From the NCBI GenBank assembly GCA_963677765.1, contig OY782392.1, forward strand, positions 390,001 through 422,000: a DNA stretch of 32,000 nucleotides, given 5' to 3'. Origin of the DNA: Candidatus Saccharimonadota bacterium (GTDB lineage: Bacteria > Patescibacteriota > Gracilibacteria > BD1-5 > UBA6164). Positions within the stretch are counted from its first letter, which is position 1; each line of letters begins with the position of its first letter. Both the position numbers and the translations under genes were made by a program. Positions 1-32,000 of this stretch are shown piece after piece. The notes under the pieces are model-generated. The model searched no databases, had not been told where the DNA came from, and saw only the letters and a program-made list of their open reading frames with translations.

Positions 1-67
1 AACAAAAAAAGCTATAGAAGAATTAGATTTTTTTACAAAAAAAATAAGAATATTATGAGAATATTAA
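1..67 (+). CDS. 3' end of an unidentified gene (partial, runs off window start)
   Basis: Frame 2 is open from the window edge to TAA 65-67 (..TKKAIEELDFFTKKIRILGEY, one TGA read as Gly). A hairpin plus T-run follows directly. No homology recognised and the fragment is very short. Confidence 0.3.
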
Positions 68-71
68 AAAA

Positions 72-100
72 GAGATGTTATAATAACATCTCCTTTTTTT
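72..100 (+). terminator. Rho-independent terminator
   Basis: Stem gagatgtt (72-79) pairs with aacatctc (85-92), followed by a T-run at 94-100. Confidence 0.6.
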
Positions 101-264
101 GCAATAAGGTATATTTTTATAAATGTAACAGCTCTCCCAAACATGACATTTTATTTAAAAAGACTTTTTTTACCCTTATTGCATTTTGCATTTTAATAAT
201 CATATATTAAAATTATATTAAAATTTTGAATTTCATTAACAAAATAACTTTACAAATTATATTT

Positions 265-663
265 TTATTTTATAAGTTTATTTAATTCATTATGATATTC
301 TTGAGCCTTCTTTTTTAATATACTTCAAGTTACTAAATCAAATTCATGAACTAATTTATTTCTTAGTTTATGCAATTCCCAGATTTTATCTATATCATCT
401 ATTTCATTAGGATATAATTTCAATATATCTCAAAAACTTCATTCATATCATAAAGAAATTAATATTTTATGATATATTTTATCATACTCTATTATTCTTT
501 CCTTATAACTTGTTCATACTGAAGTTTTTTTAATAATTTTTTTATAAAATCTAATTTTTAGTTTATCTAGCTTTTTTTTCTTTCAAAACTGTATAACAAC
601 AGTTATTCAATAAATTATTATTGATAAGAAAAATATCAAAGCTATAAATAAGTATTGTTCCAT
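265..663 (-). CDS. Hypothetical small membrane-anchored protein (132 aa)
   Basis: ATG at 663-661 to TAA at 267-265, 133 codons with 8 in-frame TGA read as Gly. N-terminal hydrophobic helix MEQYLFIALIFFLSIIIYGITVVIQF, then a charged soluble part. It starts 3 nt after the hflX stop (operon). No family recognised. Confidence 0.6.
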
Positions 664-665
664 TT

Positions 666-1892
666 TTAATCTAAGTTAAGTTGTTCTATAATTTTTTCTT
701 TTAACTCATCTAAATTTTCTTTGTTAGATGCAGAAATAAATATAGGATTTAATTTATCATATTTATTTAATAAATATGATTTTTTTGATTCATGTACTAT
801 ATTCTCTCCATCTTTTACTTCCTCAATAAACTCTCAATTCTCTAATGAATCTTTTTTATTAAAAACATATATTCTTTTTTGTTCAGCTCAAATATTAGAA
901 AGAATATCTTCAACAACAGATATTTTTATTTCAAGCTTTGGGTCACTACAATCAATAACATGTAACAAAATATCTGATTCGATAGAATCTTCAAGAGTTG
1001 ATTTAAAAGCTTCTATAAGTTGAGGTGGTAATTCTCTAATAAATCATATAGTATCATTAATCAATATTTCTTTAGGAGCAATATATTCCCCTGTTTTTTC
1101 ATTATAAGATGCTTCTACAAACATTTTTCAAACACTTGTTCAAAGTGTTGCAAAAAGCTTGTCTTCAGCAAGAACTCATTTCTTAGTTAATGAATTTGTT
1201 AATGTTGATTTTCAAGCATTTGTATATCATACAACTCATACTGTAGAAATTCATTTTCTTGATCTTGATTGCCTATGTTGTTGTCTAACTTTCGCATAAT
1301 GCTCTAAATCCTTTTTTATAGCTAATTCCCTTCTTTGTAAATGTCTTTTCATTATCTCAGTATTTGTTTCTCAACTTCATTTTCATCATTGTTTTCATAA
1401 CTCCATTCACATATCAAATATACGAGGTCACATATGCTTAATAGAAGCAAGCTCTATTTGTAATTTAGCCTCTTTACTTTTAGCATTCTTTTCAAATATT
1501 TTTAAAATAAGATCTATTCTATCCCAAGCTTTTGCTCATATAGGTTTTAATTTTTCATTTATAGCATATATTTGTTTAGGCTTTAATATATTTCATAAAA
1601 TCAATATATTAGCATCATTCCTTTGCATTTCTTCTATTATTTCATCAAGTCTACCTTCTCATATAAAAGTTTTATAATCAGGAACTGACTTATTTTGAAT
1701 ATGCTTAACTATAACAACTCATCAATATGTATTTACAAGGTTTTCTAACTCAATCATTCTATCTTCCATATTGTGCCTAATTTCAGCATCTTCTGGTAGT
1801 ATATCAGCAACAAAAACTCTTAATTCTTTATTTGAATACTCCAGATTTTGTTGCAACTGTTCTAATTCTCTTTCACTAACTCTTCTATTCAT
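666..1892 (-). CDS. hflX: GTPase HflX (408 aa)
   Basis: 409 codons. G1 P-loop VGVVGYTNAGKSTL with both invariant Gly encoded by TGA. G3-type NDTIGFIRELPPQLIEAF and an HflX-type N-domain (GEGRLDEI..LILGNILKPKQ). Confidence 0.95.
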
Positions 1893-1946
1893 AAATATTT
1901 TTTTAATTCTAATCTTTATTTATTATAAATATAATATATCTTTTAT

Positions 1947-1978
1947 CAAAAAAAAAGCTTCTTTAAAAAAAAGAAGCT
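1947..1978 (-). terminator. Rho-independent terminator of the 62-aa ORF
   Basis: agcttcttt (1956-1964) pairs with aaagaagct (1970-1978). On the minus strand a 9-T run follows (plus-strand A-run 1947-1955). It overlaps the TAG stop. Confidence 0.55.
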
Positions 1979-2165
1979 AATTATAGCAAGAAAATTTTTT
2001 TAAACTTAAGGATCTTAATATTTTAGAATTAAGTTTAGAAGAAATACAAAAGTCAATTGTGTAGTCACAAACACTCATATTTCTTTCATCTCTTATATAT
2101 TTATACATCCAAATTTTTCTTGCTGTTTTTGTTCTACCTTTACCTCTTAAAGGAAAATTAGTCAT
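1977..2165 (-). CDS. Small basic hypothetical protein (62 aa)
   Basis: ORF-track entry with no internal TGA, ending in TAG. It is one of the few genes here with a strong Shine-Dalgarno (AAGGAG = complement of 2172-2177, 6 nt before the ATG). It has its own promoter-like site and terminator. Sequence MTNFPLRGKGRTKTARKIW.. is lysine/arginine rich. No family recognised. Confidence 0.55.
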   Translation of the reverse strand: MTNFPLRGKGRTKTARKIWMYKYIRDERNMSVCDYTIDFCISSKLNSKILRSLSLKKFSCYN

Positions 2166-2197
2166 TTATATCTCCTTTTATGAAAGAATAGAAATAT

Positions 2198-2225
2198 ATA
2201 TTAATTTATAAAAAATAATTGTCAA
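2198..2225 (-). promoter_or_regulatory. sigma70-like promoter for the 62-aa ORF
   Basis: Minus strand: TTGACA (complement of 2220-2225), 16-nt spacer, TAATAT (complement of 2198-2203). Confidence 0.4.
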
Positions 2226-2376
2226 AAATAAAAAAACAAAAAAAGCTTTACAAAATATAGTAAATAGATATTATACAATTGTTTTAATGAGAATAATTCT
2301 TATTAAAAGTTTAATGTTTACAATATAAATAAAAACATTAATATAATATATATTATATAATATAAAAATAATAAAT

Positions 2377-3288
2377 ATGAACTTAGATTATGATTTAATA
2401 ATTATATGAGCATGATCAGCATGATACCCTGCTTGAATGTATGCTAGTAGATATAAAATAAAAAATTTAATAATTTGATGACAGCCAGGTTGAGCTTTAG
2501 CAACTTCTCACAGAGTTGAAAATTGGCCTGGAACAATTTCTGCACCAGGTAAAGAAATAATGGATTCTTTTAGAGAACATGCTACAAGTTCTTGAACAGA
2601 AATTTTAAATGAAATGGTAAGTGAATTAAAAAAACATGAAGATCATTTTCATGTAAAAACTAGTTCATGAAAAGAATTTAAATCAAAATATGTTATTTTA
2701 GCAACAGGTAACTCTCATAGACATTTATGAGCAAAATGAGAAAAAGAATTTATGGGAAAATGAGTAAGTTACTGTGCAACATGTGATTGAATGTTTTTTA
2801 AATGAAGAGATGTAATAATAGTATGAGGTTGAAATACAGCATTAACTGAAGCAATTTACTTATCTGATATATGTAACAAAGTTTATCTTGTTCACAGAAG
2901 AGATACATTTAGAGCTGAAGATTCATGGGTAGATATTGCAAATAAAAGAGAAAATATAGAAATGGTTTTAAACGAAGAAGTAGAAGAAATACTATGAGAT
3001 ACTCTTGGAATGACATGAGTTAAATTAAAATCATGAAAAGAATTAAAATCAGATGGTATATTTGTTGCTGTAGGAACTCTTCCAAATACTGATTTAGTTA
3101 AAGATATGAATTTGGAAAAAGATGAAGAATGATGTTTAGTAGTAAATGCTAGACAAGAAACTAGTTTAAAATGATTATATGCAGCTTGAGATGTTACAAC
3201 AAATAGTAATAAGTTCAAACAAACTATAATGAGTGCTGCTGAATGATGTTTAGCTGCAAACAGTATACATGAAGATAAAATGAAATAG
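2377..3288 (+). CDS. trxB: Thioredoxin-disulfide reductase (303 aa)
   Basis: 304 codons. FAD fold IIIGAGSAGYPAGMYA (all Gly = TGA), redox-active CATCDG, NADPH fold VGGGNTALTEA, and C-terminal GLYAAGDV. Confidence 0.95.
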
Positions 3289-3309
3289 TAAAAACTATTT
3301 CATTTTTTT
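3282..3309 (+). terminator. Rho-independent terminator of trxB
   Basis: gaaatagt (3282-3289) pairs with actatttc (3294-3301), then a T-run at 3303-3309. It overlaps the TAG stop. Confidence 0.6.
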
Positions 3310-3369
3310 GTTAATTTGTTCAAAAAATGTTAATATAATAATAACTAATTAAATATATAAATAAATAAA

Positions 3370-3927
3370 ATGATAAATTCTATAAATAATCATAATAAAT
3401 GAAGCAACTCTATAAATAGAAAAACTATAATTGATAGTGTAAAAAATGATACAAAAGAAGCAGTATATAAAACAACTGACCTATGACTAAATTCTTTTAG
3501 AATAACTCATAGAGATATTTTTGATAAAATATGATGATTAAATATTAAAAAACATTATATATTAGCTCAAGAGATAGTAAAAAATGAAAATGTAACACTA
3601 GATGAAATAAAATGATTAATAAAAGATAGAAATATAGACTCTAATATTAGAATGGAGATAGTTTTAGCTATGTATGAAAACAAAATAAAAGTAGATTTAG
3701 AAACATTTTCATCTTTGAAAAGTAACTTAGTTAGTATTCATGAATGAAATGATTGAGTATATCAAGCTAATACTGAAAGTTATATATATACACTATTTAT
3801 GTTTAGAAATGGTAAAATATTTAAATGATATATAGATAAAATAGAAAAAGATGAAGAAAAAGAATGAGATTTTATATACCATATTTGATGATATAAAAAA
3901 ATAAAATCATCTTGAGAATCAATATAA
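3370..3927 (+). CDS. Hypothetical protein (185 aa)
   Basis: ATG 3370 to TAA 3925-3927, 186 codons with many in-frame TGA. Followed by a bidirectional terminator. No motif recognised. Confidence 0.6.
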
Positions 3928-3958
3928 AAAAGAAGCAATTAAAAATTGCTTCTTTTTT
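3926..3958. terminator. Bidirectional terminator between convergent genes
   Basis: agaagcaatt (3931-3940) pairs with aattgcttct (3944-3953), flanked by an A-run on the left and a T-run on the right. Confidence 0.65.
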
Positions 3959-3961
3959 AAC

Positions 3962-5005
3962 TTAAAAATCCCAAGATCATTTCATAGCACTAGATTGTGC
4001 ATAATTAGTAACTGTAGATTCAAAAAAGTTACCTTTTTCTGAGTTATTATCTTGTAATCTATCAAGATGCTTATAAGGGTTTTTTACTACATTTTCATAT
4101 AATGGTTTTATTCATAAAAGAGATAATCTTTCATTAGCTAACCATTTTGTATAATTTTCTATATTTTGATGTCACATTCATATTATATTTTCTCATAATA
4201 TATGTTTTGACCACTTTATTTCTTGATTAACTGCTGTATCCATCATTTCTACTATAAGTTTTTCATCATACATTTCAGGAAATTCTTTTTTAATTTCTTT
4301 AATCATGTTTGCAAATATTGTAACATGAGTTAATTCGTCTCTTCTAATATAATTAATCATTCTATCAGTAGCAACCATTCTTCATTGATCAGCTAAAGTA
4401 TCAAAAAATGCAAAACCATTATAAAAATAAATACTTTCTAATAAAAAGTTTCAGATTATTCATCTAAAAAAGTTTCTATCATTTGGTTCATCAATAAAAT
4501 CTTGATATATTCAACCTATAAACTCATTTCTTTCTAACAAATGTTTATCTGTTCTCCAGAAATAATATATTTCTTCTCTTTCTTTAGAGTCAACTATAGT
4601 TTCTAATATAGTAGCATATGATTGTGAATGTATAGCTTCTTGGTAAGCTTGAATACTAAGAATCAAATTTACTTCTGGAGCTGTTACATATTCAGAAAAG
4701 TTAGGAAGATTAACTGTTTGTATACTATCAAGAAATATTAAAAAAGATAATATTCATTTATATGCTCTTCTTTCATCATCACTCAATTCTTTTTTATATT
4801 GAGTTGCATCTTCTCATAATCATTTTACTTTTTCAGGAAGCCAAAAATTTCAAACCATTACTTGATATAAACTTTTAGCCCAATTATATTTAACTGCATT
4901 TAATTGAAATAATCATGTTGTATTTCATTTTATTATAGTTCTTTCTGATACAGAATCATCTCATTTTGGGTTAAATATAAGACTTGCTTGCATTTCTTGT
5001 GACAT
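3962..5005 (-). CDS. nrdB: Class I ribonucleotide reductase beta (R2) subunit (347 aa)
   Basis: 348 codons. Di-iron ligand motifs QEAIHSQSY and RDELTHV. Includes the ORF-track fragment MVATDRMINYIRRDELTHVTIF.. . Confidence 0.93.
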
Positions 5006-5030
5006 ATCTATTTATTTTAAAAACTAATAA

Positions 5031-5471
5031 TTATTTTCTGTTATTTATAAACTCTATAAAATCTTTTGCTGATTCAAAGTTTAAGTGAACAGATGCATAT
5101 CTAATATATGCTACCTCATCTATTTTTAATAAGGCTTCTAAAACATCCTTTCATATATCTTTTGAGCTTATTTCTTGTTTTCAACTCCATTTAAACTCCA
5201 AAGTTTTTATTAAATCATTTATAACATGAACACTTAAATTTCTTTTATTCAAGGCCTTTATTATACTGTCTTCTAATTTATCCCTATTATATCTTTCTTT
5301 TCTATTTCATGTTTTCTCTACAATCAAATTAATTATCTCTATTTTTTCAAAAGTAGTAAATCTATTATGACAATTTTCACACTCTCTTCTCCTTCTTATA
5401 GTTTTACCATCATCTGAAACTCTAGAATCGATTACTCTTGTACTATCATTTCAACAATTTATACAATACAT
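5031..5471 (-). CDS. nrdR: Transcriptional repressor NrdR (146 aa)
   Basis: N-terminal zinc ribbon [33 protein letters not shown] followed by an ATP-cone. It ends 25 nt upstream of nrdB (operon). Confidence 0.95.
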
Positions 5472-5482
5472 ATTTATATAAT

Positions 5483-5530
5483 TATTCAATATATTTGGTA
5501 TAGTGATACTTATTATAACTAAATATAGTA
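5483..5530 (-). promoter_or_regulatory. Candidate degenerate NrdR-box pair upstream of nrdR-nrdB
   Basis: tattcaatatatttgg (5483-5498) and ataactaaatatagta (5515-5530) each match the strong box tacacaatatatagtt at 10 of 16 positions. Their centres are 32 bp apart, as expected for tandem NrdR boxes. Confidence 0.4.
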
Positions 5531-5559
5531 TTTTTCAATAAAAAAATTAAAAAAAATTA

Positions 5560-6261
5560 TTAATTTCTTATTCAAACATTTTTAACAAATTTTAGTGATA
5601 AATTTCTAAAATAATTTAATTCTTTTATAGAAAAACTCTTTCATTTAAATGATTTTTCCAAAGTATTTCATGACTTAAAGTTTTGCAAATAATAGTTTTT
5701 TGCTCAAGAAATATATTTAGCAATATTTTCAATATTTTCATCAGTATGAACTCCTGAGATAACAGTAGTTCTAAATTCATAATCTATGTTTGAATTTAAA
5801 ATTATATTTATAGATTCTAAATATGGTTTTTCATTTAATTCAACTCAAGCAGATTCACTAAATTTTCATATTTCGTTCTTTATATCCATAGCTATATAAT
5901 CGAGTAAACCTTCTTCTATAAGTAATTTCAAAATTTTAGGGTCTCTTCAATTAGTATCTAATTTTAGTTTATATCACATTTTTTTTATCTTTTTACAAAA
6001 ATCATATAAATCAGTTTGTAAAGTTGGTTCACCTCAACAAATAGAAACTCAATCTATTAATCATTTTCTCTTTTCTAAAAAATTAAAAAAAGATTTTTCA
6101 CTTATAAGATTTTTATAAACATTTTTTAGTTTTTCTGGAACTACGAATTCGCTATTATGACAATAAGAACATCTAAAATTACATCCTGGACTAAAAACTA
6201 TACAAGAAACTTTTCAAGGATAATCAATAAGACTAAAAGGAGTTATTCATGATATTTGCAT
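5560..6261 (-). CDS. nrdG: Anaerobic ribonucleotide reductase activating protein, radical SAM (233 aa)
   Basis: 234 codons. Radical-SAM cluster motif PGCNFRCSYCHN and SICGGEPTL. Positioned directly after the nrdD pieces. Confidence 0.9.
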
Positions 6262-6263
6262 AA

Positions 6264-6449
6264 TTAAGAATATTTATTTATAAATCTTAAATTAGAGTCT
6301 TGTTCTTTAAAATAATTCCTAGAATAAAATTCAGATTTTTTTCATATATTAAAACTAGATACAGGTCTATGATATCACATAACTCTAGTATATATTTCAC
6401 ACTTAGTTCTTGAAAATAGTTTTCATTCAGTATTAATTGATAATGACAT
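6264..6449 (-). CDS. nrdD: Stand-alone glycyl-radical C-terminal piece of class III RNR (61 aa)
   Basis: MSLSINTEGKLFSRTKCEIYTRVMGYHRPVSSFNIGKKSEFYSR.. carries the NrdD glycyl-radical signature (RVxGY..RPV..N.GK..E). It has its own ATG, in a different frame from the large nrdD ORF and 23 nt downstream of its stop. Confidence 0.8.
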
Positions 6450-6472
6450 AATTATTAAAATTAATAAATAAA

Positions 6473-8677
6473 TTATATTTTTGTTTTTTCTATATTTTTA
6501 ATTTTTTCAAAATCATCAGTATAAGTCCTTCTTGTCTCTAAATCAAATTTATCTCAACTATATCATATCTCTTCATCACATTTTGGGCAATAATCATGTT
6601 CTCAAACTATATATCAATGATTAGGACATATTGAAAATGTTGGTGAAATAGTAATATATGGAAGCTGATAATTTGAAATTACATTTTTGACAAAATTTTT
6701 ACAAGATTTACTATCTGTTAGCCTTTCTCACATATATAAATGTAAAACAGTTCATCAAGTATATTTACATTGTAATTCATTTTGTTCATCAAGTGCTTCA
6801 TAAGGATCATCTGTAAATCAAACTGGTAATTGAGATGAGTTTGTATAATAAGGAGCATCATTAGTTCATGCTTGTATAATATTTGGAATCTGTTTTTTAT
6901 CTTCTTTTGCAAATCTATATGTAGTTCCCTCTGCAGGTGTAGCTTCTAAATTATATAAATTACCTGTTTCCTCTTGATAATCTTTTAGTTTATTTCTCAT
7001 GAATTCTATAATTTCCATAGCGAATTCTTTTCACCAACTAGTTGAAATATCTTCTTTTCAAGCAGTAAAATTTAATATAGCTTCATTCATTCAATTCAAT
7101 CAAATAGTAGAAAAGTGGTTTCTAAAACTTCTTAAATATCTATAAGTATAAGGATATAATCATCTTTCAAGCCATTTTGTAACTTCTTTTCTTTTAAGTT
7201 CTAAAGATACTTTAGCTTGTTCCATTAGATATTCTACTCTTTTTTTAAAAGATTCTTTATCTCATGCTGTATTATATCAAATACGAGCCATATTAAGAGT
7301 AACCACTCATATACTTCAAGTCATTTCTGAACTACCAAATAATCAACCTCACCTTTTTTCTAATTGAGTTAAATCAAGCTGCAACCTACAACACATTGAC
7401 CTAACTGCTCATGGAGTATAAGCATCTGGATTTTTTACAGTTTCATATGTTCAATCAGATTTTTTTAATCTTTTATACTGACTTCAAACAAAATTTTGAA
7501 AATATGGAAGACCATATTTAGCTGTCATTTCAAATAAAGCATCTATATCTGGATCATCCCAAGGAAAATCTTCTGTAATATTGTATGTAGGTATAGGAAA
7601 AGTAAAAACTCTTCAATTTCTATCTCAAGCTACATAAACATCAATCAAAGCTCTATTTATTATTCTCATTTCATCTTCAAGTTCTCAATATTTTTTTTCA
7701 TAATATCAATTATCAATTCAACCTAAAAACAAAGCCTTATCCTTTAAATCATCTGGAACAGTCCAATCCAAAGTTATATTGGTAAATGGTGATTGTGTTC
7801 ACCACCTACTAGGAACATTCAATCAAAAAATAAAATTTTGCATTTGTTGATAAACATATTTATAAGTTTTATTATAAATATATTTTTCTTTTTCTTCTTC
7901 TGATTTAAAACTAGAATTTACTTCTTGTAATTCTTTTTTTATTTCTTCCTTATATTTATGTACAAATGGAGCTAAATAAGTATCAAAACTTGAAAAAGCT
8001 TGAGCTCAAGCCCATTCATTTTGTAAAGTTCATAAGAAGTTTATCATTTGATTAACAGCAGCTTGCAAATTTTTAGCTGGAGCAGAATCTACTCTTTTAT
8101 CAGATCAATTAAATCATTCTTCTAATAATTGTCTAAGACTCCAACCTGCACAATAACCAGAAAACATATCTAAATCATGTATATGAATATCTGCATTTCT
8201 ATGGAGATTTCAAATTTCTGAAGGATATATATGGCTAAGCCAATAATTAGCAGTAACTTTTCAAGAAATATTTAATATCATACCTCAAAGTGAATAACCA
8301 GAATTAGCATTAGCATTTACTCTCCAGTCTGATTTATTTAAATATTCCTCCATTGAGTCTCAAACTTCAATTACAACATTTTTATCATTTCTTAATTGAT
8401 TTCTTTTTTCTCTATAAATTATAAATGATTTAGCAACTGTATCATGACCATCTTTTATAAGAGATTCCTCTATAGAATTTTGAATATCTTCTACACTTGG
8501 TATATCTGTTCATATCTCCTCCTCTAAATATGAAATTGTTTTTTCAGTCATATCTGAAATCAAAGAAAAATCATTTCATCAAGATGCTACAATTGCTTTT
8601 TTAATAGCATTTTCTATTTTTTTTATATCAAATGTAACAATAGAACCATTTCTTTTCCTAACTTTATAAATAGCCAT
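6473..8677 (-). CDS. nrdD: Class III (anaerobic) ribonucleoside-triphosphate reductase, large piece lacking the glycyl-radical tail (734 aa)
   Basis: 735 codons. N-terminal ATP-cone (MAIYKVRKRNGSIVTFDIKKIENAIKKA). Core motifs SGYCAGWSL, FTFPIPTYN, CCRLQLD and LEATPAEG. Zn site ISPTFSICPNHGYIVGEHDYCPKC. Ends with TAA 6475-6473. Confidence 0.93.
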
Positions 8678-8702
8678 AATAGGAAATTTTAAAACAAATA
8701 AA

Positions 8703-8749
8703 AACTATATATTGTGTACACATAAATATATGATACACAATATATAGTT
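8703..8749 (-). promoter_or_regulatory. Tandem NrdR boxes (pair 1) upstream of nrdD
   Basis: aactatatattgtgta (8703-8718) is the exact reverse complement of tacacaatatatagtt (8734-8749). Centres are 31 bp apart. Both resemble the published NrdR-box palindrome acaCwAtATaTwGtgt. Confidence 0.8.
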
Positions 8750-8806
8750 TTTGCAATAAATTTTATATATTTTTATTTGACTATTATTCATTTTATTTTA
8801 ATTGGA

Positions 8807-8854
8807 AACACAATATATAGATAATATAAGTATTTTTATATACAATATATAGTA
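8807..8854 (-). promoter_or_regulatory. Tandem NrdR boxes (pair 2) between the nrdA stop and nrdD
   Basis: aacacaatatatagat (8807-8822) and tatacaatatatagta (8839-8854) are each 14/16 identical to the box at 8734-8749. Centres are 32 bp apart. The last box abuts the nrdA stop codon. Confidence 0.75.
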
Positions 8855-11467
8855 TTAACCACTACAACTATCACAACTTTTTACATCTAAACTCATAGAT
8901 CTAACATAATAAACTGTTTTTATTCATTGTTTATGAGCTTTCATGTAGTATTGATAAAGTTCTCTTGGTGATACTTTAGCAGGATCTATCATCCATTCAA
9001 AAGAAATAGATTGATCTATCCATTTATAGATAACTGAAACCATATCTATAACATCATTCATATTCATATTTACATATTCTTTGTAGTACCAAAAATTTTC
9101 TTGATCTAAATTTGGTGCTACATTAACACTAGGTGCAATTGCATTAGTTTCAACAAAGTATTTTTTATAAATAGGAAGAATTGATGCAGTTGTTCATACA
9201 ACTAAAGCTGTAGAAGTATTAGGAGCAGGAGCCAAATGATAAGCGAATCTAACTCAATCTTTTTTAATATCATCAATTAGTTTTAACCATTTATCAGACA
9301 TTTCTGAGTTATTTTTATACCAATCAGCATCTTTTCATAATAAAACTCATTTAGACCATTCTGATCATTCATATAGTTCATATGTCCCTCTTTCCGAAGC
9401 AAGTTTATTAGATGATTTCAAAGTTCTGTACGCATATTTTTCAAATAATTTATCAACTACTTCTCTAGCTTCTAGAGAATCATAAGATAATTTATTTACA
9501 GCTAAATATTCAGCTAATCATAAGAAACCTAATCAAACTGATCTATATCTTTGAGCTGTCCTTTTAGCTTCTTTTATTGGATAAAAATTTAAATCAATAA
9601 CATTATCTAAAAGTCTCATAGCAACAGGTATAACCTTTTTAATATCTTCATCAGTATTTACTTTTGCTACATTTATAGAAGCTAAGTTACATACAACACT
9701 ATCACCTGGTTCATATTTTATTACTATATTCCCATCTTCTAATTCTTCTTCCACAAATTTAGAAGTACTTGTATTTTGACATATTTCTACACATAATTGT
9801 GTTGAATATACATTTCAAGCATGTTTATTTGGATTTAAAGCATTAACTGTATCTCTAAAGAAAGCATAAGGCATTCATGTTTCTACAGTAGTTTTTAAAT
9901 ATTTTTTAAATAAATCTTTTGCTTTTATTGTTTCTTTTAATTCTAGTTCTGGATTATTTTCACATTCAACATAAAATCTTTCAAAATCTTCTCAAAAATG
10001 ATCTTGAAGTTTTTTACCTGTAACTTCAGAAATTTCTTTTGGATCAAATAAAGTCCAATCTTCATCATTAGCAACTCTCTCCATAAATAAATCTGGGAAT
10101 GTTACTGCTGGAAAAACATCAAAACTTTTTGATCTTATATCTCAAGTTTCTGTTTGTAAGTCTAAGAAACTATAAATATCTCTATGAAAAGCATCTAATG
10201 TTACTGAAATAGCTCATGCTCTAGCTCATAATTGATTTACAGCAACTGCAGTATCATTTATAACCTTAATCCATGGGTTAACACCTCAAGCAGCTCATTT
10301 TACTCATCTAATACTAGATCATTTTGATCTTATATTTCATAAATATACTCCAATACCACCTCAAAACTTTGATACTTGAGCCATATTTTCTATAGAATGA
10401 TAAATAGCTCTTAAATCATCATCAACATTAAATTTGAAACAACTAGATAATTGATGAAAATTAGTTCTAGCATTTAACAAAGTAGGTGTTGGTAAAGATA
10501 TTTTTCAAGTAGCACAGTAGTCATATATTTTTTTAGCAACTTCTAATCTTTTTTCTTTTGGTTCAGGTATAGCCAAAAATAATGCTGCACTCATATACAT
10601 TTCTTGAGGTAATTCTTTTGTTACTTTATTTGGATTTAAAAGATATCTTTTTTTATACATCAAAACAGTTGTATAATTATATTCAAAGTCATATTCTTTT
10701 TTTAAATAACTTCATGCTTCCAATATATCTTCTTCAGTGTAATAATCATAAAAATTTTTATAATACTTTCCTGATTTTATATATTCATCAAATAAACTTT
10801 TATAATGTTTAGATTCATAAATTTTTTTAATATCCATATTTCTATTATATGAAGCTTCTTTATATAAATCTATCAAAGCAAGTCTACCTGCTATAAATTG
10901 CCATGATGTATTTTCAACACTAACTAAATCAACTGCTGACTTAATAAGCATTTTTGTTATATCTGAAGTTTTCATACCTTCTACAATATATTTTTTCAAA
11001 CTATCCGAAATCTCTTCAAATCTACATTTTCTTGCTAATCAATAAGAAACAATTTTGTATGTTTTTCTTACTTTTTCTATATCAAAGTTTTCTTTTTTTC
11101 AAGTAGTTTTAGTTATTTTAAATGTATTTTTTTCAAGCTTTTTTTCTACTTTTTCTTTTTGTTTTTCTCTTATTTTAGATCTTTCATTTCTATAAATAAT
11201 AAAATGTTTCATTACTTCAAAATGCCCTTCTTTCATAAGAACTCTTTCTATTTGATCTTGAGCCATTTCTATAGTGATAACAGCTTCTCATTCACAATCG
11301 TCTAAATAATTAGATAAATTTTCTATAACTTTATCTGTTACATCATCAACAAAATCAAAATCATTATTTCAAATAGCTTCAGCTGCTTTTTCTATAACTC
11401 TTTCTATTCTTGTTCTATCAAAGTTAACTAAATCCCCCTCTCTTGTTTTTATAAATTTCACTTCCAT
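8855..11467 (-). CDS. nrdA: Class Ia ribonucleotide reductase alpha (R1) subunit (870 aa)
   Basis: 871 codons. N-terminal ATP-cone (MEVKFIKTREGDLVNFDRTRIERVIEKA), which implies class Ia rather than Ib. Active-site region ..SVVCNLASINV.. (ORF-track fragment). C-terminal redox Cys pair ..KSCDSCSG. Confidence 0.95.
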
Positions 11468-11713
11468 ATAATCATCTTAAATAATAAAATGTCTAAATAA
11501 AAATTTAATCATTTTTGATTTTTTTGCTAACAATTTTAGAACAACTATGTTAAGAATTTTTTTTAAAATGTTAAAAAACATAAAAAATCTTTTATTTTAA
11601 AACAAAAAAATATTTTTAACATTGAATTAAAATTAAAAATATTAAATTGTCTAGAAAAATAAAACACTTAACATAATATTTTATTGCAATATTAGTTTTT
11701 TAACTAGAAATTA

Positions 11714-11740
11714 ACAAAAAAAGACAAGCTATATTAGCTT
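11714..11740 (-). terminator. Weak terminator after rmuC
   Basis: aagcta (11726-11731) pairs with tagctt (11735-11740), overlapping the TAG stop. On the minus strand gtcttttttt follows. The stem is short. Confidence 0.35.
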
Positions 11741-12793
11741 ATCTTCTGGCTTATCTATCTGTAAAGTTTTAATCTCATTGTTATTAGTCTCTCAAGTTAT
11801 TTTAATAATATCTTTTTCTACTTGATTAAATTTTTTATAAGCATTATTATAATGATTAACACTTACTCATAAACTATTTCAAAGCTTTTCTAGATATTCT
11901 TCATAAGCAGATAAATGATTTGATAATTTTACAACTTGATTTCTTATATCTTTTGTTTTTTCTTCTACTTGCAAAGCTCTTAATCATTGCATAACTGTTT
12001 GCAGATATGCATAAAAACTAGTAGGACTAACTATTATAACTTTTTTTTGTTTAAAAGCATACTCTATTAAATCTTGTGTTGTTGATTTCATACTTCATAC
12101 CTTATTAACAAGTAAATCATAATATATTCACTCACTTGGTATAAACATAAAAGCAAAATCCATAGTTCACTCTTCGGGTCTTATATATTTACTTGTTTCA
12201 TCTATTCTCTTTTTTAAATCATTTTTAAAATCTTTTACATATGTTTCTTTTAACACAAGATTATCTTCTCACAATATTTTATTATAATTATCTAAAGAAA
12301 ACTTTGAATCAATAGGGATAATTTTATCTTTTACAAAAATAACTGCATCTACAATTTCTCAATTTGAGAATTTATATTGTAACTTGAAATTACTAGGAGG
12401 TAGAATATTTTTCAAAACATTCTCTAAAAAGTACTCTCCTAAAACTCATCTATTTTTAGTATTTTTTAATATACTTTCTAGTCACTCTAATCATTTTCAT
12501 ATATCATGTATTTTTTTATTTGTTTCTTCTAATGAAGATAATTTTTTAGTTATTTCTTCTATTTTTTTAGAAGCATCTCTTGTTATAGAAGTATTTATTT
12601 CACTTTGTTTCAATGTGTTTTCAGAGTTTTTACTCAATTTGAAATCAAGATTTCTATTTAGTTCAAAAATTTGATCTTGCAACATTTTAAAACTAGTTGT
12701 ATCAACATTAGTATTTCAAGATTTAGTAAGCAAATAAAAAATTATTGATAATAAGAAAAAAACTAAAAATATAAGGATTAATTCTAAAGTCAT
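11729..12793 (-). CDS. rmuC: DNA recombination protein RmuC family (354 aa)
   Basis: 355 codons. N-terminal TM helix, a long coiled coil (ORF-track fragment MLQDQIFELNRNLDF..), then an RmuC-type C-terminal core (GVLGEYFLENVL, IIPIDSKFSL, DFAFMFIPSEGIYYDL, IIVSPTSFYAYLQTV). Confidence 0.9.
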
Positions 12794-12797
12794 AATA

Positions 12798-13385
12798 TTA
12801 ACTTAATGATTTAATAACATAAGGTATAATTTCTCAAGCATCTTTTAAATCCTCTGGCAACTTAGATAAAACTTTATCAATATCACGAGGATTATATCAC
12901 ATATTAGTTAAAGTAGATTTTATAGATGACTGTAACTCTGGATTTATATTATTAGCTTTTATTACAGTATCTTTATTTATAGAAACTCCTAAATCTTTAT
13001 CTTTTAATTCTAAAATAATTTTTTCAGCCATTTTTTTTCAAACTCATTTTATTCATTCCAAAGTCTTATTATCTTGGTTAGAAATAGCTATAGTTAATCT
13101 CTCTAATCAAAGAGATAATATTTGCATAGCATGTTTTCATCAGATACCTGATATTTTTATTATTTCAGAAAAAACTTTTTTTTCATTTTTTTCTAAAAAC
13201 CCAAATAATGTTTGATTATTTTCTGTTATATTATGATAGATATACATTCAAACTTCTTCATGTAGTCATATATTAGAATATATTAATTCATTAATTCAAA
13301 CTTCATAAGCAACTCCTCAACTAGTTAAAATAGAAACACTATTGAACTCAAGATCAATTATTTTACCTGTTATATATGATATCAT
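12798..13385 (-). CDS. ruvA: Holliday junction branch migration complex subunit RuvA (195 aa)
   Basis: 196 codons. MISYITGKIIDLEFNSVSILTSGGVAYEV OB-fold start. Two helix-hairpin-helix motifs (ISGIGGKHAMQIL and IKGVGKKMAEKIILEL). C-terminal domain III. It ends 4 nt before the rmuC start. Confidence 0.92.
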
Positions 13386-13412
13386 TTTTGCTAAATAAAA
13401 ATTAAGTATATA

Positions 13413-13428
13413 TCTAGTATATACTAGA
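13413..13428. promoter_or_regulatory. 16-bp perfect palindrome in the divergent ruvA/secA control region
   Basis: tctagtatatactaga is its own reverse complement. It lies 28 bp upstream of the ruvA start codon. Function unknown. Confidence 0.3.
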
Positions 13429-13462
13429 ATATAAAAAAATCAAAAAGTTATAAATATATTTT

Positions 13463-13490
13463 TTGATTTATTAATCATTTTAAATATAAT
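13463..13490 (+). promoter_or_regulatory. sigma70-like promoter of secA
   Basis: TTGATT (13463-13468), 16-nt spacer, TATAAT (13485-13490). It lies 36 nt before the secA ATG. Confidence 0.45.
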
Positions 13491-13525
13491 CTTTTAGCTT
13501 AATTTAAATTAGAAACATATAAAAA

Positions 13526-16111
13526 ATGATAGAAAGTATTATTAAATCAATTTTTTGAGATCCAAGTGAAAAAAAAGTTAAAGAAATAACTAAACTAGTG
13601 GAACAAATCAAAGAATATGAAAAAAATCAAGAAAATTATTCAATAGAAGATATAAAAAATAAAACTCAAGAATTCAAAGCAAAATTTGAATGACTAGATT
13701 TTAAAAATCCTGAAGATTCAAAAACTATAAAAAAAATAATTGATGAAATAAAATTAGAAGCTTTTGCTTTAGTAAAAACTGCATGTAAAAATATTTCTTG
13801 AAAAGAGTTTGAATTAAAAAGTGGTAAAAAAATAACATGGAATATGGTTCCTTATGATGTTCAATTAATAGGTTGATTAGCTATAAATGATTGAAACATA
13901 AGTGAAATGAAGACTTGAGAATGAAAAACTTTAGTTGCTACTCTTCCAGCTTATTTAAATGCACTAACATGAAACCCTGTTCATATTGTAACAGTAAATG
14001 ATTACTTAGCAGAAAGAGATTCAGAAGAAATGTCTATATTATATGAAACTCTTTGACTAAAAACATGAGTTATTTTAAATTCTCAATCAAAAAGTATCAA
14101 AAAAGAACAATATCTATGTGATATTGTTTATGCTACTAATAATGAACTAGGTTTTGATTACCTTAGAGATAATATGGTAATATCAAAAGATGATAAAGTA
14201 CAATCAAGATTATTTTTTGCTATTATAGATGAAGTTGATTCTATATTAATTGATGAAGCAAGAACTCCATTAATAATATCAATGCCTGATAACGAACCAA
14301 CTAGCAAATATATGAAATTTGCAGCATTAATTAAAAACTTACAAAACTGAATTCATTATAAAATTGATGAAAAACAAAAAACTGCTACTTTGACTGAAGA
14401 TGGTATTAAGAAAGTAGAAGAAATATTAAGAGTTGATAATATATATGTTTCTGAACATTACAATGATATACACCATATAGAAAATGCATTGAAAGCTATG
14501 GCAGTATACAAAAAAGAAAAAGACTATTTAGTTATAAATTGAGAAGTTCAAATAATCGATGAACACACAGGTAGAGTTTTAGCTGGTAGAAGATATTCTG
14601 AATGACTTCACCAAGCTATTGAAGCAAAAGAATGAGTTGAAATAAAACAAGAATCAAAAACACTTGCAAGTATAACATTTCAAAATTTCTTTAGAATGTA
14701 TTGGAAATTATCATGAATGACTGGTACAGCATCAACTGAAGCAGAAGAATTTTATAAAGTATATAACTTAGATACTCTTATTATCCCTACAAATAAACCT
14801 ATAGCAAGAGAAGATAGATCTGATTTACTTTTCAAAAATGAAAGATGAAAATTTGATTATGTAGTATCAATGATAAAAGAACTACATAAATCAGGTCAAC
14901 CTATACTTGTATGAACAGTTTCTGTAGAAAAATCTGAATATTTAAGTGATAGATTAAAAAAAGAATGAATAAGTCATAGTGTTTTAAATGCAAAACATCA
15001 TGAACAAGAAGCTGAAATAGTATCTAAAGCTGGTCAAAAATGAGCAATAACTATAGCTACAAATATGGCTTGAAGAGGTACTGATATAAAATTATGAGAA
15101 TGAGTTAGAGAATTATGAGGTTTAATAATTCTTGGTACAGAAAAACATGAAACTAGAAGAATAGATAATCAATTAAGATGAAGAGCCTGAAGACAATGAG
15201 ATCCTTGAATAACTCAATTTTTAATATCACCAAATGATGATATAATGAGAATTTTTGGTTGAGATAAATTATTTGGAGTATTTAACTCTCCAATGTTTGC
15301 ATCTCTTCCTGAGAATGAACCTTTATCTCAAAGCTCTATGCTAACTAGAAAAGTTACAAGTGTTCAAAAACAAGTTGAATGACATAACTTTGATATGAGA
15401 AAACATATACTAGAATATGATGATGTCATAAATAAACACAGAAATATTATATACACAAGAAGAGATAAAATTCTAGACAGCCAAGATATTCATGAAGATA
15501 TCAAAAAAATGATTGAATCTCAAATAAAAATATTAGTAAATGCTGAATTTACTAAATCCCATAATGAAAATGAAGAAGAAATAAACAACTGAAATAAAGA
15601 TTTAATAAAAAGAGTTAACAGCTTTTTATGAATTGAAGCTATTGATGATAGAATAGAATTAGATGATATTTCATCTATGAATAATCCAGAAGAAATTTCT
15701 GAATATATATCAAGAATAGCTATCGATGAAATTGAAAAAGTAAAAGAAAGAGCTAACTCTCAAGATGATTATGCTAGATTAGAAAGAAGAATTGTTCTTA
15801 GTTCTATAGATGAATTATGGATGAGACATATAGATGCTATGAGTAAATTAAGAGAATCTGTAGCATTTGAGTGATATGCTCAAAAAAATCCATTAATTGT
15901 TTACAAAGAAAAAGCTTATTTTAAATTTCAAGATTTAATCAATGAAATTGAATATAAAGTAGTAAAAGCTATATTTAGTATTTGACAAACACCAAAAGAA
16001 GTTGAAGTAAATCAAGTTGATTTATCTAAAAAAGATTTGGAAACAAATTCAAATGATAATCCCCTATTTGATAAAAACTCTAATGCAAAAGTTAATAAAA
16101 TTAGAGTATAA
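13526..16111 (+). CDS. secA: Preprotein translocase ATPase SecA (861 aa)
   Basis: 862 codons. [20 protein letters not shown] start (Gly = TGA). Motor motifs [37 protein letters not shown] and TIATNMAGRGTDIKLG. Both + strand ORF-track fragments at 15395 and 15677 are in this frame. Confidence 0.97.
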
Positions 16112-16112
16112 A

Positions 16113-16150
16113 AATAAGTCTATTCCTATTAGAGAATAGACTTATTTTTT
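16113..16150 (+). terminator. Rho-independent terminator of secA
   Basis: 13-bp stem: aataagtctattc (16113-16125) pairs with gaatagacttatt (16134-16146), followed by a T-run to 16150. Confidence 0.7.
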
Positions 16151-16221
16151 GTCAATAGATTATTATAGTAAAATAAAAAATAATATGCTATTATTATTTA
16201 AATATTTATTAATAAAAAATT

Positions 16222-19047
16222 ATGATATTTGATCCTTCAAAACTAAACTTAAATGTTGAAGAAGATAATGAAAATAACTGATTAAATCAGGAATTTAAAA
16301 ATGAAAAAAAAGAAGAAACTAAAATAGAAAAACCTGAAATAAAAAAAGAAGTTGAAACTCAAAATGATGTTTTAGCTGATTTAAATATTGAAAAAAATGA
16401 AAACAATGAAAATCAAATTACAGAAAAAGAAGATGTAAATGCTTTTAATGATATAAAATTGGAAAATAAAGAAAAAACTGAAGAAACTCAAAAAGAAGAA
16501 AAAGAAGTGGAAGAAAATAATGTAGAAAAAGAAAGTGAAGAAAAAAAAGTAATTTATGATATAAACATAAATTCAATTAAAGATGTTTTAACATTATTAA
16601 TAGATAAATGATATGATTTTGTTACTTTTGAACCAGATGAAACAAGTGTAAAAATAAACTTTAGAAAAGATAAAGTAATAGTTGATACTAGATATATAAA
16701 ATACCCTATATATTCTAATATATTGATAAAAACAAAAAGTTTATCAAAATTAAAGGTAGAAGAAACACAAAAAGAACAAGAATGAGTATGAGAAGCAAAT
16801 ATTAGAAATAAATGATACGATGTATTAACAAAAGTTGTACCTTGAGCTTTTTGAGAAAAAATGTTCATAAAAGCAAAAGAAAAAAAGAAAAAAGTAGCAA
16901 AAAAAGAAACAAAAAAAATGAGCTTATCACAAATAATGACTTTTTTATGAGCTTTAGCATTTATATGACTTATTGTTTGAGGTTCTTTTATATGATTTAT
17001 AGCTATGAATGCAAAAACAGTTGAAGATGTTAAGTTTTTTGCTTCATTATGAATAAATTTAAATGAAATTAATAATTTTATATCGTCTTCGATAACAATT
17101 ATTTTTTCTACATTAGTATTCTTTGAAACAGCTGTTTTAATTATGTTACTTTTTAAATTCGCTCTTACAAAAAAAGAATTTAAACAAAAGAAAATAAAGT
17201 ATTGAATACTTTCTACTGTTGTTTTAATAATGACATTTTCTACAGCATCAGCTTGGATGATAATAGATAGAAAAGTAAATTCATTACCAAATTGGCAAGA
17301 AATGGCATTATGAGAAATTCAAATTTTTGATAATGCAAAACTAATAAGTGAGCAATTTGATAAAGTATGATCAATAGTACAAGATACTTCTAATTTGATT
17401 TGACCAGTAGAGTTAAAATTTGATTTATGATTTTTTCAAGATTCACAAGAAGCAAAATGATATAAGATAAATAAATATATATGGGATTTTTGATGAGATG
17501 ATATAGTTGAAACTCCTCTATCAAATATAATAAAAAGATTTGATAAAAAATGAATAAATGAAGTTACTTTAACAGTTATGCAAGAAGATATACAAGGTAA
17601 TATAATTGAAAAAGTAATAGAAGATATTCCAAGTATAAACATATCTTATTTAGTTGATATGAATGAAAGAGACCTATGAAATTGAAGTAAACAAGTTACT
17701 CTTAATGCATCTAGCTTAAGTGAATTATGAAATATAGAATGGTACTTAATGGATAATTTAGAAAAACCTGTATCTGAATCTGAAACATATATAACAAGAC
17801 CAATTTTTGAAGAAACATTAATAGGAATGTATATAAGAAACTCTGATAAAGAATCTGAATTATTAGATAAAATATTCATAATAAAATCAATAGAAAAATG
17901 AGAAATAGAAGCAGAAATTGATTTTCAAAGATGAATAGTAAATGATATGGAATATACATTTAAGATATCTAATATAGAAAGCTGAGAATGAAGAGGTTTT
18001 ATTGAAACATTTGAATGGAAAATATGAGATAAAGAATATACTAGAAAATGAGATGTAACTAATCAAGAAAAATCTAGTGAAATAAAACATATTTTTGAAA
18101 ATTATTGAGACTATACAATATCTGTAAAACTAACAAATACTTTTTGAGATATAAAAACTCTTACAAAAGAAATAAATATACCTAAAAAATTAAAAATAAC
18201 TAAGTGAATTGATATATTTGCAGATGATATAATAATAGAATCTGTTGACTACAAACAAAACTTAAATGAATATATGTTAAATAATATAGGTATACCAAAT
18301 TCAATGAAGTTTGATGCTAGATTTATAGAAATTGATTCTGATTTATATACTTTAAAAACAGTTAATTGGGATTATGACTCTGATTGAGATAATGACTTTA
18401 GCTGAAGAGTATGAGAATATAGCTTAAATTCTGAATGAAACCATACAATAACACTTAATGCTATTTTTGAACATAGAAAAATTGATGGTGAAATAATAGA
18501 AGTAGAGCAAAAAATATATATTGAAGCTGTTCAAAAAGAAGCAATTTTAGACTTTTTAATAAGCAAAAATAGTGAGTATGTTCCTGTGGTTGTATGATTT
18601 GATGCTTCCAGAGCAAAAGTAAAAGATTCTAATATTGCAAAATTTATATGGGATTATGGTGATGGTGAAACAGAAGAAAGAGATGCTATTGTACCATGAC
18701 ACATATATACAAAAGCTTGAGAATATGAAGTAAAACTTACAATATTAACAAGTGATTGAAAAAGATATTCAACAACAAAAAACCTTATATTAAAACCTAA
18801 AGCTCAAACAATAAGTATAAAAGCAAGTATGAAAAATGCTCCAGTATACCAATGAATTGACTTTAGTTCTGAATGATCTGATTGACAAATATCATCTTAC
18901 TTTTGGGATTTTGGCGATGGTGAAACTTCAACAAAAGCCAACCCAACACATGCATATAAAAAAGCATGAGATTACAAAGTAAAATTAAGATTAGATTTTG
19001 TTAATAGAAATGTTTTAAGAGAAGAAATAGATATTAGTATATACTAA
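16222..19047 (+). CDS. Large membrane protein: acidic/Lys-rich N-terminus, PilB/GspE-type N-domain without ATPase, TM helices, about 5 PKD-like repeats (941 aa)
   Basis: 942 codons. Residues around 125-230 read ..LIDKGYDFVTFEPDETSVKINFRKDKVIVDTRY..ILIKTKSLSKLKVEETQKEQEGVGEANIRNKGYDVLTKVVPGAFGEKMFIKA, the pattern that precedes Walker A in PilB/GspE (..DIHxEP..xRxRxDG..SRxKxxAxLxIxExRxPQDGR..RVSxxPxxxGEKxVxR). No Walker A follows. Hydrophobic segments follow instead (LGALAFIGLIVGGSFIGFIAM, ITIIFSTLVFFETAVLIMLLF, ILSTVVLIMTFSTASAWMII). The C-terminal part has PKD signatures WDFGGDD.., WDYGDGETEERDAIVPGHIYTKAGEYEVKL and WDFGDGETSTKANPTHAYKKAGDYKVKL. Confidence 0.8.
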
Positions 19048-19077
19048 AAAAAACAGCAATTTTCATTGCTGTTTTTT
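19046..19077. terminator. Bidirectional terminator shared by convergent genes
   Basis: aaacagcaat (19051-19060) pairs with attgctgttt (19065-19074), with an A-run on the left and a T-run on the right. It overlaps the stop codons of both flanking genes. Confidence 0.65.
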
Positions 19078-19774
19078 AGTATTTTATTTCTAATGACTTT
19101 ATATTTCATGAAAAACCAATATCTTCTAAATTAAATTTTAATACTTTAGCAATAGTTAATGCTAGAATTTTTTCTTGCTTAATAGAATCTGATAAAAATT
19201 CTATATTTTTATCATTAAAATTTTTGATATAAATTCATGCTATAGATCATCTATTTATTCACTTAAACATTGCTTTATTTTGTCATGATTCTCTAACAGG
19301 AGGAACAAAAAAGATTTCTTTTTTCATAGCTTTATAATCACTTCACCTCCATATAAGATTTTCTATATTAACAGAAACTGTAACCAGAGCTTCTTTAAAA
19401 TCAGGGATAAAACAATTAACATCTTCTCTTAGATAACCTAATTCTTTATAATAATTTTCCAATATATCTAACTCTTCTTTTAGAGTAATTCAAACAATAT
19501 GAATTTTTTTATTATTAGAAATAGAATAATCAAATAAAGATTGGAAAATCTCAAGCTCATCCTTTGGTGAATAAACTTCACTATACATTGCAAATTTTCA
19601 ATTTAAATTGCTTAATAGTTCAGTATTCTCTTTTTCTTTTAAAAGTTCTGAAATATAAAAAACTTCAATATTATCTGATGAGTAATTACAATCTAAATAA
19701 TCAAATAAAAATTTATTATCAAATTTATCTGTTGCTTCTATGTTTAATATTTTATCTCTATAAACTTTCTTCAT
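19076..19774 (-). CDS. Hypothetical protein (232 aa)
   Basis: 233 codons from ATG 19774 to TAA 19078-19076. The start overlaps the end of the upstream rnhB-queH ORF by 17 nt in another frame. No family assigned. Confidence 0.6.
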
Positions 19775-21017
19775 TATTTTTTTCTTTTAATTTATCTAAA
19801 AATTGTTGTTTTCAACCTGGATATGTATCACTATATATACACCCACAATAATTTTGTCTATAAATATTATGTTTTTTAGTATATTCAACACTTCTTTCAA
19901 AACCTTTATTTTTTCTAAAAGCTATTTTAAAAAAATCTAGTTTTTCTTTTAAGGATTCTCATGATTTTTCATCAAAAGTTTCTTGTATAGACCATTTATC
20001 TCATAGAGAAAACATTTTTTCTAAATCTTTATGAGGTGAAGTATTTAGAGTAGAAGTCCAGTATTTGATACCTAATCTTCTAGCTTCTAAAGCACTTCTT
20101 TTAAGTCTCATGTCATAACATTTAGTACATTTTTCTCATTTTTCAGGAGTAGCTTCTAGTCACTTAATTTCATTAAAAAAATTATGAACATCATATTCTC
20201 ATTCTATATATTCAACTCATTCAATTTCACAAACTTTTATAAGTTCTCCTAATCTTTTATCATGCTCTTTTTTTGGTTGAATATTTGGGTCATACCAAAA
20301 ACATATTACTTCATATTCCTTTTTTAAATCCATAATAGGTACAGTTGCATCAGGTCAACAACATATGTGAAGTAATAACTTTGGTTTCTTATTTAATACT
20401 TCTTTTACTGGTTTATAGCTAAGTCTATGAATACTAGTGACTTTTGATTTATCACTTAAATATTCTTTATGTTTTTTAGTACCATATCATTTATGATTTT
20501 CTATAGATAAATCAGGATATAAAAGACTATATTGAGACATCAATTTATCTCTAAATACTTTAGCAATTATAGATGCTGCTCATATTTCCATTATTTTTCA
20601 GTCTCAACCTATTATAAAAATGGGATCTCTTTCTAGCTCTTCAAATTTATAATTATCATTTCAATCTATAAGCACTGAAGCTATATCTTCATTTGGTATT
20701 TTTCTTAAAAGTTCCACAAGACTTCTTCTCATAGCTTCCCTATTTGCTTTTTTGATATTTATTTCATCAATTAAATGATTATCAACAACTCAAACTCAAA
20801 AAAATAATTTTGGATTATCTCATCTTGAATATTCTATTAACTCTTTAAATAATTTTTCTCTTTTAATTTCTGTTAACTTTTTAGAGTCATTCAATCTAGA
20901 CAAAAAATCCTTGTCTGGCATGTTATTTGGATTAAAACAAAGACTACAGGCAACTACACTTCAAAGCCATGGTCATCTTCAAGCCTCATCTATTCATATT
21001 TTATACTTAAGTGGCAT
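19758..21017 (-). CDS. Fusion protein: RNase HII (N-terminal) + DUF208/QueH epoxyqueuosine reductase (C-terminal), 419 aa
   Basis: 420 uninterrupted codons. The N-half has IGIDEAGRGPWLGSVVA, DSKKLT, VLIDGN, GGDGKIMEIGAASIIAKVFRD and NHKGYGTKKH..HRLSYKP (RnhB). Without a stop it continues KKPKLLLHICCGPDATVPI..FWYDPNIQP..CTKCYDMRL..YWTSTLNTSPHK..QNYCGCIYS (QueH). Confidence 0.88.
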
Positions 21018-21109
21018 ATTATTTTTCATTTTGAAAGATATTTTTATTTTTAAAATATACAATTTCAAATATAATAACGACAACTTAAAAATAAACAATA
21101 AAAATTATA

Positions 21110-22399
21110 ATGGAATACAAAATTTTTTGATGTAAAGTAAATAAATATTATACAGATGAATGGTTAAAATCAGGTTATTTAAAAGATAAATCTGGTATTT
21201 TTGTTGCATCTTGTGTAGTAACAGATAAGGCAAAGAGAAAATGGATAAAATTTGTAAAAGATATAAGTAAAAACTTAGATCAAAACGAAAAAATTTATAT
21301 AAGCTGATGTTGAGCATTTAAAAGATGAGATGCTCAAGATGATTTTTTTGAAATATACCCAGAAATAGAAAACTTAAAATGAAAAATAGAAATACTAGAT
21401 GAAAAACCTAGCGAATTAAAAAAAGAAATTAAAGATTCAAAAGAAGAAAGATCTGAAAAATTAAAACAACTTAAAAATAAGATTTCTAATATACCTCAAA
21501 TTTATACTAAAAAATTTTTATTAGTACAATGATGATGTGATAGTTTTTGTACTTTTTGTTTAACTGTACAAAAAAGATGATGACATTATTTTAGAGATAA
21601 AGATGACATAGTTGAAGAAATAAATGAATATGTAAACTGAGGATGAAAAGAAGTAGTACTTACTTGAGTAAATTTATCTGCTTGGGGACTTAAAGATACT
21701 AATGATATTTGAAACTCTAGATTCGCTGAATTACTTGATTATATATTAAAAAATACAAAATTAGAAAGACTTAGAATAAGCTCAATGTGACCAGAATTCA
21801 TAGATGATAAATGCTTAGAAGTATTCAAAAATACAAGAATATATCCTCATTTTCATTATTCTGTACAATCTGGCTCTAGCAAAATTTTAAAATCTATGCA
21901 TAGGCATTATGATTGAGAATATATGAGAAAGCTTTTAGAAAAAACTAAAAATATTCAAAGAGAAGATTGAGTTGAAGTTAGTATCTGAGCTGATTTAATT
22001 GTTTGATTTCCATGAGAGACAGAAGAAGATTTTATGGATACTTACAATTTAGTAGCTGATTGATTAATAACAAAAATTCATGCATTCCCTTTTTCTGCTC
22101 ACAATTTGTGAGAAAGTGTTCCTGCAGGTAAATTCCCAAATCAAATAAGTGATCAAGTAAAAAAAGAAAGAATGTGGAAACTAGAAGCTATATGAGATAA
22201 TATAAGAGATGAGTTTATAGATAGAAATATAGGAAAAGAATTTGATGTACTTATAGAAGTAGTTAAAACTGATGAAGAAACATGAAAAACAAAATGGAAA
22301 TGATGGACTCAAAACTATATTGAAGCAGATGAAAAAACATTTGAAATAATATCATGAGATATTAAAAGAAATAATATTGTTAAATGAAAACTTAAATAA
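21110..22399 (+). CDS. mtaB: MiaB-like radical-SAM tRNA methylthiotransferase, MtaB-type (429 aa)
   Basis: 430 codons. N-terminal MTTase domain MEYKIFGCKVNKYYTDEW..ASCVVT. Radical-SAM motif VQGGCDSFCTFCLTVQKRG. Also HFHYSVQSGSSKILKSM, IVGFPGETEEDF and a C-terminal TRAM-like part. Confidence 0.88.
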
Positions 22400-22414
22400 A
22401 TATTTTATAAAAAA

Positions 22415-22846
22415 ATGTCGATGATTTTTTACATATCACTAATATTATGAATAATAATAGATTTTATAACAAAAAATATAGCTATTAATTATATAAAAAA
22501 CAATATAAATATATTTAATGACTATATATTTTTAAAAACTATAAAAAATGATGGTATAGCTTTTTGAGTAAATATGCCTTTTTTAAAAATAATAACTATC
22601 ATTTTGATAATATGAATTTTTTATTATTATTTTAAAGAAGAAAAAAATAAAAAAAATCATTATATAGACTTATCATTTTGATTAATATTAGCCTGAGCTA
22701 TATGAAATTGATTTGAAAGAGTATTTTTTTCCGAAGTTATAGATTTTATATGAATAAAATGATTTGCTATATTTAATATGGCGGATGTATTTATAAGCAT
22801 ATGAGCATTTATCTATCTAATATATATTTTAAAAGATAATAAATAA
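22415..22846 (+). CDS. lspA: Lipoprotein signal peptidase II (143 aa)
   Basis: 144 codons. DGIAFGVNMP, AGAIGNGFER and FAIFNMADVFISIGA (catalytic Asp regions). Four hydrophobic segments. Confidence 0.88.
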
Positions 22847-22849
22847 TTT

Positions 22850-23596
22850 ATGTCTTGACCAAAAAAACAAAATTTTTCTGATATACTAGTTAACTCATTA
22901 GCTAGCTTTTTAGCATGAATAGTATGAAGTATAATAATAGTTATTATAACCTTTTTTCTATCAAACTCTCTAGATATTATTTCAACATTTGAAACAGCTA
23001 GATTATGAATAAAAACAAGTCCTATATTTCCTTTGGTATTATCAATTATAACACTATTTTGAACTACAATTGCTTCTTTTCTAACTTATAAAGTAGCAAA
23101 TATGACAAACCCTGAAAGATATAAAAAAAATATAGTTATATTCTGACAGATAGCTTTTTTTCAAATACTAGTTTATATATTCTTAGCTCCTATATATATC
23201 TATACAGGTATGTTAAGTTATGATAATATAATGTTTGTTTATATATTCCATATAATAATGGTAATGTTTTGAACTAGCTTAATATTAGAAATACTAAATA
23301 ATTACAGATATATACTGATTTGATTATATTGAAGTTTCATAGGTTTATTTTTTAGTAGTATATTTTCTCTATATATATTCTTTTCTTTTTCTTGATGATT
23401 AGCAAAACTTATAGTATTAGTAATATTATTACCTATAGTAAATTTTTTAATAAATTTCTTTAAACAACTATTTGAATTAATTTATTATTATTATTCAAAA
23501 TCAACTACTCTAGATCAATTAGGTGATATTTTTTACCAAATAGAAATTGAAGAAAAAGAAAAACAAAGAGAAGAAGAAGAAAAAGATATTATATAA
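22850..23596 (+). CDS. Hypothetical polytopic membrane protein (248 aa)
   Basis: 249 codons. At least 6 hydrophobic segments and a charged C-terminal tail EIEEKEKQREEEEKDII. It starts 4 nt after lspA. No family recognised. Confidence 0.65.
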
Positions 23597-23613
23597 ATAA
23601 TAAAATTTAAAAA

Positions 23614-24147
23614 ATGTTAGATATAGTAAAACAAACAATAGATTTTTATATGAAAAATCTAAGAAAACCTGAAATCAATGAATTAAATATAAATAATAAA
23701 GACTTATTATGAGAAAGAGCATCTTGTTTTGTAACTCTTTATCATAAATGAAATATTAGATGATCAGCATGAAACATAAAAGAAATATCTCAAAATACTA
23801 TTGAAGAATTAATAGAAAATACAATTCATGCTATAAGTGAAGATAAAAGATTCTCAAAATTATCTTTACAAGAATCTAAAGAACTAAAAATAAGGGTAGA
23901 CAAAATTATATCAAGAGAATTAGTTGAAAAATCTAATATAAACAAAATAGAACCTACTTCTAGCTGAGTAATAGTTCTAAAAAAAGATTATGAAAAGATG
24001 GCTTGTATTTTACCAAATATAGATGCTAAAATACTTACTTGAGAAGATTATACTCCTATACTAGAACAAAAATTAAATGAGAAAAATTTCAATCCTGATG
24101 ATTATCATATATATATGATAAAAACAGAAACTGAAACAGACTACTAA
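23614..24147 (+). CDS. AMMECR1 domain protein (177 aa)
   Basis: 178 codons. Signature ASCFVTLYHKGNIRGSAGN (compare GxFVTLxxxGxLRGCIG). Confidence 0.85.
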
Positions 24148-24177
24148 AAAAACTCCTTATAATTAAGGAGTTTTTTA
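24146..24177. terminator. Bidirectional terminator between AMMECR1 gene and pilin gene
   Basis: aactcctta (24151-24159) pairs with taaggagtt (24164-24172), with an A-run before and a T-run after. Confidence 0.65.
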
Positions 24178-24798
24178 TTATTTTTTGATAACTAAAGGAT
24201 TAGCATCATTTCAATTGGCTACACATGTATTAGATGCTCAAGCAGGAGTAACACAAGAAAAAGCATTAATTGTTGAAGGTATTCCATTTGCAATTGATAC
24301 TTCTGTAGTTTTAACATGAGATCATTGACTATCATCTAAATCTAATCAGATTTCTAATCTATAATCATCATCTCATCCATCAGTTTCAGCTCTATTTGTA
24401 ATATTACCATCATTTTCAAAATGAGTAGAAATTTCATATTCTTGTAAAGGAATAGTATTTCTATCTGGACTTACGTTATATAGATAATCAAAAACTGAAT
24501 TTTCACTAGCATTAGTAGTTCTAGGATCTTCTGGTACTCATGATTGTAAGTAAACACCTATTCATGTAGTTGTATCACCAAAAGATGTACTTTTTGTAGG
24601 ATAATTAGTTGTATCTTGATAAAATTGTTCTATTGCATTTCTAAGTGCATTTAAGTCAGAAATTCTAGTAGAGTCTCTTGCTTTTTGTAACTGAGTTGTA
24701 AATACATTAACTGCACCAGTAGCAAGTATACCCATTATAGTTATTACTACTAGTAACTCTATAAGAGTAAATGCTGATTTTCTTTTTTGTAATTTCAT
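24178..24798 (-). CDS. Type IV pilin-like protein with prepilin-type N-terminal cleavage/methylation domain (206 aa)
   Basis: 207 codons. MKLQKRKSA-FTLIELLVVITIMGILATGAV class III signal peptide. The ORF-track 78-aa fragment continues through TGA codons to TAA 24180-24178. C-terminal Cys pair CVTPAGASNTC. Confidence 0.9.
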
Positions 24799-24833
24799 TT
24801 TATAAAAAAATTAATTTTAAAGTAACAATTAAG

Positions 24834-24862
24834 ATTATACTCTTTTTTAAAAACAATGTCAA
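24834..24862 (-). promoter_or_regulatory. Perfect-consensus sigma70 promoter of the pilin gene
   Basis: Minus strand reads TTGACA-ttgtttttaaaaaagag(17)-TATAAT. The -10 ends 35 nt before the pilin ATG. Confidence 0.6.
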
Positions 24863-24890
24863 AAAATTAAAATACAATAAATCTTTACTT

Positions 24891-25094
24891 TTAGTCTTTA
24901 TAGTGTATAGCATTAACTGGACAAGCAGCTATAGCATCATCTATTCCATCGGCATTAGAAGTATCCATTCAATCACGAGCAAAAGCTTTACCTTCCTCAT
25001 CTAGATCAAAGACTTCTCCACAAATAGCTACACATGCGCTACAACCTATACAAGTTTCATCAACATATGGAGTTTTTACATCACCTTGCGACAT
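24891..25094 (-). CDS. Small 4Fe-4S ferredoxin (67 aa)
   Basis: 68 codons. MSQGDVKTPYVDETCIGCSACVAICGEVFDLDEEGKA..AIAACPVNAIHYKD (CxxCxxC...CP cluster motif). Confidence 0.9.
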
Positions 25095-25143
25095 ATTAAT
25101 TTTTATATTAAATTATAAATTATATAAAAATTATAAAGTTTTT

Positions 25144-25199
25144 AAAAAAAATACAAGCTTAAAATTATAAATGATTATAATTTTCCTGCTTGTATTTTT
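25144..25199 (-). terminator. Long hairpin + T8, acting as terminator or attenuator on the minus strand
   Basis: Outer stem atacaagc (25151-25158) pairs with gcttgtat (25188-25195). Inner stem aaaattataa (25161-25170) pairs with ttataatttt (25175-25184). On the minus strand a run of 8 T follows (plus-strand A 25144-25151). It lies between the structured element and the ferredoxin gene. Confidence 0.6.
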
Positions 25200-25221
25200 A
25201 AATATAGTTATCCATATTTAT

Positions 25222-25376
25222 GGTCAGTCAAAGTGTTTGTGTTCCTTATTCAGGAATAATTATTAAGGGCCCATCTATCATTTTTGAAAAAAGATATTCA
25301 ATTCTCAGCAAATAGATTACCAAGAACCCCTAAAGGCTTTAACATGTGTAAGGAAAAATTAGATTGACCTGCCACC
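25222..25376. ncRNA. Candidate structured RNA, either an sRNA or a cis-regulatory leader; class and strand unresolved
   Basis: This is the only non-coding stretch with visibly raised G+C. Nested complementary pairs: 25222-25229/25362-25369, 25242-25248/25349-25355, 25263-25271/25335-25342 and 25273-25278/25312-25317, plus an inner hairpin. The short ORFs here use G/C-ending codons atypical for this genome. It is flanked by a promoter-like site and a hairpin-T8 on the minus strand. Confidence 0.45.
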
Positions 25377-25394
25377 TATAAAATAGACATAATC

Positions 25395-25422
25395 ATTATA
25401 ATTCTTTGTAAATATTTGTAAA
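25395..25422 (-). promoter_or_regulatory. sigma70-like promoter reading into the structured element (minus strand)
   Basis: Minus strand: TTTACA (complement of 25417-25422), 16-nt spacer, TATAAT (complement of 25395-25400). Confidence 0.4.
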
Positions 25423-25433
25423 ATTTATATAAT
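25406..25433 (+). promoter_or_regulatory. sigma70-like promoter of ybeY
   Basis: TTGTAA (25406-25411), 16-nt spacer, TATAAT (25428-25433). It interleaves with the divergent minus-strand promoter. Confidence 0.45.
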
Positions 25434-25469
25434 AAAAAAAGATAATATTTATTAATAATTAATAATAAA

Positions 25470-25910
25470 ATGTTTAGCTATAAACTAATAAACAAGCCAA
25501 AATTTAATATAAATACAATTCATATTGACTCTATATTTAAAAGTATTTCTAATATAGTAGACATAAAACAAAAATGACTACTAAATATAGTATTTTTAGA
25601 TGATGATAGTATAAAAAATTTGAACAAAAACTATAGAAATATAGATAAAACTACGGATGTTTTAAGTTTTCATTATTTCGAAGATTTTTCAAATATTGAT
25701 GAAAATGAAACTGCATGAGAGATAGTGTTATCTGAATCAAAAATAATGAGTCAATGAAAAGAATATTGACTATGAGAAGAGCATGAATTTTACAAACTTA
25801 TAATACATTCTGTCCTTCATATATTATGATATGATCATGAAGAAGATGATGAATATATAGTTATGAATAACTTAGAAAACAAGATATACAAAGAAGTATT
25901 TGAAAAATAA
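25470..25910 (+). CDS. ybeY: rRNA maturation endoribonuclease YbeY (146 aa)
   Basis: 147 codons. TDVLSFHYF and the zinc motif HSVLHILGYDHE. Confidence 0.92.
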
Positions 25911-25927
25911 GATAGATTTGATATAAT
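25900..25927 (+). promoter_or_regulatory. Extended -10 promoter candidate for the PrgI-like operon
   Basis: TTGAAA (25900-25905), 16-nt spacer ending in TGa, TATAAT (25922-25927). It overlaps the last ybeY codons. Confidence 0.4.
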
Positions 25928-25964
25928 AAATGAAATTAATTTAATTTATATACTTTCATATTTT

Positions 25965-26381
25965 ATGCAATATAAAATACCTGTACAAATAGAAAATGAA
26001 GATCCTATATTGTTATGACTTAGTGGTAGGCAACTTGCAATAATAATGATATGAGGTTGAATATGATATTCTATATTTCAATCATTAGCTCCAGTTTTAT
26101 GAAATACTGTAGCACTATTCCCTGCTTGAATAATTTTAGCTATAGCAGTATGAATAGCTGTAATAAAAGTTTATGAAATGACTTTTTTAAGGCTAGTTTT
26201 AGCTTTTATAAGATACAAAGTAAACTTAGACACTAGAAAATGGACAAAATGAGTAGATAGTTTTTCTGCAATGGATATTTGATTTATTAGTTATAATGAA
26301 AATAAAGCAGAACAAAAAATAGATACTAAATCTAAAATAGATAAAATAAAAGATTTAGAAGAAAACTTAAATAAAATTTAA
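25965..26381 (+). CDS. PrgI/VirB3-like small membrane protein (138 aa)
   Basis: 139 codons. MQYKIPVQIENEDPILLGLSGRQLAIIMIGGGIGYSIF.. matches the PrgI-family N-terminal pattern (xxVPxxIxxEDKIxxGLTxRQL, then two TM helices). Confidence 0.65.
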
Positions 26382-26399
26382 AATATAAATTAAAAAAAG

Positions 26400-27107
26400 G
26401 TGGCTGTAAAAACAAATAAAAAAGATCATCCTGATAGTTCAACTCAAAGATATTTGCCTTTTTCATGAATAAAAGAAAATATCATGATAATGAAGGATAA
26501 TAGTGCTAGATTAGTAATGAAATGTTCAACAATAAATTTTTTATTAAAAAATACTGATGAGCAAGATGCTATAATAATGAGTTTTCAGAGGTTTTTAAAT
26601 TCTTTAGACTTTCCTATTCAAATAATAGTAAGATCAAAAAAATTAGATATTGATAGTTATTTATCAAGATTAAATGATAAAGCTTTGAATCAAACAAATC
26701 CTTTGTTACAAAATCAAACTTATGAATATATTGAATACTTAAGAAAACTAATTGAAGTTGCTCAAATAATGAAAAAAGAATTTTATGTTGTTATACCATT
26801 TGATATGGAAGCAAATAAAAGTGTAAAAGATGATACTTTTCTATGAGTATTTCAAAGTTTTTGGAAATCAATAAACCAATGACAAGATATTTCTAATATA
26901 AAAACTCAATTAAGAAATTTTTCAAAACTAAAAAAAGGATTAAACTGAAGAGCTAATTGAGTCAAAACAAGTCTTGAAAATATATGAATAAAAGCTGAAG
27001 CTTTGACAAAACAAGAATTAGTAAAATTTTTGACAGATTACTATAATCCAAAACTTGATTCTTTGGAAACTATTTGAGATATAGAAAATTATAATATAAC
27101 AAAATAA
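26400..27107 (+). CDS. VirB4/TraC-like N-terminal domain protein without ATPase domain (235 aa)
   Basis: 236 codons. GTG start (frame opens after TAA 26391-26393; aaagg precedes it). TQRYLPFSGIKENIMIMKDNSARLVMKCSTINFLLKNTDEQDAIIMSFQRFLNSLDFPIQIIVRSKKLDIDSYL resembles the N-terminus of Gram-positive/CPR VirB4-type conjugation ATPases. It ends at TAA 27105-27107 with no Walker A. Confidence 0.55.
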
Positions 27108-27109
27108 TA

Positions 27110-27472
27110 ATGAAAAAATATTTTTTTTATGCACTAGCATTTATTTCTAGTTTTAATTATTCATATGCAAATAATCCTAATACATGACTATTATGATGAT
27201 CATGAATTTCTAGTGATGATATAAGAAACTGAAATATTCACACGGAACATATTCCATGAATAATAAAATGAATTATAGACTTTTGAATATGAATAGCATG
27301 AACGGTTGCAGTTATATTTATTATAATTTGAGCATATCAAGTACTTCTATGATCATTAGAACAAGACAAATCTAAATGAAAAAATACTATTTTTATGGCA
27401 ATTATGTGATTTATAATAGCAAGTTTAGCTTGGTTTATTATAAGATTAATAATAGATAATTTTTGAGGATAA
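27110..27472 (+). CDS. T4SS pilin-like (TrbC/VirB2-type) small membrane protein (120 aa)
   Basis: 121 codons. Signal peptide MKKYFFYALAFISSFNYSYA. Then IPGIIKGIIDFGIGIAGTVAVIFIIIGAYQVLLGS..KSKGKNTIFMAIMGFIIASLAWFIIRLI: two TM helices separated by a short basic loop. Confidence 0.6.
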
Positions 27473-27502
27473 TAACACTATTTTAATTAGTGTTATTTTT
27501 TT
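27471..27502 (+). terminator. Rho-independent terminator after the pilin-like gene
   Basis: aataacacta (27471-27480) pairs with tagtgttatt (27488-27497), followed by a T-run to 27502. Confidence 0.7.
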
Positions 27503-27592
27503 ATTTTTAATTTTATTAAATATAATAAAAAACAAAAAGATTTGAAATCTAACTATTTTTTTTAAAACATAAAATTTTTTTAATCTTTTATT

Positions 27593-27621
27593 TTGACAAA
27601 TACTCTTTATTGTTTTATAAT
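27593..27621 (+). promoter_or_regulatory. Perfect-consensus sigma70 promoter
   Basis: TTGACA-aatactctttattgttt(17)-TATAAT, 29 nt upstream of the ATG at 27650. Confidence 0.6.
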
Positions 27622-27649
27622 AGAAATGTTTAAAAGTAATTAATCAATT

Positions 27650-28477
27650 ATGGTAAATACTCCTAACAATTCTCCTGAAAATAATAATAACATTGAAAAT
27701 AATGATAAAGGGACTTTAACTAGAATTGCAGAAGCTACAAAAACTAAAACTACTGCAGCTCTTTGAGCTCTAGCTTTAGCTACTACTCTAAACTTTAGTT
27801 CTCCTGCTCAAGCTGCTGAAACTAATATTCCAAAGTGAGCTATTCCTGTTGAAATACTAAAAGATACTAAACTTACTGATATACCTTTGGGTGCAAGAAA
27901 AGTTAATTTTAGAAATTCTGAAATTTTTGTTTGGAAAAACGAAAACTGAACTTTTTCTATGCAAATAACAAAAATGGATCAAGATTCTTGAACTGATGAT
28001 ATACATTTTGAAGCTAATGTTGCTTGAGAAAATTATGTATTCTCTATATCTTGAGATGACTCATTAGAGCAAATCCTTATTGCTGAAAAAGCTCCTGAAA
28101 GACAATCTCAGTTTGGTATAAACTATGATAGAATGACTAGAGGTAATTATATTATAAAAAATATTATGCTTAGTGCTGAAGCTAGATTAGCTGAGTATTT
28201 TAAAGAAGTTAAATGATATAATAAATCTCAAATATCAGATGAATTAAGTTGAATAGCTAGATTATTTTGAAGAGACACAATTGATAGAATAACTTTTGAA
28301 GACTTTAGAGCAGCTTATCCTGAAATATTAACTTCTCTTTCTTATCTAGATCAAAATAGATTTCCTAATCTTTATGAAGTAGGATTAAATCAAAGTTATA
28401 ATGAAGAAGGTAATAGATTAGACGAAGAAGGTAATAGATTAAGCAATATAATTAATAAACTATCATGAAATAAATAG
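27650..28477 (+). CDS. Secreted hypothetical protein (275 aa)
   Basis: 276 codons. Asn-rich N-terminus, then signal-peptide-like TKTTAALGALALATTLNFSSPAQA-AE. C-terminal tandem EEGNRLD/EEGNRLS. No family recognised. Confidence 0.7.
28403..28441 (+). repeat. 21-nt period tandem duplication inside the CDS
   Basis: gaagaaggtaatagatta occurs at 28403-28420 and again at 28424-28441. Confidence 0.85.
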
Positions 28478-28500
28478 TTTTTTGCTTATTAAATATAATT

Positions 28501-30273
28501 ATGATAAGATATTATAGTAATATAACTATAATATCTTTTTTTATGGTTGAATCTCCTAATAATTATGAAAATTTAAGCAATCAAACTGAATCAAATGAGA
28601 ATTCAGAATTTTTAGAGTCTATAAATAATGACATAAAATCAATTCCTCAAGAACTTCAAGAATTATCAATAAAACAAATAGAAAAATACAAAAATTCCCC
28701 ACAGTCATCAAATGATGAATATGATTTATTAGATTCTATAGATGCTATAAAATCTATAGAATCTATAAAAAATTCTAATGACTGATATAAAGAATTTATA
28801 GATTTATTAAATAACTCTGAAAATTTAGATTGATTGTACTTAATAATGCTTAGTAAAAAAAATGATATTGATAATTATATAAAAAATAACTGATTCCCTA
28901 TAAATCAAGAAACTCTAGATGCTTTTAATAAAAATTTTTGATTAGATATAAGTTATATAAAAAAAGAAAATGAAGAAAAAGTAGAGCAAAATGAAGAAAA
29001 AGTAGAGCAAAATAATAGAAAAAAAGAAATTCTAAACTCAATAAAAAATCAACTAATAAAACATGAGGAAGAGTTTATAGATATAAATGATGAAGAATGA
29101 AATAATTTTATAGATTTATTAAACAATATTGAAAATACTGAAAGCCAAAAAAAATTAGAGGCTTTATTATCAAATCAAGAAAACCTAAATAATATACTTA
29201 GTATATTACAAGAAATAGATAGAAAAGAAGGTATAGATAGCTATTCTCCTGAAAGTAGTTATTCAAAATTCACATCTAAACTTATAGAGTTAAATCCTAG
29301 TTTTGAAGCAAAAATAAAATCTTTTGAACAAAAAGAAAATTATAATAATTTTTTAGGTATAACAGACTCTACTACTGCTAGAATATACGCTTGATTATGA
29401 ACAGAAAATCCTGATGTAGAGTGAAATATTTTCAAAAACTGAGATGTAAGTATAGATATATCAAAAAGACCTCCTCAAAGAATATTATGAGATAAAAACT
29501 TTAGTTTAGAACTAGATTTACCTATATGAGATTTCTACCCAGATATACTTGAGCATGAAAGAAGCAATCAATTAATAAAACCTCAACTAAATAGTATTAA
29601 TGTATTATTACAAAACAGAGACTATATTGATGATATGCTGGAATCAAACTTGGATATTAATCAAATAAAAACAAATCTAAAAAACACACTTAATATTGAA
29701 ATGAGTAATATAAATACTAAAGAAGATTTAAGTGAAGATAATTTATTAAGATTAAAAAATGAACTAGAAAATAAACTAAATCAAAGTAATCAAGATTTAA
29801 AGCAAGCTTTAAGAAAAAAAATTAATGAATACAGAAGAAATTTAGAACAAAAAGATAGATTAACTCGTGAAACTTATAAGTTTTTAAAGTCTATAGGTTT
29901 TGATAAAATACCTCAAAGTATAACTAACAATGTAATACAACAATTAAATTCCAATTCAGGATTGAGATCAAGTTTAGGAATGACTAGTGAAATTGATTTA
30001 AGTAATGGTAATCTATGATTTGATAGTGATTTTGATGAAAACAATATAACATCACAAGAAAAAGCTGATTTTTCAAAGGTATTTAATATAATGTTATCAT
30101 GAAATGAAGAATGACCTATAAATACAGATGCTATACTAAATGACAGATGAACTCCTATAAGTGATTATACAGTATTTGAAAACTTTTTAGAAACAAACAA
30201 ATTAAGAGATACTTGATTTGCAAGTAAAATAATGATTGATAATATAAGAAGTAATAATAATGAAAACAAATAA
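28501..30273 (+). CDS. Large Asn/Glu/Lys-rich hypothetical protein with coiled-coil-like stretches (590 aa)
   Basis: 591 codons. The ORF-track fragments at 28501 and 29635 share this frame and are joined through TGA=Gly codons. The start could alternatively be the ATG at 28543. No catalytic motif recognised. Confidence 0.7.
28972..29013 (+). repeat. Perfect 21-nt tandem duplication inside the CDS
   Basis: gaagaaaaagtagagcaaaat occurs twice in a row (28972-28992 and 28993-29013), encoding EEKVEQN x2. Confidence 0.9.
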
Positions 30274-30304
30274 AAGGATAGCTAAATAGCTATCCTTTTA
30301 TTTG
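30272..30304. terminator. Hairpin shared by convergent genes
   Basis: aaaggatagc (30273-30282) pairs with gctatccttt (30289-30298). It overlaps both stop codons. The flanking U-runs are weak. Confidence 0.5.
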
Positions 30305-30778
30305 TTGGTCCAATCTAGAATTTAGTCTTTTTAAGGCTTCTAAAAAATCAAAGTTTTGAAAATCAAAATATATTTGCTCATTTCAAAAACCCAAGTATCA
30401 GATTTTTTCATTCATTATAGTATTAACTATATAATCAATTGCATCATCTTGAATTATAAAATATTTTCTAAAAGTATCTTTTATTAATTCTTGTTTTTTA
30501 GGGTATTTAAATTCAATAAATCATAAGATAGCATTAACAGCTTCTCAAGACTCTTCTATAAGCTTTTTAACTACAAAATCTAGTTCAGAATAATTTAATC
30601 TATTGTTATCAAAATCTTCATCTAAAAAAACTTTTAGATAAGAGTTATTAATATCATCAACAGTTATATCAGTATTTTTTTCTAAAAAGTTATTTAATTC
30701 TAAAAAACTTAATTTTGAGTTTTTTTCATCTATTTCAAGCTCATCAAAACCTCAAAATATTTTTACTCTTTCTGACAT
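30290..30778 (-). CDS. Acidic hypothetical protein (162 aa)
   Basis: 163 codons from ATG 30778 to TAG 30292-30290. Rich in D/E/F/N, with no hydrophobic segment. No family recognised. Confidence 0.65.
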
Positions 30779-30783
30779 AAAAT

Positions 30784-30824
30784 ATATTATTATATTATAG
30801 ATAAAATCTATAATATAATAATAT
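30784..30824. repeat. 41-bp perfect palindrome (19-bp arms, 3-nt centre)
   Basis: atattattatattatagat (30784-30802), aaa, atctataatataataatat (30806-30824). It starts 6 nt upstream of the ATG of the 162-aa gene, in the divergent intergenic region. Confidence 0.9.
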
Positions 30825-30936
30825 CATCATTTGTCAACGAAATATACTAAGAATTTTAATATAATGCTAAAATATTTTTATTTGAAAAATACAATTTATA
30901 GTTATAATTAATAAAATTATTTTCAAAATTAAAATT

Positions 30937-31398
30937 ATGGATAACTTAATTTATAAATGGACTTTTTCTGATAACAAAAACAGAGGTAAGTTTTGGTACA
31001 TAATAGCAATTTCAATTGTTTTATGAATAGCTATTTGGTGAGTTTTAACTAAACAATATTGATTAACTATAATAATACTACTAGTAGCATGAGTTACTTT
31101 TTTTATAGAAAATAATTCAGCTGAAATAATAGAAGTAAAAATAAGTGACTTGTGAATAAAAATTTGAGAATATTTTTATGATTATCATAAAATAGAAAAG
31201 TACTGATTCATATATAATTGAGAAAATGCTCAATTTTTAAGAATTTATCTAAATAAATCAGCTCTAAAAAATATAGATTTAAAAATTGATAATAAAATAT
31301 GCCAAGATTTAAAAAGTATTTTAGCTCAATATTTAGAAGAATCAGAAAAATCTGAATTAAGTTGATCAGAAAAGTTAATTAATTTCTTAAAACTATAA
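30937..31398 (+). CDS. Hypothetical membrane protein with 2 TM helices (153 aa)
   Basis: 154 codons. ..KFWYIIAISIVLGIAIWGVL..GLTIIILLVAGVTFFI, then a soluble domain. No family assigned. Confidence 0.65.
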
Positions 31399-31401
31399 AA
31401 A

Positions 31402-31797
31402 ATGAAAATATTATTATCAATATTCTTTAATGCCTTAATACTATATCTTCTAGCTTTTTTCTTATGAGAAAATACTTCTCTATGAGTTGAATCAGGAATA
31501 ATAGTTGAATGAGGATATATAACATACATAATATGATGAGCTATATTGTGAATTATAAATGTTACTATTAGACCAATATTAAAAATATTATCACTACCTT
31601 TCTTCTTTATATTTTTATGACTTGTTGTACTTTTCATAAATGCAATAATTTTATGGTTATTAGATTATATTTTTAATCAAATTCTTGTTATTCCAGGGAT
31701 TTCTTATGATATAAATTGAGCTGTAAATTTTGTAATTGCTGTTGCAATTTTTACAATTTTGAATATGTTTTATACATTATTATTTAATAAAAAATAG
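31402..31797 (+). CDS. DUF360 / phage-holin-family-4-like membrane protein (131 aa)
   Basis: 132 codons. MKILLSIFFNALILYLLAFFL..GAILGIINVTIRPILKILSLPFFFIFLGLVVLFINAIILWLL fits the pattern of that family (..N..irPil..lslP....tlG.f.lviNa..l). Confidence 0.7.
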
Positions 31798-31801
31798 AAA
31801 A

Positions 31802-32000
31802 ATGATTGAATTACTAAAATTTAGTGAAGTTATTATAGCTGTTATGCTTATTTTTATTGTTTTAATACAAAACAAAAATGTTACATTAAGCCTTACTGAT
31901 ATGAGTGGTGGTATGGGACAAGCAACAAAAAGATGACCAGAAAAAGTATTACATAATACTACTATAATACTTGGATCATTATTTGTTTTAAATTCATTAG
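31802..32000 (+). CDS. secG: Preprotein translocase subunit SecG (partial, runs off window end)
   Basis: MIELLKFSEVIIAVMLIFIVLIQNKNVTLSLTDMSGGMGQATKRGPEKVLHNTTIILGSLFVLNSL: a TM helix ending in LIQ, a Gly-rich loop, then a second TM helix. Confidence 0.8.

What the first reader, a model, noticed from the sequence alone, without database searches (positions are those of the whole stretch)
6264..6520. Class III ribonucleotide reductase is split: the glycyl-radical tail is a separate 61-aa ORF
The large nrdD ORF carries the ATP-cone, the catalytic barrel and the Zn site (..ICPNHGYIVGEHDYCPKC). It then runs into an atypical tail (DEEIGYSGDKFDLETRRTYTDDFEKIKNIEKTKI) and stops at TAA 6475-6473.

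After 23 nt of pure A/T, a new ATG at 6449 in a different frame opens a 61-aa ORF. This ORF contains the complete radical signature CEIYTRVMGYHRPVSSFNIGKKSEFYSR and ends 2 nt before nrdG. The radical Gly itself is a recoded UGA.

The small frame is open for only 16 codons upstream of its ATG. A single slip in the A-runs would insert a hydrophobic NIIYLLILII junction that NrdD proteins do not have, so a trivial one-base error does not restore a normal gene. There are two options:
- A genuinely two-piece NrdD with a detachable radical domain. The stand-alone GrcA/YfiD radical module for pyruvate formate-lyase is a known analogue.
- A decaying gene or an assembly artefact.
Basis: partly seen in the sequence, partly recalled or inferred. 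Interest (0 to 1): 0.65.

Follow-up and report, generated by a model that had tools for sequence, protein, structure and literature searches.

The report
Two-piece anaerobic ribonucleotide reductase (split NrdD)
This tiny-genome bacterium encodes its oxygen-sensitive DNA-precursor enzyme in two genes, with the radical-carrying glycine on a separate 61-residue protein; the layout is conserved across many bacterial phyla, and I found no paper describing it.

Summary
Read with table 25, nrdD (8677..6473, minus strand) ends at TAA 34 residues after its zinc site. After a 23-nt A/T spacer, a 61-codon ORF (6449..6264) in the -1 frame carries the glycyl-radical motif. Its radical Gly is a TGA codon. 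nrdG starts 2 nt later.

It is not an error or a decaying gene.
- All 23 relatives of the same order that have NrdD show the same stop and ATG restart, and so do about 60 of 70 in the class.
- The frame offset (0, +1 or +2) and the spacer (1-904 nt) vary. Two loci have the small gene upstream of the large one.
- 67 of 80 best-matching loci from other phyla showed a zinc-site ORF that stops before a Gly motif lying in a different frame or behind stop codons. None of the 80 was a one-piece gene.
- Both pieces are under purifying selection.
- The genome has one large chain, one small chain and no other glycyl-radical enzyme.

Best reading: an obligate two-subunit class III reductase of the NrdDh (MCCR) type. 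It is not a GrcA-like spare part. Fifteen of 16 viral records checked carry the small chain alone.

I found no description in the searchable literature.

The parts
8704..8853 (.). Four NrdR-box-like palindromes in two pairs (8704-8717, 8735-8748, 8808-8821, 8840-8853; spacing 31 and 32 bp), between the nrdA stop and the nrdD start. Likely operator of the nrdD / small ORF / nrdG operon.
   Evidence: the four sites match ACACAATATATAGT with 0-1 mismatch and all lie in this one intergenic region. NrdR itself is encoded at 5031-5489. Function is inferred.
6473..8677 (-). nrdD large chain, 734 aa. It has an ATP-cone (aa 5-93), the barrel, the finger-loop motif SMCCRLQLD (aa 427-435, nt 7373-7399) and the Zn site CPNH..CPKC (aa 684-700, nt 6578-6628). 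It has no glycyl-radical loop.
   Evidence: PF13597 561.5 bits over profile positions 2-529 of 562, and PF03477 69.5 bits. NF006126 1019 bits against a cut-off of 548; it aligns to P. copri NrdD 8P23 and T. maritima 4COI up to the Zn site; catalytic and Zn residues are invariant in 44 sequences.
6476..6577 (-). Conserved 34-aa C-terminal tail of the large chain (DEEIGYSGDKFDLETRRTYTDDFEKIKNIEKTKI). It replaces the direct link to the Gly loop and is a candidate docking element for the small chain.
   Evidence: alignment of 13 same-family tails, pN/pS 0.50, with conserved D-E-IGY-G-KFD---R--YT; the fused relative L024 has only 'DEMTL' at this position; pLDDT is 78-85 in the read-through model. 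The docking role is inferred.
6450..6472 (-). 23-nt A/T-only spacer between the TAA of the large chain and the ATG of the small chain.
   Evidence: Spacers are not conserved even within the genus; the A/T-only, Shine-Dalgarno-free leader is typical of all 30 genes in the window.
6264..6449 (-). Small chain, 61 aa: the glycyl-radical subunit MSLSINTEGKLFSRTKCEIYTRVMGYHRPVSSFNIGKKSEFYSRNYFKEQDSNLRFINKYS. It lies in the -1 frame relative to the large chain.
   Evidence: PF13597 positions 531-562, 28.5 bits; 17 invariant columns in 28 sequences; core pN/pS 0.19-0.22; it aligns to T. maritima NrdD 614-645; single copy in the genome.
6375..6377 (-). TGA codon that encodes the radical glycine (Gly25 of the small chain). 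It is equivalent to Gly621 of T. maritima NrdD.
   Evidence: The same site is TGA in six other loci (L011, L015, L016, L017, L020, L039) and GGN in the rest.
5560..6261 (-). nrdG, the radical-SAM activase (233 aa; CNFRCSYC at aa 27-34). It starts 2 nt after the small ORF's stop.
   Evidence: TIGR02495 NrdG2 213.8 bits against a cut-off of 131.; nrdG lies downstream of the small ORF in all 23 same-order loci.
5031..5489 (-). nrdR, the transcriptional repressor of RNR genes.
   Evidence: TIGR00244 155.9 bits against a cut-off of 124.65.
8855..11467 (-). nrdA, class I RNR alpha subunit (870 aa, with ATP-cone). With nrdB (3962-5005) it shows that the cell also has an oxygen-dependent RNR.
   Evidence: TIGR02506 542.6 bits against a cut-off of 341. 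nrdB: NF007184 402.6 bits against a cut-off of 310.

Best explanation
This is a functional class III (anaerobic) ribonucleotide reductase of the NrdDh / MCCR type whose catalytic subunit is made as two polypeptides.

- The 734-aa large chain supplies the ATP-cone, the ten-stranded barrel, the Cys finger loop and the Zn ribbon. It ends in a conserved 34-residue tail.
- The 61-aa small chain supplies only the C-terminal glycyl-radical loop.

The three genes nrdD-large, small chain and nrdG are probably transcribed together from an NrdR-controlled promoter. The small chain is probably translated from its own ATG.

NrdG would abstract the hydrogen atom from Gly25 of the small chain. The small chain would sit in the mouth of the barrel next to the Zn ribbon, so that Gly25 faces the finger-loop cysteines, as in one-piece NrdD.

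Shown here: the gene structure, its conservation, selection on both pieces, intact catalytic residues, and the absence of any other radical domain or glycyl-radical enzyme in the genome.

Inferred: co-transcription, assembly of the two chains, activation of the small chain by NrdG, and enzyme activity.
For: 1. The Pfam and NCBIfam NrdD profiles are divided exactly between the two ORFs.
2. The split point maps between the Zn ribbon and the Gly loop of solved NrdDs. The large chain aligns up to CPKC. Gly25 of the small chain aligns with T. maritima Gly621 (PMC4493059).
3. All 23 NrdD-bearing genomes of the same order, and about 60 of 70 in the class, carry two pieces.
4. In 38 related split loci the large ORF stops 5-82 aa after the Zn site and an ATG-started small ORF follows. 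Counting the window (39 loci), the frame offset is 0 in 7, +1 in 21 and +2 in 11, and the spacer is 1-904 nt. In 2 loci the small gene is upstream of the large one.
5. Among the 80 best loci from a scan of one genome per species, 67 showed a Zn-site ORF that stops before a Gly motif in another frame or behind stop codons. None of the 80 was a one-piece gene. They include Patescibacteria, Bdellovibrionales, alpha-, beta- and gamma-proteobacteria, Elusimicrobia, Parachlamydiales, Fibrobacterales and Bacteroidota.
6. Selection is purifying. The small-chain core has pN/pS 0.19-0.22 and 17 invariant columns in 28 sequences. The tail has 0.50 and the barrel 0.25. Spacers are unalignable even within the genus.
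7. SMCCR, the Zn ligands and about 200 other large-chain columns are invariant across 44 sequences.
8. The own genome has one large chain, one small chain and no PF01228 glycyl-radical domain.
9. nrdG follows the small ORF in all 23 same-order loci, within 60 nt in 15 of them (16 of all 39 loci).
10. The A/T-only leader without Shine-Dalgarno is the norm for all 30 genes in the window.
11. Fifteen of 16 viral records searched whole carry the small chain without a large chain. Six of the 16 records are at least 90% complete. This argues that the small chain works as a free subunit.
Against: - There is no transcript, peptide or read evidence for this genome.
- Assembly in trans and activation of a free NrdD-type radical peptide have never been shown biochemically, as far as I could find.
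- The AlphaFold model of a read-through fusion from a relative gives only moderate confidence for the small chain's N-terminal strands (pLDDT 73-79), 53 at the Gly loop and below 45 after it. I could not inspect coordinates, so docking is not demonstrated.
- In this window an A6 run (GAAAAAAC) lies where a -1 slip would join the frames, so a minor fused product cannot be excluded.
Confidence: 0.85

Rival explanations
1. Recoding: a programmed -1 ribosomal frameshift on the A-run GAAAAAAC just before the TAA joins the two frames. The real product would then be a one-piece NrdD with an odd hydrophobic linker (..NIEKNKNIIYLLILIIMSLS..).
For: The small frame is the -1 frame. It stays open from 6497 across the stop of the large ORF. 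An A6 run allows tRNA-Lys to re-pair.
Against: - The offset is 0, +1 or +2 in relatives.
- In 18 of 39 loci a single shift cannot join the frames, or the small gene lies upstream or up to 900 nt away.
- Every small ORF has its own ATG.
- The junction peptide is not conserved.
- Viral records carry the small chain alone.
Confidence: 0.04
2. Pseudogene or assembly or sequencing artefact: a one-base error or a decaying gene broke a normal nrdD.
For: Homopolymer-rich, 23% GC sequence around the junction. No read check was possible.
Against: - The same stop and restart occur in all 23 same-order genomes with NrdD and in 67 of 80 loci from other phyla, from independent assemblies.
- Selection is purifying on both pieces and on the tail.
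- Catalytic residues are invariant.
- About 164 nt separate the profile halves, not one base.
Confidence: 0.02
3. GrcA-like spare part only: the small protein is a repair module that replaces an oxygen-cleaved radical domain. It would not be the enzyme's regular radical-bearing part.
For: It resembles GrcA/YfiD in size and in being free-standing. The cell also has an O2-dependent class I RNR, so it meets oxygen. Viral records carry lone copies.
Against: - The large chain has no radical loop to be replaced, and the genome has no second NrdD or second small chain.
- The small chain is PF13597, not PF01228.
I did not check that.
Confidence: 0.03
4. Protein trans-splicing or another post-translational rejoining (for example a split intein) restores a single chain.
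For: There are extra residues on both sides of the break (a 34-aa tail and a 16-aa N-terminus), and a Cys sits at the start of CEIY.
Against: - The extensions are far too short for intein halves.
- The tail starts with Asp, not Cys or Ser.
- The residues before the Cys are R-T-K/R, not His-Asn.
- The same Cys is present in the fused relative L024.
- The minimal split in L026 has a 5-aa tail and an 8-aa N-terminus.
Confidence: 0.01

Closest known systems
One-piece class III RNR NrdD with NrdG, subclass NrdDh (T. maritima 4COI/4U3E, N. bacilliformis). Other solved NrdDs: P. copri 8P23, S. thermophilus 9D3X, phage T4 1H78.
   Same: ATP-cone, barrel, the xCCR finger-loop motif (here the MCCR variant that PMC4493059 assigns to group NrdDh4), a Zn ribbon with a Cys/His ligand set, the RVxGY radical loop, and an adjacent NrdG2-type activase.
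   Different: The radical loop is a separate gene product. The large chain ends in a conserved tail of about 34 aa that fused relatives lack: L024 has only DEMTL between CPKC and CEVW.
GrcA/YfiD of E. coli and Y06I of phage T4 (autonomous glycyl-radical cofactors for pyruvate formate-lyase).
   Same: A small free-standing protein that carries only a glycyl-radical loop and is presumably activated by the partner enzyme's activase. Phages also carry such genes (PMC13450708).
   Different: A different sequence family (PF13597 against PF01228). The partner has no radical domain of its own, so the small chain is obligate rather than a spare. The 2026 review PMC13450708 states that spare parts are known only for formate lyases.
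Split RNRs of other classes: NrdJa/NrdJb of Pseudomonas aeruginosa (class II) and, from my own knowledge, the NrdA of Aeromonas phage Aeh1, which is split by a homing-endonuclease gene (class I).
   Same: The catalytic subunit is encoded by two adjacent genes that must assemble. The N-terminal piece carries an extra C-terminal element proposed to hold the partner (PMC9669993).
   Different: Here the break separates the radical cofactor itself from the barrel. No mobile element lies in the 23-nt gap. The second piece is only 61 aa.

Membership tests
Class III ribonucleotide reductase (NrdD/NrdG), subclass NrdDh | NrdD profile match above the curated cut-off | tested here: met
   PF13597 561.5 bits (cut-off 26.2). 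NF006126 1019 bits (cut-off 548) and TIGR02487 437.7 bits (cut-off 326).
Class III ribonucleotide reductase (NrdD/NrdG), subclass NrdDh | xCCR finger-loop motif (SCCR, or MCCR in NrdDh4) and Zn-ribbon ligands | tested here: met
   SMCCRLQLD at aa 427-435 and CPNH..CPKC at aa 684-700. Both are invariant in 44 sequences. The motif definition comes from PMC4493059.
Class III ribonucleotide reductase (NrdD/NrdG), subclass NrdDh | Glycyl-radical loop RVxGY at the C-terminus of the same polypeptide | tested here: not met
   The large chain ends at profile position 529 of 562. The loop (positions 531-562) is on the separate 61-aa ORF. The loop itself is intact and aligns with T. maritima Gly621.
Class III ribonucleotide reductase (NrdD/NrdG), subclass NrdDh | Dedicated radical-SAM activase NrdG with CX3CX2C, encoded alongside | tested here: met
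   TIGR02495 213.8 bits against a cut-off of 131. CNFRCSYC at aa 27-34. It lies 2 nt downstream of the small ORF.
Class III ribonucleotide reductase (NrdD/NrdG), subclass NrdDh | Glycyl radical detectable by EPR, and NTP reduction | not testable with these tools
   Needs anaerobic biochemistry.
GrcA/YfiD autonomous glycyl-radical cofactor | PFL-type Gly_radical domain (PF01228) | tested here: not met
   The small chain matches only PF13597. There is no PF01228 anywhere in the genome.
GrcA/YfiD autonomous glycyl-radical cofactor | The partner enzyme has its own radical domain, which the small protein replaces after O2 cleavage | tested here: not met
   The only NrdD in the genome lacks the loop, and there is a single small-chain copy.
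Programmed ribosomal frameshift gene | Slippery site and the same frame relation conserved among relatives | tested here: not met
   Offsets are 0, +1 and +2 in 7, 21 and 11 loci. In 18 of 39 loci one shift cannot join the frames.
Split intein (protein trans-splicing) | N-intein of about 100 aa beginning with Cys or Ser, and a C-intein ending in His-Asn before Cys, Ser or Thr | tested here: not met
   The tail is 34 aa and starts with Asp. The small N-terminus is 8-47 aa and ends R-T-K/R before the Cys. This is sequence inspection only.

The most novel reading that the evidence does not exclude
The glycyl radical of this large NrdD subfamily sits on a free, exchangeable 'cartridge' of 6-8 kDa. 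NrdG would activate it off the enzyme. It would dock into a barrel that has no radical loop of its own, and it could be replaced after oxygen cleavage without remaking the 84-kDa chain. Phages would exploit this by carrying only the cartridge gene, to keep or boost host anaerobic dNTP synthesis. That would be the first exchangeable radical part outside pyruvate formate-lyase. The 2026 review PMC13450708 calls this an open question.
Probability: 0.15. Interest if true: 0.9.

Novelty: new variant of a known kind. Interest (0 to 1): 0.7.

Why it matters
Glycyl-radical enzymes are described as housing the radical glycine in a C-terminal domain of the catalytic polypeptide. The activase is thought to need that domain to swing out of the barrel.

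A natural, widespread NrdD form in which the loop is a separate 6-8-kDa protein would give a direct experimental handle on three questions:
- how the activase recognises its substrate;
- how the radical loop enters the barrel;
- whether radical parts can be exchanged.

The layout also occurs in named, cultured isolates listed (Achromobacter sp. M1, Janthinobacterium sp. CG3, Castellaniella hirudinis, Vogesella facilis, Chitinimonas viridis).

It matters for annotation as well. Read with table 11, this small ORF ends at the radical glycine. Databases label such ORFs as 'hypothetical' or as NrdD fragments. RNR surveys may therefore score these NrdDs as truncated or inactive.

For this genome, both invariant glycines of the small chain are TGA codons. 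That is a clean internal proof of the UGA = Gly code.

Tried and rejected
- First alignment for structure prediction (A1): MAFFT tore the small-only rows apart, so I discarded it. I rebuilt it as A3 from in-frame read-through rows plus large-only rows.
- The window's own two chains cannot be modelled as one chain because they lie in different frames. I modelled the read-through of a same-order relative instead (L046, TAG read as Gly). Its confidence at and after the Gly loop was too low to prove docking, and I could not inspect coordinates.
- The Foldseek search only confirmed the class III fold.
- In the tree script, L082 and L084 were flagged 'FUSED' only because table 25 reads their single in-frame TGA as Gly. 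I rejected this as an artefact; they are split under table 11.
- Siedow et al. 1999 on the Alcaligenes eutrophus nrdD (PMC93980) is not held. I could not check whether that paper noticed a small gene.
- Literature searches for 'split NrdD' and eleven similar phrases returned nothing relevant.
- The split-intein and frameshift readings were rejected on the sequence evidence given under the rival explanations.
Full report
**1. Observation**

- nrdD runs 8677..6473 and gives 734 aa.
- It carries an ATP-cone (aa 5-93), the finger-loop motif SMCCRLQLD (aa 427-435) and the Zn site CPNHGYIVGEHDYCPKC (aa 684-700).
- A 34-residue tail follows, and the ORF ends at TAA 6475-6473.
- After 23 nt of pure A/T, an ATG at 6449 opens a 61-codon ORF in the -1 frame.
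- That frame is open for 16 codons upstream of the ATG.
- The product is MSLSINTEGKLFSRTKCEIYTRVMGYHRPVSSFNIGKKSEFYSRNYFKEQDSNLRFINKYS.
- Gly25, the radical glycine, is TGA at 6377-6375.
- nrdG starts 2 nt after the small ORF's stop.

The Pfam NRDD profile is shared exactly between the two ORFs. Positions 2-529 of 562 fall on the large ORF and 531-562 on the small one. NCBIfam PRK08270 behaves the same way.

**2. Not an artefact and not decay**

A whole-genome search of 40 relatives found NrdD in 22 of them (23 of 41 genomes with the window's own), spanning three families of the same order. In every one the profile hit comes in two pieces.

I read each locus.
- The large ORF always stops after a tail that is conserved in sequence. 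The tail is 23-42 aa in the same order.
- An ATG-started ORF of 53-100 aa then carries (R/K)C(E)(I/V)(Y/W)TRVMGY.

At class level, 70 of 151 genomes have NrdD and about 60 of these are in two pieces. Twenty further loci gave the same picture.

Over the 39 split loci, counting the window:
- the small frame is offset by 0, +1 or +2 in 7, 21 and 11 loci;
- the spacer is 1-904 nt;
- in two loci (L034, L035) the small gene lies about 2.4 kb upstream of the large one;
- in 18 loci no single frameshift could join the frames.

Spacers cannot be aligned even between species of the window's own genus. The coding parts are conserved.
- The 35-codon core of the small chain has mean pN/pS 0.19 within the family and 0.22 across all loci.
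- It has 17 invariant columns in 28 sequences: R14, C17, T21, R22, V23, G25, Y26, R28, P29, V30, F33, N34, G36, K37, K38, E40 and R44.
- The tail has pN/pS 0.50, with a clear motif: D-x-E-[IL]-G-Y-x-G-x-[KR]-[FY]-D-x-x-x-R-x-x-[YF]-[TS].
- The barrel has pN/pS 0.25. Synonymous sites are near saturation, so these ratios are rough.

The catalytic and Zn residues of the large chain are invariant across 44 sequences from several phyla.

**3. How far it reaches**

A search with the small chain in the protein collection returned 2419 small proteins (the search admits only candidates of 34-107 aa). Their sources name them either 'anaerobic ribonucleoside-triphosphate reductase' or 'hypothetical protein'. 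Named sources include Ca. Gracilibacteria, the Patescibacteria group and Ca. Vampirococcus.

A DNA-level scan of one genome per species does not depend on gene calls. It gave 588 confirmed stretches. Among the 80 best loci, 67 showed a Zn-site ORF (CPxHGY..G.H..CPxC) that stops 10-54 aa after the site, with the Gly motif in another frame or behind stop codons. In the other 13, the script found no Zn-site ORF or the flank was too short. None of the 80 was a one-piece gene.

The organisms named include:
- Gracilibacteria, Peribacteria, Moranii-, Uhr-, Nomura- and Magasanikbacteria;
- Bdellovibrionales;
- many beta-, alpha- and gamma-proteobacteria (Achromobacter, Ralstonia, Janthinobacterium, Castellaniella, Vogesella, Devosia, Marichromatium);
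- Elusimicrobia, Parachlamydiales and Fibrobacterales;
- Flavobacteriaceae and Saprospiraceae;
- Sulfuricurvum.

Truly fused members are rare in my sample. L024 reads CPKC-DEMTL-CEVWTRVMGY, and L023 is the other. In a quick tree of the large chains both sit among split sequences (FastTree, unrooted, so the direction of change is not settled). L026 shows a minimal split, with a 5-aa tail, one in-frame TAA and an 8-aa N-terminus.

**4. Where the break lies in the fold**

The large chain aligns to P. copri NrdD (8P23) up to CPKC(D)/CPKC(G), and to T. maritima NrdD (4COI) up to residue 609. The small-chain profile aligns to T. maritima residues 614-645, which puts Gly25 on Gly621, the radical site.

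According to PMC4493059, the Zn ribbon is inserted between the last barrel strand and the C-terminal loop that dips into the barrel. The break is therefore exactly at the hinge between the Zn ribbon and the radical loop.

The same paper assigns the xCCR finger-loop motif to subclass NrdDh and the MCCR variant to group NrdDh4. The window has MCCR, and so do all 44 aligned sequences. That the split form corresponds to NrdDh4 is my inference; I did not test it against RNRdb.

**5. Structure model**

The window's two chains lie in different frames and cannot be given as one chain. I therefore modelled the read-through of a same-order relative. This was L046, the same contig as L008, with its single in-frame TAG read as Gly. 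The alignment had 44 rows (A3).

Mean pLDDT was 78.9 and pTM 0.74. By region, pLDDT was:
- 78-85 for the tail, which forms short helices;
- 73-79 for the small chain's N-terminal hairpin and the CEIYTRV strand;
- 53 at the Gly loop;
- below 45 beyond it.

Foldseek returned only class III RNRs at the top. The model is compatible with a canonical arrangement. It does not prove docking, and I could not inspect coordinates.

**6. Genomic setting**

All RNR genes form one minus-strand block: nrdA (8855-11467), nrdD-large, the small chain, nrdG, nrdR (5031-5489) and nrdB (3962-5005).

Four NrdR-box-like palindromes lie in two pairs, 31-32 bp apart, in the 177-nt gap upstream of nrdD. They match the box pattern with 0-1 mismatch.

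None of the 30 genes in the window has a Shine-Dalgarno-like leader. The A/T-only leader of the small ORF is therefore normal for this genome.

nrdG follows the small ORF in all 23 same-order loci. It lies within 60 nt, sometimes overlapping, in 15 of these (16 of all 39 loci).

The genome has exactly one large chain and one small chain. It has no PFL-type glycyl-radical domain. NrdG therefore has no other plausible substrate.

**7. Mechanism**

The best-supported reading is an obligate two-subunit class III RNR (confidence 0.85). The small chain is the regular radical-bearing part. NrdG activates it, and it occupies the place of the C-terminal loop.

What is shown is genetic and evolutionary. 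Assembly, activation and activity are inferred.

The rivals score as follows:
- A -1 frameshift on the A6 run is mechanically possible in this window but is not conserved (0.04).
- Artefact or pseudogene is excluded by the comparative data (0.02).
- A pure spare-part role fails because there is nothing to replace (0.03).
- A split intein fails on length and junction residues (0.01).

**8. Viral copies**

The viral collection holds 350 related stretches. Sixteen viral records were searched whole. Six are at least 90% complete and four have terminal repeats. Fifteen carry only the small chain, and one (174 kb) carries both a large and a small chain.

This supports the idea that the small chain works as a free subunit with a large chain encoded elsewhere. 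It keeps alive the 'exchangeable cartridge' reading, which I put at 0.15.

Earlier notes of this scan report the same split in many genomes. They also report that a later check priced a spare-part and virus-host trading claim at 6 in 100. I re-tested the distribution claims myself, but not that check.

**9. Literature**

Searches for split or bipartite NrdD, for a stand-alone radical subunit, and for Gracilibacteria together with anaerobic RNR found no description.
- Reviews of RNR insertions mention only the split class II NrdJa/NrdJb (PMC9669993).
- A 2026 review states that spare-part proteins are known only for formate lyases, and that it is 'yet to be determined' whether other glycyl-radical enzymes have them (PMC13450708).
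- The C. metallidurans CH34 genome paper lists NrdDG as Rmet_5137 and Rmet_5139, skipping 5138 (PMC2864759). This fits an unremarked small gene between them, but I did not verify it.
- The 1999 A. eutrophus nrdD paper was not available.

Subscription journals are mostly outside the library, so prior description cannot be excluded.

**10. Verdict**

This is a new variant of a known kind: a class III RNR with its glycyl-radical loop in trans. It is widespread, and I found it unremarked in the searchable literature. Interest is 0.7.

Noticed in passing
window 6375-6377, 6342-6344, 6423-6425; nrdD 6473-8677: Both invariant glycines of the small chain are TGA codons: Gly25 (the radical site) and Gly36 (in FNIGKK). 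Forty-one of the 53 glycines in the large chain are also TGA. This is a clean internal proof of UGA = Gly. Read with table 11, the small ORF would end exactly at the radical glycine.
   Followed up: yes
window 8704-8853: Four NrdR-box-like palindromes (ACACAATATATAGT, 0-1 mismatch) lie in two pairs spaced 31-32 bp apart, upstream of nrdD.
   Followed up: partly
window 3962-11467, minus strand: All RNR functions sit in one block: class I nrdA, split nrdD, nrdG, nrdR and class I nrdB. A 1.05-Mb genome thus keeps both an O2-dependent and an O2-sensitive RNR.
   Followed up: partly
window, 30 gene starts: No gene has a Shine-Dalgarno-like motif in the 25 nt upstream. Leaders hold 0-5 G or C bases out of 25, and the window's GC content is 23.4%.
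   Followed up: yes
L123-L202 (IMG/VR contigs); records G180-G195: The small chain occurs as a lone gene on viral contigs. Fifteen of 16 viral records searched whole have no large NrdD. One 174-kb record has both a large and a small chain, about 3 kb apart.
   Followed up: partly
L082, L084, L087, L100 (proteobacterial loci): In these loci the two pieces are in the same frame and are separated by a single TGA. Low-level read-through could yield some fused protein.
   Followed up: no
L034 and L035 (G140, G095): Here the small-chain gene lies about 2.4 kb upstream of the large chain on the same strand, so the gene order is permuted.
   Followed up: partly
window 5471-5489: The TTG start listed for nrdR at 5489 is probably wrong. 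The ATG at 5471 gives the usual MYCINCG zinc-ribbon start.
   Followed up: no
L025, L027 (G120, G092; also G129): Some code-25 genomes of another family in the class carry a different, one-piece NrdD. It resembles T4 and E. coli NrdD (CxxC...CxxC, RRTCGYLG) rather than the split type.
   Followed up: no
PMC2864759 (C. metallidurans CH34): The paper lists NrdD and NrdG as Rmet_5137 and Rmet_5139. The skipped locus tag 5138 may be the small chain.
   Followed up: no

What the first reader, a model, noticed from the sequence alone, without database searches (positions are those of the whole stretch)
16222..19047. Secretion-ATPase N-domain without an ATPase, fused to a membrane anchor and extracellular PKD repeats, next to secA
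Directly downstream of secA is a 941-aa ORF with three parts.
- Its cytoplasmic part reproduces the sequence pattern of the N-terminal subdomain that precedes Walker A in PilB/GspE/PilT-class hexameric ATPases: GYDFVTFEPDETSVKINFRKDKVIV..KTKSLSKLKVEETQKEQEGVGEANIRNKGYDVLTKVVPGAFGEKMFIKA.
- The chain then goes into a Lys-rich linker and three or more TM helices, where the nucleotide-binding domain would normally follow.
- It ends in about five PKD-like Ig repeats outside the cell (WDFGDGET..H.Y...G.Y.V.L).

This architecture would couple a pilus- or secretion-motor interaction surface to a surface adhesin-like array. That is plausible for an episymbiotic or predatory cell that uses type IV pili to attach to hosts. 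I do not know of a characterised protein with this layout.
Basis: partly seen in the sequence, partly recalled or inferred. Interest (0 to 1): 0.7.

Follow-up and report, generated by a model that had tools for sequence, protein, structure and literature searches.

The report
Pilus-motor domain on a membrane-anchored surface protein
A conserved surface protein of Gracilibacteria carries inside the cell a domain copied from the type IV pilus/type II secretion motor but lacks the motor's ATPase engine; this layout has not been described and may link a cell-surface adhesion array to the pilus machinery.

Summary
Under genetic code 25 (TGA=Gly), window 16222-19047(+) encodes a 941-aa protein directly downstream of secA.

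Anatomy, N- to C-terminus:
- A disordered acidic tail.
- A true N2 subdomain of PilB/GspE-type ATPases. HMM, profile and whole-library searches all hit it. An AlphaFold model of a homologue has pLDDT ~97, and its top 26 PDB matches are all PilB/PilF/GspE/BfpD (1.6-2.5 A over ~100 residues).
- No Walker A and no ATPase core.
- A Lys-rich linker and three TM helices, oriented N-in/C-out.
- About six extracellular Ig/PKD domains.

The family is full length in 38 Gracilibacteria genomes and is named only "PKD domain-containing protein", or wrongly "ATPase".

New findings:
- A sister family in related lineages, with recoded and standard code, has the same 3-TM module and ectodomain but no N2 domain. 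N2 was therefore captured by an older surface-protein family.
- secA lies upstream in 25 of 35 informative loci, but a terminator-like hairpin separates the genes. This is synteny, not a shown operon.
- Large pilin-like genes are directly adjacent in several other loci.

The function is inferred, not shown. I think the orphan N2 domain most likely docks the surface array to the pilus platform (PilC) or motor. It is a new domain architecture built from known parts.

The parts
16222..19047 (+). Whole gene (941 aa under code 25, TAA stop): orphan-N2 / 3-TM / PKD-array protein
   Evidence: code 25; full-length orthologues of 850-980 aa in 38 Gracilibacteria loci.
16222..16548 (+). Residues 1-109: disordered acidic, Asn-rich cytoplasmic tail. 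It carries short conserved motifs: FDPSKL at residues 3-8 and NDVLADL at 48-54.
   Evidence: Mean column conservation 0.24. pLDDT below 50 in homologue models. FDPSKL is present in 20 of 34 orthologues. The [DE][DI][IV]LxxL motif is present in 16 of 34, against a mean of 1.8 in shuffles.
16549..16887 (+). Residues ~110-222: N2 subdomain homologous to that of PilB/GspE-type ATPases (alpha-beta3-alpha-beta3). Degenerate: the Arg of the 'QDGR' motif is lost.
   Evidence: Sequence and profile hits. Structure. Colinear alignment with canonical PilB up to the Walker A position.
16888..16917 (+). Residues 223-232: Lys-rich linker, at the place where the linker and Walker A of a real ATPase would follow
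   Evidence: 10 K/R against 2 D/E in residues 215-240, and no [AG]xxxxGK[ST] motif in the protein. for the alignment.
16918..17271 (+). Residues 233-350: three-helix membrane module. TM1 is 233-264, TM2 287-317 and TM3 329-350. It includes the outward loop NAKTVEDVKFFxSLGINLNEIN (265-286), the most conserved stretch of the protein, and a K-rich inward loop (318-328).
   Evidence: Hydropathy and positive-inside rule. Three long helices in the AF2 models. Conservation 0.85 for loop 1. The module is shared with the N2-less sister family.
17272..17466 (+). Residues 351-415: conserved juxtamembrane extracellular segment (LPNWQE...NLIGPxxxKFDL)
   Evidence: Conservation 0.65. Mixed alpha/beta in the model. 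Also conserved in N2-less relatives.
17467..19044 (+). Residues 416-941: extracellular chain of about six Ig-like beta-sandwich domains. Four to five of them are recognisable as PKD.
   Evidence: Pfam PKD_4 2.6e-41 and PKD 3.7e-31. Motifs at residues 421, 599, 716, 810 and 895. All-beta model with pLDDT 80-93. Foldseek matches to Ig/PKD chains: GhpA, cytokine-receptor ectodomains, S-layer PKD proteins and adhesins.
13526..16111 (+). secA, the conserved upstream neighbour (context)
   Evidence: Pfam SecA_DEAD, P-loop_SecA, SecA_PP_bind and SecA_SW. It lies upstream on the same strand in 25 of 35 informative orthologous loci.
16112..16152 (+). Terminator-like hairpin and T-run directly after the secA stop, followed by a GTCAAT promoter-like motif
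   Evidence: RNAfold dG -14.9 kcal/mol. An analogous hairpin plus T-run, with different sequence, follows secA in most orthologous loci.
19048..19077 (+). Terminator-like hairpin directly after the gene's stop codon, shared with the convergent gene at 19076-19774(-)
   Evidence: 13-bp stem followed by a T-run.

Best explanation
SHOWN.
- The gene encodes a conserved membrane protein of BD1-5-type Gracilibacteria, oriented N-in/C-out.
- Inside the cell it has a disordered acidic tail with short conserved motifs, then a degenerate but well-folded N2 subdomain homologous to that of PilB/GspE-type extension and secretion ATPases. The RecA-like ATPase core is missing.
- A Lys-rich linker leads into a highly conserved 3-TM module.
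- Outside the cell it has about six Ig/PKD domains.
- Related lineages carry the same 3-TM module and ectodomain without N2. The N2 domain was therefore captured from a pilus/secretion ATPase gene and inserted into an older surface-protein family.

INFERRED.
- In real motors the N2 domain makes two protein contacts. It packs against the CTD of the neighbouring subunit, and in the PulE6:PulF3 model it contacts the cytoplasmic domains of the platform protein GspF/PilC through helix alpha2 and the alpha2-beta4 loop.
- I therefore propose that the orphan, membrane-tethered N2 domain acts as a docking module. It would attach this surface Ig/PKD array to the type IV pilus platform (PilC) or to a PilB/PilT hexamer.
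- The adhesive or spacer array would then sit at the pilus base, and it could modulate motor engagement.
- It cannot hydrolyse ATP itself.
For: N2 homology:
- HMM and profile hits fall only on the N2 region of GspE/PilB/PilF.
- canonical ATPases hit the family profile at E 1e-12 to 1e-17 among 1.84 billion proteins.
- 30.5% identity over 95 aa to a CPR PilB.
- pLDDT ~97, and the top 26 PDB fold matches are all PilB/PilF/GspE/BfpD, with rmsd 1.6 A over 101 columns to EpsE.

No ATPase.

Topology.

Conservation and purifying selection.

N2 is an add-on. The N2-less protein gives no T2SSE hit.

The N2 surface that contacts the platform in the PulE:PulF model (alpha2, alpha2-beta4 loop; PMC10790770) corresponds to some of the best-conserved family positions, 'YSNILxKxK...QEGxG'.

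Pilus-related neighbours:
- Large type IV pilin-like genes (N_methyl plus NHL) are divergently adjacent in L024, L029 and L030, and another in L010.
- A 622-aa pilin-like gene and the prepilin peptidase flank an N2-less relative in L042.
- A pilin gene lies 5 kb downstream in the window's synteny block.

Literature: Gracilibacteria are reported to encode and express type IV pili (PMC11452946).
Against: - No physical or genetic evidence links this protein to any pilus component.
- pilB, pilC and pilM are not adjacent in any of the 38 loci. Only L026 has a PilT-like gene within 10 kb.
- Pilin-like genes are common in these genomes, about 1 per 29 kb in the loci, so some adjacency is expected by chance.
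- The conserved N2 motifs could be kept for folding alone.
- The N2-less relatives show that the family's core job does not need N2. Their conserved partners are a solute-binding protein and a giant protein with a T4SS-pilin-like domain and PKD repeats, not type IV pilus genes.
- The structure was predicted for homologues at 50-60% identity, not for the window protein itself.
Confidence: 0.4

Rival explanations
1. Surface adhesin or envelope scaffold with no link to the pilus. In this view the N2 domain is an exapted fold used only for self-association, as a spacer, or to bind some unrelated cytoplasmic partner. The protein's function lies in the conserved 3-TM module and the extracellular Ig/PKD array.
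For: - N2-less relatives keep the same TM module and ectodomain, and they sit in a conserved operon with a solute-binding protein and a giant protein carrying a T4SS_pilin domain and PKD repeats.
- The most conserved part of the protein is the outward loop of the TM module, not N2.
- No pilus assembly genes are adjacent.
- N2-only proteins exist elsewhere, for example the cyanobacterial P0198 with two N2 domains and no Walker A. The fold can therefore live without its ATPase.
Against: - The N2 domain has been kept, well folded, across orthologues down to about 41% identity. It retains motifs inherited from the ATPases: EP, FRKD, QEG, GEK and helix alpha2.
- Its only known roles are contacts within pilus and secretion machines.
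- Large pilin-like genes are directly adjacent in several independent contexts.
Confidence: 0.35
2. Sec-associated factor. The conserved position directly downstream of secA would reflect a functional partnership, for example a membrane tether or accessory for SecA-dependent export of large surface proteins.
For: secA is the upstream neighbour on the same strand in 25 of 35 informative loci. These include loci where all other neighbours differ: L006, L009, L012, L021, L022, L031-L034, L037 and L038.
Against: - A terminator-like hairpin plus T-run follows secA in the window and in most loci, followed by a promoter-like motif. The genes therefore look like separate transcription units.
- Ten loci lack secA upstream although the protein keeps its N2 domain.
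- N2-less relatives are not next to secA.
- No known SecA-binding domain or motif is detected.
- The N2 fold has no known relation to the Sec system.
Confidence: 0.08
3. Artefact: a truncated or pseudogenised pilB fused to a PKD gene by misassembly, or an ORF created by choosing the wrong genetic code.
For: Under table 11 the frame is broken 45 times.
Against: - Code 25 is independently supported.
- The same full-length architecture occurs in 38 genomes, including three complete chromosomes, and in about 60 database proteins.
- Conservation runs throughout the protein.
- Structure models are confident.
Confidence: 0.01

Closest known systems
N2 subdomain (N2D/NTD) of PilB/PilF/GspE(EpsE)/BfpD hexameric ATPases (N-terminal ~120 positions of Pfam T2SSE PF00437)
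   Same: Same fold (alpha-beta3-alpha-beta3) and colinear motifs. Here YDFVTFEP, FRKD, QEG and VPGxFGEK correspond to SDIHIEP, RxDG, QDGR and PGxYGE. Top structural matches have 1.6-2.5 A rmsd over about 100 residues. It is closer to the extension/secretion clade than to PilT or DotB.
   Different: No CTD follows: no Walker A or B, Asp box or His box. The Arg of QDGR is lost. There is a 4-residue deletion in the SDIH segment. The domain is tethered to the membrane by a Lys-rich linker and three TM helices instead of being part of a soluble hexamer.
GspL, and PilM-PilN or BfpC-type assembly-platform proteins (cytoplasmic domain + TM + periplasmic domain that tether the ATPase to the membrane)
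   Same: The overall logic is the same: a cytoplasmic protein-interaction domain, a membrane anchor and an extracytoplasmic domain. PilN also uses a short conserved N-terminal cytoplasmic peptide. This comparison is from general knowledge and is an analogy only.
   Different: There is no sequence or HMM similarity. The cytoplasmic domain here is an N2 fold, not actin-like. There are three TM helices rather than one. The ectodomain is a long Ig/PKD chain.
N2-less 3-TM/PKD sister family in related recoded and standard-code lineages (e.g. P0137, P0081, L048, L051)
   Same: Same 3-TM module with the FNxxxAxFFxxxGIN loop, the same juxtamembrane segment and ectodomain order, and an N-terminal acidic tail with an 'SLLDEIL'-type motif.
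   Different: It lacks the N2 domain (about 760-800 aa). It sits in a conserved operon after a solute-binding protein and a giant 1750-1900-aa protein with a T4SS_pilin domain and PKD repeats. It is not next to secA.
Ig/PKD-chain surface proteins (Aureispira GhpA grappling hook, archaeal S-layer PKD proteins, MpIBP-type adhesins)
   Same: The ectodomain is a beads-on-a-string chain of beta-sandwich domains. These proteins are the best Foldseek matches for it.
   Different: The similarity is only at the generic fold level (10-15% identity, low TM-scores). Those proteins lack the N-terminal 3-TM anchor and any N2 domain.
P0198 (Dapis sp., cyanobacterium), named 'ATPase, T2SS/T4P/T4SS family'
   Same: It is another protein with N2 domains (two in tandem) and no Walker A or ATPase core.
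   Different: It appears soluble, with no TM module or PKD domains, comes from an unrelated lineage, and is uncharacterised.

Membership tests
T2SSE / PilB-GspE-PilT secretion ATPases (PF00437; TIGR02538, TIGR02533) | N2 subdomain preceding the nucleotide-binding core | tested here: met
T2SSE / PilB-GspE-PilT secretion ATPases | Walker A P-loop (GPTGSGKT/S) | tested here: not met
   No [AG]xxxxGK[ST] motif anywhere. In the alignment the chain enters a Lys-rich linker and TM1 where TGPTGSGKT lies in PilB.
T2SSE / PilB-GspE-PilT secretion ATPases | RecA-like CTD with Walker B, Asp box and His box; full-length HMM score above the curated cut-off | tested here: not met
   HMM matches stop at profile position 123 of 370. 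Scores are about 30 bits, against equivalog cut-offs of 617-850. The protein is therefore not a member. The NCBI name 'ATPase, T2SS/T4P/T4SS family' for homologue P0064 is a mis-annotation.
T2SSE / PilB-GspE-PilT secretion ATPases | Hexamer formation and ATP hydrolysis | not testable with these tools
   Needs biochemistry. Hydrolysis is excluded in principle because the core is absent.
PKD domain proteins (PF00801 / PF18911) | HMM score above the gathering threshold; WDFGDG...GxY motif | tested here: met
   PKD_4 140 bits (cut-off 27) and PKD 107 bits (cut-off 23.5), four stretches each. Five motif copies.
T2SSE_N / MshEN (GSPII N1) domain | HMM match to PF05157 in the N-terminal region | tested here: not met
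   No hit at E<=1. Residues 1-109 are disordered.
TatC (PF00902 / TIGR00945) | Six-TM TatC fold; score above the cut-off | tested here: not met
   19.3 bits against cut-offs of 25.1 and 132.7. Only three TM helices. The family profile finds no TatC among PDB sequences even at E<=10, and there is no TatC fold match.
CPR Pam pilus system (PamR, NF058578) | Equivalog-level match; pam operon context; Saccharimonadia/Microgenomatia distribution | tested here: not met
   17.6 bits against a cut-off of 300, on a PKD repeat only. The Pam system is a donor-strand-exchange pilus of other CPR classes.
Type IV pilins / pseudopilins | N-terminal class III signal (N_methyl, GFTLxE) | tested here: not met
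   No N_methyl hit. The N-terminus is acidic and disordered.

The most novel reading that the evidence does not exclude
The orphan N2 domain is a trans-acting subunit or regulator of the type IV pilus machine. It would occupy the N2-binding sites on the PilC platform, or on the CTD of PilB/PilT. Contact of the extracellular Ig/PKD array with a host cell would be transmitted through the conserved 3-TM module to switch pilus extension or retraction. That would be an outside-in sensor built from a piece of the motor itself, invented in Gracilibacteria by inserting N2 into an older surface protein.
Probability: 0.15. Interest if true: 0.85.

Novelty: new variant of a known kind. Interest (0 to 1): 0.55.

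Why it matters
Type IV pili are central to how CPR/Patescibacteria attach to and feed on hosts, but the accessory parts of their pilus machines are largely unknown.

- **New component class.** A motor-derived N2 domain without the ATPase, tethered to the membrane and joined to an extracellular Ig/PKD array, would be a new kind of pilus-associated protein. It would also be a natural "separated" N2 domain for testing what N2 binds (platform or neighbouring CTD), which is an open question for PilB/GspE motors.
- **Evolution.** It is a clean case of domain capture, since N2-less and N2-bearing sister families both exist.
- **Annotation.** It corrects a database mis-annotation ("ATPase, T2SS/T4P/T4SS family").
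- **Possible cell biology.** It could help explain how recoded, uncultured Gracilibacteria organise their surface.

Tried and rejected
1. **Folding the window protein itself.** I folded database homologues instead: P0007 (50% identity) and P0023 (60% identity).
2. **TatC resemblance of the TM module.** The hits are weak (E~1e-3). I rejected it because the scores are below cut-off, there are only three TM helices, and no TatC appears in the profile-versus-PDB search or the fold search.
3. **PamR / CPR Pam pilus.** The 17.6-bit hit falls on a PKD repeat, and Pam is an unrelated system of other CPR classes.
4. **secA-target operon.** A terminator-like hairpin and T-run lie between the genes in the window and in most loci. 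The consensus terminator scan missed this hairpin.
5. **Adjacent pilB/pilC/pilM.** BLAST with a CPR PilB found only the family's own N2 domains and one PilT-like gene, in L026.
6. **Literature.** Searches on Gracilibacteria, PKD, type IV pili and N2 domain found no description of this protein.
7. **First homology search.** It returned only fragments, because many database entries are translated with code 11 or code 4 (W in place of G). The profile search recovered about 60 full-length proteins.
8. **Lineage of the N2-less group.** It could not be named. Source names read only 'bacterium' or 'uncultured bacterium (gcode 4)'.
Full report
**1. The observation**

Translated with the standard bacterial code, window 16222-19047(+) is broken by 45 TGA codons and ends at a single TAA.

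The recoding has independent support. Of the 38 TGA positions that align to a relative from a standard-code organism (P0137), 15 face Gly (background 6.5%) and none faces Trp. TGG codons face Trp in 5 of 7 cases. Several TGA codons fall on the invariant Gly of the PKD 'GxY' motif.

secA lies at 13526-16111 with all four SecA domains, 110 nt upstream on the same strand.

**2. The cytoplasmic domain is a real N2 subdomain of PilB/GspE-type ATPases**

Sequence evidence:
- Pfam T2SSE (PF00437) matches residues 117-230 to profile positions 10-123 of 370. E is 9.5e-5 for the whole protein and 6.6e-6 (25.5 bits, cut-off 24.9) for the isolated domain.
- NCBIfam PilB (6e-8), GspE (1e-7), TfpB and ComGA all match the same segment, always the part before Walker A.
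- A family profile searched against all PDB sequences finds only GspE/EpsE, PilB and PilF, in register on their N2 regions. The best E is 2.9e-6, and the next unrelated hits have E>0.08.
- An exhaustive HMMER scan of 1.84 billion representative proteins with the N2+TM profile finds canonical PilB/GspE ATPases. The ones I inspected are tandem-duplicated, which explains their two matched stretches. They score E 1e-12 to 1e-17.
- A plain BLASTP of one CPR PilB against the window protein gives 30.5% identity over 95 residues, all upstream of Walker A.

Structural evidence:
- AlphaFold2 on homologue P0007 (50% identical to the window protein; 63-sequence alignment) gives pLDDT ~97 for this domain. 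The order of elements is alpha-beta-beta-beta-alpha-beta-beta-beta.
- In Foldseek against the PDB, the top 26 hits (E 1e-8 to 2e-4) are all PilB, PilF, GspE/EpsE or BfpD. EpsE 1p9w aligns over 101 columns at 1.6 A rmsd. PilT and DotB come later, at E~3e-3.

The multiple alignment is colinear with PilB:

| PilB/GspE motif | This protein |
|---|---|
| SDIHIEP | YDFVTFEP |
| RYRLDG | NFRKDK |
| PQDGRF | EQEGVG |
| IPGxYGESIVMR | VPGAFGEKMFIK |

In PilB, TGPTGSGKT follows about 25 residues after the last motif. Here the chain enters a Lys-rich linker and TM1 instead. No Walker A exists anywhere in the protein, and the Arg of QDGR is lost.

**3. Topology and ectodomain**

Three hydrophobic segments lie at 233-264, 287-317 and 329-350. 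Charge counts:

| Segment | K/R | D/E | Side |
|---|---|---|---|
| Before TM1 | 10 | 2 | in |
| TM1-TM2 loop | 1 | 3 | out |
| TM2-TM3 loop | 5 | 1 | in |
| After TM3 | 1 | 5 | out |

This gives N-in/C-out. Both AF2 models show three long helices.

Pfam finds four PKD stretches (PKD_4 2.6e-41), and five WD[FY]G-type motifs are present. The full-length model of P0023 (60% identical in the N2+TM region; mean pLDDT 81) shows an all-beta chain of about six Ig-like domains after a short juxtamembrane segment. Its best PDB matches are generic Ig/PKD chains: the GhpA grappling hook of Aureispira, cytokine-receptor ectodomains, S-layer PKD proteins and adhesins.

The weak TatC hits on the TM module are below cut-off and are not reproduced by profile or fold searches. 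I reject them.

**4. Distribution and conservation**

- Thirty-eight loci were found in the species-level genome collection. All are Gracilibacteria or MAGs labelled Peribacteria, and three are complete chromosomes. Under code 25, the ORF is 850-980 aa in the loci that contain the whole gene; a few are cut by contig ends or split.
- About 60 full-length database proteins exist. They are named 'PKD domain-containing protein' or, once, 'ATPase, T2SS/T4P/T4SS family'. That second name is a mis-annotation, because the ATPase core is absent. Many entries are mistranslated, with W in place of G, or fragmented.
- Mean column conservation by region:

| Region | Conservation |
|---|---|
| Acidic tail | 0.24 |
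| N2 domain | 0.57 |
| TM helices | 0.66-0.68 |
| Outward loop NAKTVEDVKFFxSLGINLNDIN | 0.85 (highest) |
| Ig/PKD domains | 0.53-0.70 |

- The tail carries short motifs. FDPSKL is at the extreme N-terminus in 20 of 34 orthologues. A [DE][DI][IV]LxxL motif is present in 16 of 34, against a mean of 1.8 in shuffles.

**5. An N2-less sister family**

The exhaustive search also recovered proteins of about 700-800 aa that match only the TM-module part of the profile, close to their N-terminus. Their sequences show:
- the same 3-TM module (FLAYIVFNPxxAxFFxxFGINPxDI);
- the same juxtamembrane segment (NLIGPITLRFDL) and the same ectodomain order;
- a short acidic tail with an 'S(L/F)LDEIL' motif that runs directly into the PKKK linker, with no N2 domain;
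- no T2SSE hit in Pfam.

They occur both in recoded organisms (L042, L044, L046-L050) and in standard-code organisms (L041, L051-L057).

Their neighbourhood is conserved but different from the window's. A solute-binding protein (SBP_bac_1/8, ~455-470 aa) comes first. A giant 1750-1900-aa protein follows, with a signal peptide, a T4SS_pilin/TrbC-like membrane hairpin and many PKD repeats. The N2-less protein comes last, and all three are on one strand.

The simplest reading is that an older 3-TM/PKD surface-protein family acquired an N2 domain from a pilus/secretion ATPase gene in the BD1-5 Gracilibacteria lineage. This is an inference, because no rooted phylogeny was made.

**6. Neighbourhood of the N2 form**

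- secA is the upstream same-strand neighbour in 25 of 35 informative loci, including loci where every other neighbour differs.
- In the window, a 13-bp-stem hairpin with a T-run (dG -14.9 kcal/mol) follows the secA stop directly, and a GTCAAT promoter-like motif follows it. An analogous hairpin plus T-run, with different sequence, is present in most loci.
- The gene ends in its own terminator-like hairpin. It therefore looks like a separate transcription unit, and the secA link is conserved synteny rather than a demonstrated operon.
- Among the ten loci without secA upstream, L024, L029 and L030 have a divergently adjacent ~580-aa protein with a type IV pilin N-terminus (N_methyl) and NHL repeats. 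L010 has a 357-aa pilin-like gene.
- An N2-less relative (L042) is followed by a 622-aa pilin-like gene and lies near the prepilin peptidase.
- The window's synteny block has a pilin gene 5 kb downstream (24178-24798-).
- Pilin-like genes occur about once per 29 kb in these loci, so this is suggestive, not conclusive. No pilB, pilC or pilM is adjacent, and only L026 has a PilT-like gene within 10 kb.

**7. How it most likely works**

Established knowledge gives N2 two contacts. In these motors the N2 domain and the CTD of the neighbouring chain form a rigid unit (PMC6145873). In the AlphaFold-Multimer model of PulE6:PulF3, N2 helix alpha2 and the alpha2-beta4 loop bind the cytoplasmic domains of the platform protein GspF/PilC (PMC10790770).

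In this family the corresponding stretch (YSNILxKxK ... QEGxG) is among the best-conserved parts of the domain. That may also reflect folding constraints.

My best explanation (about 0.4) is that the membrane-tethered orphan N2 domain docks the protein to the pilus platform or motor. This would place the extracellular Ig/PKD array at the pilus base and might modulate motor engagement.

The main rival (about 0.35) is that N2 is an exapted fold with no pilus role and the protein is simply a surface adhesin or envelope scaffold. The N2-less relatives and their different operon support that view. A Sec-related role (about 0.08) has only the synteny in its favour. An artefact is excluded.

**8. Comparison with what is known, and novelty**

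The protein is not a member of the T2SSE ATPase family, because Walker A and the CTD were tested and are absent. It contains one homologous subdomain of that family. It is a bona fide PKD-domain protein.

Pfam and NCBIfam have no model for the 3-TM module or for the architecture as a whole. The full-text searches found no description of it.

One other N2-only protein was seen: cyanobacterial P0198, with two N2 domains. Orphan N2 domains are therefore not unique, but the membrane-anchored N2 + 3-TM + PKD layout appears undescribed.

I class it as a new variant (a new domain architecture) of known kinds. Interest is moderate to high for pilus and CPR specialists. The score is limited by the absence of any direct functional evidence.

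Noticed in passing
whole window (1-32000): The window uses genetic code 25 (TGA=Gly) and has 23% G+C. Table-11 tools fragment every gene. Under code 25, long antisense 'shadow' ORFs appear inside real genes, for example 16554-17645(-), 363 aa, inside the target.
   Followed up: yes
window 19758-21029 (-): One ORF fuses RNase HII (residues 11-207) with the epoxyqueuosine reductase QueH (218-401). The fusion is conserved in the synteny block of related loci.
   Followed up: partly
window 25965-27472 (+), perhaps extending to about 30273: A PrgI-family protein (25965-26381) and a T4SS_pilin protein (27110-27472) mark a type IV secretion cluster of the monoderm type reported for Patescibacteria. 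It is followed by two unannotatable proteins, one of them a 590-aa Asn/Glu-rich protein.
   Followed up: partly
window 24178-24798 (-): A type IV pilin gene (N_methyl motif, 'SAFTLIELLVV'). It is conserved about 5-7 kb downstream of the target in the same synteny block: L001, L002, L004, L005, L016, L017, L020 and L023.
   Followed up: partly
window 19076-19774 (-): A 232-aa protein convergent with the target and sharing its terminator hairpin. It is conserved next to the target in about 15 loci and has no Pfam hit.
   Followed up: no
L024 7848-9596(-), L029 7887-9632(-), L030 7913-9649(-): Modular pilin-like proteins of about 580 aa (class III signal plus NHL/beta-propeller repeats), transcribed divergently from the target orthologue, 170-200 bp away. 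They are candidate pilus-tip adhesins.
   Followed up: partly
L048 1821-12130(+); L051 2428-12133(+); also L042, L046, L050, L052-L057: A conserved three-gene arrangement in the sister lineages. It consists of a solute-binding protein, then a giant 1750-1900-aa protein (signal peptide, T4SS_pilin/TrbC-like hairpin, PKD array, acidic C-terminus with repeated 'PDWLK'), then the N2-less 3-TM/PKD protein.
   Followed up: partly
proteins P0152, P0197, P0199, P0210 (about 995-1018 aa): Tandem-duplicated PilB/GspE ATPases: two complete N2+CTD units with two Walker A motifs in one chain. They were found among the hits of the exhaustive search.
   Followed up: no
protein P0198 (Dapis sp. BLCC M172, 459 aa): A cyanobacterial protein with two tandem N2 domains and no Walker A, named 'ATPase, T2SS/T4P/T4SS family'. 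It is a second kind of N2-only protein.
   Followed up: no
window 16222-16548 and orthologues; N-termini of N2-less relatives: Short conserved cytoplasmic motifs sit in an otherwise unconserved acidic tail. These are FDPSKLxL at the extreme N-terminus, [DE][DI][IV]LxxL further in, and S(L/F)LDEIL in the N2-less family. The binding partner is unknown. The arrangement recalls the N-terminal PilM-binding peptide of PilN, but only by analogy.
   Followed up: partly
window 16148-16155 and the same position in L001, L004, L007, L017, L021, L023, L036: A recurring (T)GTCAA(T/A) motif lies just after the post-secA hairpin, about 60-70 nt upstream of the target start. It may be the -35 element of the gene's own promoter.
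   Followed up: no
L017 6804-8387 and 8452-9681: In this MAG the orthologue is split into two ORFs (527 and 409 aa). This is either a frameshift or sequencing error, or a real disruption.
   Followed up: no

What the first reader, a model, noticed from the sequence alone, without database searches (positions are those of the whole stretch)
25144..25422. G+C-elevated, multiply nested structured element with its own promoter and hairpin-T8, upstream of ferredoxin: sRNA or riboswitch-like leader of unknown class
Between ferredoxin and ybeY lies about 155 nt (25222-25376) whose G+C is visibly above the surrounding intergenic DNA.

It folds on paper into a nested rod:
- ggtcagtc / gattgacc
- ttcctta / taaggaa
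- ttaagggcc / ggctttaa
- atctat / atagat
- an inner hairpin

There are also mutually exclusive alternatives. ttcct 25242-25246 can pair locally with aggaa 25252-25256, and ttaaggg 25263-25269 can pair with cccctaa 25327-25333.

On the minus strand the element is preceded by TTTACA-16-TATAAT (25422-25395). It is followed by a 55-nt hairpin plus eight U (25199-25144), and then after 50 nt by the ferredoxin ATG. That is the layout of a transcription-attenuating riboswitch or leader, or of an independent sRNA.

G-U pairs favour the plus strand in two helices and the minus strand in one, so the strand is unresolved. The short ORFs here use G/C-ending codons foreign to this genome. I could not match it to SRP RNA, 6S, RNase P, tmRNA or a known riboswitch consensus.
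Basis: partly seen in the sequence, partly recalled or inferred. Interest (0 to 1): 0.7.

Follow-up and report, generated by a model that had tools for sequence, protein, structure and literature searches.

The report
6S-like small RNA gene in Gracilibacteria
The flagged stretch is a real, conserved gene for a roughly 175-nt rod-shaped RNA on the minus strand that matches no catalogued RNA family. Its shape and built-in structural switch look like 6S RNA, the RNA that bacteria use to block RNA polymerase.

Summary
Window 25210-25388 (minus strand, 179 nt) encodes a structured RNA with a near-consensus promoter (TTTACA-16-TATAAT) and a strong hairpin plus U8 terminator.

A covariance model built from syntenic homologs finds it in 52 distinct sequences from Gracilibacteria genomes and metagenomes. 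It finds nothing in 332 kb of ybeY loci from other phyla.

Covariation is strong. 90% of cells are paired, against 46-60% in slid controls. There are 324 double-compensatory cells, against 39-77. Invariant G-U pairs settle the strand as minus. No ORF is conserved, and Rfam gives no hit at any threshold.

It is not an obligate ferredoxin leader. Five distinct loci keep the RNA without a downstream ferredoxin, and two of them have a convergent gene there.

The architecture is that of 6S RNA:
- a closing stem that pairs the 5' and 3' ends
- a central bubble of about 17 x 16 nt
- an apical stem of fixed geometry, with a loop that tolerates 6-63 nt
- in 48 of 52 sequences, a 3'-bubble hairpin that competes for the 3' strand of the bubble-proximal helix

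E. coli ssrS shows the same hairpin switch under the same computation.

Best reading, with confidence about 0.55: a divergent 6S-like RNA polymerase decoy from a candidate-phyla-radiation (CPR) lineage. RNA polymerase binding and product-RNA (pRNA) synthesis are untested.

The parts
25417..25422 (-). -35 hexamer TTTACA of the RNA's promoter
   Evidence: scores it 11/12 together with the -10 hexamer. A -35-like TTGCA/TTTACA/TTGAA sits at the same spacing in the homologs.
25395..25400 (-). -10 hexamer TATAAT. The predicted start is G at 25388, 7 nt downstream.
   Evidence: TATAAT lies at -12..-7 relative to model position 1 in 29 of 52 distinct homologs.
25210..25388 (-). The structured RNA itself: 179 nt, a rod with paired 5' and 3' ends
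   Evidence: Covariance-model hit of 165.6 bits, E = 5.5e-33.
25380..25388 (-). Helix 1, 5' strand GUCUAUUUU. It pairs with 25210-25218.
   Evidence: 91.4% of cells are paired, 5 of 9 pairs show double changes, and the U-A, C-G and U-G pairs are invariant.
25210..25218 (-). Helix 1, 3' strand AAUAUGGAU. This is the 3' end of the mature-size RNA.
   Evidence: In 15 of 52 homologs a U-run follows directly after this strand.
25364..25376 (-). Closing stem, 5' strand (GGUGGCAGGUCAA). It pairs with 25222-25231.
   Evidence: All 5 GUCAA/UUGAC pairs covary and 92.7% of cells are paired. The GG/CC pairs are present in 51/52 and 41/52 sequences.
25222..25231 (-). Closing stem, 3' strand (UUGACUGACC)
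25356..25363 (-). 5' side of the conserved internal loop (UCUAAUUU). This U-rich tract would be part of the proposed pRNA template.
   Evidence: Conserved in A6. The template role is inference.
25232..25241 (-). 3' side of the conserved internal loop (CACAAACACU). The family consensus is the near-invariant AUACAAA.
   Evidence: Alignment columns 262-268 are identical in at least 50 of 52 sequences. The function is unknown.
25349..25355 (-). Helix 6, 5' strand UUCCUUA, the bubble-proximal helix of the closing stem. It is followed by the invariant CA.
   Evidence: 95.3% of cells are paired. The C-G to U-A double change occurs in 10 sequences.
25242..25248 (-). Helix 6, 3' strand UAAGGAA. This is the switching strand: it pairs either with 25349-25355 or locally with 25252-25256.
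25334..25348 (-). 5' strand of the central bubble (CACAUGUUAAAGCCU). This is the proposed template strand and pRNA start region.
   Evidence: The median length is 17 nt in the family, with only 2 weak pairs at 65% paired. The start site is inferred.
25249..25262 (-). 3' strand of the central bubble (UAAUUAUUCCUGAA). It contains the hairpin arm UUCCU at 25252-25256.
   Evidence: In 48 of 52 homologs this strand can form a hairpin of at least 4 bp with the 3' strand of helix 6. Mean z is -2.6 against shuffled bubble strands.
25263..25333 (-). Apical stem. Helix 8 is 25324-25333 / 25263-25272. The bulge UUGGUA is 25318-25323. Helices 9/10 are 25311-25317 / 25273-25279. Helix 11, GAGAA/UUUUC, is 25302-25306 / 25286-25290. 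The loop is 25291-25301.
   Evidence: All pairs of helices 8-10 covary. The GAG/UUC pairs of helix 11 are invariant. Arm lengths are constant and only the loop varies, from 6 to 63 nt.
25144..25200 (-). Intrinsic terminator: a 12 + 10 bp AU-rich hairpin followed by U8, with an A-tract on the 5' side
   Evidence: -18.8 kcal/mol, z = -6.1. Compensatory changes appear in relatives. It folds independently of the rod.
24891..25094 (-). Context: 4Fe-4S ferredoxin gene, 67 aa with an in-frame UGA (Gly), downstream on the same strand
   Evidence: Fer4_13, E = 1.2e-13. The synteny is usual but not obligatory.
25470..25910 (+). Context: ybeY, transcribed divergently. Its start codon is 82 nt from the RNA's 5' end.
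   Evidence: YbeY, E = 3.7e-32. The 81-83 nt spacing is conserved in most homologs.

Best explanation
Window 25388-25210 (minus strand) is the gene for a stand-alone, abundant-type small RNA. It is specific to Gracilibacteria, the UGA=Gly lineage of the candidate phyla radiation.

The most likely function is that of a 6S RNA. In that model the rod mimics an open promoter:
- the apical stem with its invariant GAG/UUC hairpin plays the upstream (-35 side) duplex
- the central bubble of about 17 x 16 nt plays the melted region
- helix 6 and the rest of the closing stem play the downstream duplex

The sigma70-RNA polymerase holoenzyme would bind the RNA and be sequestered. Release would come from short product RNAs (pRNAs) templated from the 5' bubble strand, starting around the invariant UUACA. 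The predicted pRNA is 5'-GUAAGGAAAAAUU-3'. As the pRNA is made it invades helix 6. The displaced strand UAAGGAA then snaps onto the UUCCU arm in the 3' bubble strand, giving a hairpin that ejects the polymerase.

In many genomes ferredoxin lies just downstream and is probably co-transcribed by read-through. By my recollection E. coli ssrS is likewise followed by ygfA.

Shown here: the gene, its strand, its ends, its secondary structure, the conserved alternative hairpin, and its independence from ferredoxin. Inferred: polymerase binding, pRNA synthesis, the start site and the -35/-10 mimicry.
For: 1. **Real RNA gene.** The covariance model finds 52 distinct homologs. 90.1% of cells are paired, against 46-60% in slid controls. 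There are 324 double-change cells against 39-77, and a covariation score of 0.432 against 0.07-0.11. None of 500 shuffles reaches these values. There are no hits in 332 kb of ybeY loci from other phyla.
2. **Transcription unit.** The promoter is near-consensus. TATAAT lies at -12..-7 in 29 of 52 homologs. Downstream there is either a U-run directly after the closing helix or a separate terminator hairpin.
3. **6S architecture.** Total length is 170-227 nt, median 173. The ends are paired, the central loop has medians of 17 and 16 nt, and the arms have fixed lengths. Length variation is confined to the apical loop. This matches published descriptions: a rod of imperfect helical arms around a central bulge that mimics an open promoter (PMC12005410), and an outer closing stem, a large 5'-central bulge, an apical stem, and a hairpin opposite the bulge (PMC8414754).
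4. **Conserved switch.** In 48 of 52 sequences the 3' strand of helix 6 can instead pair with the 3' bubble strand, with mean z = -2.6. The arm's position and loop size drift, while complementarity tracks the helix-6 variants AAGGAA, AAGAAA and AAGAGA. pRNA-induced formation of an extended hairpin in the 3' central bulge is the described release mechanism of E. coli 6S (PMC4793215, PMC12005410).
5. **Positive control.** With the pRNA template held single-stranded, verified E. coli ssrS forms its 9-bp hairpin at the equivalent position. The window RNA forms its 5-bp hairpin at the same relative position.
6. **Autonomy from neighbours.** The RNA is retained without a downstream ferredoxin, or without an upstream ybeY.
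Against: - No match to the Rfam 6S models or to any other family, even at E <= 10 on a 196-nt query.
- The near-invariant AUACAAA loop and the GAG/UUC apical hairpin are not known 6S signatures.
- The closing stem carries an unusually large 8 x 10 internal loop.
- The single-stranded state of the AU-rich bubble is inferred only from the lack of covariation.
- In a divergent subgroup the ferredoxin ATG lies only 22-32 nt after the RNA's U-run. There the RNA is physically a 5' leader.
- I could not scan a whole Gracilibacteria genome to exclude a canonical 6S gene elsewhere.
- There are no expression or binding data.
Confidence: 0.55

Rival explanations
1. It is a new class of trans-acting or protein-binding small RNA restricted to Gracilibacteria and unrelated in function to 6S. 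The rod would be a scaffold for an unknown partner that recognises the invariant unpaired motifs: AUACAAA, the CUURGUA bulge, and the GAG/UUC hairpin. The helix-6 / 3'-hairpin switch would serve that function.
For: No Rfam family matches. Several unpaired motifs are near-invariant, as is typical of protein- or ligand-contact sites. Those motifs are not known from 6S RNAs. The RNA always sits beside a conserved PrgI/TraC-like/pilin cluster.
Against: Every architectural hallmark listed for 6S is present, including the specific competing hairpin. No candidate partner gene co-varies with it in presence. No alternative mechanism explains why the strand displaced from the bubble-proximal helix has a dedicated local partner.
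Confidence: 0.27
2. It is a cis-acting leader or attenuator of the downstream ferredoxin. The closing helix plus U-run, or the separate hairpin plus U8, would terminate transcription. A signal acting on the rod would decide read-through into ferredoxin.
For: The RNA is on the same strand as ferredoxin, which lies 56-167 nt downstream in most loci. In divergent members the ATG follows the U-run by only 22-32 nt, so ferredoxin must be read-through transcribed there. A conserved alternative pairing exists.
Against: The RNA is intact where no ferredoxin follows. In L129/L155, L111/L149 and L153 the next gene is a pilin-like gene with its own promoter-like site. In L157 and L152 the next gene is convergent. 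The terminator folds independently of the rod, and the switch helix is internal and does not overlap any terminator. In the window a promoter-like site (TTTAAA-16-TATAAT, 25146..25119) lies between the terminator and ferredoxin. No riboswitch family matches.
Confidence: 0.13
3. It is a small protein gene (the 55-aa minus-strand or 45-aa plus-strand ORF under code 25), or a chance fold in an AT-rich spacer.
For: Open frames of 55 and 45 codons exist in the window.
Against: Homologs carry stops in all frames. The longest open stretch has a median of about 36 codons on either strand, and lengths fall in all three classes mod 3. Pfam gives no hit. Substitutions are compensatory at the RNA level.
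Confidence: 0.02

Closest known systems
6S RNA (SsrS) of E. coli and other bacteria; Rfam RF00013
   Same: - Length class, and a rod with paired ends.
- A closing stem, a large central bubble and an apical stem.
- A variable terminal loop.
- A sigma70-type promoter.
- A downstream ORF on the same strand, as with ssrS-ygfA (my recollection).
- A hairpin in the 3' bubble strand that is extended by the strand released from the bubble-proximal closing helix. Under the same computation this is 9 bp in E. coli and 5-7 bp here (PMC4793215, PMC12005410, PMC8414754).
   Different: - No detectable sequence or covariance-model similarity.
- About 30% G+C.
- A large conserved 8 x 10 internal loop with an invariant AUACAAA in the closing stem.
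- An invariant GAG/UUC apical hairpin.
- Tight synteny with ybeY and ferredoxin.
- RNA polymerase binding and pRNA synthesis are untested.
Bacillus subtilis 6S-1 / 6S-2 RNAs
   Same: The overall architecture, and a hairpin opposite the 5' central bulge (PMC8414754). Release is by pRNA-induced rearrangement (PMC4793215).
   Different: 6S-1 is reported to rearrange through a central-bulge-collapse helix rather than the E. coli-type hairpin (PMC12005410). The RNA here follows the E. coli-type logic. I saw no conserved collapse-helix complementarity.
Ms1 RNA of Actinobacteria
   Same: A rod-like RNA structurally related to 6S, which shows that RNA-polymerase-binding rods exist outside RF00013 (PMC9130861, PMC11077062).
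   Different: Ms1 binds core RNA polymerase rather than the holoenzyme. By my recollection it is much longer (about 300 nt). It is not reported to work by a pRNA-driven release switch. There is no sequence relationship.
Lineage-specific 6S-like models such as 6S-Flavo (recalled from memory, not tested)
   Same: Precedent for a clade whose 6S-like RNA needs its own covariance model because RF00013 does not reach it.
   Different: The clade and the sequence are different. Rfam 15 as a whole gave no hit here.
Transcription-terminating riboswitch leaders
   Same: A structured, G+C-elevated element upstream of a gene, followed by a hairpin and U-run, with conserved unpaired nucleotides and an alternative pairing.
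   Different: The element persists without the downstream gene. The alternative pairing does not involve the terminator. No aptamer family matches.

Membership tests
6S RNA (SsrS) | About 150-200+ nt rod whose 5' and 3' ends pair in a long, imperfect closing stem | tested here: met
   Length is 170-227 nt, median 173. Helices 1-6 are supported by covariation, with 83-95% of cells paired.
6S RNA (SsrS) | Large, largely unpaired central bubble between the closing and apical stems | tested here: met
   The median is 17 nt on the 5' side and 16 nt on the 3' side. Only two weak pairs are predicted there, at 65% paired. Single-strandedness in vivo is not testable here.
6S RNA (SsrS) | Apical stem with small internal loops and a variable terminal loop | tested here: met
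   All pairs of helices 8-10 covary. The loop is 6 nt in 46 of 52 sequences and reaches 63 nt in others, while arm lengths stay within a few nt.
6S RNA (SsrS) | Hairpin in the 3' central bulge that forms or extends when the bubble-proximal closing helix is opened by pRNA | tested here: met
   48 of 52 sequences have it, with mean z = -2.6. It appears in the minimum-free-energy fold when nt 24-43 are held single-stranded, as it does for E. coli ssrS.
6S RNA (SsrS) | Sequence and structure match to the curated Rfam 6S covariance models | tested here: not met
   No hit at gathering score or at E <= 10, on the window and on six homologous loci.
6S RNA (SsrS) | Binds the sigma70/sigmaA RNA polymerase holoenzyme and competes with promoters | not testable with these tools
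   Needs a gel shift or RIP-seq.
6S RNA (SsrS) | Serves as template for short product RNAs that trigger release | not testable with these tools
   The predicted pRNA is 5'-GUAAGGAAAAAUU..., complementary to 25343-25363. Testing it needs small-RNA sequencing or in vitro transcription.
6S RNA (SsrS) | The only 6S-type gene in the genome, or one of two paralogs | not tested
   Whole genomes such as CP060226.1 could not be scanned. Only flanks of 10 kb or less were available.
Riboswitch / attenuating leader of ferredoxin | Always located in the 5' UTR of the regulated gene | tested here: not met
   There is no ferredoxin downstream in L129/L155, L111/L149, L153, L157 and L152. In two of these the downstream gene is convergent.
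Riboswitch / attenuating leader of ferredoxin | Mutually exclusive pairing between the sensor domain and a terminator or antiterminator | tested here: not met
   The terminator hairpin 25200-25147 folds independently in the full transcript. The conserved switch is internal to the rod.
Riboswitch / attenuating leader of ferredoxin | Match to a known aptamer class | tested here: not met
SRP RNA (4.5S) | Conserved apical domain IV with a GNRA-type tetraloop and flanking loops | tested here: not met
   The apical loop is UUAAUU-like and tolerates insertions of up to 57 nt. No Rfam SRP hit was found.
Small protein gene | Reading frame conserved among homologs | tested here: not met
   Stops occur in all frames and length varies in all classes mod 3. 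Pfam gives no hit.

The most novel reading that the evidence does not exclude
The RNA is not a 6S homolog at all. It would be a previously unknown class of rod-shaped riboregulator confined to code-25 Gracilibacteria. Its invariant AUACAAA loop, CUURGUA bulge and GAG/UUC hairpin would bind a lineage-specific partner. Its helix-6 / 3'-hairpin toggle would be a new kind of switch, possibly coupling its own termination to ferredoxin read-through or to the divergent ybeY promoter that overlaps its own.
Probability: 0.3. Interest if true: 0.75.

Novelty: new variant of a known kind. Interest (0 to 1): 0.58.

Why it matters
- No structured regulatory RNA of this kind has been described for Gracilibacteria. 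No paper in the searched library links 6S RNA with this lineage or with the candidate phyla radiation (CPR).
- CPR bacteria have tiny genomes and few recognisable regulators, and computational surveys often fail to find 6S in reduced genomes (PMC4779614).
- This is a well-supported family of 52 sequences that standard annotation cannot see. If it is a 6S analog, RNA-polymerase sequestration by an RNA decoy extends into the CPR. The pRNA-driven release hairpin would then be conserved even where all sequence similarity has gone.
- If it is not a 6S analog, it is a new RNA class with a conserved conformational switch.
- Either way it yields a ready covariance model and a sharp experimental prediction: a specific pRNA sequence.

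Tried and rejected
- **Rfam.** I ran the whole window at gathering score, an 801-nt region and a 196-nt region at E <= 10, and six homologous loci. Only junk miRNA, snoRNA and IRES fragments appeared. ARAGORN found no tRNA or tmRNA.
- **Coding hypothesis.** Rejected.
- **Plus-strand RNA.** Rejected on folding energy and on invariant G-U pairs.
- **SRP RNA.** Rejected because the apical loop is variable and there is no domain IV motif.
- **Shine-Dalgarno / anti-Shine-Dalgarno reading of AAGGAA/UUCCUU.** Rejected because the helix covaries to AAGAAA and AAGAGA. Also, neither ferredoxin nor ybeY in the window has a Shine-Dalgarno sequence, and the tiny downstream ORFs differ between homologs.
- **A literal -10 hexamer in the 3' bubble strand.** CUAAAU or UAUAAA occurs next to the apical stem. 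The match is too loose to use as evidence.
Neither is supported by covariation.
- **L014 and L016.** These are Gracilibacteria ybeY loci at 57-60% identity. They have no copy next to ybeY even with filters off. Whether those genomes carry the RNA elsewhere is unknown.
- **Metagenome pattern matches.** 34 of the 80 loci listed (91 stretches matched in all) were chance hits with no covariance-model support.
- **Literature.** Searches for 6S RNA together with Gracilibacteria, CPR or Patescibacteria found nothing relevant. The two key 2012 papers on the release hairpin are not held. I cite them only through papers that describe them.

Full report
**Setting**

The window has 23% G+C and uses UGA as a sense codon. 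The ferredoxin ORF (24891-25094, minus strand) is split under table 11 and whole under table 25. The best homologs of the neighbouring YbeY are all Candidatus Gracilibacteria. The finding lies in the 375-nt spacer between ferredoxin (minus) and ybeY (25470-25910, plus). Both were confirmed by Pfam.

**The observation**

- G+C rises to 0.28-0.32 over about 25175-25400, between flanks of 0.10-0.13.
- On the minus strand there is a TTTACA-16-TATAAT promoter at 25422..25395, scoring 11/12.
- Downstream there is a 12 + 10 bp AU-rich hairpin (25200-25147) followed by U8. It folds at -18.8 kcal/mol with z = -6.1.
- The minus strand of the core folds at -40.7 kcal/mol (z = -2.07). The plus strand reaches only -26.2 (z = +0.65).
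- The full predicted transcript, 25388-25140, has z = -5.09, and the rod and the terminator fold independently.

The corrections concern the extent of the element, two helix registers and the strand. They are listed under the observation check.

**Homologs**

I collected contigs that encode YbeY relatives. All kept the layout ferredoxin(-) / 300-400 nt gap / ybeY(+). The spacers aligned with conserved ends and a variable, compensating middle.

A covariance model built from eight sequences gave these results:
- It recovered the element in 20 of 22 Gracilibacteria ybeY loci from GTDB genomes.
- It recovered it in 46 of the 80 loci listed from a degenerate-pattern scan of metagenomes (91 stretches matched).
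- It recovered it in four more loci reached through a divergent ferredoxin. One of these is the complete genome CP060226.1.
- It found nothing in 332 kb of ybeY loci from other phyla.
- It found nothing in the 34 listed pattern-only loci.

**Structure**

The analysis used 52 distinct sequences in alignment A6.
- 90.1% of cells form standard pairs, against 46-60% when partners are slid by 1-3 columns.
- 31 of 47 pairs show double changes.
- 324 cells carry double changes, against 39-77 in the slid controls.
- The covariation score is 0.432, against 0.07-0.11. No shuffle out of 500 reaches the observed values.
- Several G-U pairs are invariant in 52 of 52 sequences. On the plus strand they would be A-C mismatches, which fixes the strand as minus.

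The fold is an unbranched rod. For the window RNA (179 nt, 25388 to 25210) it reads, from the outside in:
- Helix 1 joins the two ends.
- A closing stem follows (GG/CC, then GUCAA/UUGAC).
- Next is an 8 x 10 internal loop, whose 3' side is the near-invariant AUACAAA.
- Helix 6 is UUCCUUA/UAAGGAA.
- A central loop follows. Across the family its medians are 17 nt on the 5' side and 16 nt on the 3' side.
- The apical stem consists of helix 8, a conserved 6-nt bulge (CUURGUA in the family), helices 9/10, and the invariant GAG/UUC helix 11.

Arm lengths vary by only a few nucleotides. Almost all length variation sits in the apical loop, which is 6 nt in 46 of 52 sequences and up to 63 nt in others.

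No reading frame is conserved on either strand.

**Transcription unit**

TATAAT sits at -12..-7 relative to model position 1 in 29 of 52 sequences, so the RNA probably begins at the G of GUCU. At the 3' end, 15 of 52 sequences have a U-run directly after helix 1. Most others, including the window, have a separate A-tract/hairpin/U-tract terminator about 10 nt further on, with compensatory changes between relatives.

**Is it a ferredoxin leader?**

Ferredoxin follows on the same strand in most loci, and ybeY diverges about 82 nt upstream. Neither neighbour is obligatory:
- L129/L155, L111/L149 and L153 have the RNA, then a U-run, then a pilin-like gene with its own promoter-like site. No ferredoxin is present.
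- L157 and L152 have a convergent gene downstream.
- L100, L167 and L181 lack ybeY upstream.

In a divergent subgroup, however, the ferredoxin ATG is only 22-32 nt beyond the RNA's U-run. Ferredoxin must be read-through transcribed there. The RNA is therefore an autonomous gene that is often the first cistron of a dicistronic unit. By my recollection this is also the arrangement of E. coli ssrS-ygfA.

**The switch**

This proves to be a family property.
- In 48 of 52 sequences the 3' strand of helix 6 can instead form a hairpin of at least 4 bp with a segment of the 3' bubble strand.
- Mean dG is -4.0 kcal/mol, and mean z is -2.6 against shuffled bubble strands.
- The arm's position and the loop size (3-10 nt) drift between lineages.
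- Where helix 6 changes from UUCCUU/AAGGAA to UUUCUU/AAGAAA or UCUCUU/AAGAGA (10 sequences), most of the local arms change with it.

Three segments thus co-evolve. That indicates selection for two mutually exclusive states.

**Comparison with 6S RNA**

Published descriptions of 6S RNA list these features:
- a rod of about 200 nt made of imperfect helical arms around a central bulge that mimics an open promoter (PMC12005410)
- an outer closing stem, a large 5'-central bulge holding the pRNA start site, an apical stem with a terminal loop, and a hairpin opposite the bulge (PMC8414754)
- release of RNA polymerase when pRNA synthesis rearranges the RNA, through an extended hairpin in the 3' central bulge in E. 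coli (PMC4793215, PMC12005410)

Every one of these structural features is present here.

As a control I verified the E. coli ssrS sequence against 5,426 genomes and applied the same computation to both RNAs. With the pRNA template held single-stranded, E. coli 6S forms its 9-bp hairpin in the 3' central region. With nt 24-43 held single-stranded, the window RNA forms its 5-bp hairpin at the equivalent place.

On this model the template would be the 5' bubble strand and the U-rich tract 5' of helix 6. The invariant UUACA would mark the start region, and the predicted pRNA is 5'-GUAAGGAAAAAUU-3'. The fixed arm lengths and the invariant apical hairpin, about 24 bp-equivalents from the bubble, are what a -35-to--10 ruler would require. 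These last points are inference.

**What argues against membership**

- Rfam's 6S models, and all 4,227 families, give nothing even at E <= 10 on a 196-nt query.
- The invariant AUACAAA and GAG/UUC motifs and the large closing-stem loop are not known 6S features.
- I could not scan a complete genome to exclude a canonical 6S gene.
- There are no binding or expression data.

I therefore file it as working like 6S RNA (confidence about 0.55), not as a proven member. The main rivals are a new class of protein-binding sRNA (about 0.27) and a ferredoxin leader (about 0.13).

**Novelty**

No paper in the searched library connects 6S RNA or any structured sRNA with Gracilibacteria or the CPR. Annotation pipelines that rely on Rfam cannot see this gene. 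At the least it is a new, well-supported RNA family. Most likely it is a lineage-specific variant of the 6S kind.

Noticed in passing
window 24891-25094 (and ybeY 25470-25910): In-frame TGA codons. The ferredoxin ORF is split in two under table 11 and reads through as 67 aa under table 25, and ybeY behaves the same way. The genome therefore uses UGA = Gly (Gracilibacteria/SR1 code), and the table-11 ORF tools under-call genes here.
   Followed up: partly
window 25395-25440: The RNA's promoter and a plus-strand promoter-like site for ybeY (TTGTAA-16-TATAAT, 25406-25433) are back to back and interleaved. The spacing from the RNA's 5' end to the ybeY ATG is held at 81-83 nt in most homologs. This suggests two divergent promoters competing for RNA polymerase.
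   Followed up: partly
window 25965-27472; L002, L004, L006-L009, L181: Directly after ybeY comes a conserved cluster: a PrgI-like gene, a TraC-like gene, a T4SS-pilin-like gene and small membrane proteins. A type IV pilin-like (N_methyl) gene follows ferredoxin on the other side. The RNA stays sandwiched between these even where ybeY or ferredoxin is missing.
   Followed up: no
L100, L108, L017, L102, L005, L128, L122 (just downstream of the RNA): Divergent lineages carry a ferredoxin with a 10-aa N-terminal extension (MTLLTEEQ...). Its ATG lies only 22-32 nt after the RNA's U-run, which leaves no room for a promoter of its own.
   Followed up: partly
L012:2193-2419; also L008, L002, L015, L004: Insertions of 5 to 57 nt occur exclusively in the apical loop of the RNA. 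The largest, in L012, brings the RNA to 227 nt. I did not examine what the inserts are.
   Followed up: no
L009 about 3914-3935 (upstream of the RNA) and L159: The first roughly 10 nt of the RNA (GUCUAGUU) appear duplicated just upstream (AAGTCTAGTTAAAA|GTCTAGTTTAAT), and the -10 box sits further away. These lineages may have an extended or alternative 5' end.
   Followed up: no
window 25210-25225 with 25200-25209: In the window's own full-length transcript RNAfold prefers a local hairpin (AUAAAUAU/AUAUUUAU-like, around 25199-25218). It competes with helix 1, which covariation supports across the family. It may matter for 3' processing or may be a fold artefact.
   Followed up: no
L014 and L016: Two Gracilibacteria genomes with YbeY at 57-60% identity have no copy of the RNA next to ybeY, even with covariance-model filters off. 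Whether the gene moved or was lost is unknown.
   Followed up: partly

What the first reader, a model, noticed from the sequence alone, without database searches (positions are those of the whole stretch)
25965..30273. Minimal T4SS-like module (PrgI/VirB3-like, VirB4 N-domain, T4SS pilin) followed by two secreted or repeat proteins, with no ATPase, coupling protein or relaxase
Downstream of ybeY, three co-directional genes separated by 18 and 2 nt encode:
- a PrgI-family two-TM protein
- a protein resembling only the N-terminal part of VirB4-type conjugation ATPases
- a signal-peptide-bearing two-TM TrbC/VirB2-like pilin

They are followed by a terminator. Next come a perfect-consensus promoter, a 275-aa protein with a signal peptide, and a 590-aa Asn/Glu/Lys-rich protein.

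No VirB4 ATPase domain, VirD4, VirB6/TrbL, relaxase, integrase or repeat boundary is visible within this window. The neighbours are core genes (ybeY, secG). This therefore looks like a chromosomal, domesticated surface-filament or contact apparatus rather than a conjugative element. For an obligate episymbiont or predator lineage, such a stripped-down module plus cargo-like secreted proteins could be a host-interaction system that has not been characterised.
Basis: partly seen in the sequence, partly recalled or inferred. Interest (0 to 1): 0.75.

Follow-up and report, generated by a model that had tools for sequence, protein, structure and literature searches.

The report
Gracilibacteria type IV secretion sub-cluster
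These three genes are a real, highly conserved part of the chromosomal type IV secretion system already described in Patescibacteria (CPR) bacteria, while the two 'cargo' genes after them are a recent lineage-specific insertion.

Summary
Read with UGA = Gly, three tightly packed genes after ybeY encode a PrgI/VirB3-like two-TM protein, a 235-aa protein equal only to the N-terminal domain of long VirB4 ATPases (TrsD/TraC-like), and a signal-peptide VirB2-like pilin. A terminator, a perfect consensus promoter and two orphan genes follow.

The trio is not an uncharacterised stripped-down apparatus. It is the PrgI + TrsD + VirB2-like-pilin part of the relaxase-less chromosomal T4SS described for Patescibacteria in 2023-2025. 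Those papers note that in the GTDB class Gracilibacteria these genes lie away from virB4.

Across 80 species-level genomes the three genes are present in 79, 80 and 80. They usually lie between ybeY and G-holin-secG, and B is as conserved as SecG, so this is not a decaying remnant. NCBIfam alignments show TrsD-like proteins and short (~600 aa) VirB4s cover complementary parts of long VirB4 models, so B should work with a VirB4 encoded elsewhere.

D, E and F are absent from most relatives and fill a variable pilin|G junction.

One puzzle remains: a complete related genome (28_42_T64) keeps the trio but is listed VirB4-negative. I could not test this.

The parts
25470..25910 (+). ybeY (endoribonuclease); conserved upstream neighbour
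   Evidence: PF02130, 111 bits. Found upstream of gene A in 60 of the 80 loci, median gap 50 nt.
25900..25927 (+). Promoter-like site upstream of gene A (TTGAAA-16-TATAAT, 11/12, with a TG extended -10)
   Evidence: This is a consensus match only, so function is inferred.
25965..26381 (+). Gene A: PrgI/VirB3-like small protein with two TM helices (138 aa)
   Evidence: PF12666, 44.4 bits against a cut-off of 27. Hydrophobic segments at about residues 15-33 and 40-82. Present in 79 of 80 loci, median identity 55%.
26400..27107 (+). Gene B: TrsD/TraC-like protein, a stand-alone homologue of the N-terminal domain of long VirB4 ATPases (235 aa, no P-loop, no TM helix)
   Evidence: NF045975 positions 93-233 of 894, E = 2.5e-13, and NF041427 TrsD, E = 2e-4. 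PF26593 on its homologues. AlphaFold model pLDDT 84.2 with its top 14 PDB matches all TrwK/VirB4. Complementary alignment with short VirB4s. Present in 80 of 80 loci, median identity 67%.
27110..27472 (+). Gene C: VirB2-like T4SS pilin (120 aa) with a signal-like N-terminus and two TM helices
   Evidence: PF18895, 38.7 bits against a cut-off of 26.6. NF045849 Mbov_0395 pilin-like, E = 6.5e-5. TM segments at 50-85 and 92-119. Present in 80 of 80 loci.
27466..27510 (+). Intrinsic-terminator-like hairpin and T-run ending the A-B-C unit
   Evidence: -10.4 kcal/mol, z = -4.77, 0 of 200 shuffles fold as well.
27473..30936 (.). Lineage-specific 3.46 kb insertion (D, E, F and their signals) at the pilin|G junction
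   Evidence: The median C-to-G gap in 76 loci is 14.5 nt. D, E and F are found together only in L008; L009 has D and an E N-terminal fragment; L023 and L026 have distant E-like genes. No flanking repeats.
27593..27621 (+). Perfect sigma-70-type promoter match (TTGACA-17-TATAAT) upstream of D
   Evidence: 12/12, the only perfect match in 25300-32000.
27650..28477 (+). Gene D: 275-aa orphan with a signal-peptide-like segment
   Evidence: No Pfam or NCBIfam family. Homologues occur only in L008 and L009, duplicated in both (tandem in L009; the two L008 copies lie about 3 kb apart).
28501..30273 (+). Gene E: 590-aa Asn/Glu/Lys-rich, predicted all-helical orphan
   Evidence: Only 5 clusters among 5.8 billion proteins. 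Distant relatives (27-31% identity) sit at the same junction in L023 and L026. The AlphaFold model is poor (pLDDT 51.8) and helical.
30265..30306 (.). Bidirectional terminator hairpin between the convergent genes E and F
   Evidence: 19-pair stem. Perfect 20-nt arms, pair I9.
30290..30778 (-). Gene F: 162-aa orphan on the opposite strand, part of the insertion
   Evidence: No family hit. The only homologue is in L008. An 11/12 promoter match lies at 30837-30810 on the minus strand.
30937..31398 (+). Gene G: 153-aa protein with a two-TM hairpin and a DUF5673-like domain. It is the ancestral neighbour directly after the pilin. Function unknown, and not shown to be a T4SS part.
   Evidence: Follows C in 76 of 80 loci. 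Sub-threshold DUF5673 hits in 8 of 10 orthologues. No credible counterpart in plasmid T4SS clusters.
31402..31797 (+). Gene H: Phage_holin_4_2 family membrane protein, followed by secG (from 31802); conserved downstream context
   Evidence: PF04020, 54.9 bits. H found in 65 loci and secG in 64.

Best explanation
Genes A, B and C are the PrgI/VirB3-like, TrsD-like and VirB2-like-pilin components of the chromosomal, relaxase-less type IV secretion system that is typical of Patescibacteria. That system derives from the conjugation machinery of monoderm bacteria (MPF-FATA class).

B corresponds to the N-terminal domain that long VirB4 ATPases carry within one chain. In this system the domain is a separate protein, and the remaining ~600-aa 'short' VirB4 is encoded by another gene. 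That gene is adjacent in most CPR classes and on Firmicutes plasmids, but unlinked in this lineage.

Likely mechanism (inferred):
1. PrgI sits in the membrane and binds TrsD, as VirB3 binds the VirB4 N-domain in R388.
2. Together they dock the short VirB4 hexamer.
3. VirB4 extracts Sec-inserted, signal-peptidase-processed pilin from the membrane to build a short surface filament or channel.
4. This structure serves contact with, or transfer to or from, the host cell.

D, E and F are not part of this machine. They are a fast-evolving, independently transcribed insertion at a variable junction after the pilin gene.

Shown here: family identities, the complementary domain relationship, conservation, synteny and insertion status. 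Inferred: the physical PrgI-TrsD-VirB4 complex, pilus formation and the host-interaction role.
For: Family identities: PrgI and T4SS_pilin score above the Pfam cut-offs. B matches the N-terminal part of the VirB4 model NF045975 (E = 2.5e-13) and weakly matches TrsD. Its fold model best matches TrwK/VirB4.

Complementarity: TrsD-like proteins align to NF045975 positions 92-284 and to NF045971 positions 1-171. Short VirB4s from CPR and plasmids align to positions 267-892 and 167-735.

Ancestral and CPR contexts:
- Peribacillus pOM18 has the order pilin-like, VirB3-like, TrsD-like, VirB4, lysozyme, a 177-aa protein, TrbL. Pontibacillus is similar.
- In another CPR lineage the TraC-like gene overlaps a 603-aa VirB4 by 4 nt.

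Stand-alone family: 2,131 representative clusters have E <= 0.001, and the top 150 are all about 100-450 aa.

Conservation in this lineage: A, B and C are present in 79, 80 and 80 of 80 species-level loci. B has a median identity of 67%, against 66% for SecG and 62% for YbeY, and the intergenic gaps are short.

Literature:
- PMC12102498 describes VirB4 + TrsD + PrgI/VirB3 + VirB2-like pilins without a relaxase, and says the TrsD and VirB3 genes are not near virB4 in the GTDB class Gracilibacteria.
- Its Table S1 lists HOT-871 and GN02-872 as VirB4-positive.
- The T4SS and its pilins are essential for epibiotic growth of Southlakia (PMC10633639; PMC12857230).
Against: - No VirB4 was found in the window or within +-10 kb of the locus in any of the 80 related genomes. 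I could not search whole genomes.
- Table S1 of PMC12102498 lists the complete genome 28_42_T64, which has the intact locus (my L043), as VirB4-negative. Two draft genomes are also negative.
- A profile-profile comparison of the B family with the N-terminal regions of CPR short VirB4s is not significant. This is expected if TrsD matches a domain that the short VirB4 lacks, but it adds no support.
- The NCBIfam TrsD and VirB4 hits are far below the whole-protein cut-offs.
- Foldseek TM-scores are modest (at most 0.46), and the tool does not report which VirB4 residues were aligned.
- The modelled protein (P0001) carries Trp at the seven UGA positions where Gly is correct.
- No experiment exists for any Gracilibacteria T4SS.
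- The source paper's statement concerns the GTDB class 'Gracilibacteria', whereas HOT-871 and its relatives are GTDB class JAEDAM01. For this lineage the unlinked arrangement rests on my own synteny analysis.
Confidence: 0.8

Rival explanations
1. An autonomous, ATPase-less minimal apparatus. PrgI, TrsD and the pilin form a surface filament or contact structure that no longer needs VirB4, VirB6 or VirD4.
For: The genes are unlinked from any ATPase in all 80 loci. The trio is very strongly conserved. The complete genome 28_42_T64 keeps an intact trio yet is listed VirB4-negative. VirB6 is reported as undetectable in the GTDB class Gracilibacteria.
Against: Five of the eight JAEDAM01 genomes whose rows I could read are VirB4-positive, including complete HOT-871 with the identical locus. 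B is the detached N-domain of VirB4 and matches in-chain fusions in Mycoplasma and CD1110-type VirB4s, which predicts a partner ATPase. Every characterised T4SS needs VirB4 (PMC12102498). A single HMM-negative call could reflect divergence.
Confidence: 0.1
2. A decaying remnant of an integrated conjugative element or plasmid T4SS.
For: Homologues of all three genes occur in plasmid conjugation clusters of Firmicutes. Only part of the gene set is present here.
Against: The ORFs are intact and present in the same conserved chromosomal block in 80 species-level genomes, with B as conserved as SecG. There is no integrase, relaxase or coupling protein, no repeats, and no GC anomaly. No B relatives occur on IMG/VR contigs.
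Confidence: 0.02
3. D and E are dedicated substrates, adhesins or tip proteins of the T4SS, so the five genes form one functional unit.
For: All E-family genes found lie directly after the pilin gene, in four separate lineages. Small proteins with signal-like N-termini precede them in L026 and in the window. The genes evolve fast, D is duplicated, and the promoter is strong. E has no signal peptide or TM helix, which would fit non-Sec export.
Against: D and E are absent from 76 or more of the 80 species. They are separated from the pilin gene by a terminator and have their own promoter. My loci are all centred on B, so the apparent positional association is biased. No family or fold could be assigned. 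The G|H junction is also a variable insertion site and holds unrelated genes.
Confidence: 0.12

Closest known systems
Patescibacteria T4SS (Southlakia epibionticum ML1, SEML1_0006-0019; survey in PMC12102498)
   Same: It has the same components: PrgI/VirB3, TrsD and VirB2-like pilins of family PF18895. It is also chromosomal, has no relaxase, and derives from the monoderm MPF-FATA class.
   Different: In Southlakia all parts lie in one cluster with VirB4, VirB6 and an array of six pilins, and they are shown to be essential. Here there is a single pilin. The three genes are embedded between ybeY and secG, and VirB4 is not within 10 kb in any relative.
TrsC-TrsD-TrsE type conjugation clusters of Gram-positive plasmids (pGO1 subclass; Peribacillus pOM18 and a Pontibacillus megaplasmid seen here)
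   Same: The order small two-TM protein then TrsD-like protein, with pilin-like genes nearby. The B family HMM hits the plasmid TrsD-like proteins at E = 2.5e-30 and 5.5e-17. The pOM18 protein hits the NF041427 TrsD model at E = 4e-26.
   Different: On the plasmids a VirB4 gene follows immediately, together with a peptidoglycan hydrolase and TrbL/VirB6, inside a plasmid backbone. The window protein itself scores only 21 bits on the TrsD model, against a cut-off of 200.
Mycoplasma ICE conjugation genes (Mbov_0395 pilin-like, Mbov_0397 VirB4) and Clostridioides CD1110-type VirB4
   Same: B aligns to the N-terminal positions of these long VirB4 models, and C aligns to the pilin-like model.
   Different: In those systems the TrsD-equivalent domain is part of the VirB4 chain, and the genes are on mobile elements.
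R388 TrwM/VirB3 - TrwK/VirB4 inner-membrane complex (PDB 7O41, 7O42, 7O43, 8RTB, 8RTD)
   Same: The best structural matches of the B model are TrwK/VirB4 chains. VirB3 binds VirB4 1:1 in this complex (PMC12857230), and that is the model for PrgI-TrsD.
   Different: It is a diderm system with an outer-membrane core and a single-chain 823-aa VirB4. Sequence identity is 6-12% and TM-scores are at most 0.46.

Membership tests
Patescibacteria-type T4SS (PMC12102498) | PrgI/VirB3 homologue | tested here: met
   PF12666, 44.4 bits against a cut-off of 27; two hydrophobic helices.
Patescibacteria-type T4SS (PMC12102498) | TrsD homologue (remote homologue of the VirB4 N-terminal portion) | tested here: met
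   NF045975 positions 93-233, E = 2.5e-13. PF26593 TraC-like on the 97%-identical P0001 and on orthologues. Fold matches to VirB4. HMM link to plasmid TrsD-like proteins.
Patescibacteria-type T4SS (PMC12102498) | VirB2-like pilin (PF18895 or PF04956) | tested here: met
   PF18895, 38.7 bits against a cut-off of 26.6.
Patescibacteria-type T4SS (PMC12102498) | VirB4 ATPase in the same genome (the hallmark of any T4SS) | not testable with these tools
   Absent from the window and from +-10 kb in 80 relatives. Table S1 of the paper lists HOT-871, GN02-872 and three more as Yes, and 28_42_T64 (complete) plus two drafts as No.
Patescibacteria-type T4SS (PMC12102498) | VirB6-like polytopic membrane protein | tested here: not met
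   No TrbL/VirB6 domain in any window protein. The paper reports VirB6 as absent or undetectable in the GTDB class Gracilibacteria.
Patescibacteria-type T4SS (PMC12102498) | Chromosomal location without a relaxase | tested here: met
   The neighbours are core genes, there is no relaxase domain, and the block is conserved in 80 species.
Conjugative element / ICE | Relaxase, coupling protein, integrase and element boundaries | tested here: not met
   No such domains. No boundary repeats. No compositional shift.
VirB4 ATPase family | P-loop ATPase domain (Walker A and B motifs) | tested here: not met
   B has no Walker A motif. B is 235 aa and covers only N-terminal model positions.
NCBIfam NF041427 TrsD/TraD family | Score at or above the curated cut-off (200 bits) | tested here: not met
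   21.3 bits, E = 2e-4. B is therefore homologous but not a member by NCBI's criterion.
Pfam PF04956 TrbC/VirB2 | Score at or above the gathering cut-off (27.9 bits) | tested here: not met
   12.9 bits. The pilin belongs to the sister family PF18895 instead.

The most novel reading that the evidence does not exclude
In at least some members of this lineage (for example the complete 28_42_T64 genome), the universally retained PrgI-TrsD-pilin trio works without a canonical VirB4. It would be powered by another ATPase or be ATPase-independent. The variable gene cassette directly after the pilin gene (D/E-type proteins) would encode lineage-specific proteins that this apparatus displays or delivers to the host.
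Probability: 0.08. Interest if true: 0.75.

Novelty: already known. Interest (0 to 1): 0.3.

Why it matters
The function of the Patescibacteria T4SS is an open question. It is essential for epibiotic growth in the one species tested, but it has no relaxase, so it is probably not used for conjugation.

This locus adds little that is new in kind. It does give three useful details:
1. A clear sequence argument that TrsD is the detached N-terminal domain of VirB4. This predicts a two-chain ATPase docked by PrgI.
2. Evidence that in UGA-recoded Gracilibacteria the PrgI-TrsD-pilin genes are held in a conserved core-genome block and are as conserved as SecG, even though they are unlinked from virB4.
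3. A variable junction after the pilin gene that accumulates fast-evolving orphan genes.

The reported VirB4-negative complete genome that keeps the trio is a cheap and well-defined check.

Tried and rejected
1. Direct search for a VirB4 in this lineage.
- A large-database search with the ATPase core of a CPR VirB4 returned only hits of at least 67% identity from other CPR classes.
- So VirB4 presence rests on the literature.

2. A profile search of the B family against PDB sequences found nothing. The single-sequence search gave only chance hits, such as GerM.

3. hhalign of the B family against the N-terminal regions of CPR short VirB4s was not significant.

4. I first read TrsD as one half of a split VirB4. 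I then rejected that on seeing that the 603-aa VirB4 has its own pre-Walker region. I finally restored it in refined form: the NCBIfam alignments show that TrsD and the short VirB4 cover complementary parts of long VirB4 models.

5. The AlphaFold model of E was too poor (pLDDT 51.8) to justify a fold search. The correct table-25 sequences could not be submitted, so the models used database sequences with Trp at UGA positions.

6. G as a T4SS component was not supported. Its DUF5673 hits are sub-threshold, and it has no credible counterpart in plasmid T4SS clusters.

7. The mobile-element reading was rejected. There are no flanking repeats, no B relatives in IMG/VR and no integrase.

8. Look-ups of P0001 and P0391 to identify the near-identical 1.05 Mb genome failed.

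Full report
**Genetic code and gene calls.** The window has 23% GC and cannot be read with the standard bacterial code. Table 11 gives 6 ORFs of at least 100 aa, while tables 4/25 give 38. UGA encodes glycine: both glycines of SecA's invariant Walker A motif MKTGEGKT, and four glycines of LRGRAGRQGDPG, are TGA codons. Under table 25 the genes are ybeY 25470-25910, A 25965-26381, B 26400-27107, C 27110-27472, D 27650-28477, E 28501-30273, F 30290-30778 (minus strand), G 30937-31398, H 31402-31797, and secG from 31802.

**Family assignments.**
- A is a PrgI-family protein (PF12666, 44.4 bits, cut-off 27) with two hydrophobic helices.
- C is a T4SS_pilin (PF18895, 38.7 bits, cut-off 26.6) with a signal-like N-terminus and two TM helices. 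It does not reach the TrbC/VirB2 cut-off. It weakly matches the Mycoplasma ICE pilin-like family NF045849.
- B gave only a sub-threshold TraC_F_IV hit in the local Pfam copy and nothing against PDB sequences. Several other lines identify it:
  - Its homologues carry the precomputed Pfam PF26593 'TraC-like'.
  - Residues 4-132 match positions 93-233 of the 894-position VirB4 model NF045975 at E = 2.5e-13, and B weakly matches the TrsD/TraD model NF041427.
  - An AlphaFold model of the 97%-identical P0001 (pLDDT 84.2, pTM 0.74) has TrwK/VirB4 chains from R388 as its 14 best PDB matches (probability 0.97-1.00, up to 229 aligned columns), and nothing else comes close.
  - B has no Walker A motif.

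**B is a member of a large stand-alone family, not a truncated gene.** An exhaustive search found 2,131 representative clusters with E <= 0.001. The top 150 are all about 100-450 aa and none is a full-length VirB4. The closest 120 relatives are 234-238 aa, 68-97% identical, and those with a source name are labelled Gracilibacteria.

**What B corresponds to.**
- In another CPR lineage the TraC-like gene overlaps by 4 nt a 603-aa DUF87/P-loop_TraG protein. JGI names its relatives VirB4.
- On Firmicutes plasmids, B homologues (HMM E = 2.5e-30 and 5.5e-17) lie in conjugation clusters. Peribacillus pOM18 has the order pilin-like (78 aa), VirB3-like (111 aa), TrsD-like (227 aa), VirB4 (658 aa), lysozyme, a 177-aa protein, TrbL. 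A Pontibacillus plasmid has two pilin-like genes, a 779-aa polytopic protein, a VirB3-like gene, a TrsD-like gene, VirB4 and a peptidoglycan endopeptidase.
- The NCBIfam alignments are complementary. TrsD-like proteins cover NF045975 positions 92-284 and NF045971 positions 1-171. The short VirB4s cover NF045975 positions 267-892 and NF045971 positions 167-735.
- TrsD is therefore the N-terminal domain that long VirB4s (Mycoplasma ICE and CD1110 types) carry within one chain, and the short VirB4 begins where TrsD ends.
- This explains why hhalign between the B family and the N-terminal regions of short VirB4s finds nothing. It also predicts that TrsD works together with a short VirB4.
- VirB3 binds VirB4 1:1 in R388, and the same is modelled for PrgI-PrgJ (PMC12857230). 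The conserved PrgI-TrsD adjacency fits a PrgI-TrsD docking unit. That step is inference.

**Synteny.** I fetched 80 species-representative loci and analysed them with table-25 ORF calling.
- A, B and C occur in 79, 80 and 80 loci.
- G follows C in 76 loci, with a median gap of 14.5 nt.
- H, secG and ybeY were found in 65, 64 and 60 loci. Many contigs are short.
- Median identities to the window proteins are B 67%, SecG 66%, YbeY 62%, H 58%, A 55%, C 53% and G 51%.
- No locus has a VirB4 within +-10 kb.
- The trio is thus a fixed, strongly constrained part of the core genome. It is not an ICE remnant: there is no integrase, relaxase or coupling protein, no flanking repeats, no compositional shift, and no relatives on IMG/VR contigs.

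**D, E and F are an insertion.**
- Among the 80 loci, D is found in two (L008, L009; duplicated in both, tandem in L009), F in one, and E in four.
- E has only five clusters among 5.8 billion proteins. It also has distant relatives (27-31% identity over 363-531 aa) at the same pilin|G junction in L023 and L026.
- The 3.46 kb insert carries its own signals: the terminator after C (-10.4 kcal/mol, z = -4.8), the perfect promoter at 27593-27621, an 11/12 promoter for F, and a bidirectional terminator between E and F.
- No family was found for D, E or F.
- The AlphaFold model of E is poor and all-helical.
- The idea that D and E are T4SS cargo cannot be excluded, but the only evidence for it is their position.

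**Literature.**
- PMC12102498 (2025) surveyed 3,035 Patescibacteria genomes. It found VirB4 in 2,417 of them, with TrsD (the most abundant component), PrgI/VirB3, VirB6 and VirB2-like pilins (PF18895 and PF04956). Relaxases were usually absent and the location was chromosomal.
- That paper states that TrsD and VirB3 homologues of the GTDB class Gracilibacteria are exceptions, because they are not near virB4, and that VirB6 is absent or undetectable there.
- PMC10633639 showed that the Southlakia T4SS and its pilins are essential for epibiotic growth. PMC12857230 reviews the system.
- The finding is therefore already known in kind.
- Table S1 of the 2025 paper lists HOT-871 (complete genome, same locus) and GN02-872 as VirB4-positive. 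It lists the complete genome 28_42_T64 (my L043, with an intact trio) as VirB4-negative. I could not resolve this discrepancy.
- Caveat on names: HOT-871 and its relatives are GTDB class JAEDAM01, so the paper's remark about 'Gracilibacteria' may not formally cover them. For this lineage the unlinked arrangement rests on my own analysis.

**Verdict.** The trio is a genuine, constrained sub-cluster of the known Patescibacteria T4SS. B is the detached VirB4 N-domain. The 'cargo' genes are a lineage-specific insertion. The one open point is whether every genome that holds the trio also holds a short VirB4.

Noticed in passing
L043 (CP042461.1, Gracilibacteria 28_42_T64), 9566-11091: This complete genome keeps intact PrgI, TrsD and pilin genes, yet Table S1 of PMC12102498 lists it as lacking VirB4. 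Either a divergent VirB4 was missed or the trio can persist without one.
   Followed up: partly
window 26400-27107 and database proteins P0001, P0391-P0395: Public database translations of this lineage carry Trp at UGA codons (table 4). SecA motifs show that UGA = Gly. These mis-translated sequences had to be used for structure prediction.
   Followed up: yes
window 30937-31398 (gene G): A 153-aa protein with a two-TM hairpin and a sub-threshold DUF5673-like domain follows the pilin gene in 76 of 80 species. It is tightly packed with a holin_4_2-family gene and secG. Its function is unknown, and it has no counterpart in plasmid T4SS clusters.
   Followed up: partly
L031, L034, L045, L046, L049, L069, L082 (G|H junction): A second variable insertion site lies between G and the holin-family gene in 7 of 65 loci. 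The two inspected (L046, L082) hold unrelated genes, for example an apparently MiaB-like (radical-SAM) gene judged from its N-terminal sequence.
   Followed up: partly
L008 11240-17836 and L009 1232-2762: In the closest relatives gene D is duplicated, and a 62-aa fragment of the E N-terminus sits between the copies. This indicates recent rearrangement of the cassette.
   Followed up: partly
window 30784-30824: A perfect 19-nt inverted repeat (ATATTATTATATTATAGAT / ATCTATAATATAATAATAT, 3-nt spacer) lies in the divergent F-G intergenic region and overlaps the promoter-like site for F. It may be an operator.
   Followed up: no
window 19758-21098 (minus strand): A single 446-aa ORF combines RNase HII (residues 34-230) with epoxyqueuosine reductase QueH (residues 241-424). 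In HOT-871 QueH is a separate 210-aa gene.
   Followed up: no
window 16222-19047: A 941-aa protein has a weak match to the N-terminal domain of T2SSE (type II/IV secretion ATPases), TM helices and three C-terminal PKD domains. It is conserved in HOT-871.
   Followed up: no
window 3962-11467 (minus strand): Ribonucleotide reductase genes are clustered: class I small and large subunits, the class III NrdD and its activase NrdG, and the repressor NrdR. This is notable in a reduced genome.
   Followed up: no
window 24178-24798 (minus strand): A type IV pilus-type pilin (N_methyl motif, T2SSG-like) lies just upstream of ybeY and is conserved there in 34 of 80 loci. It belongs to a different pilus system from the T4SS pilin.
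   Followed up: partly
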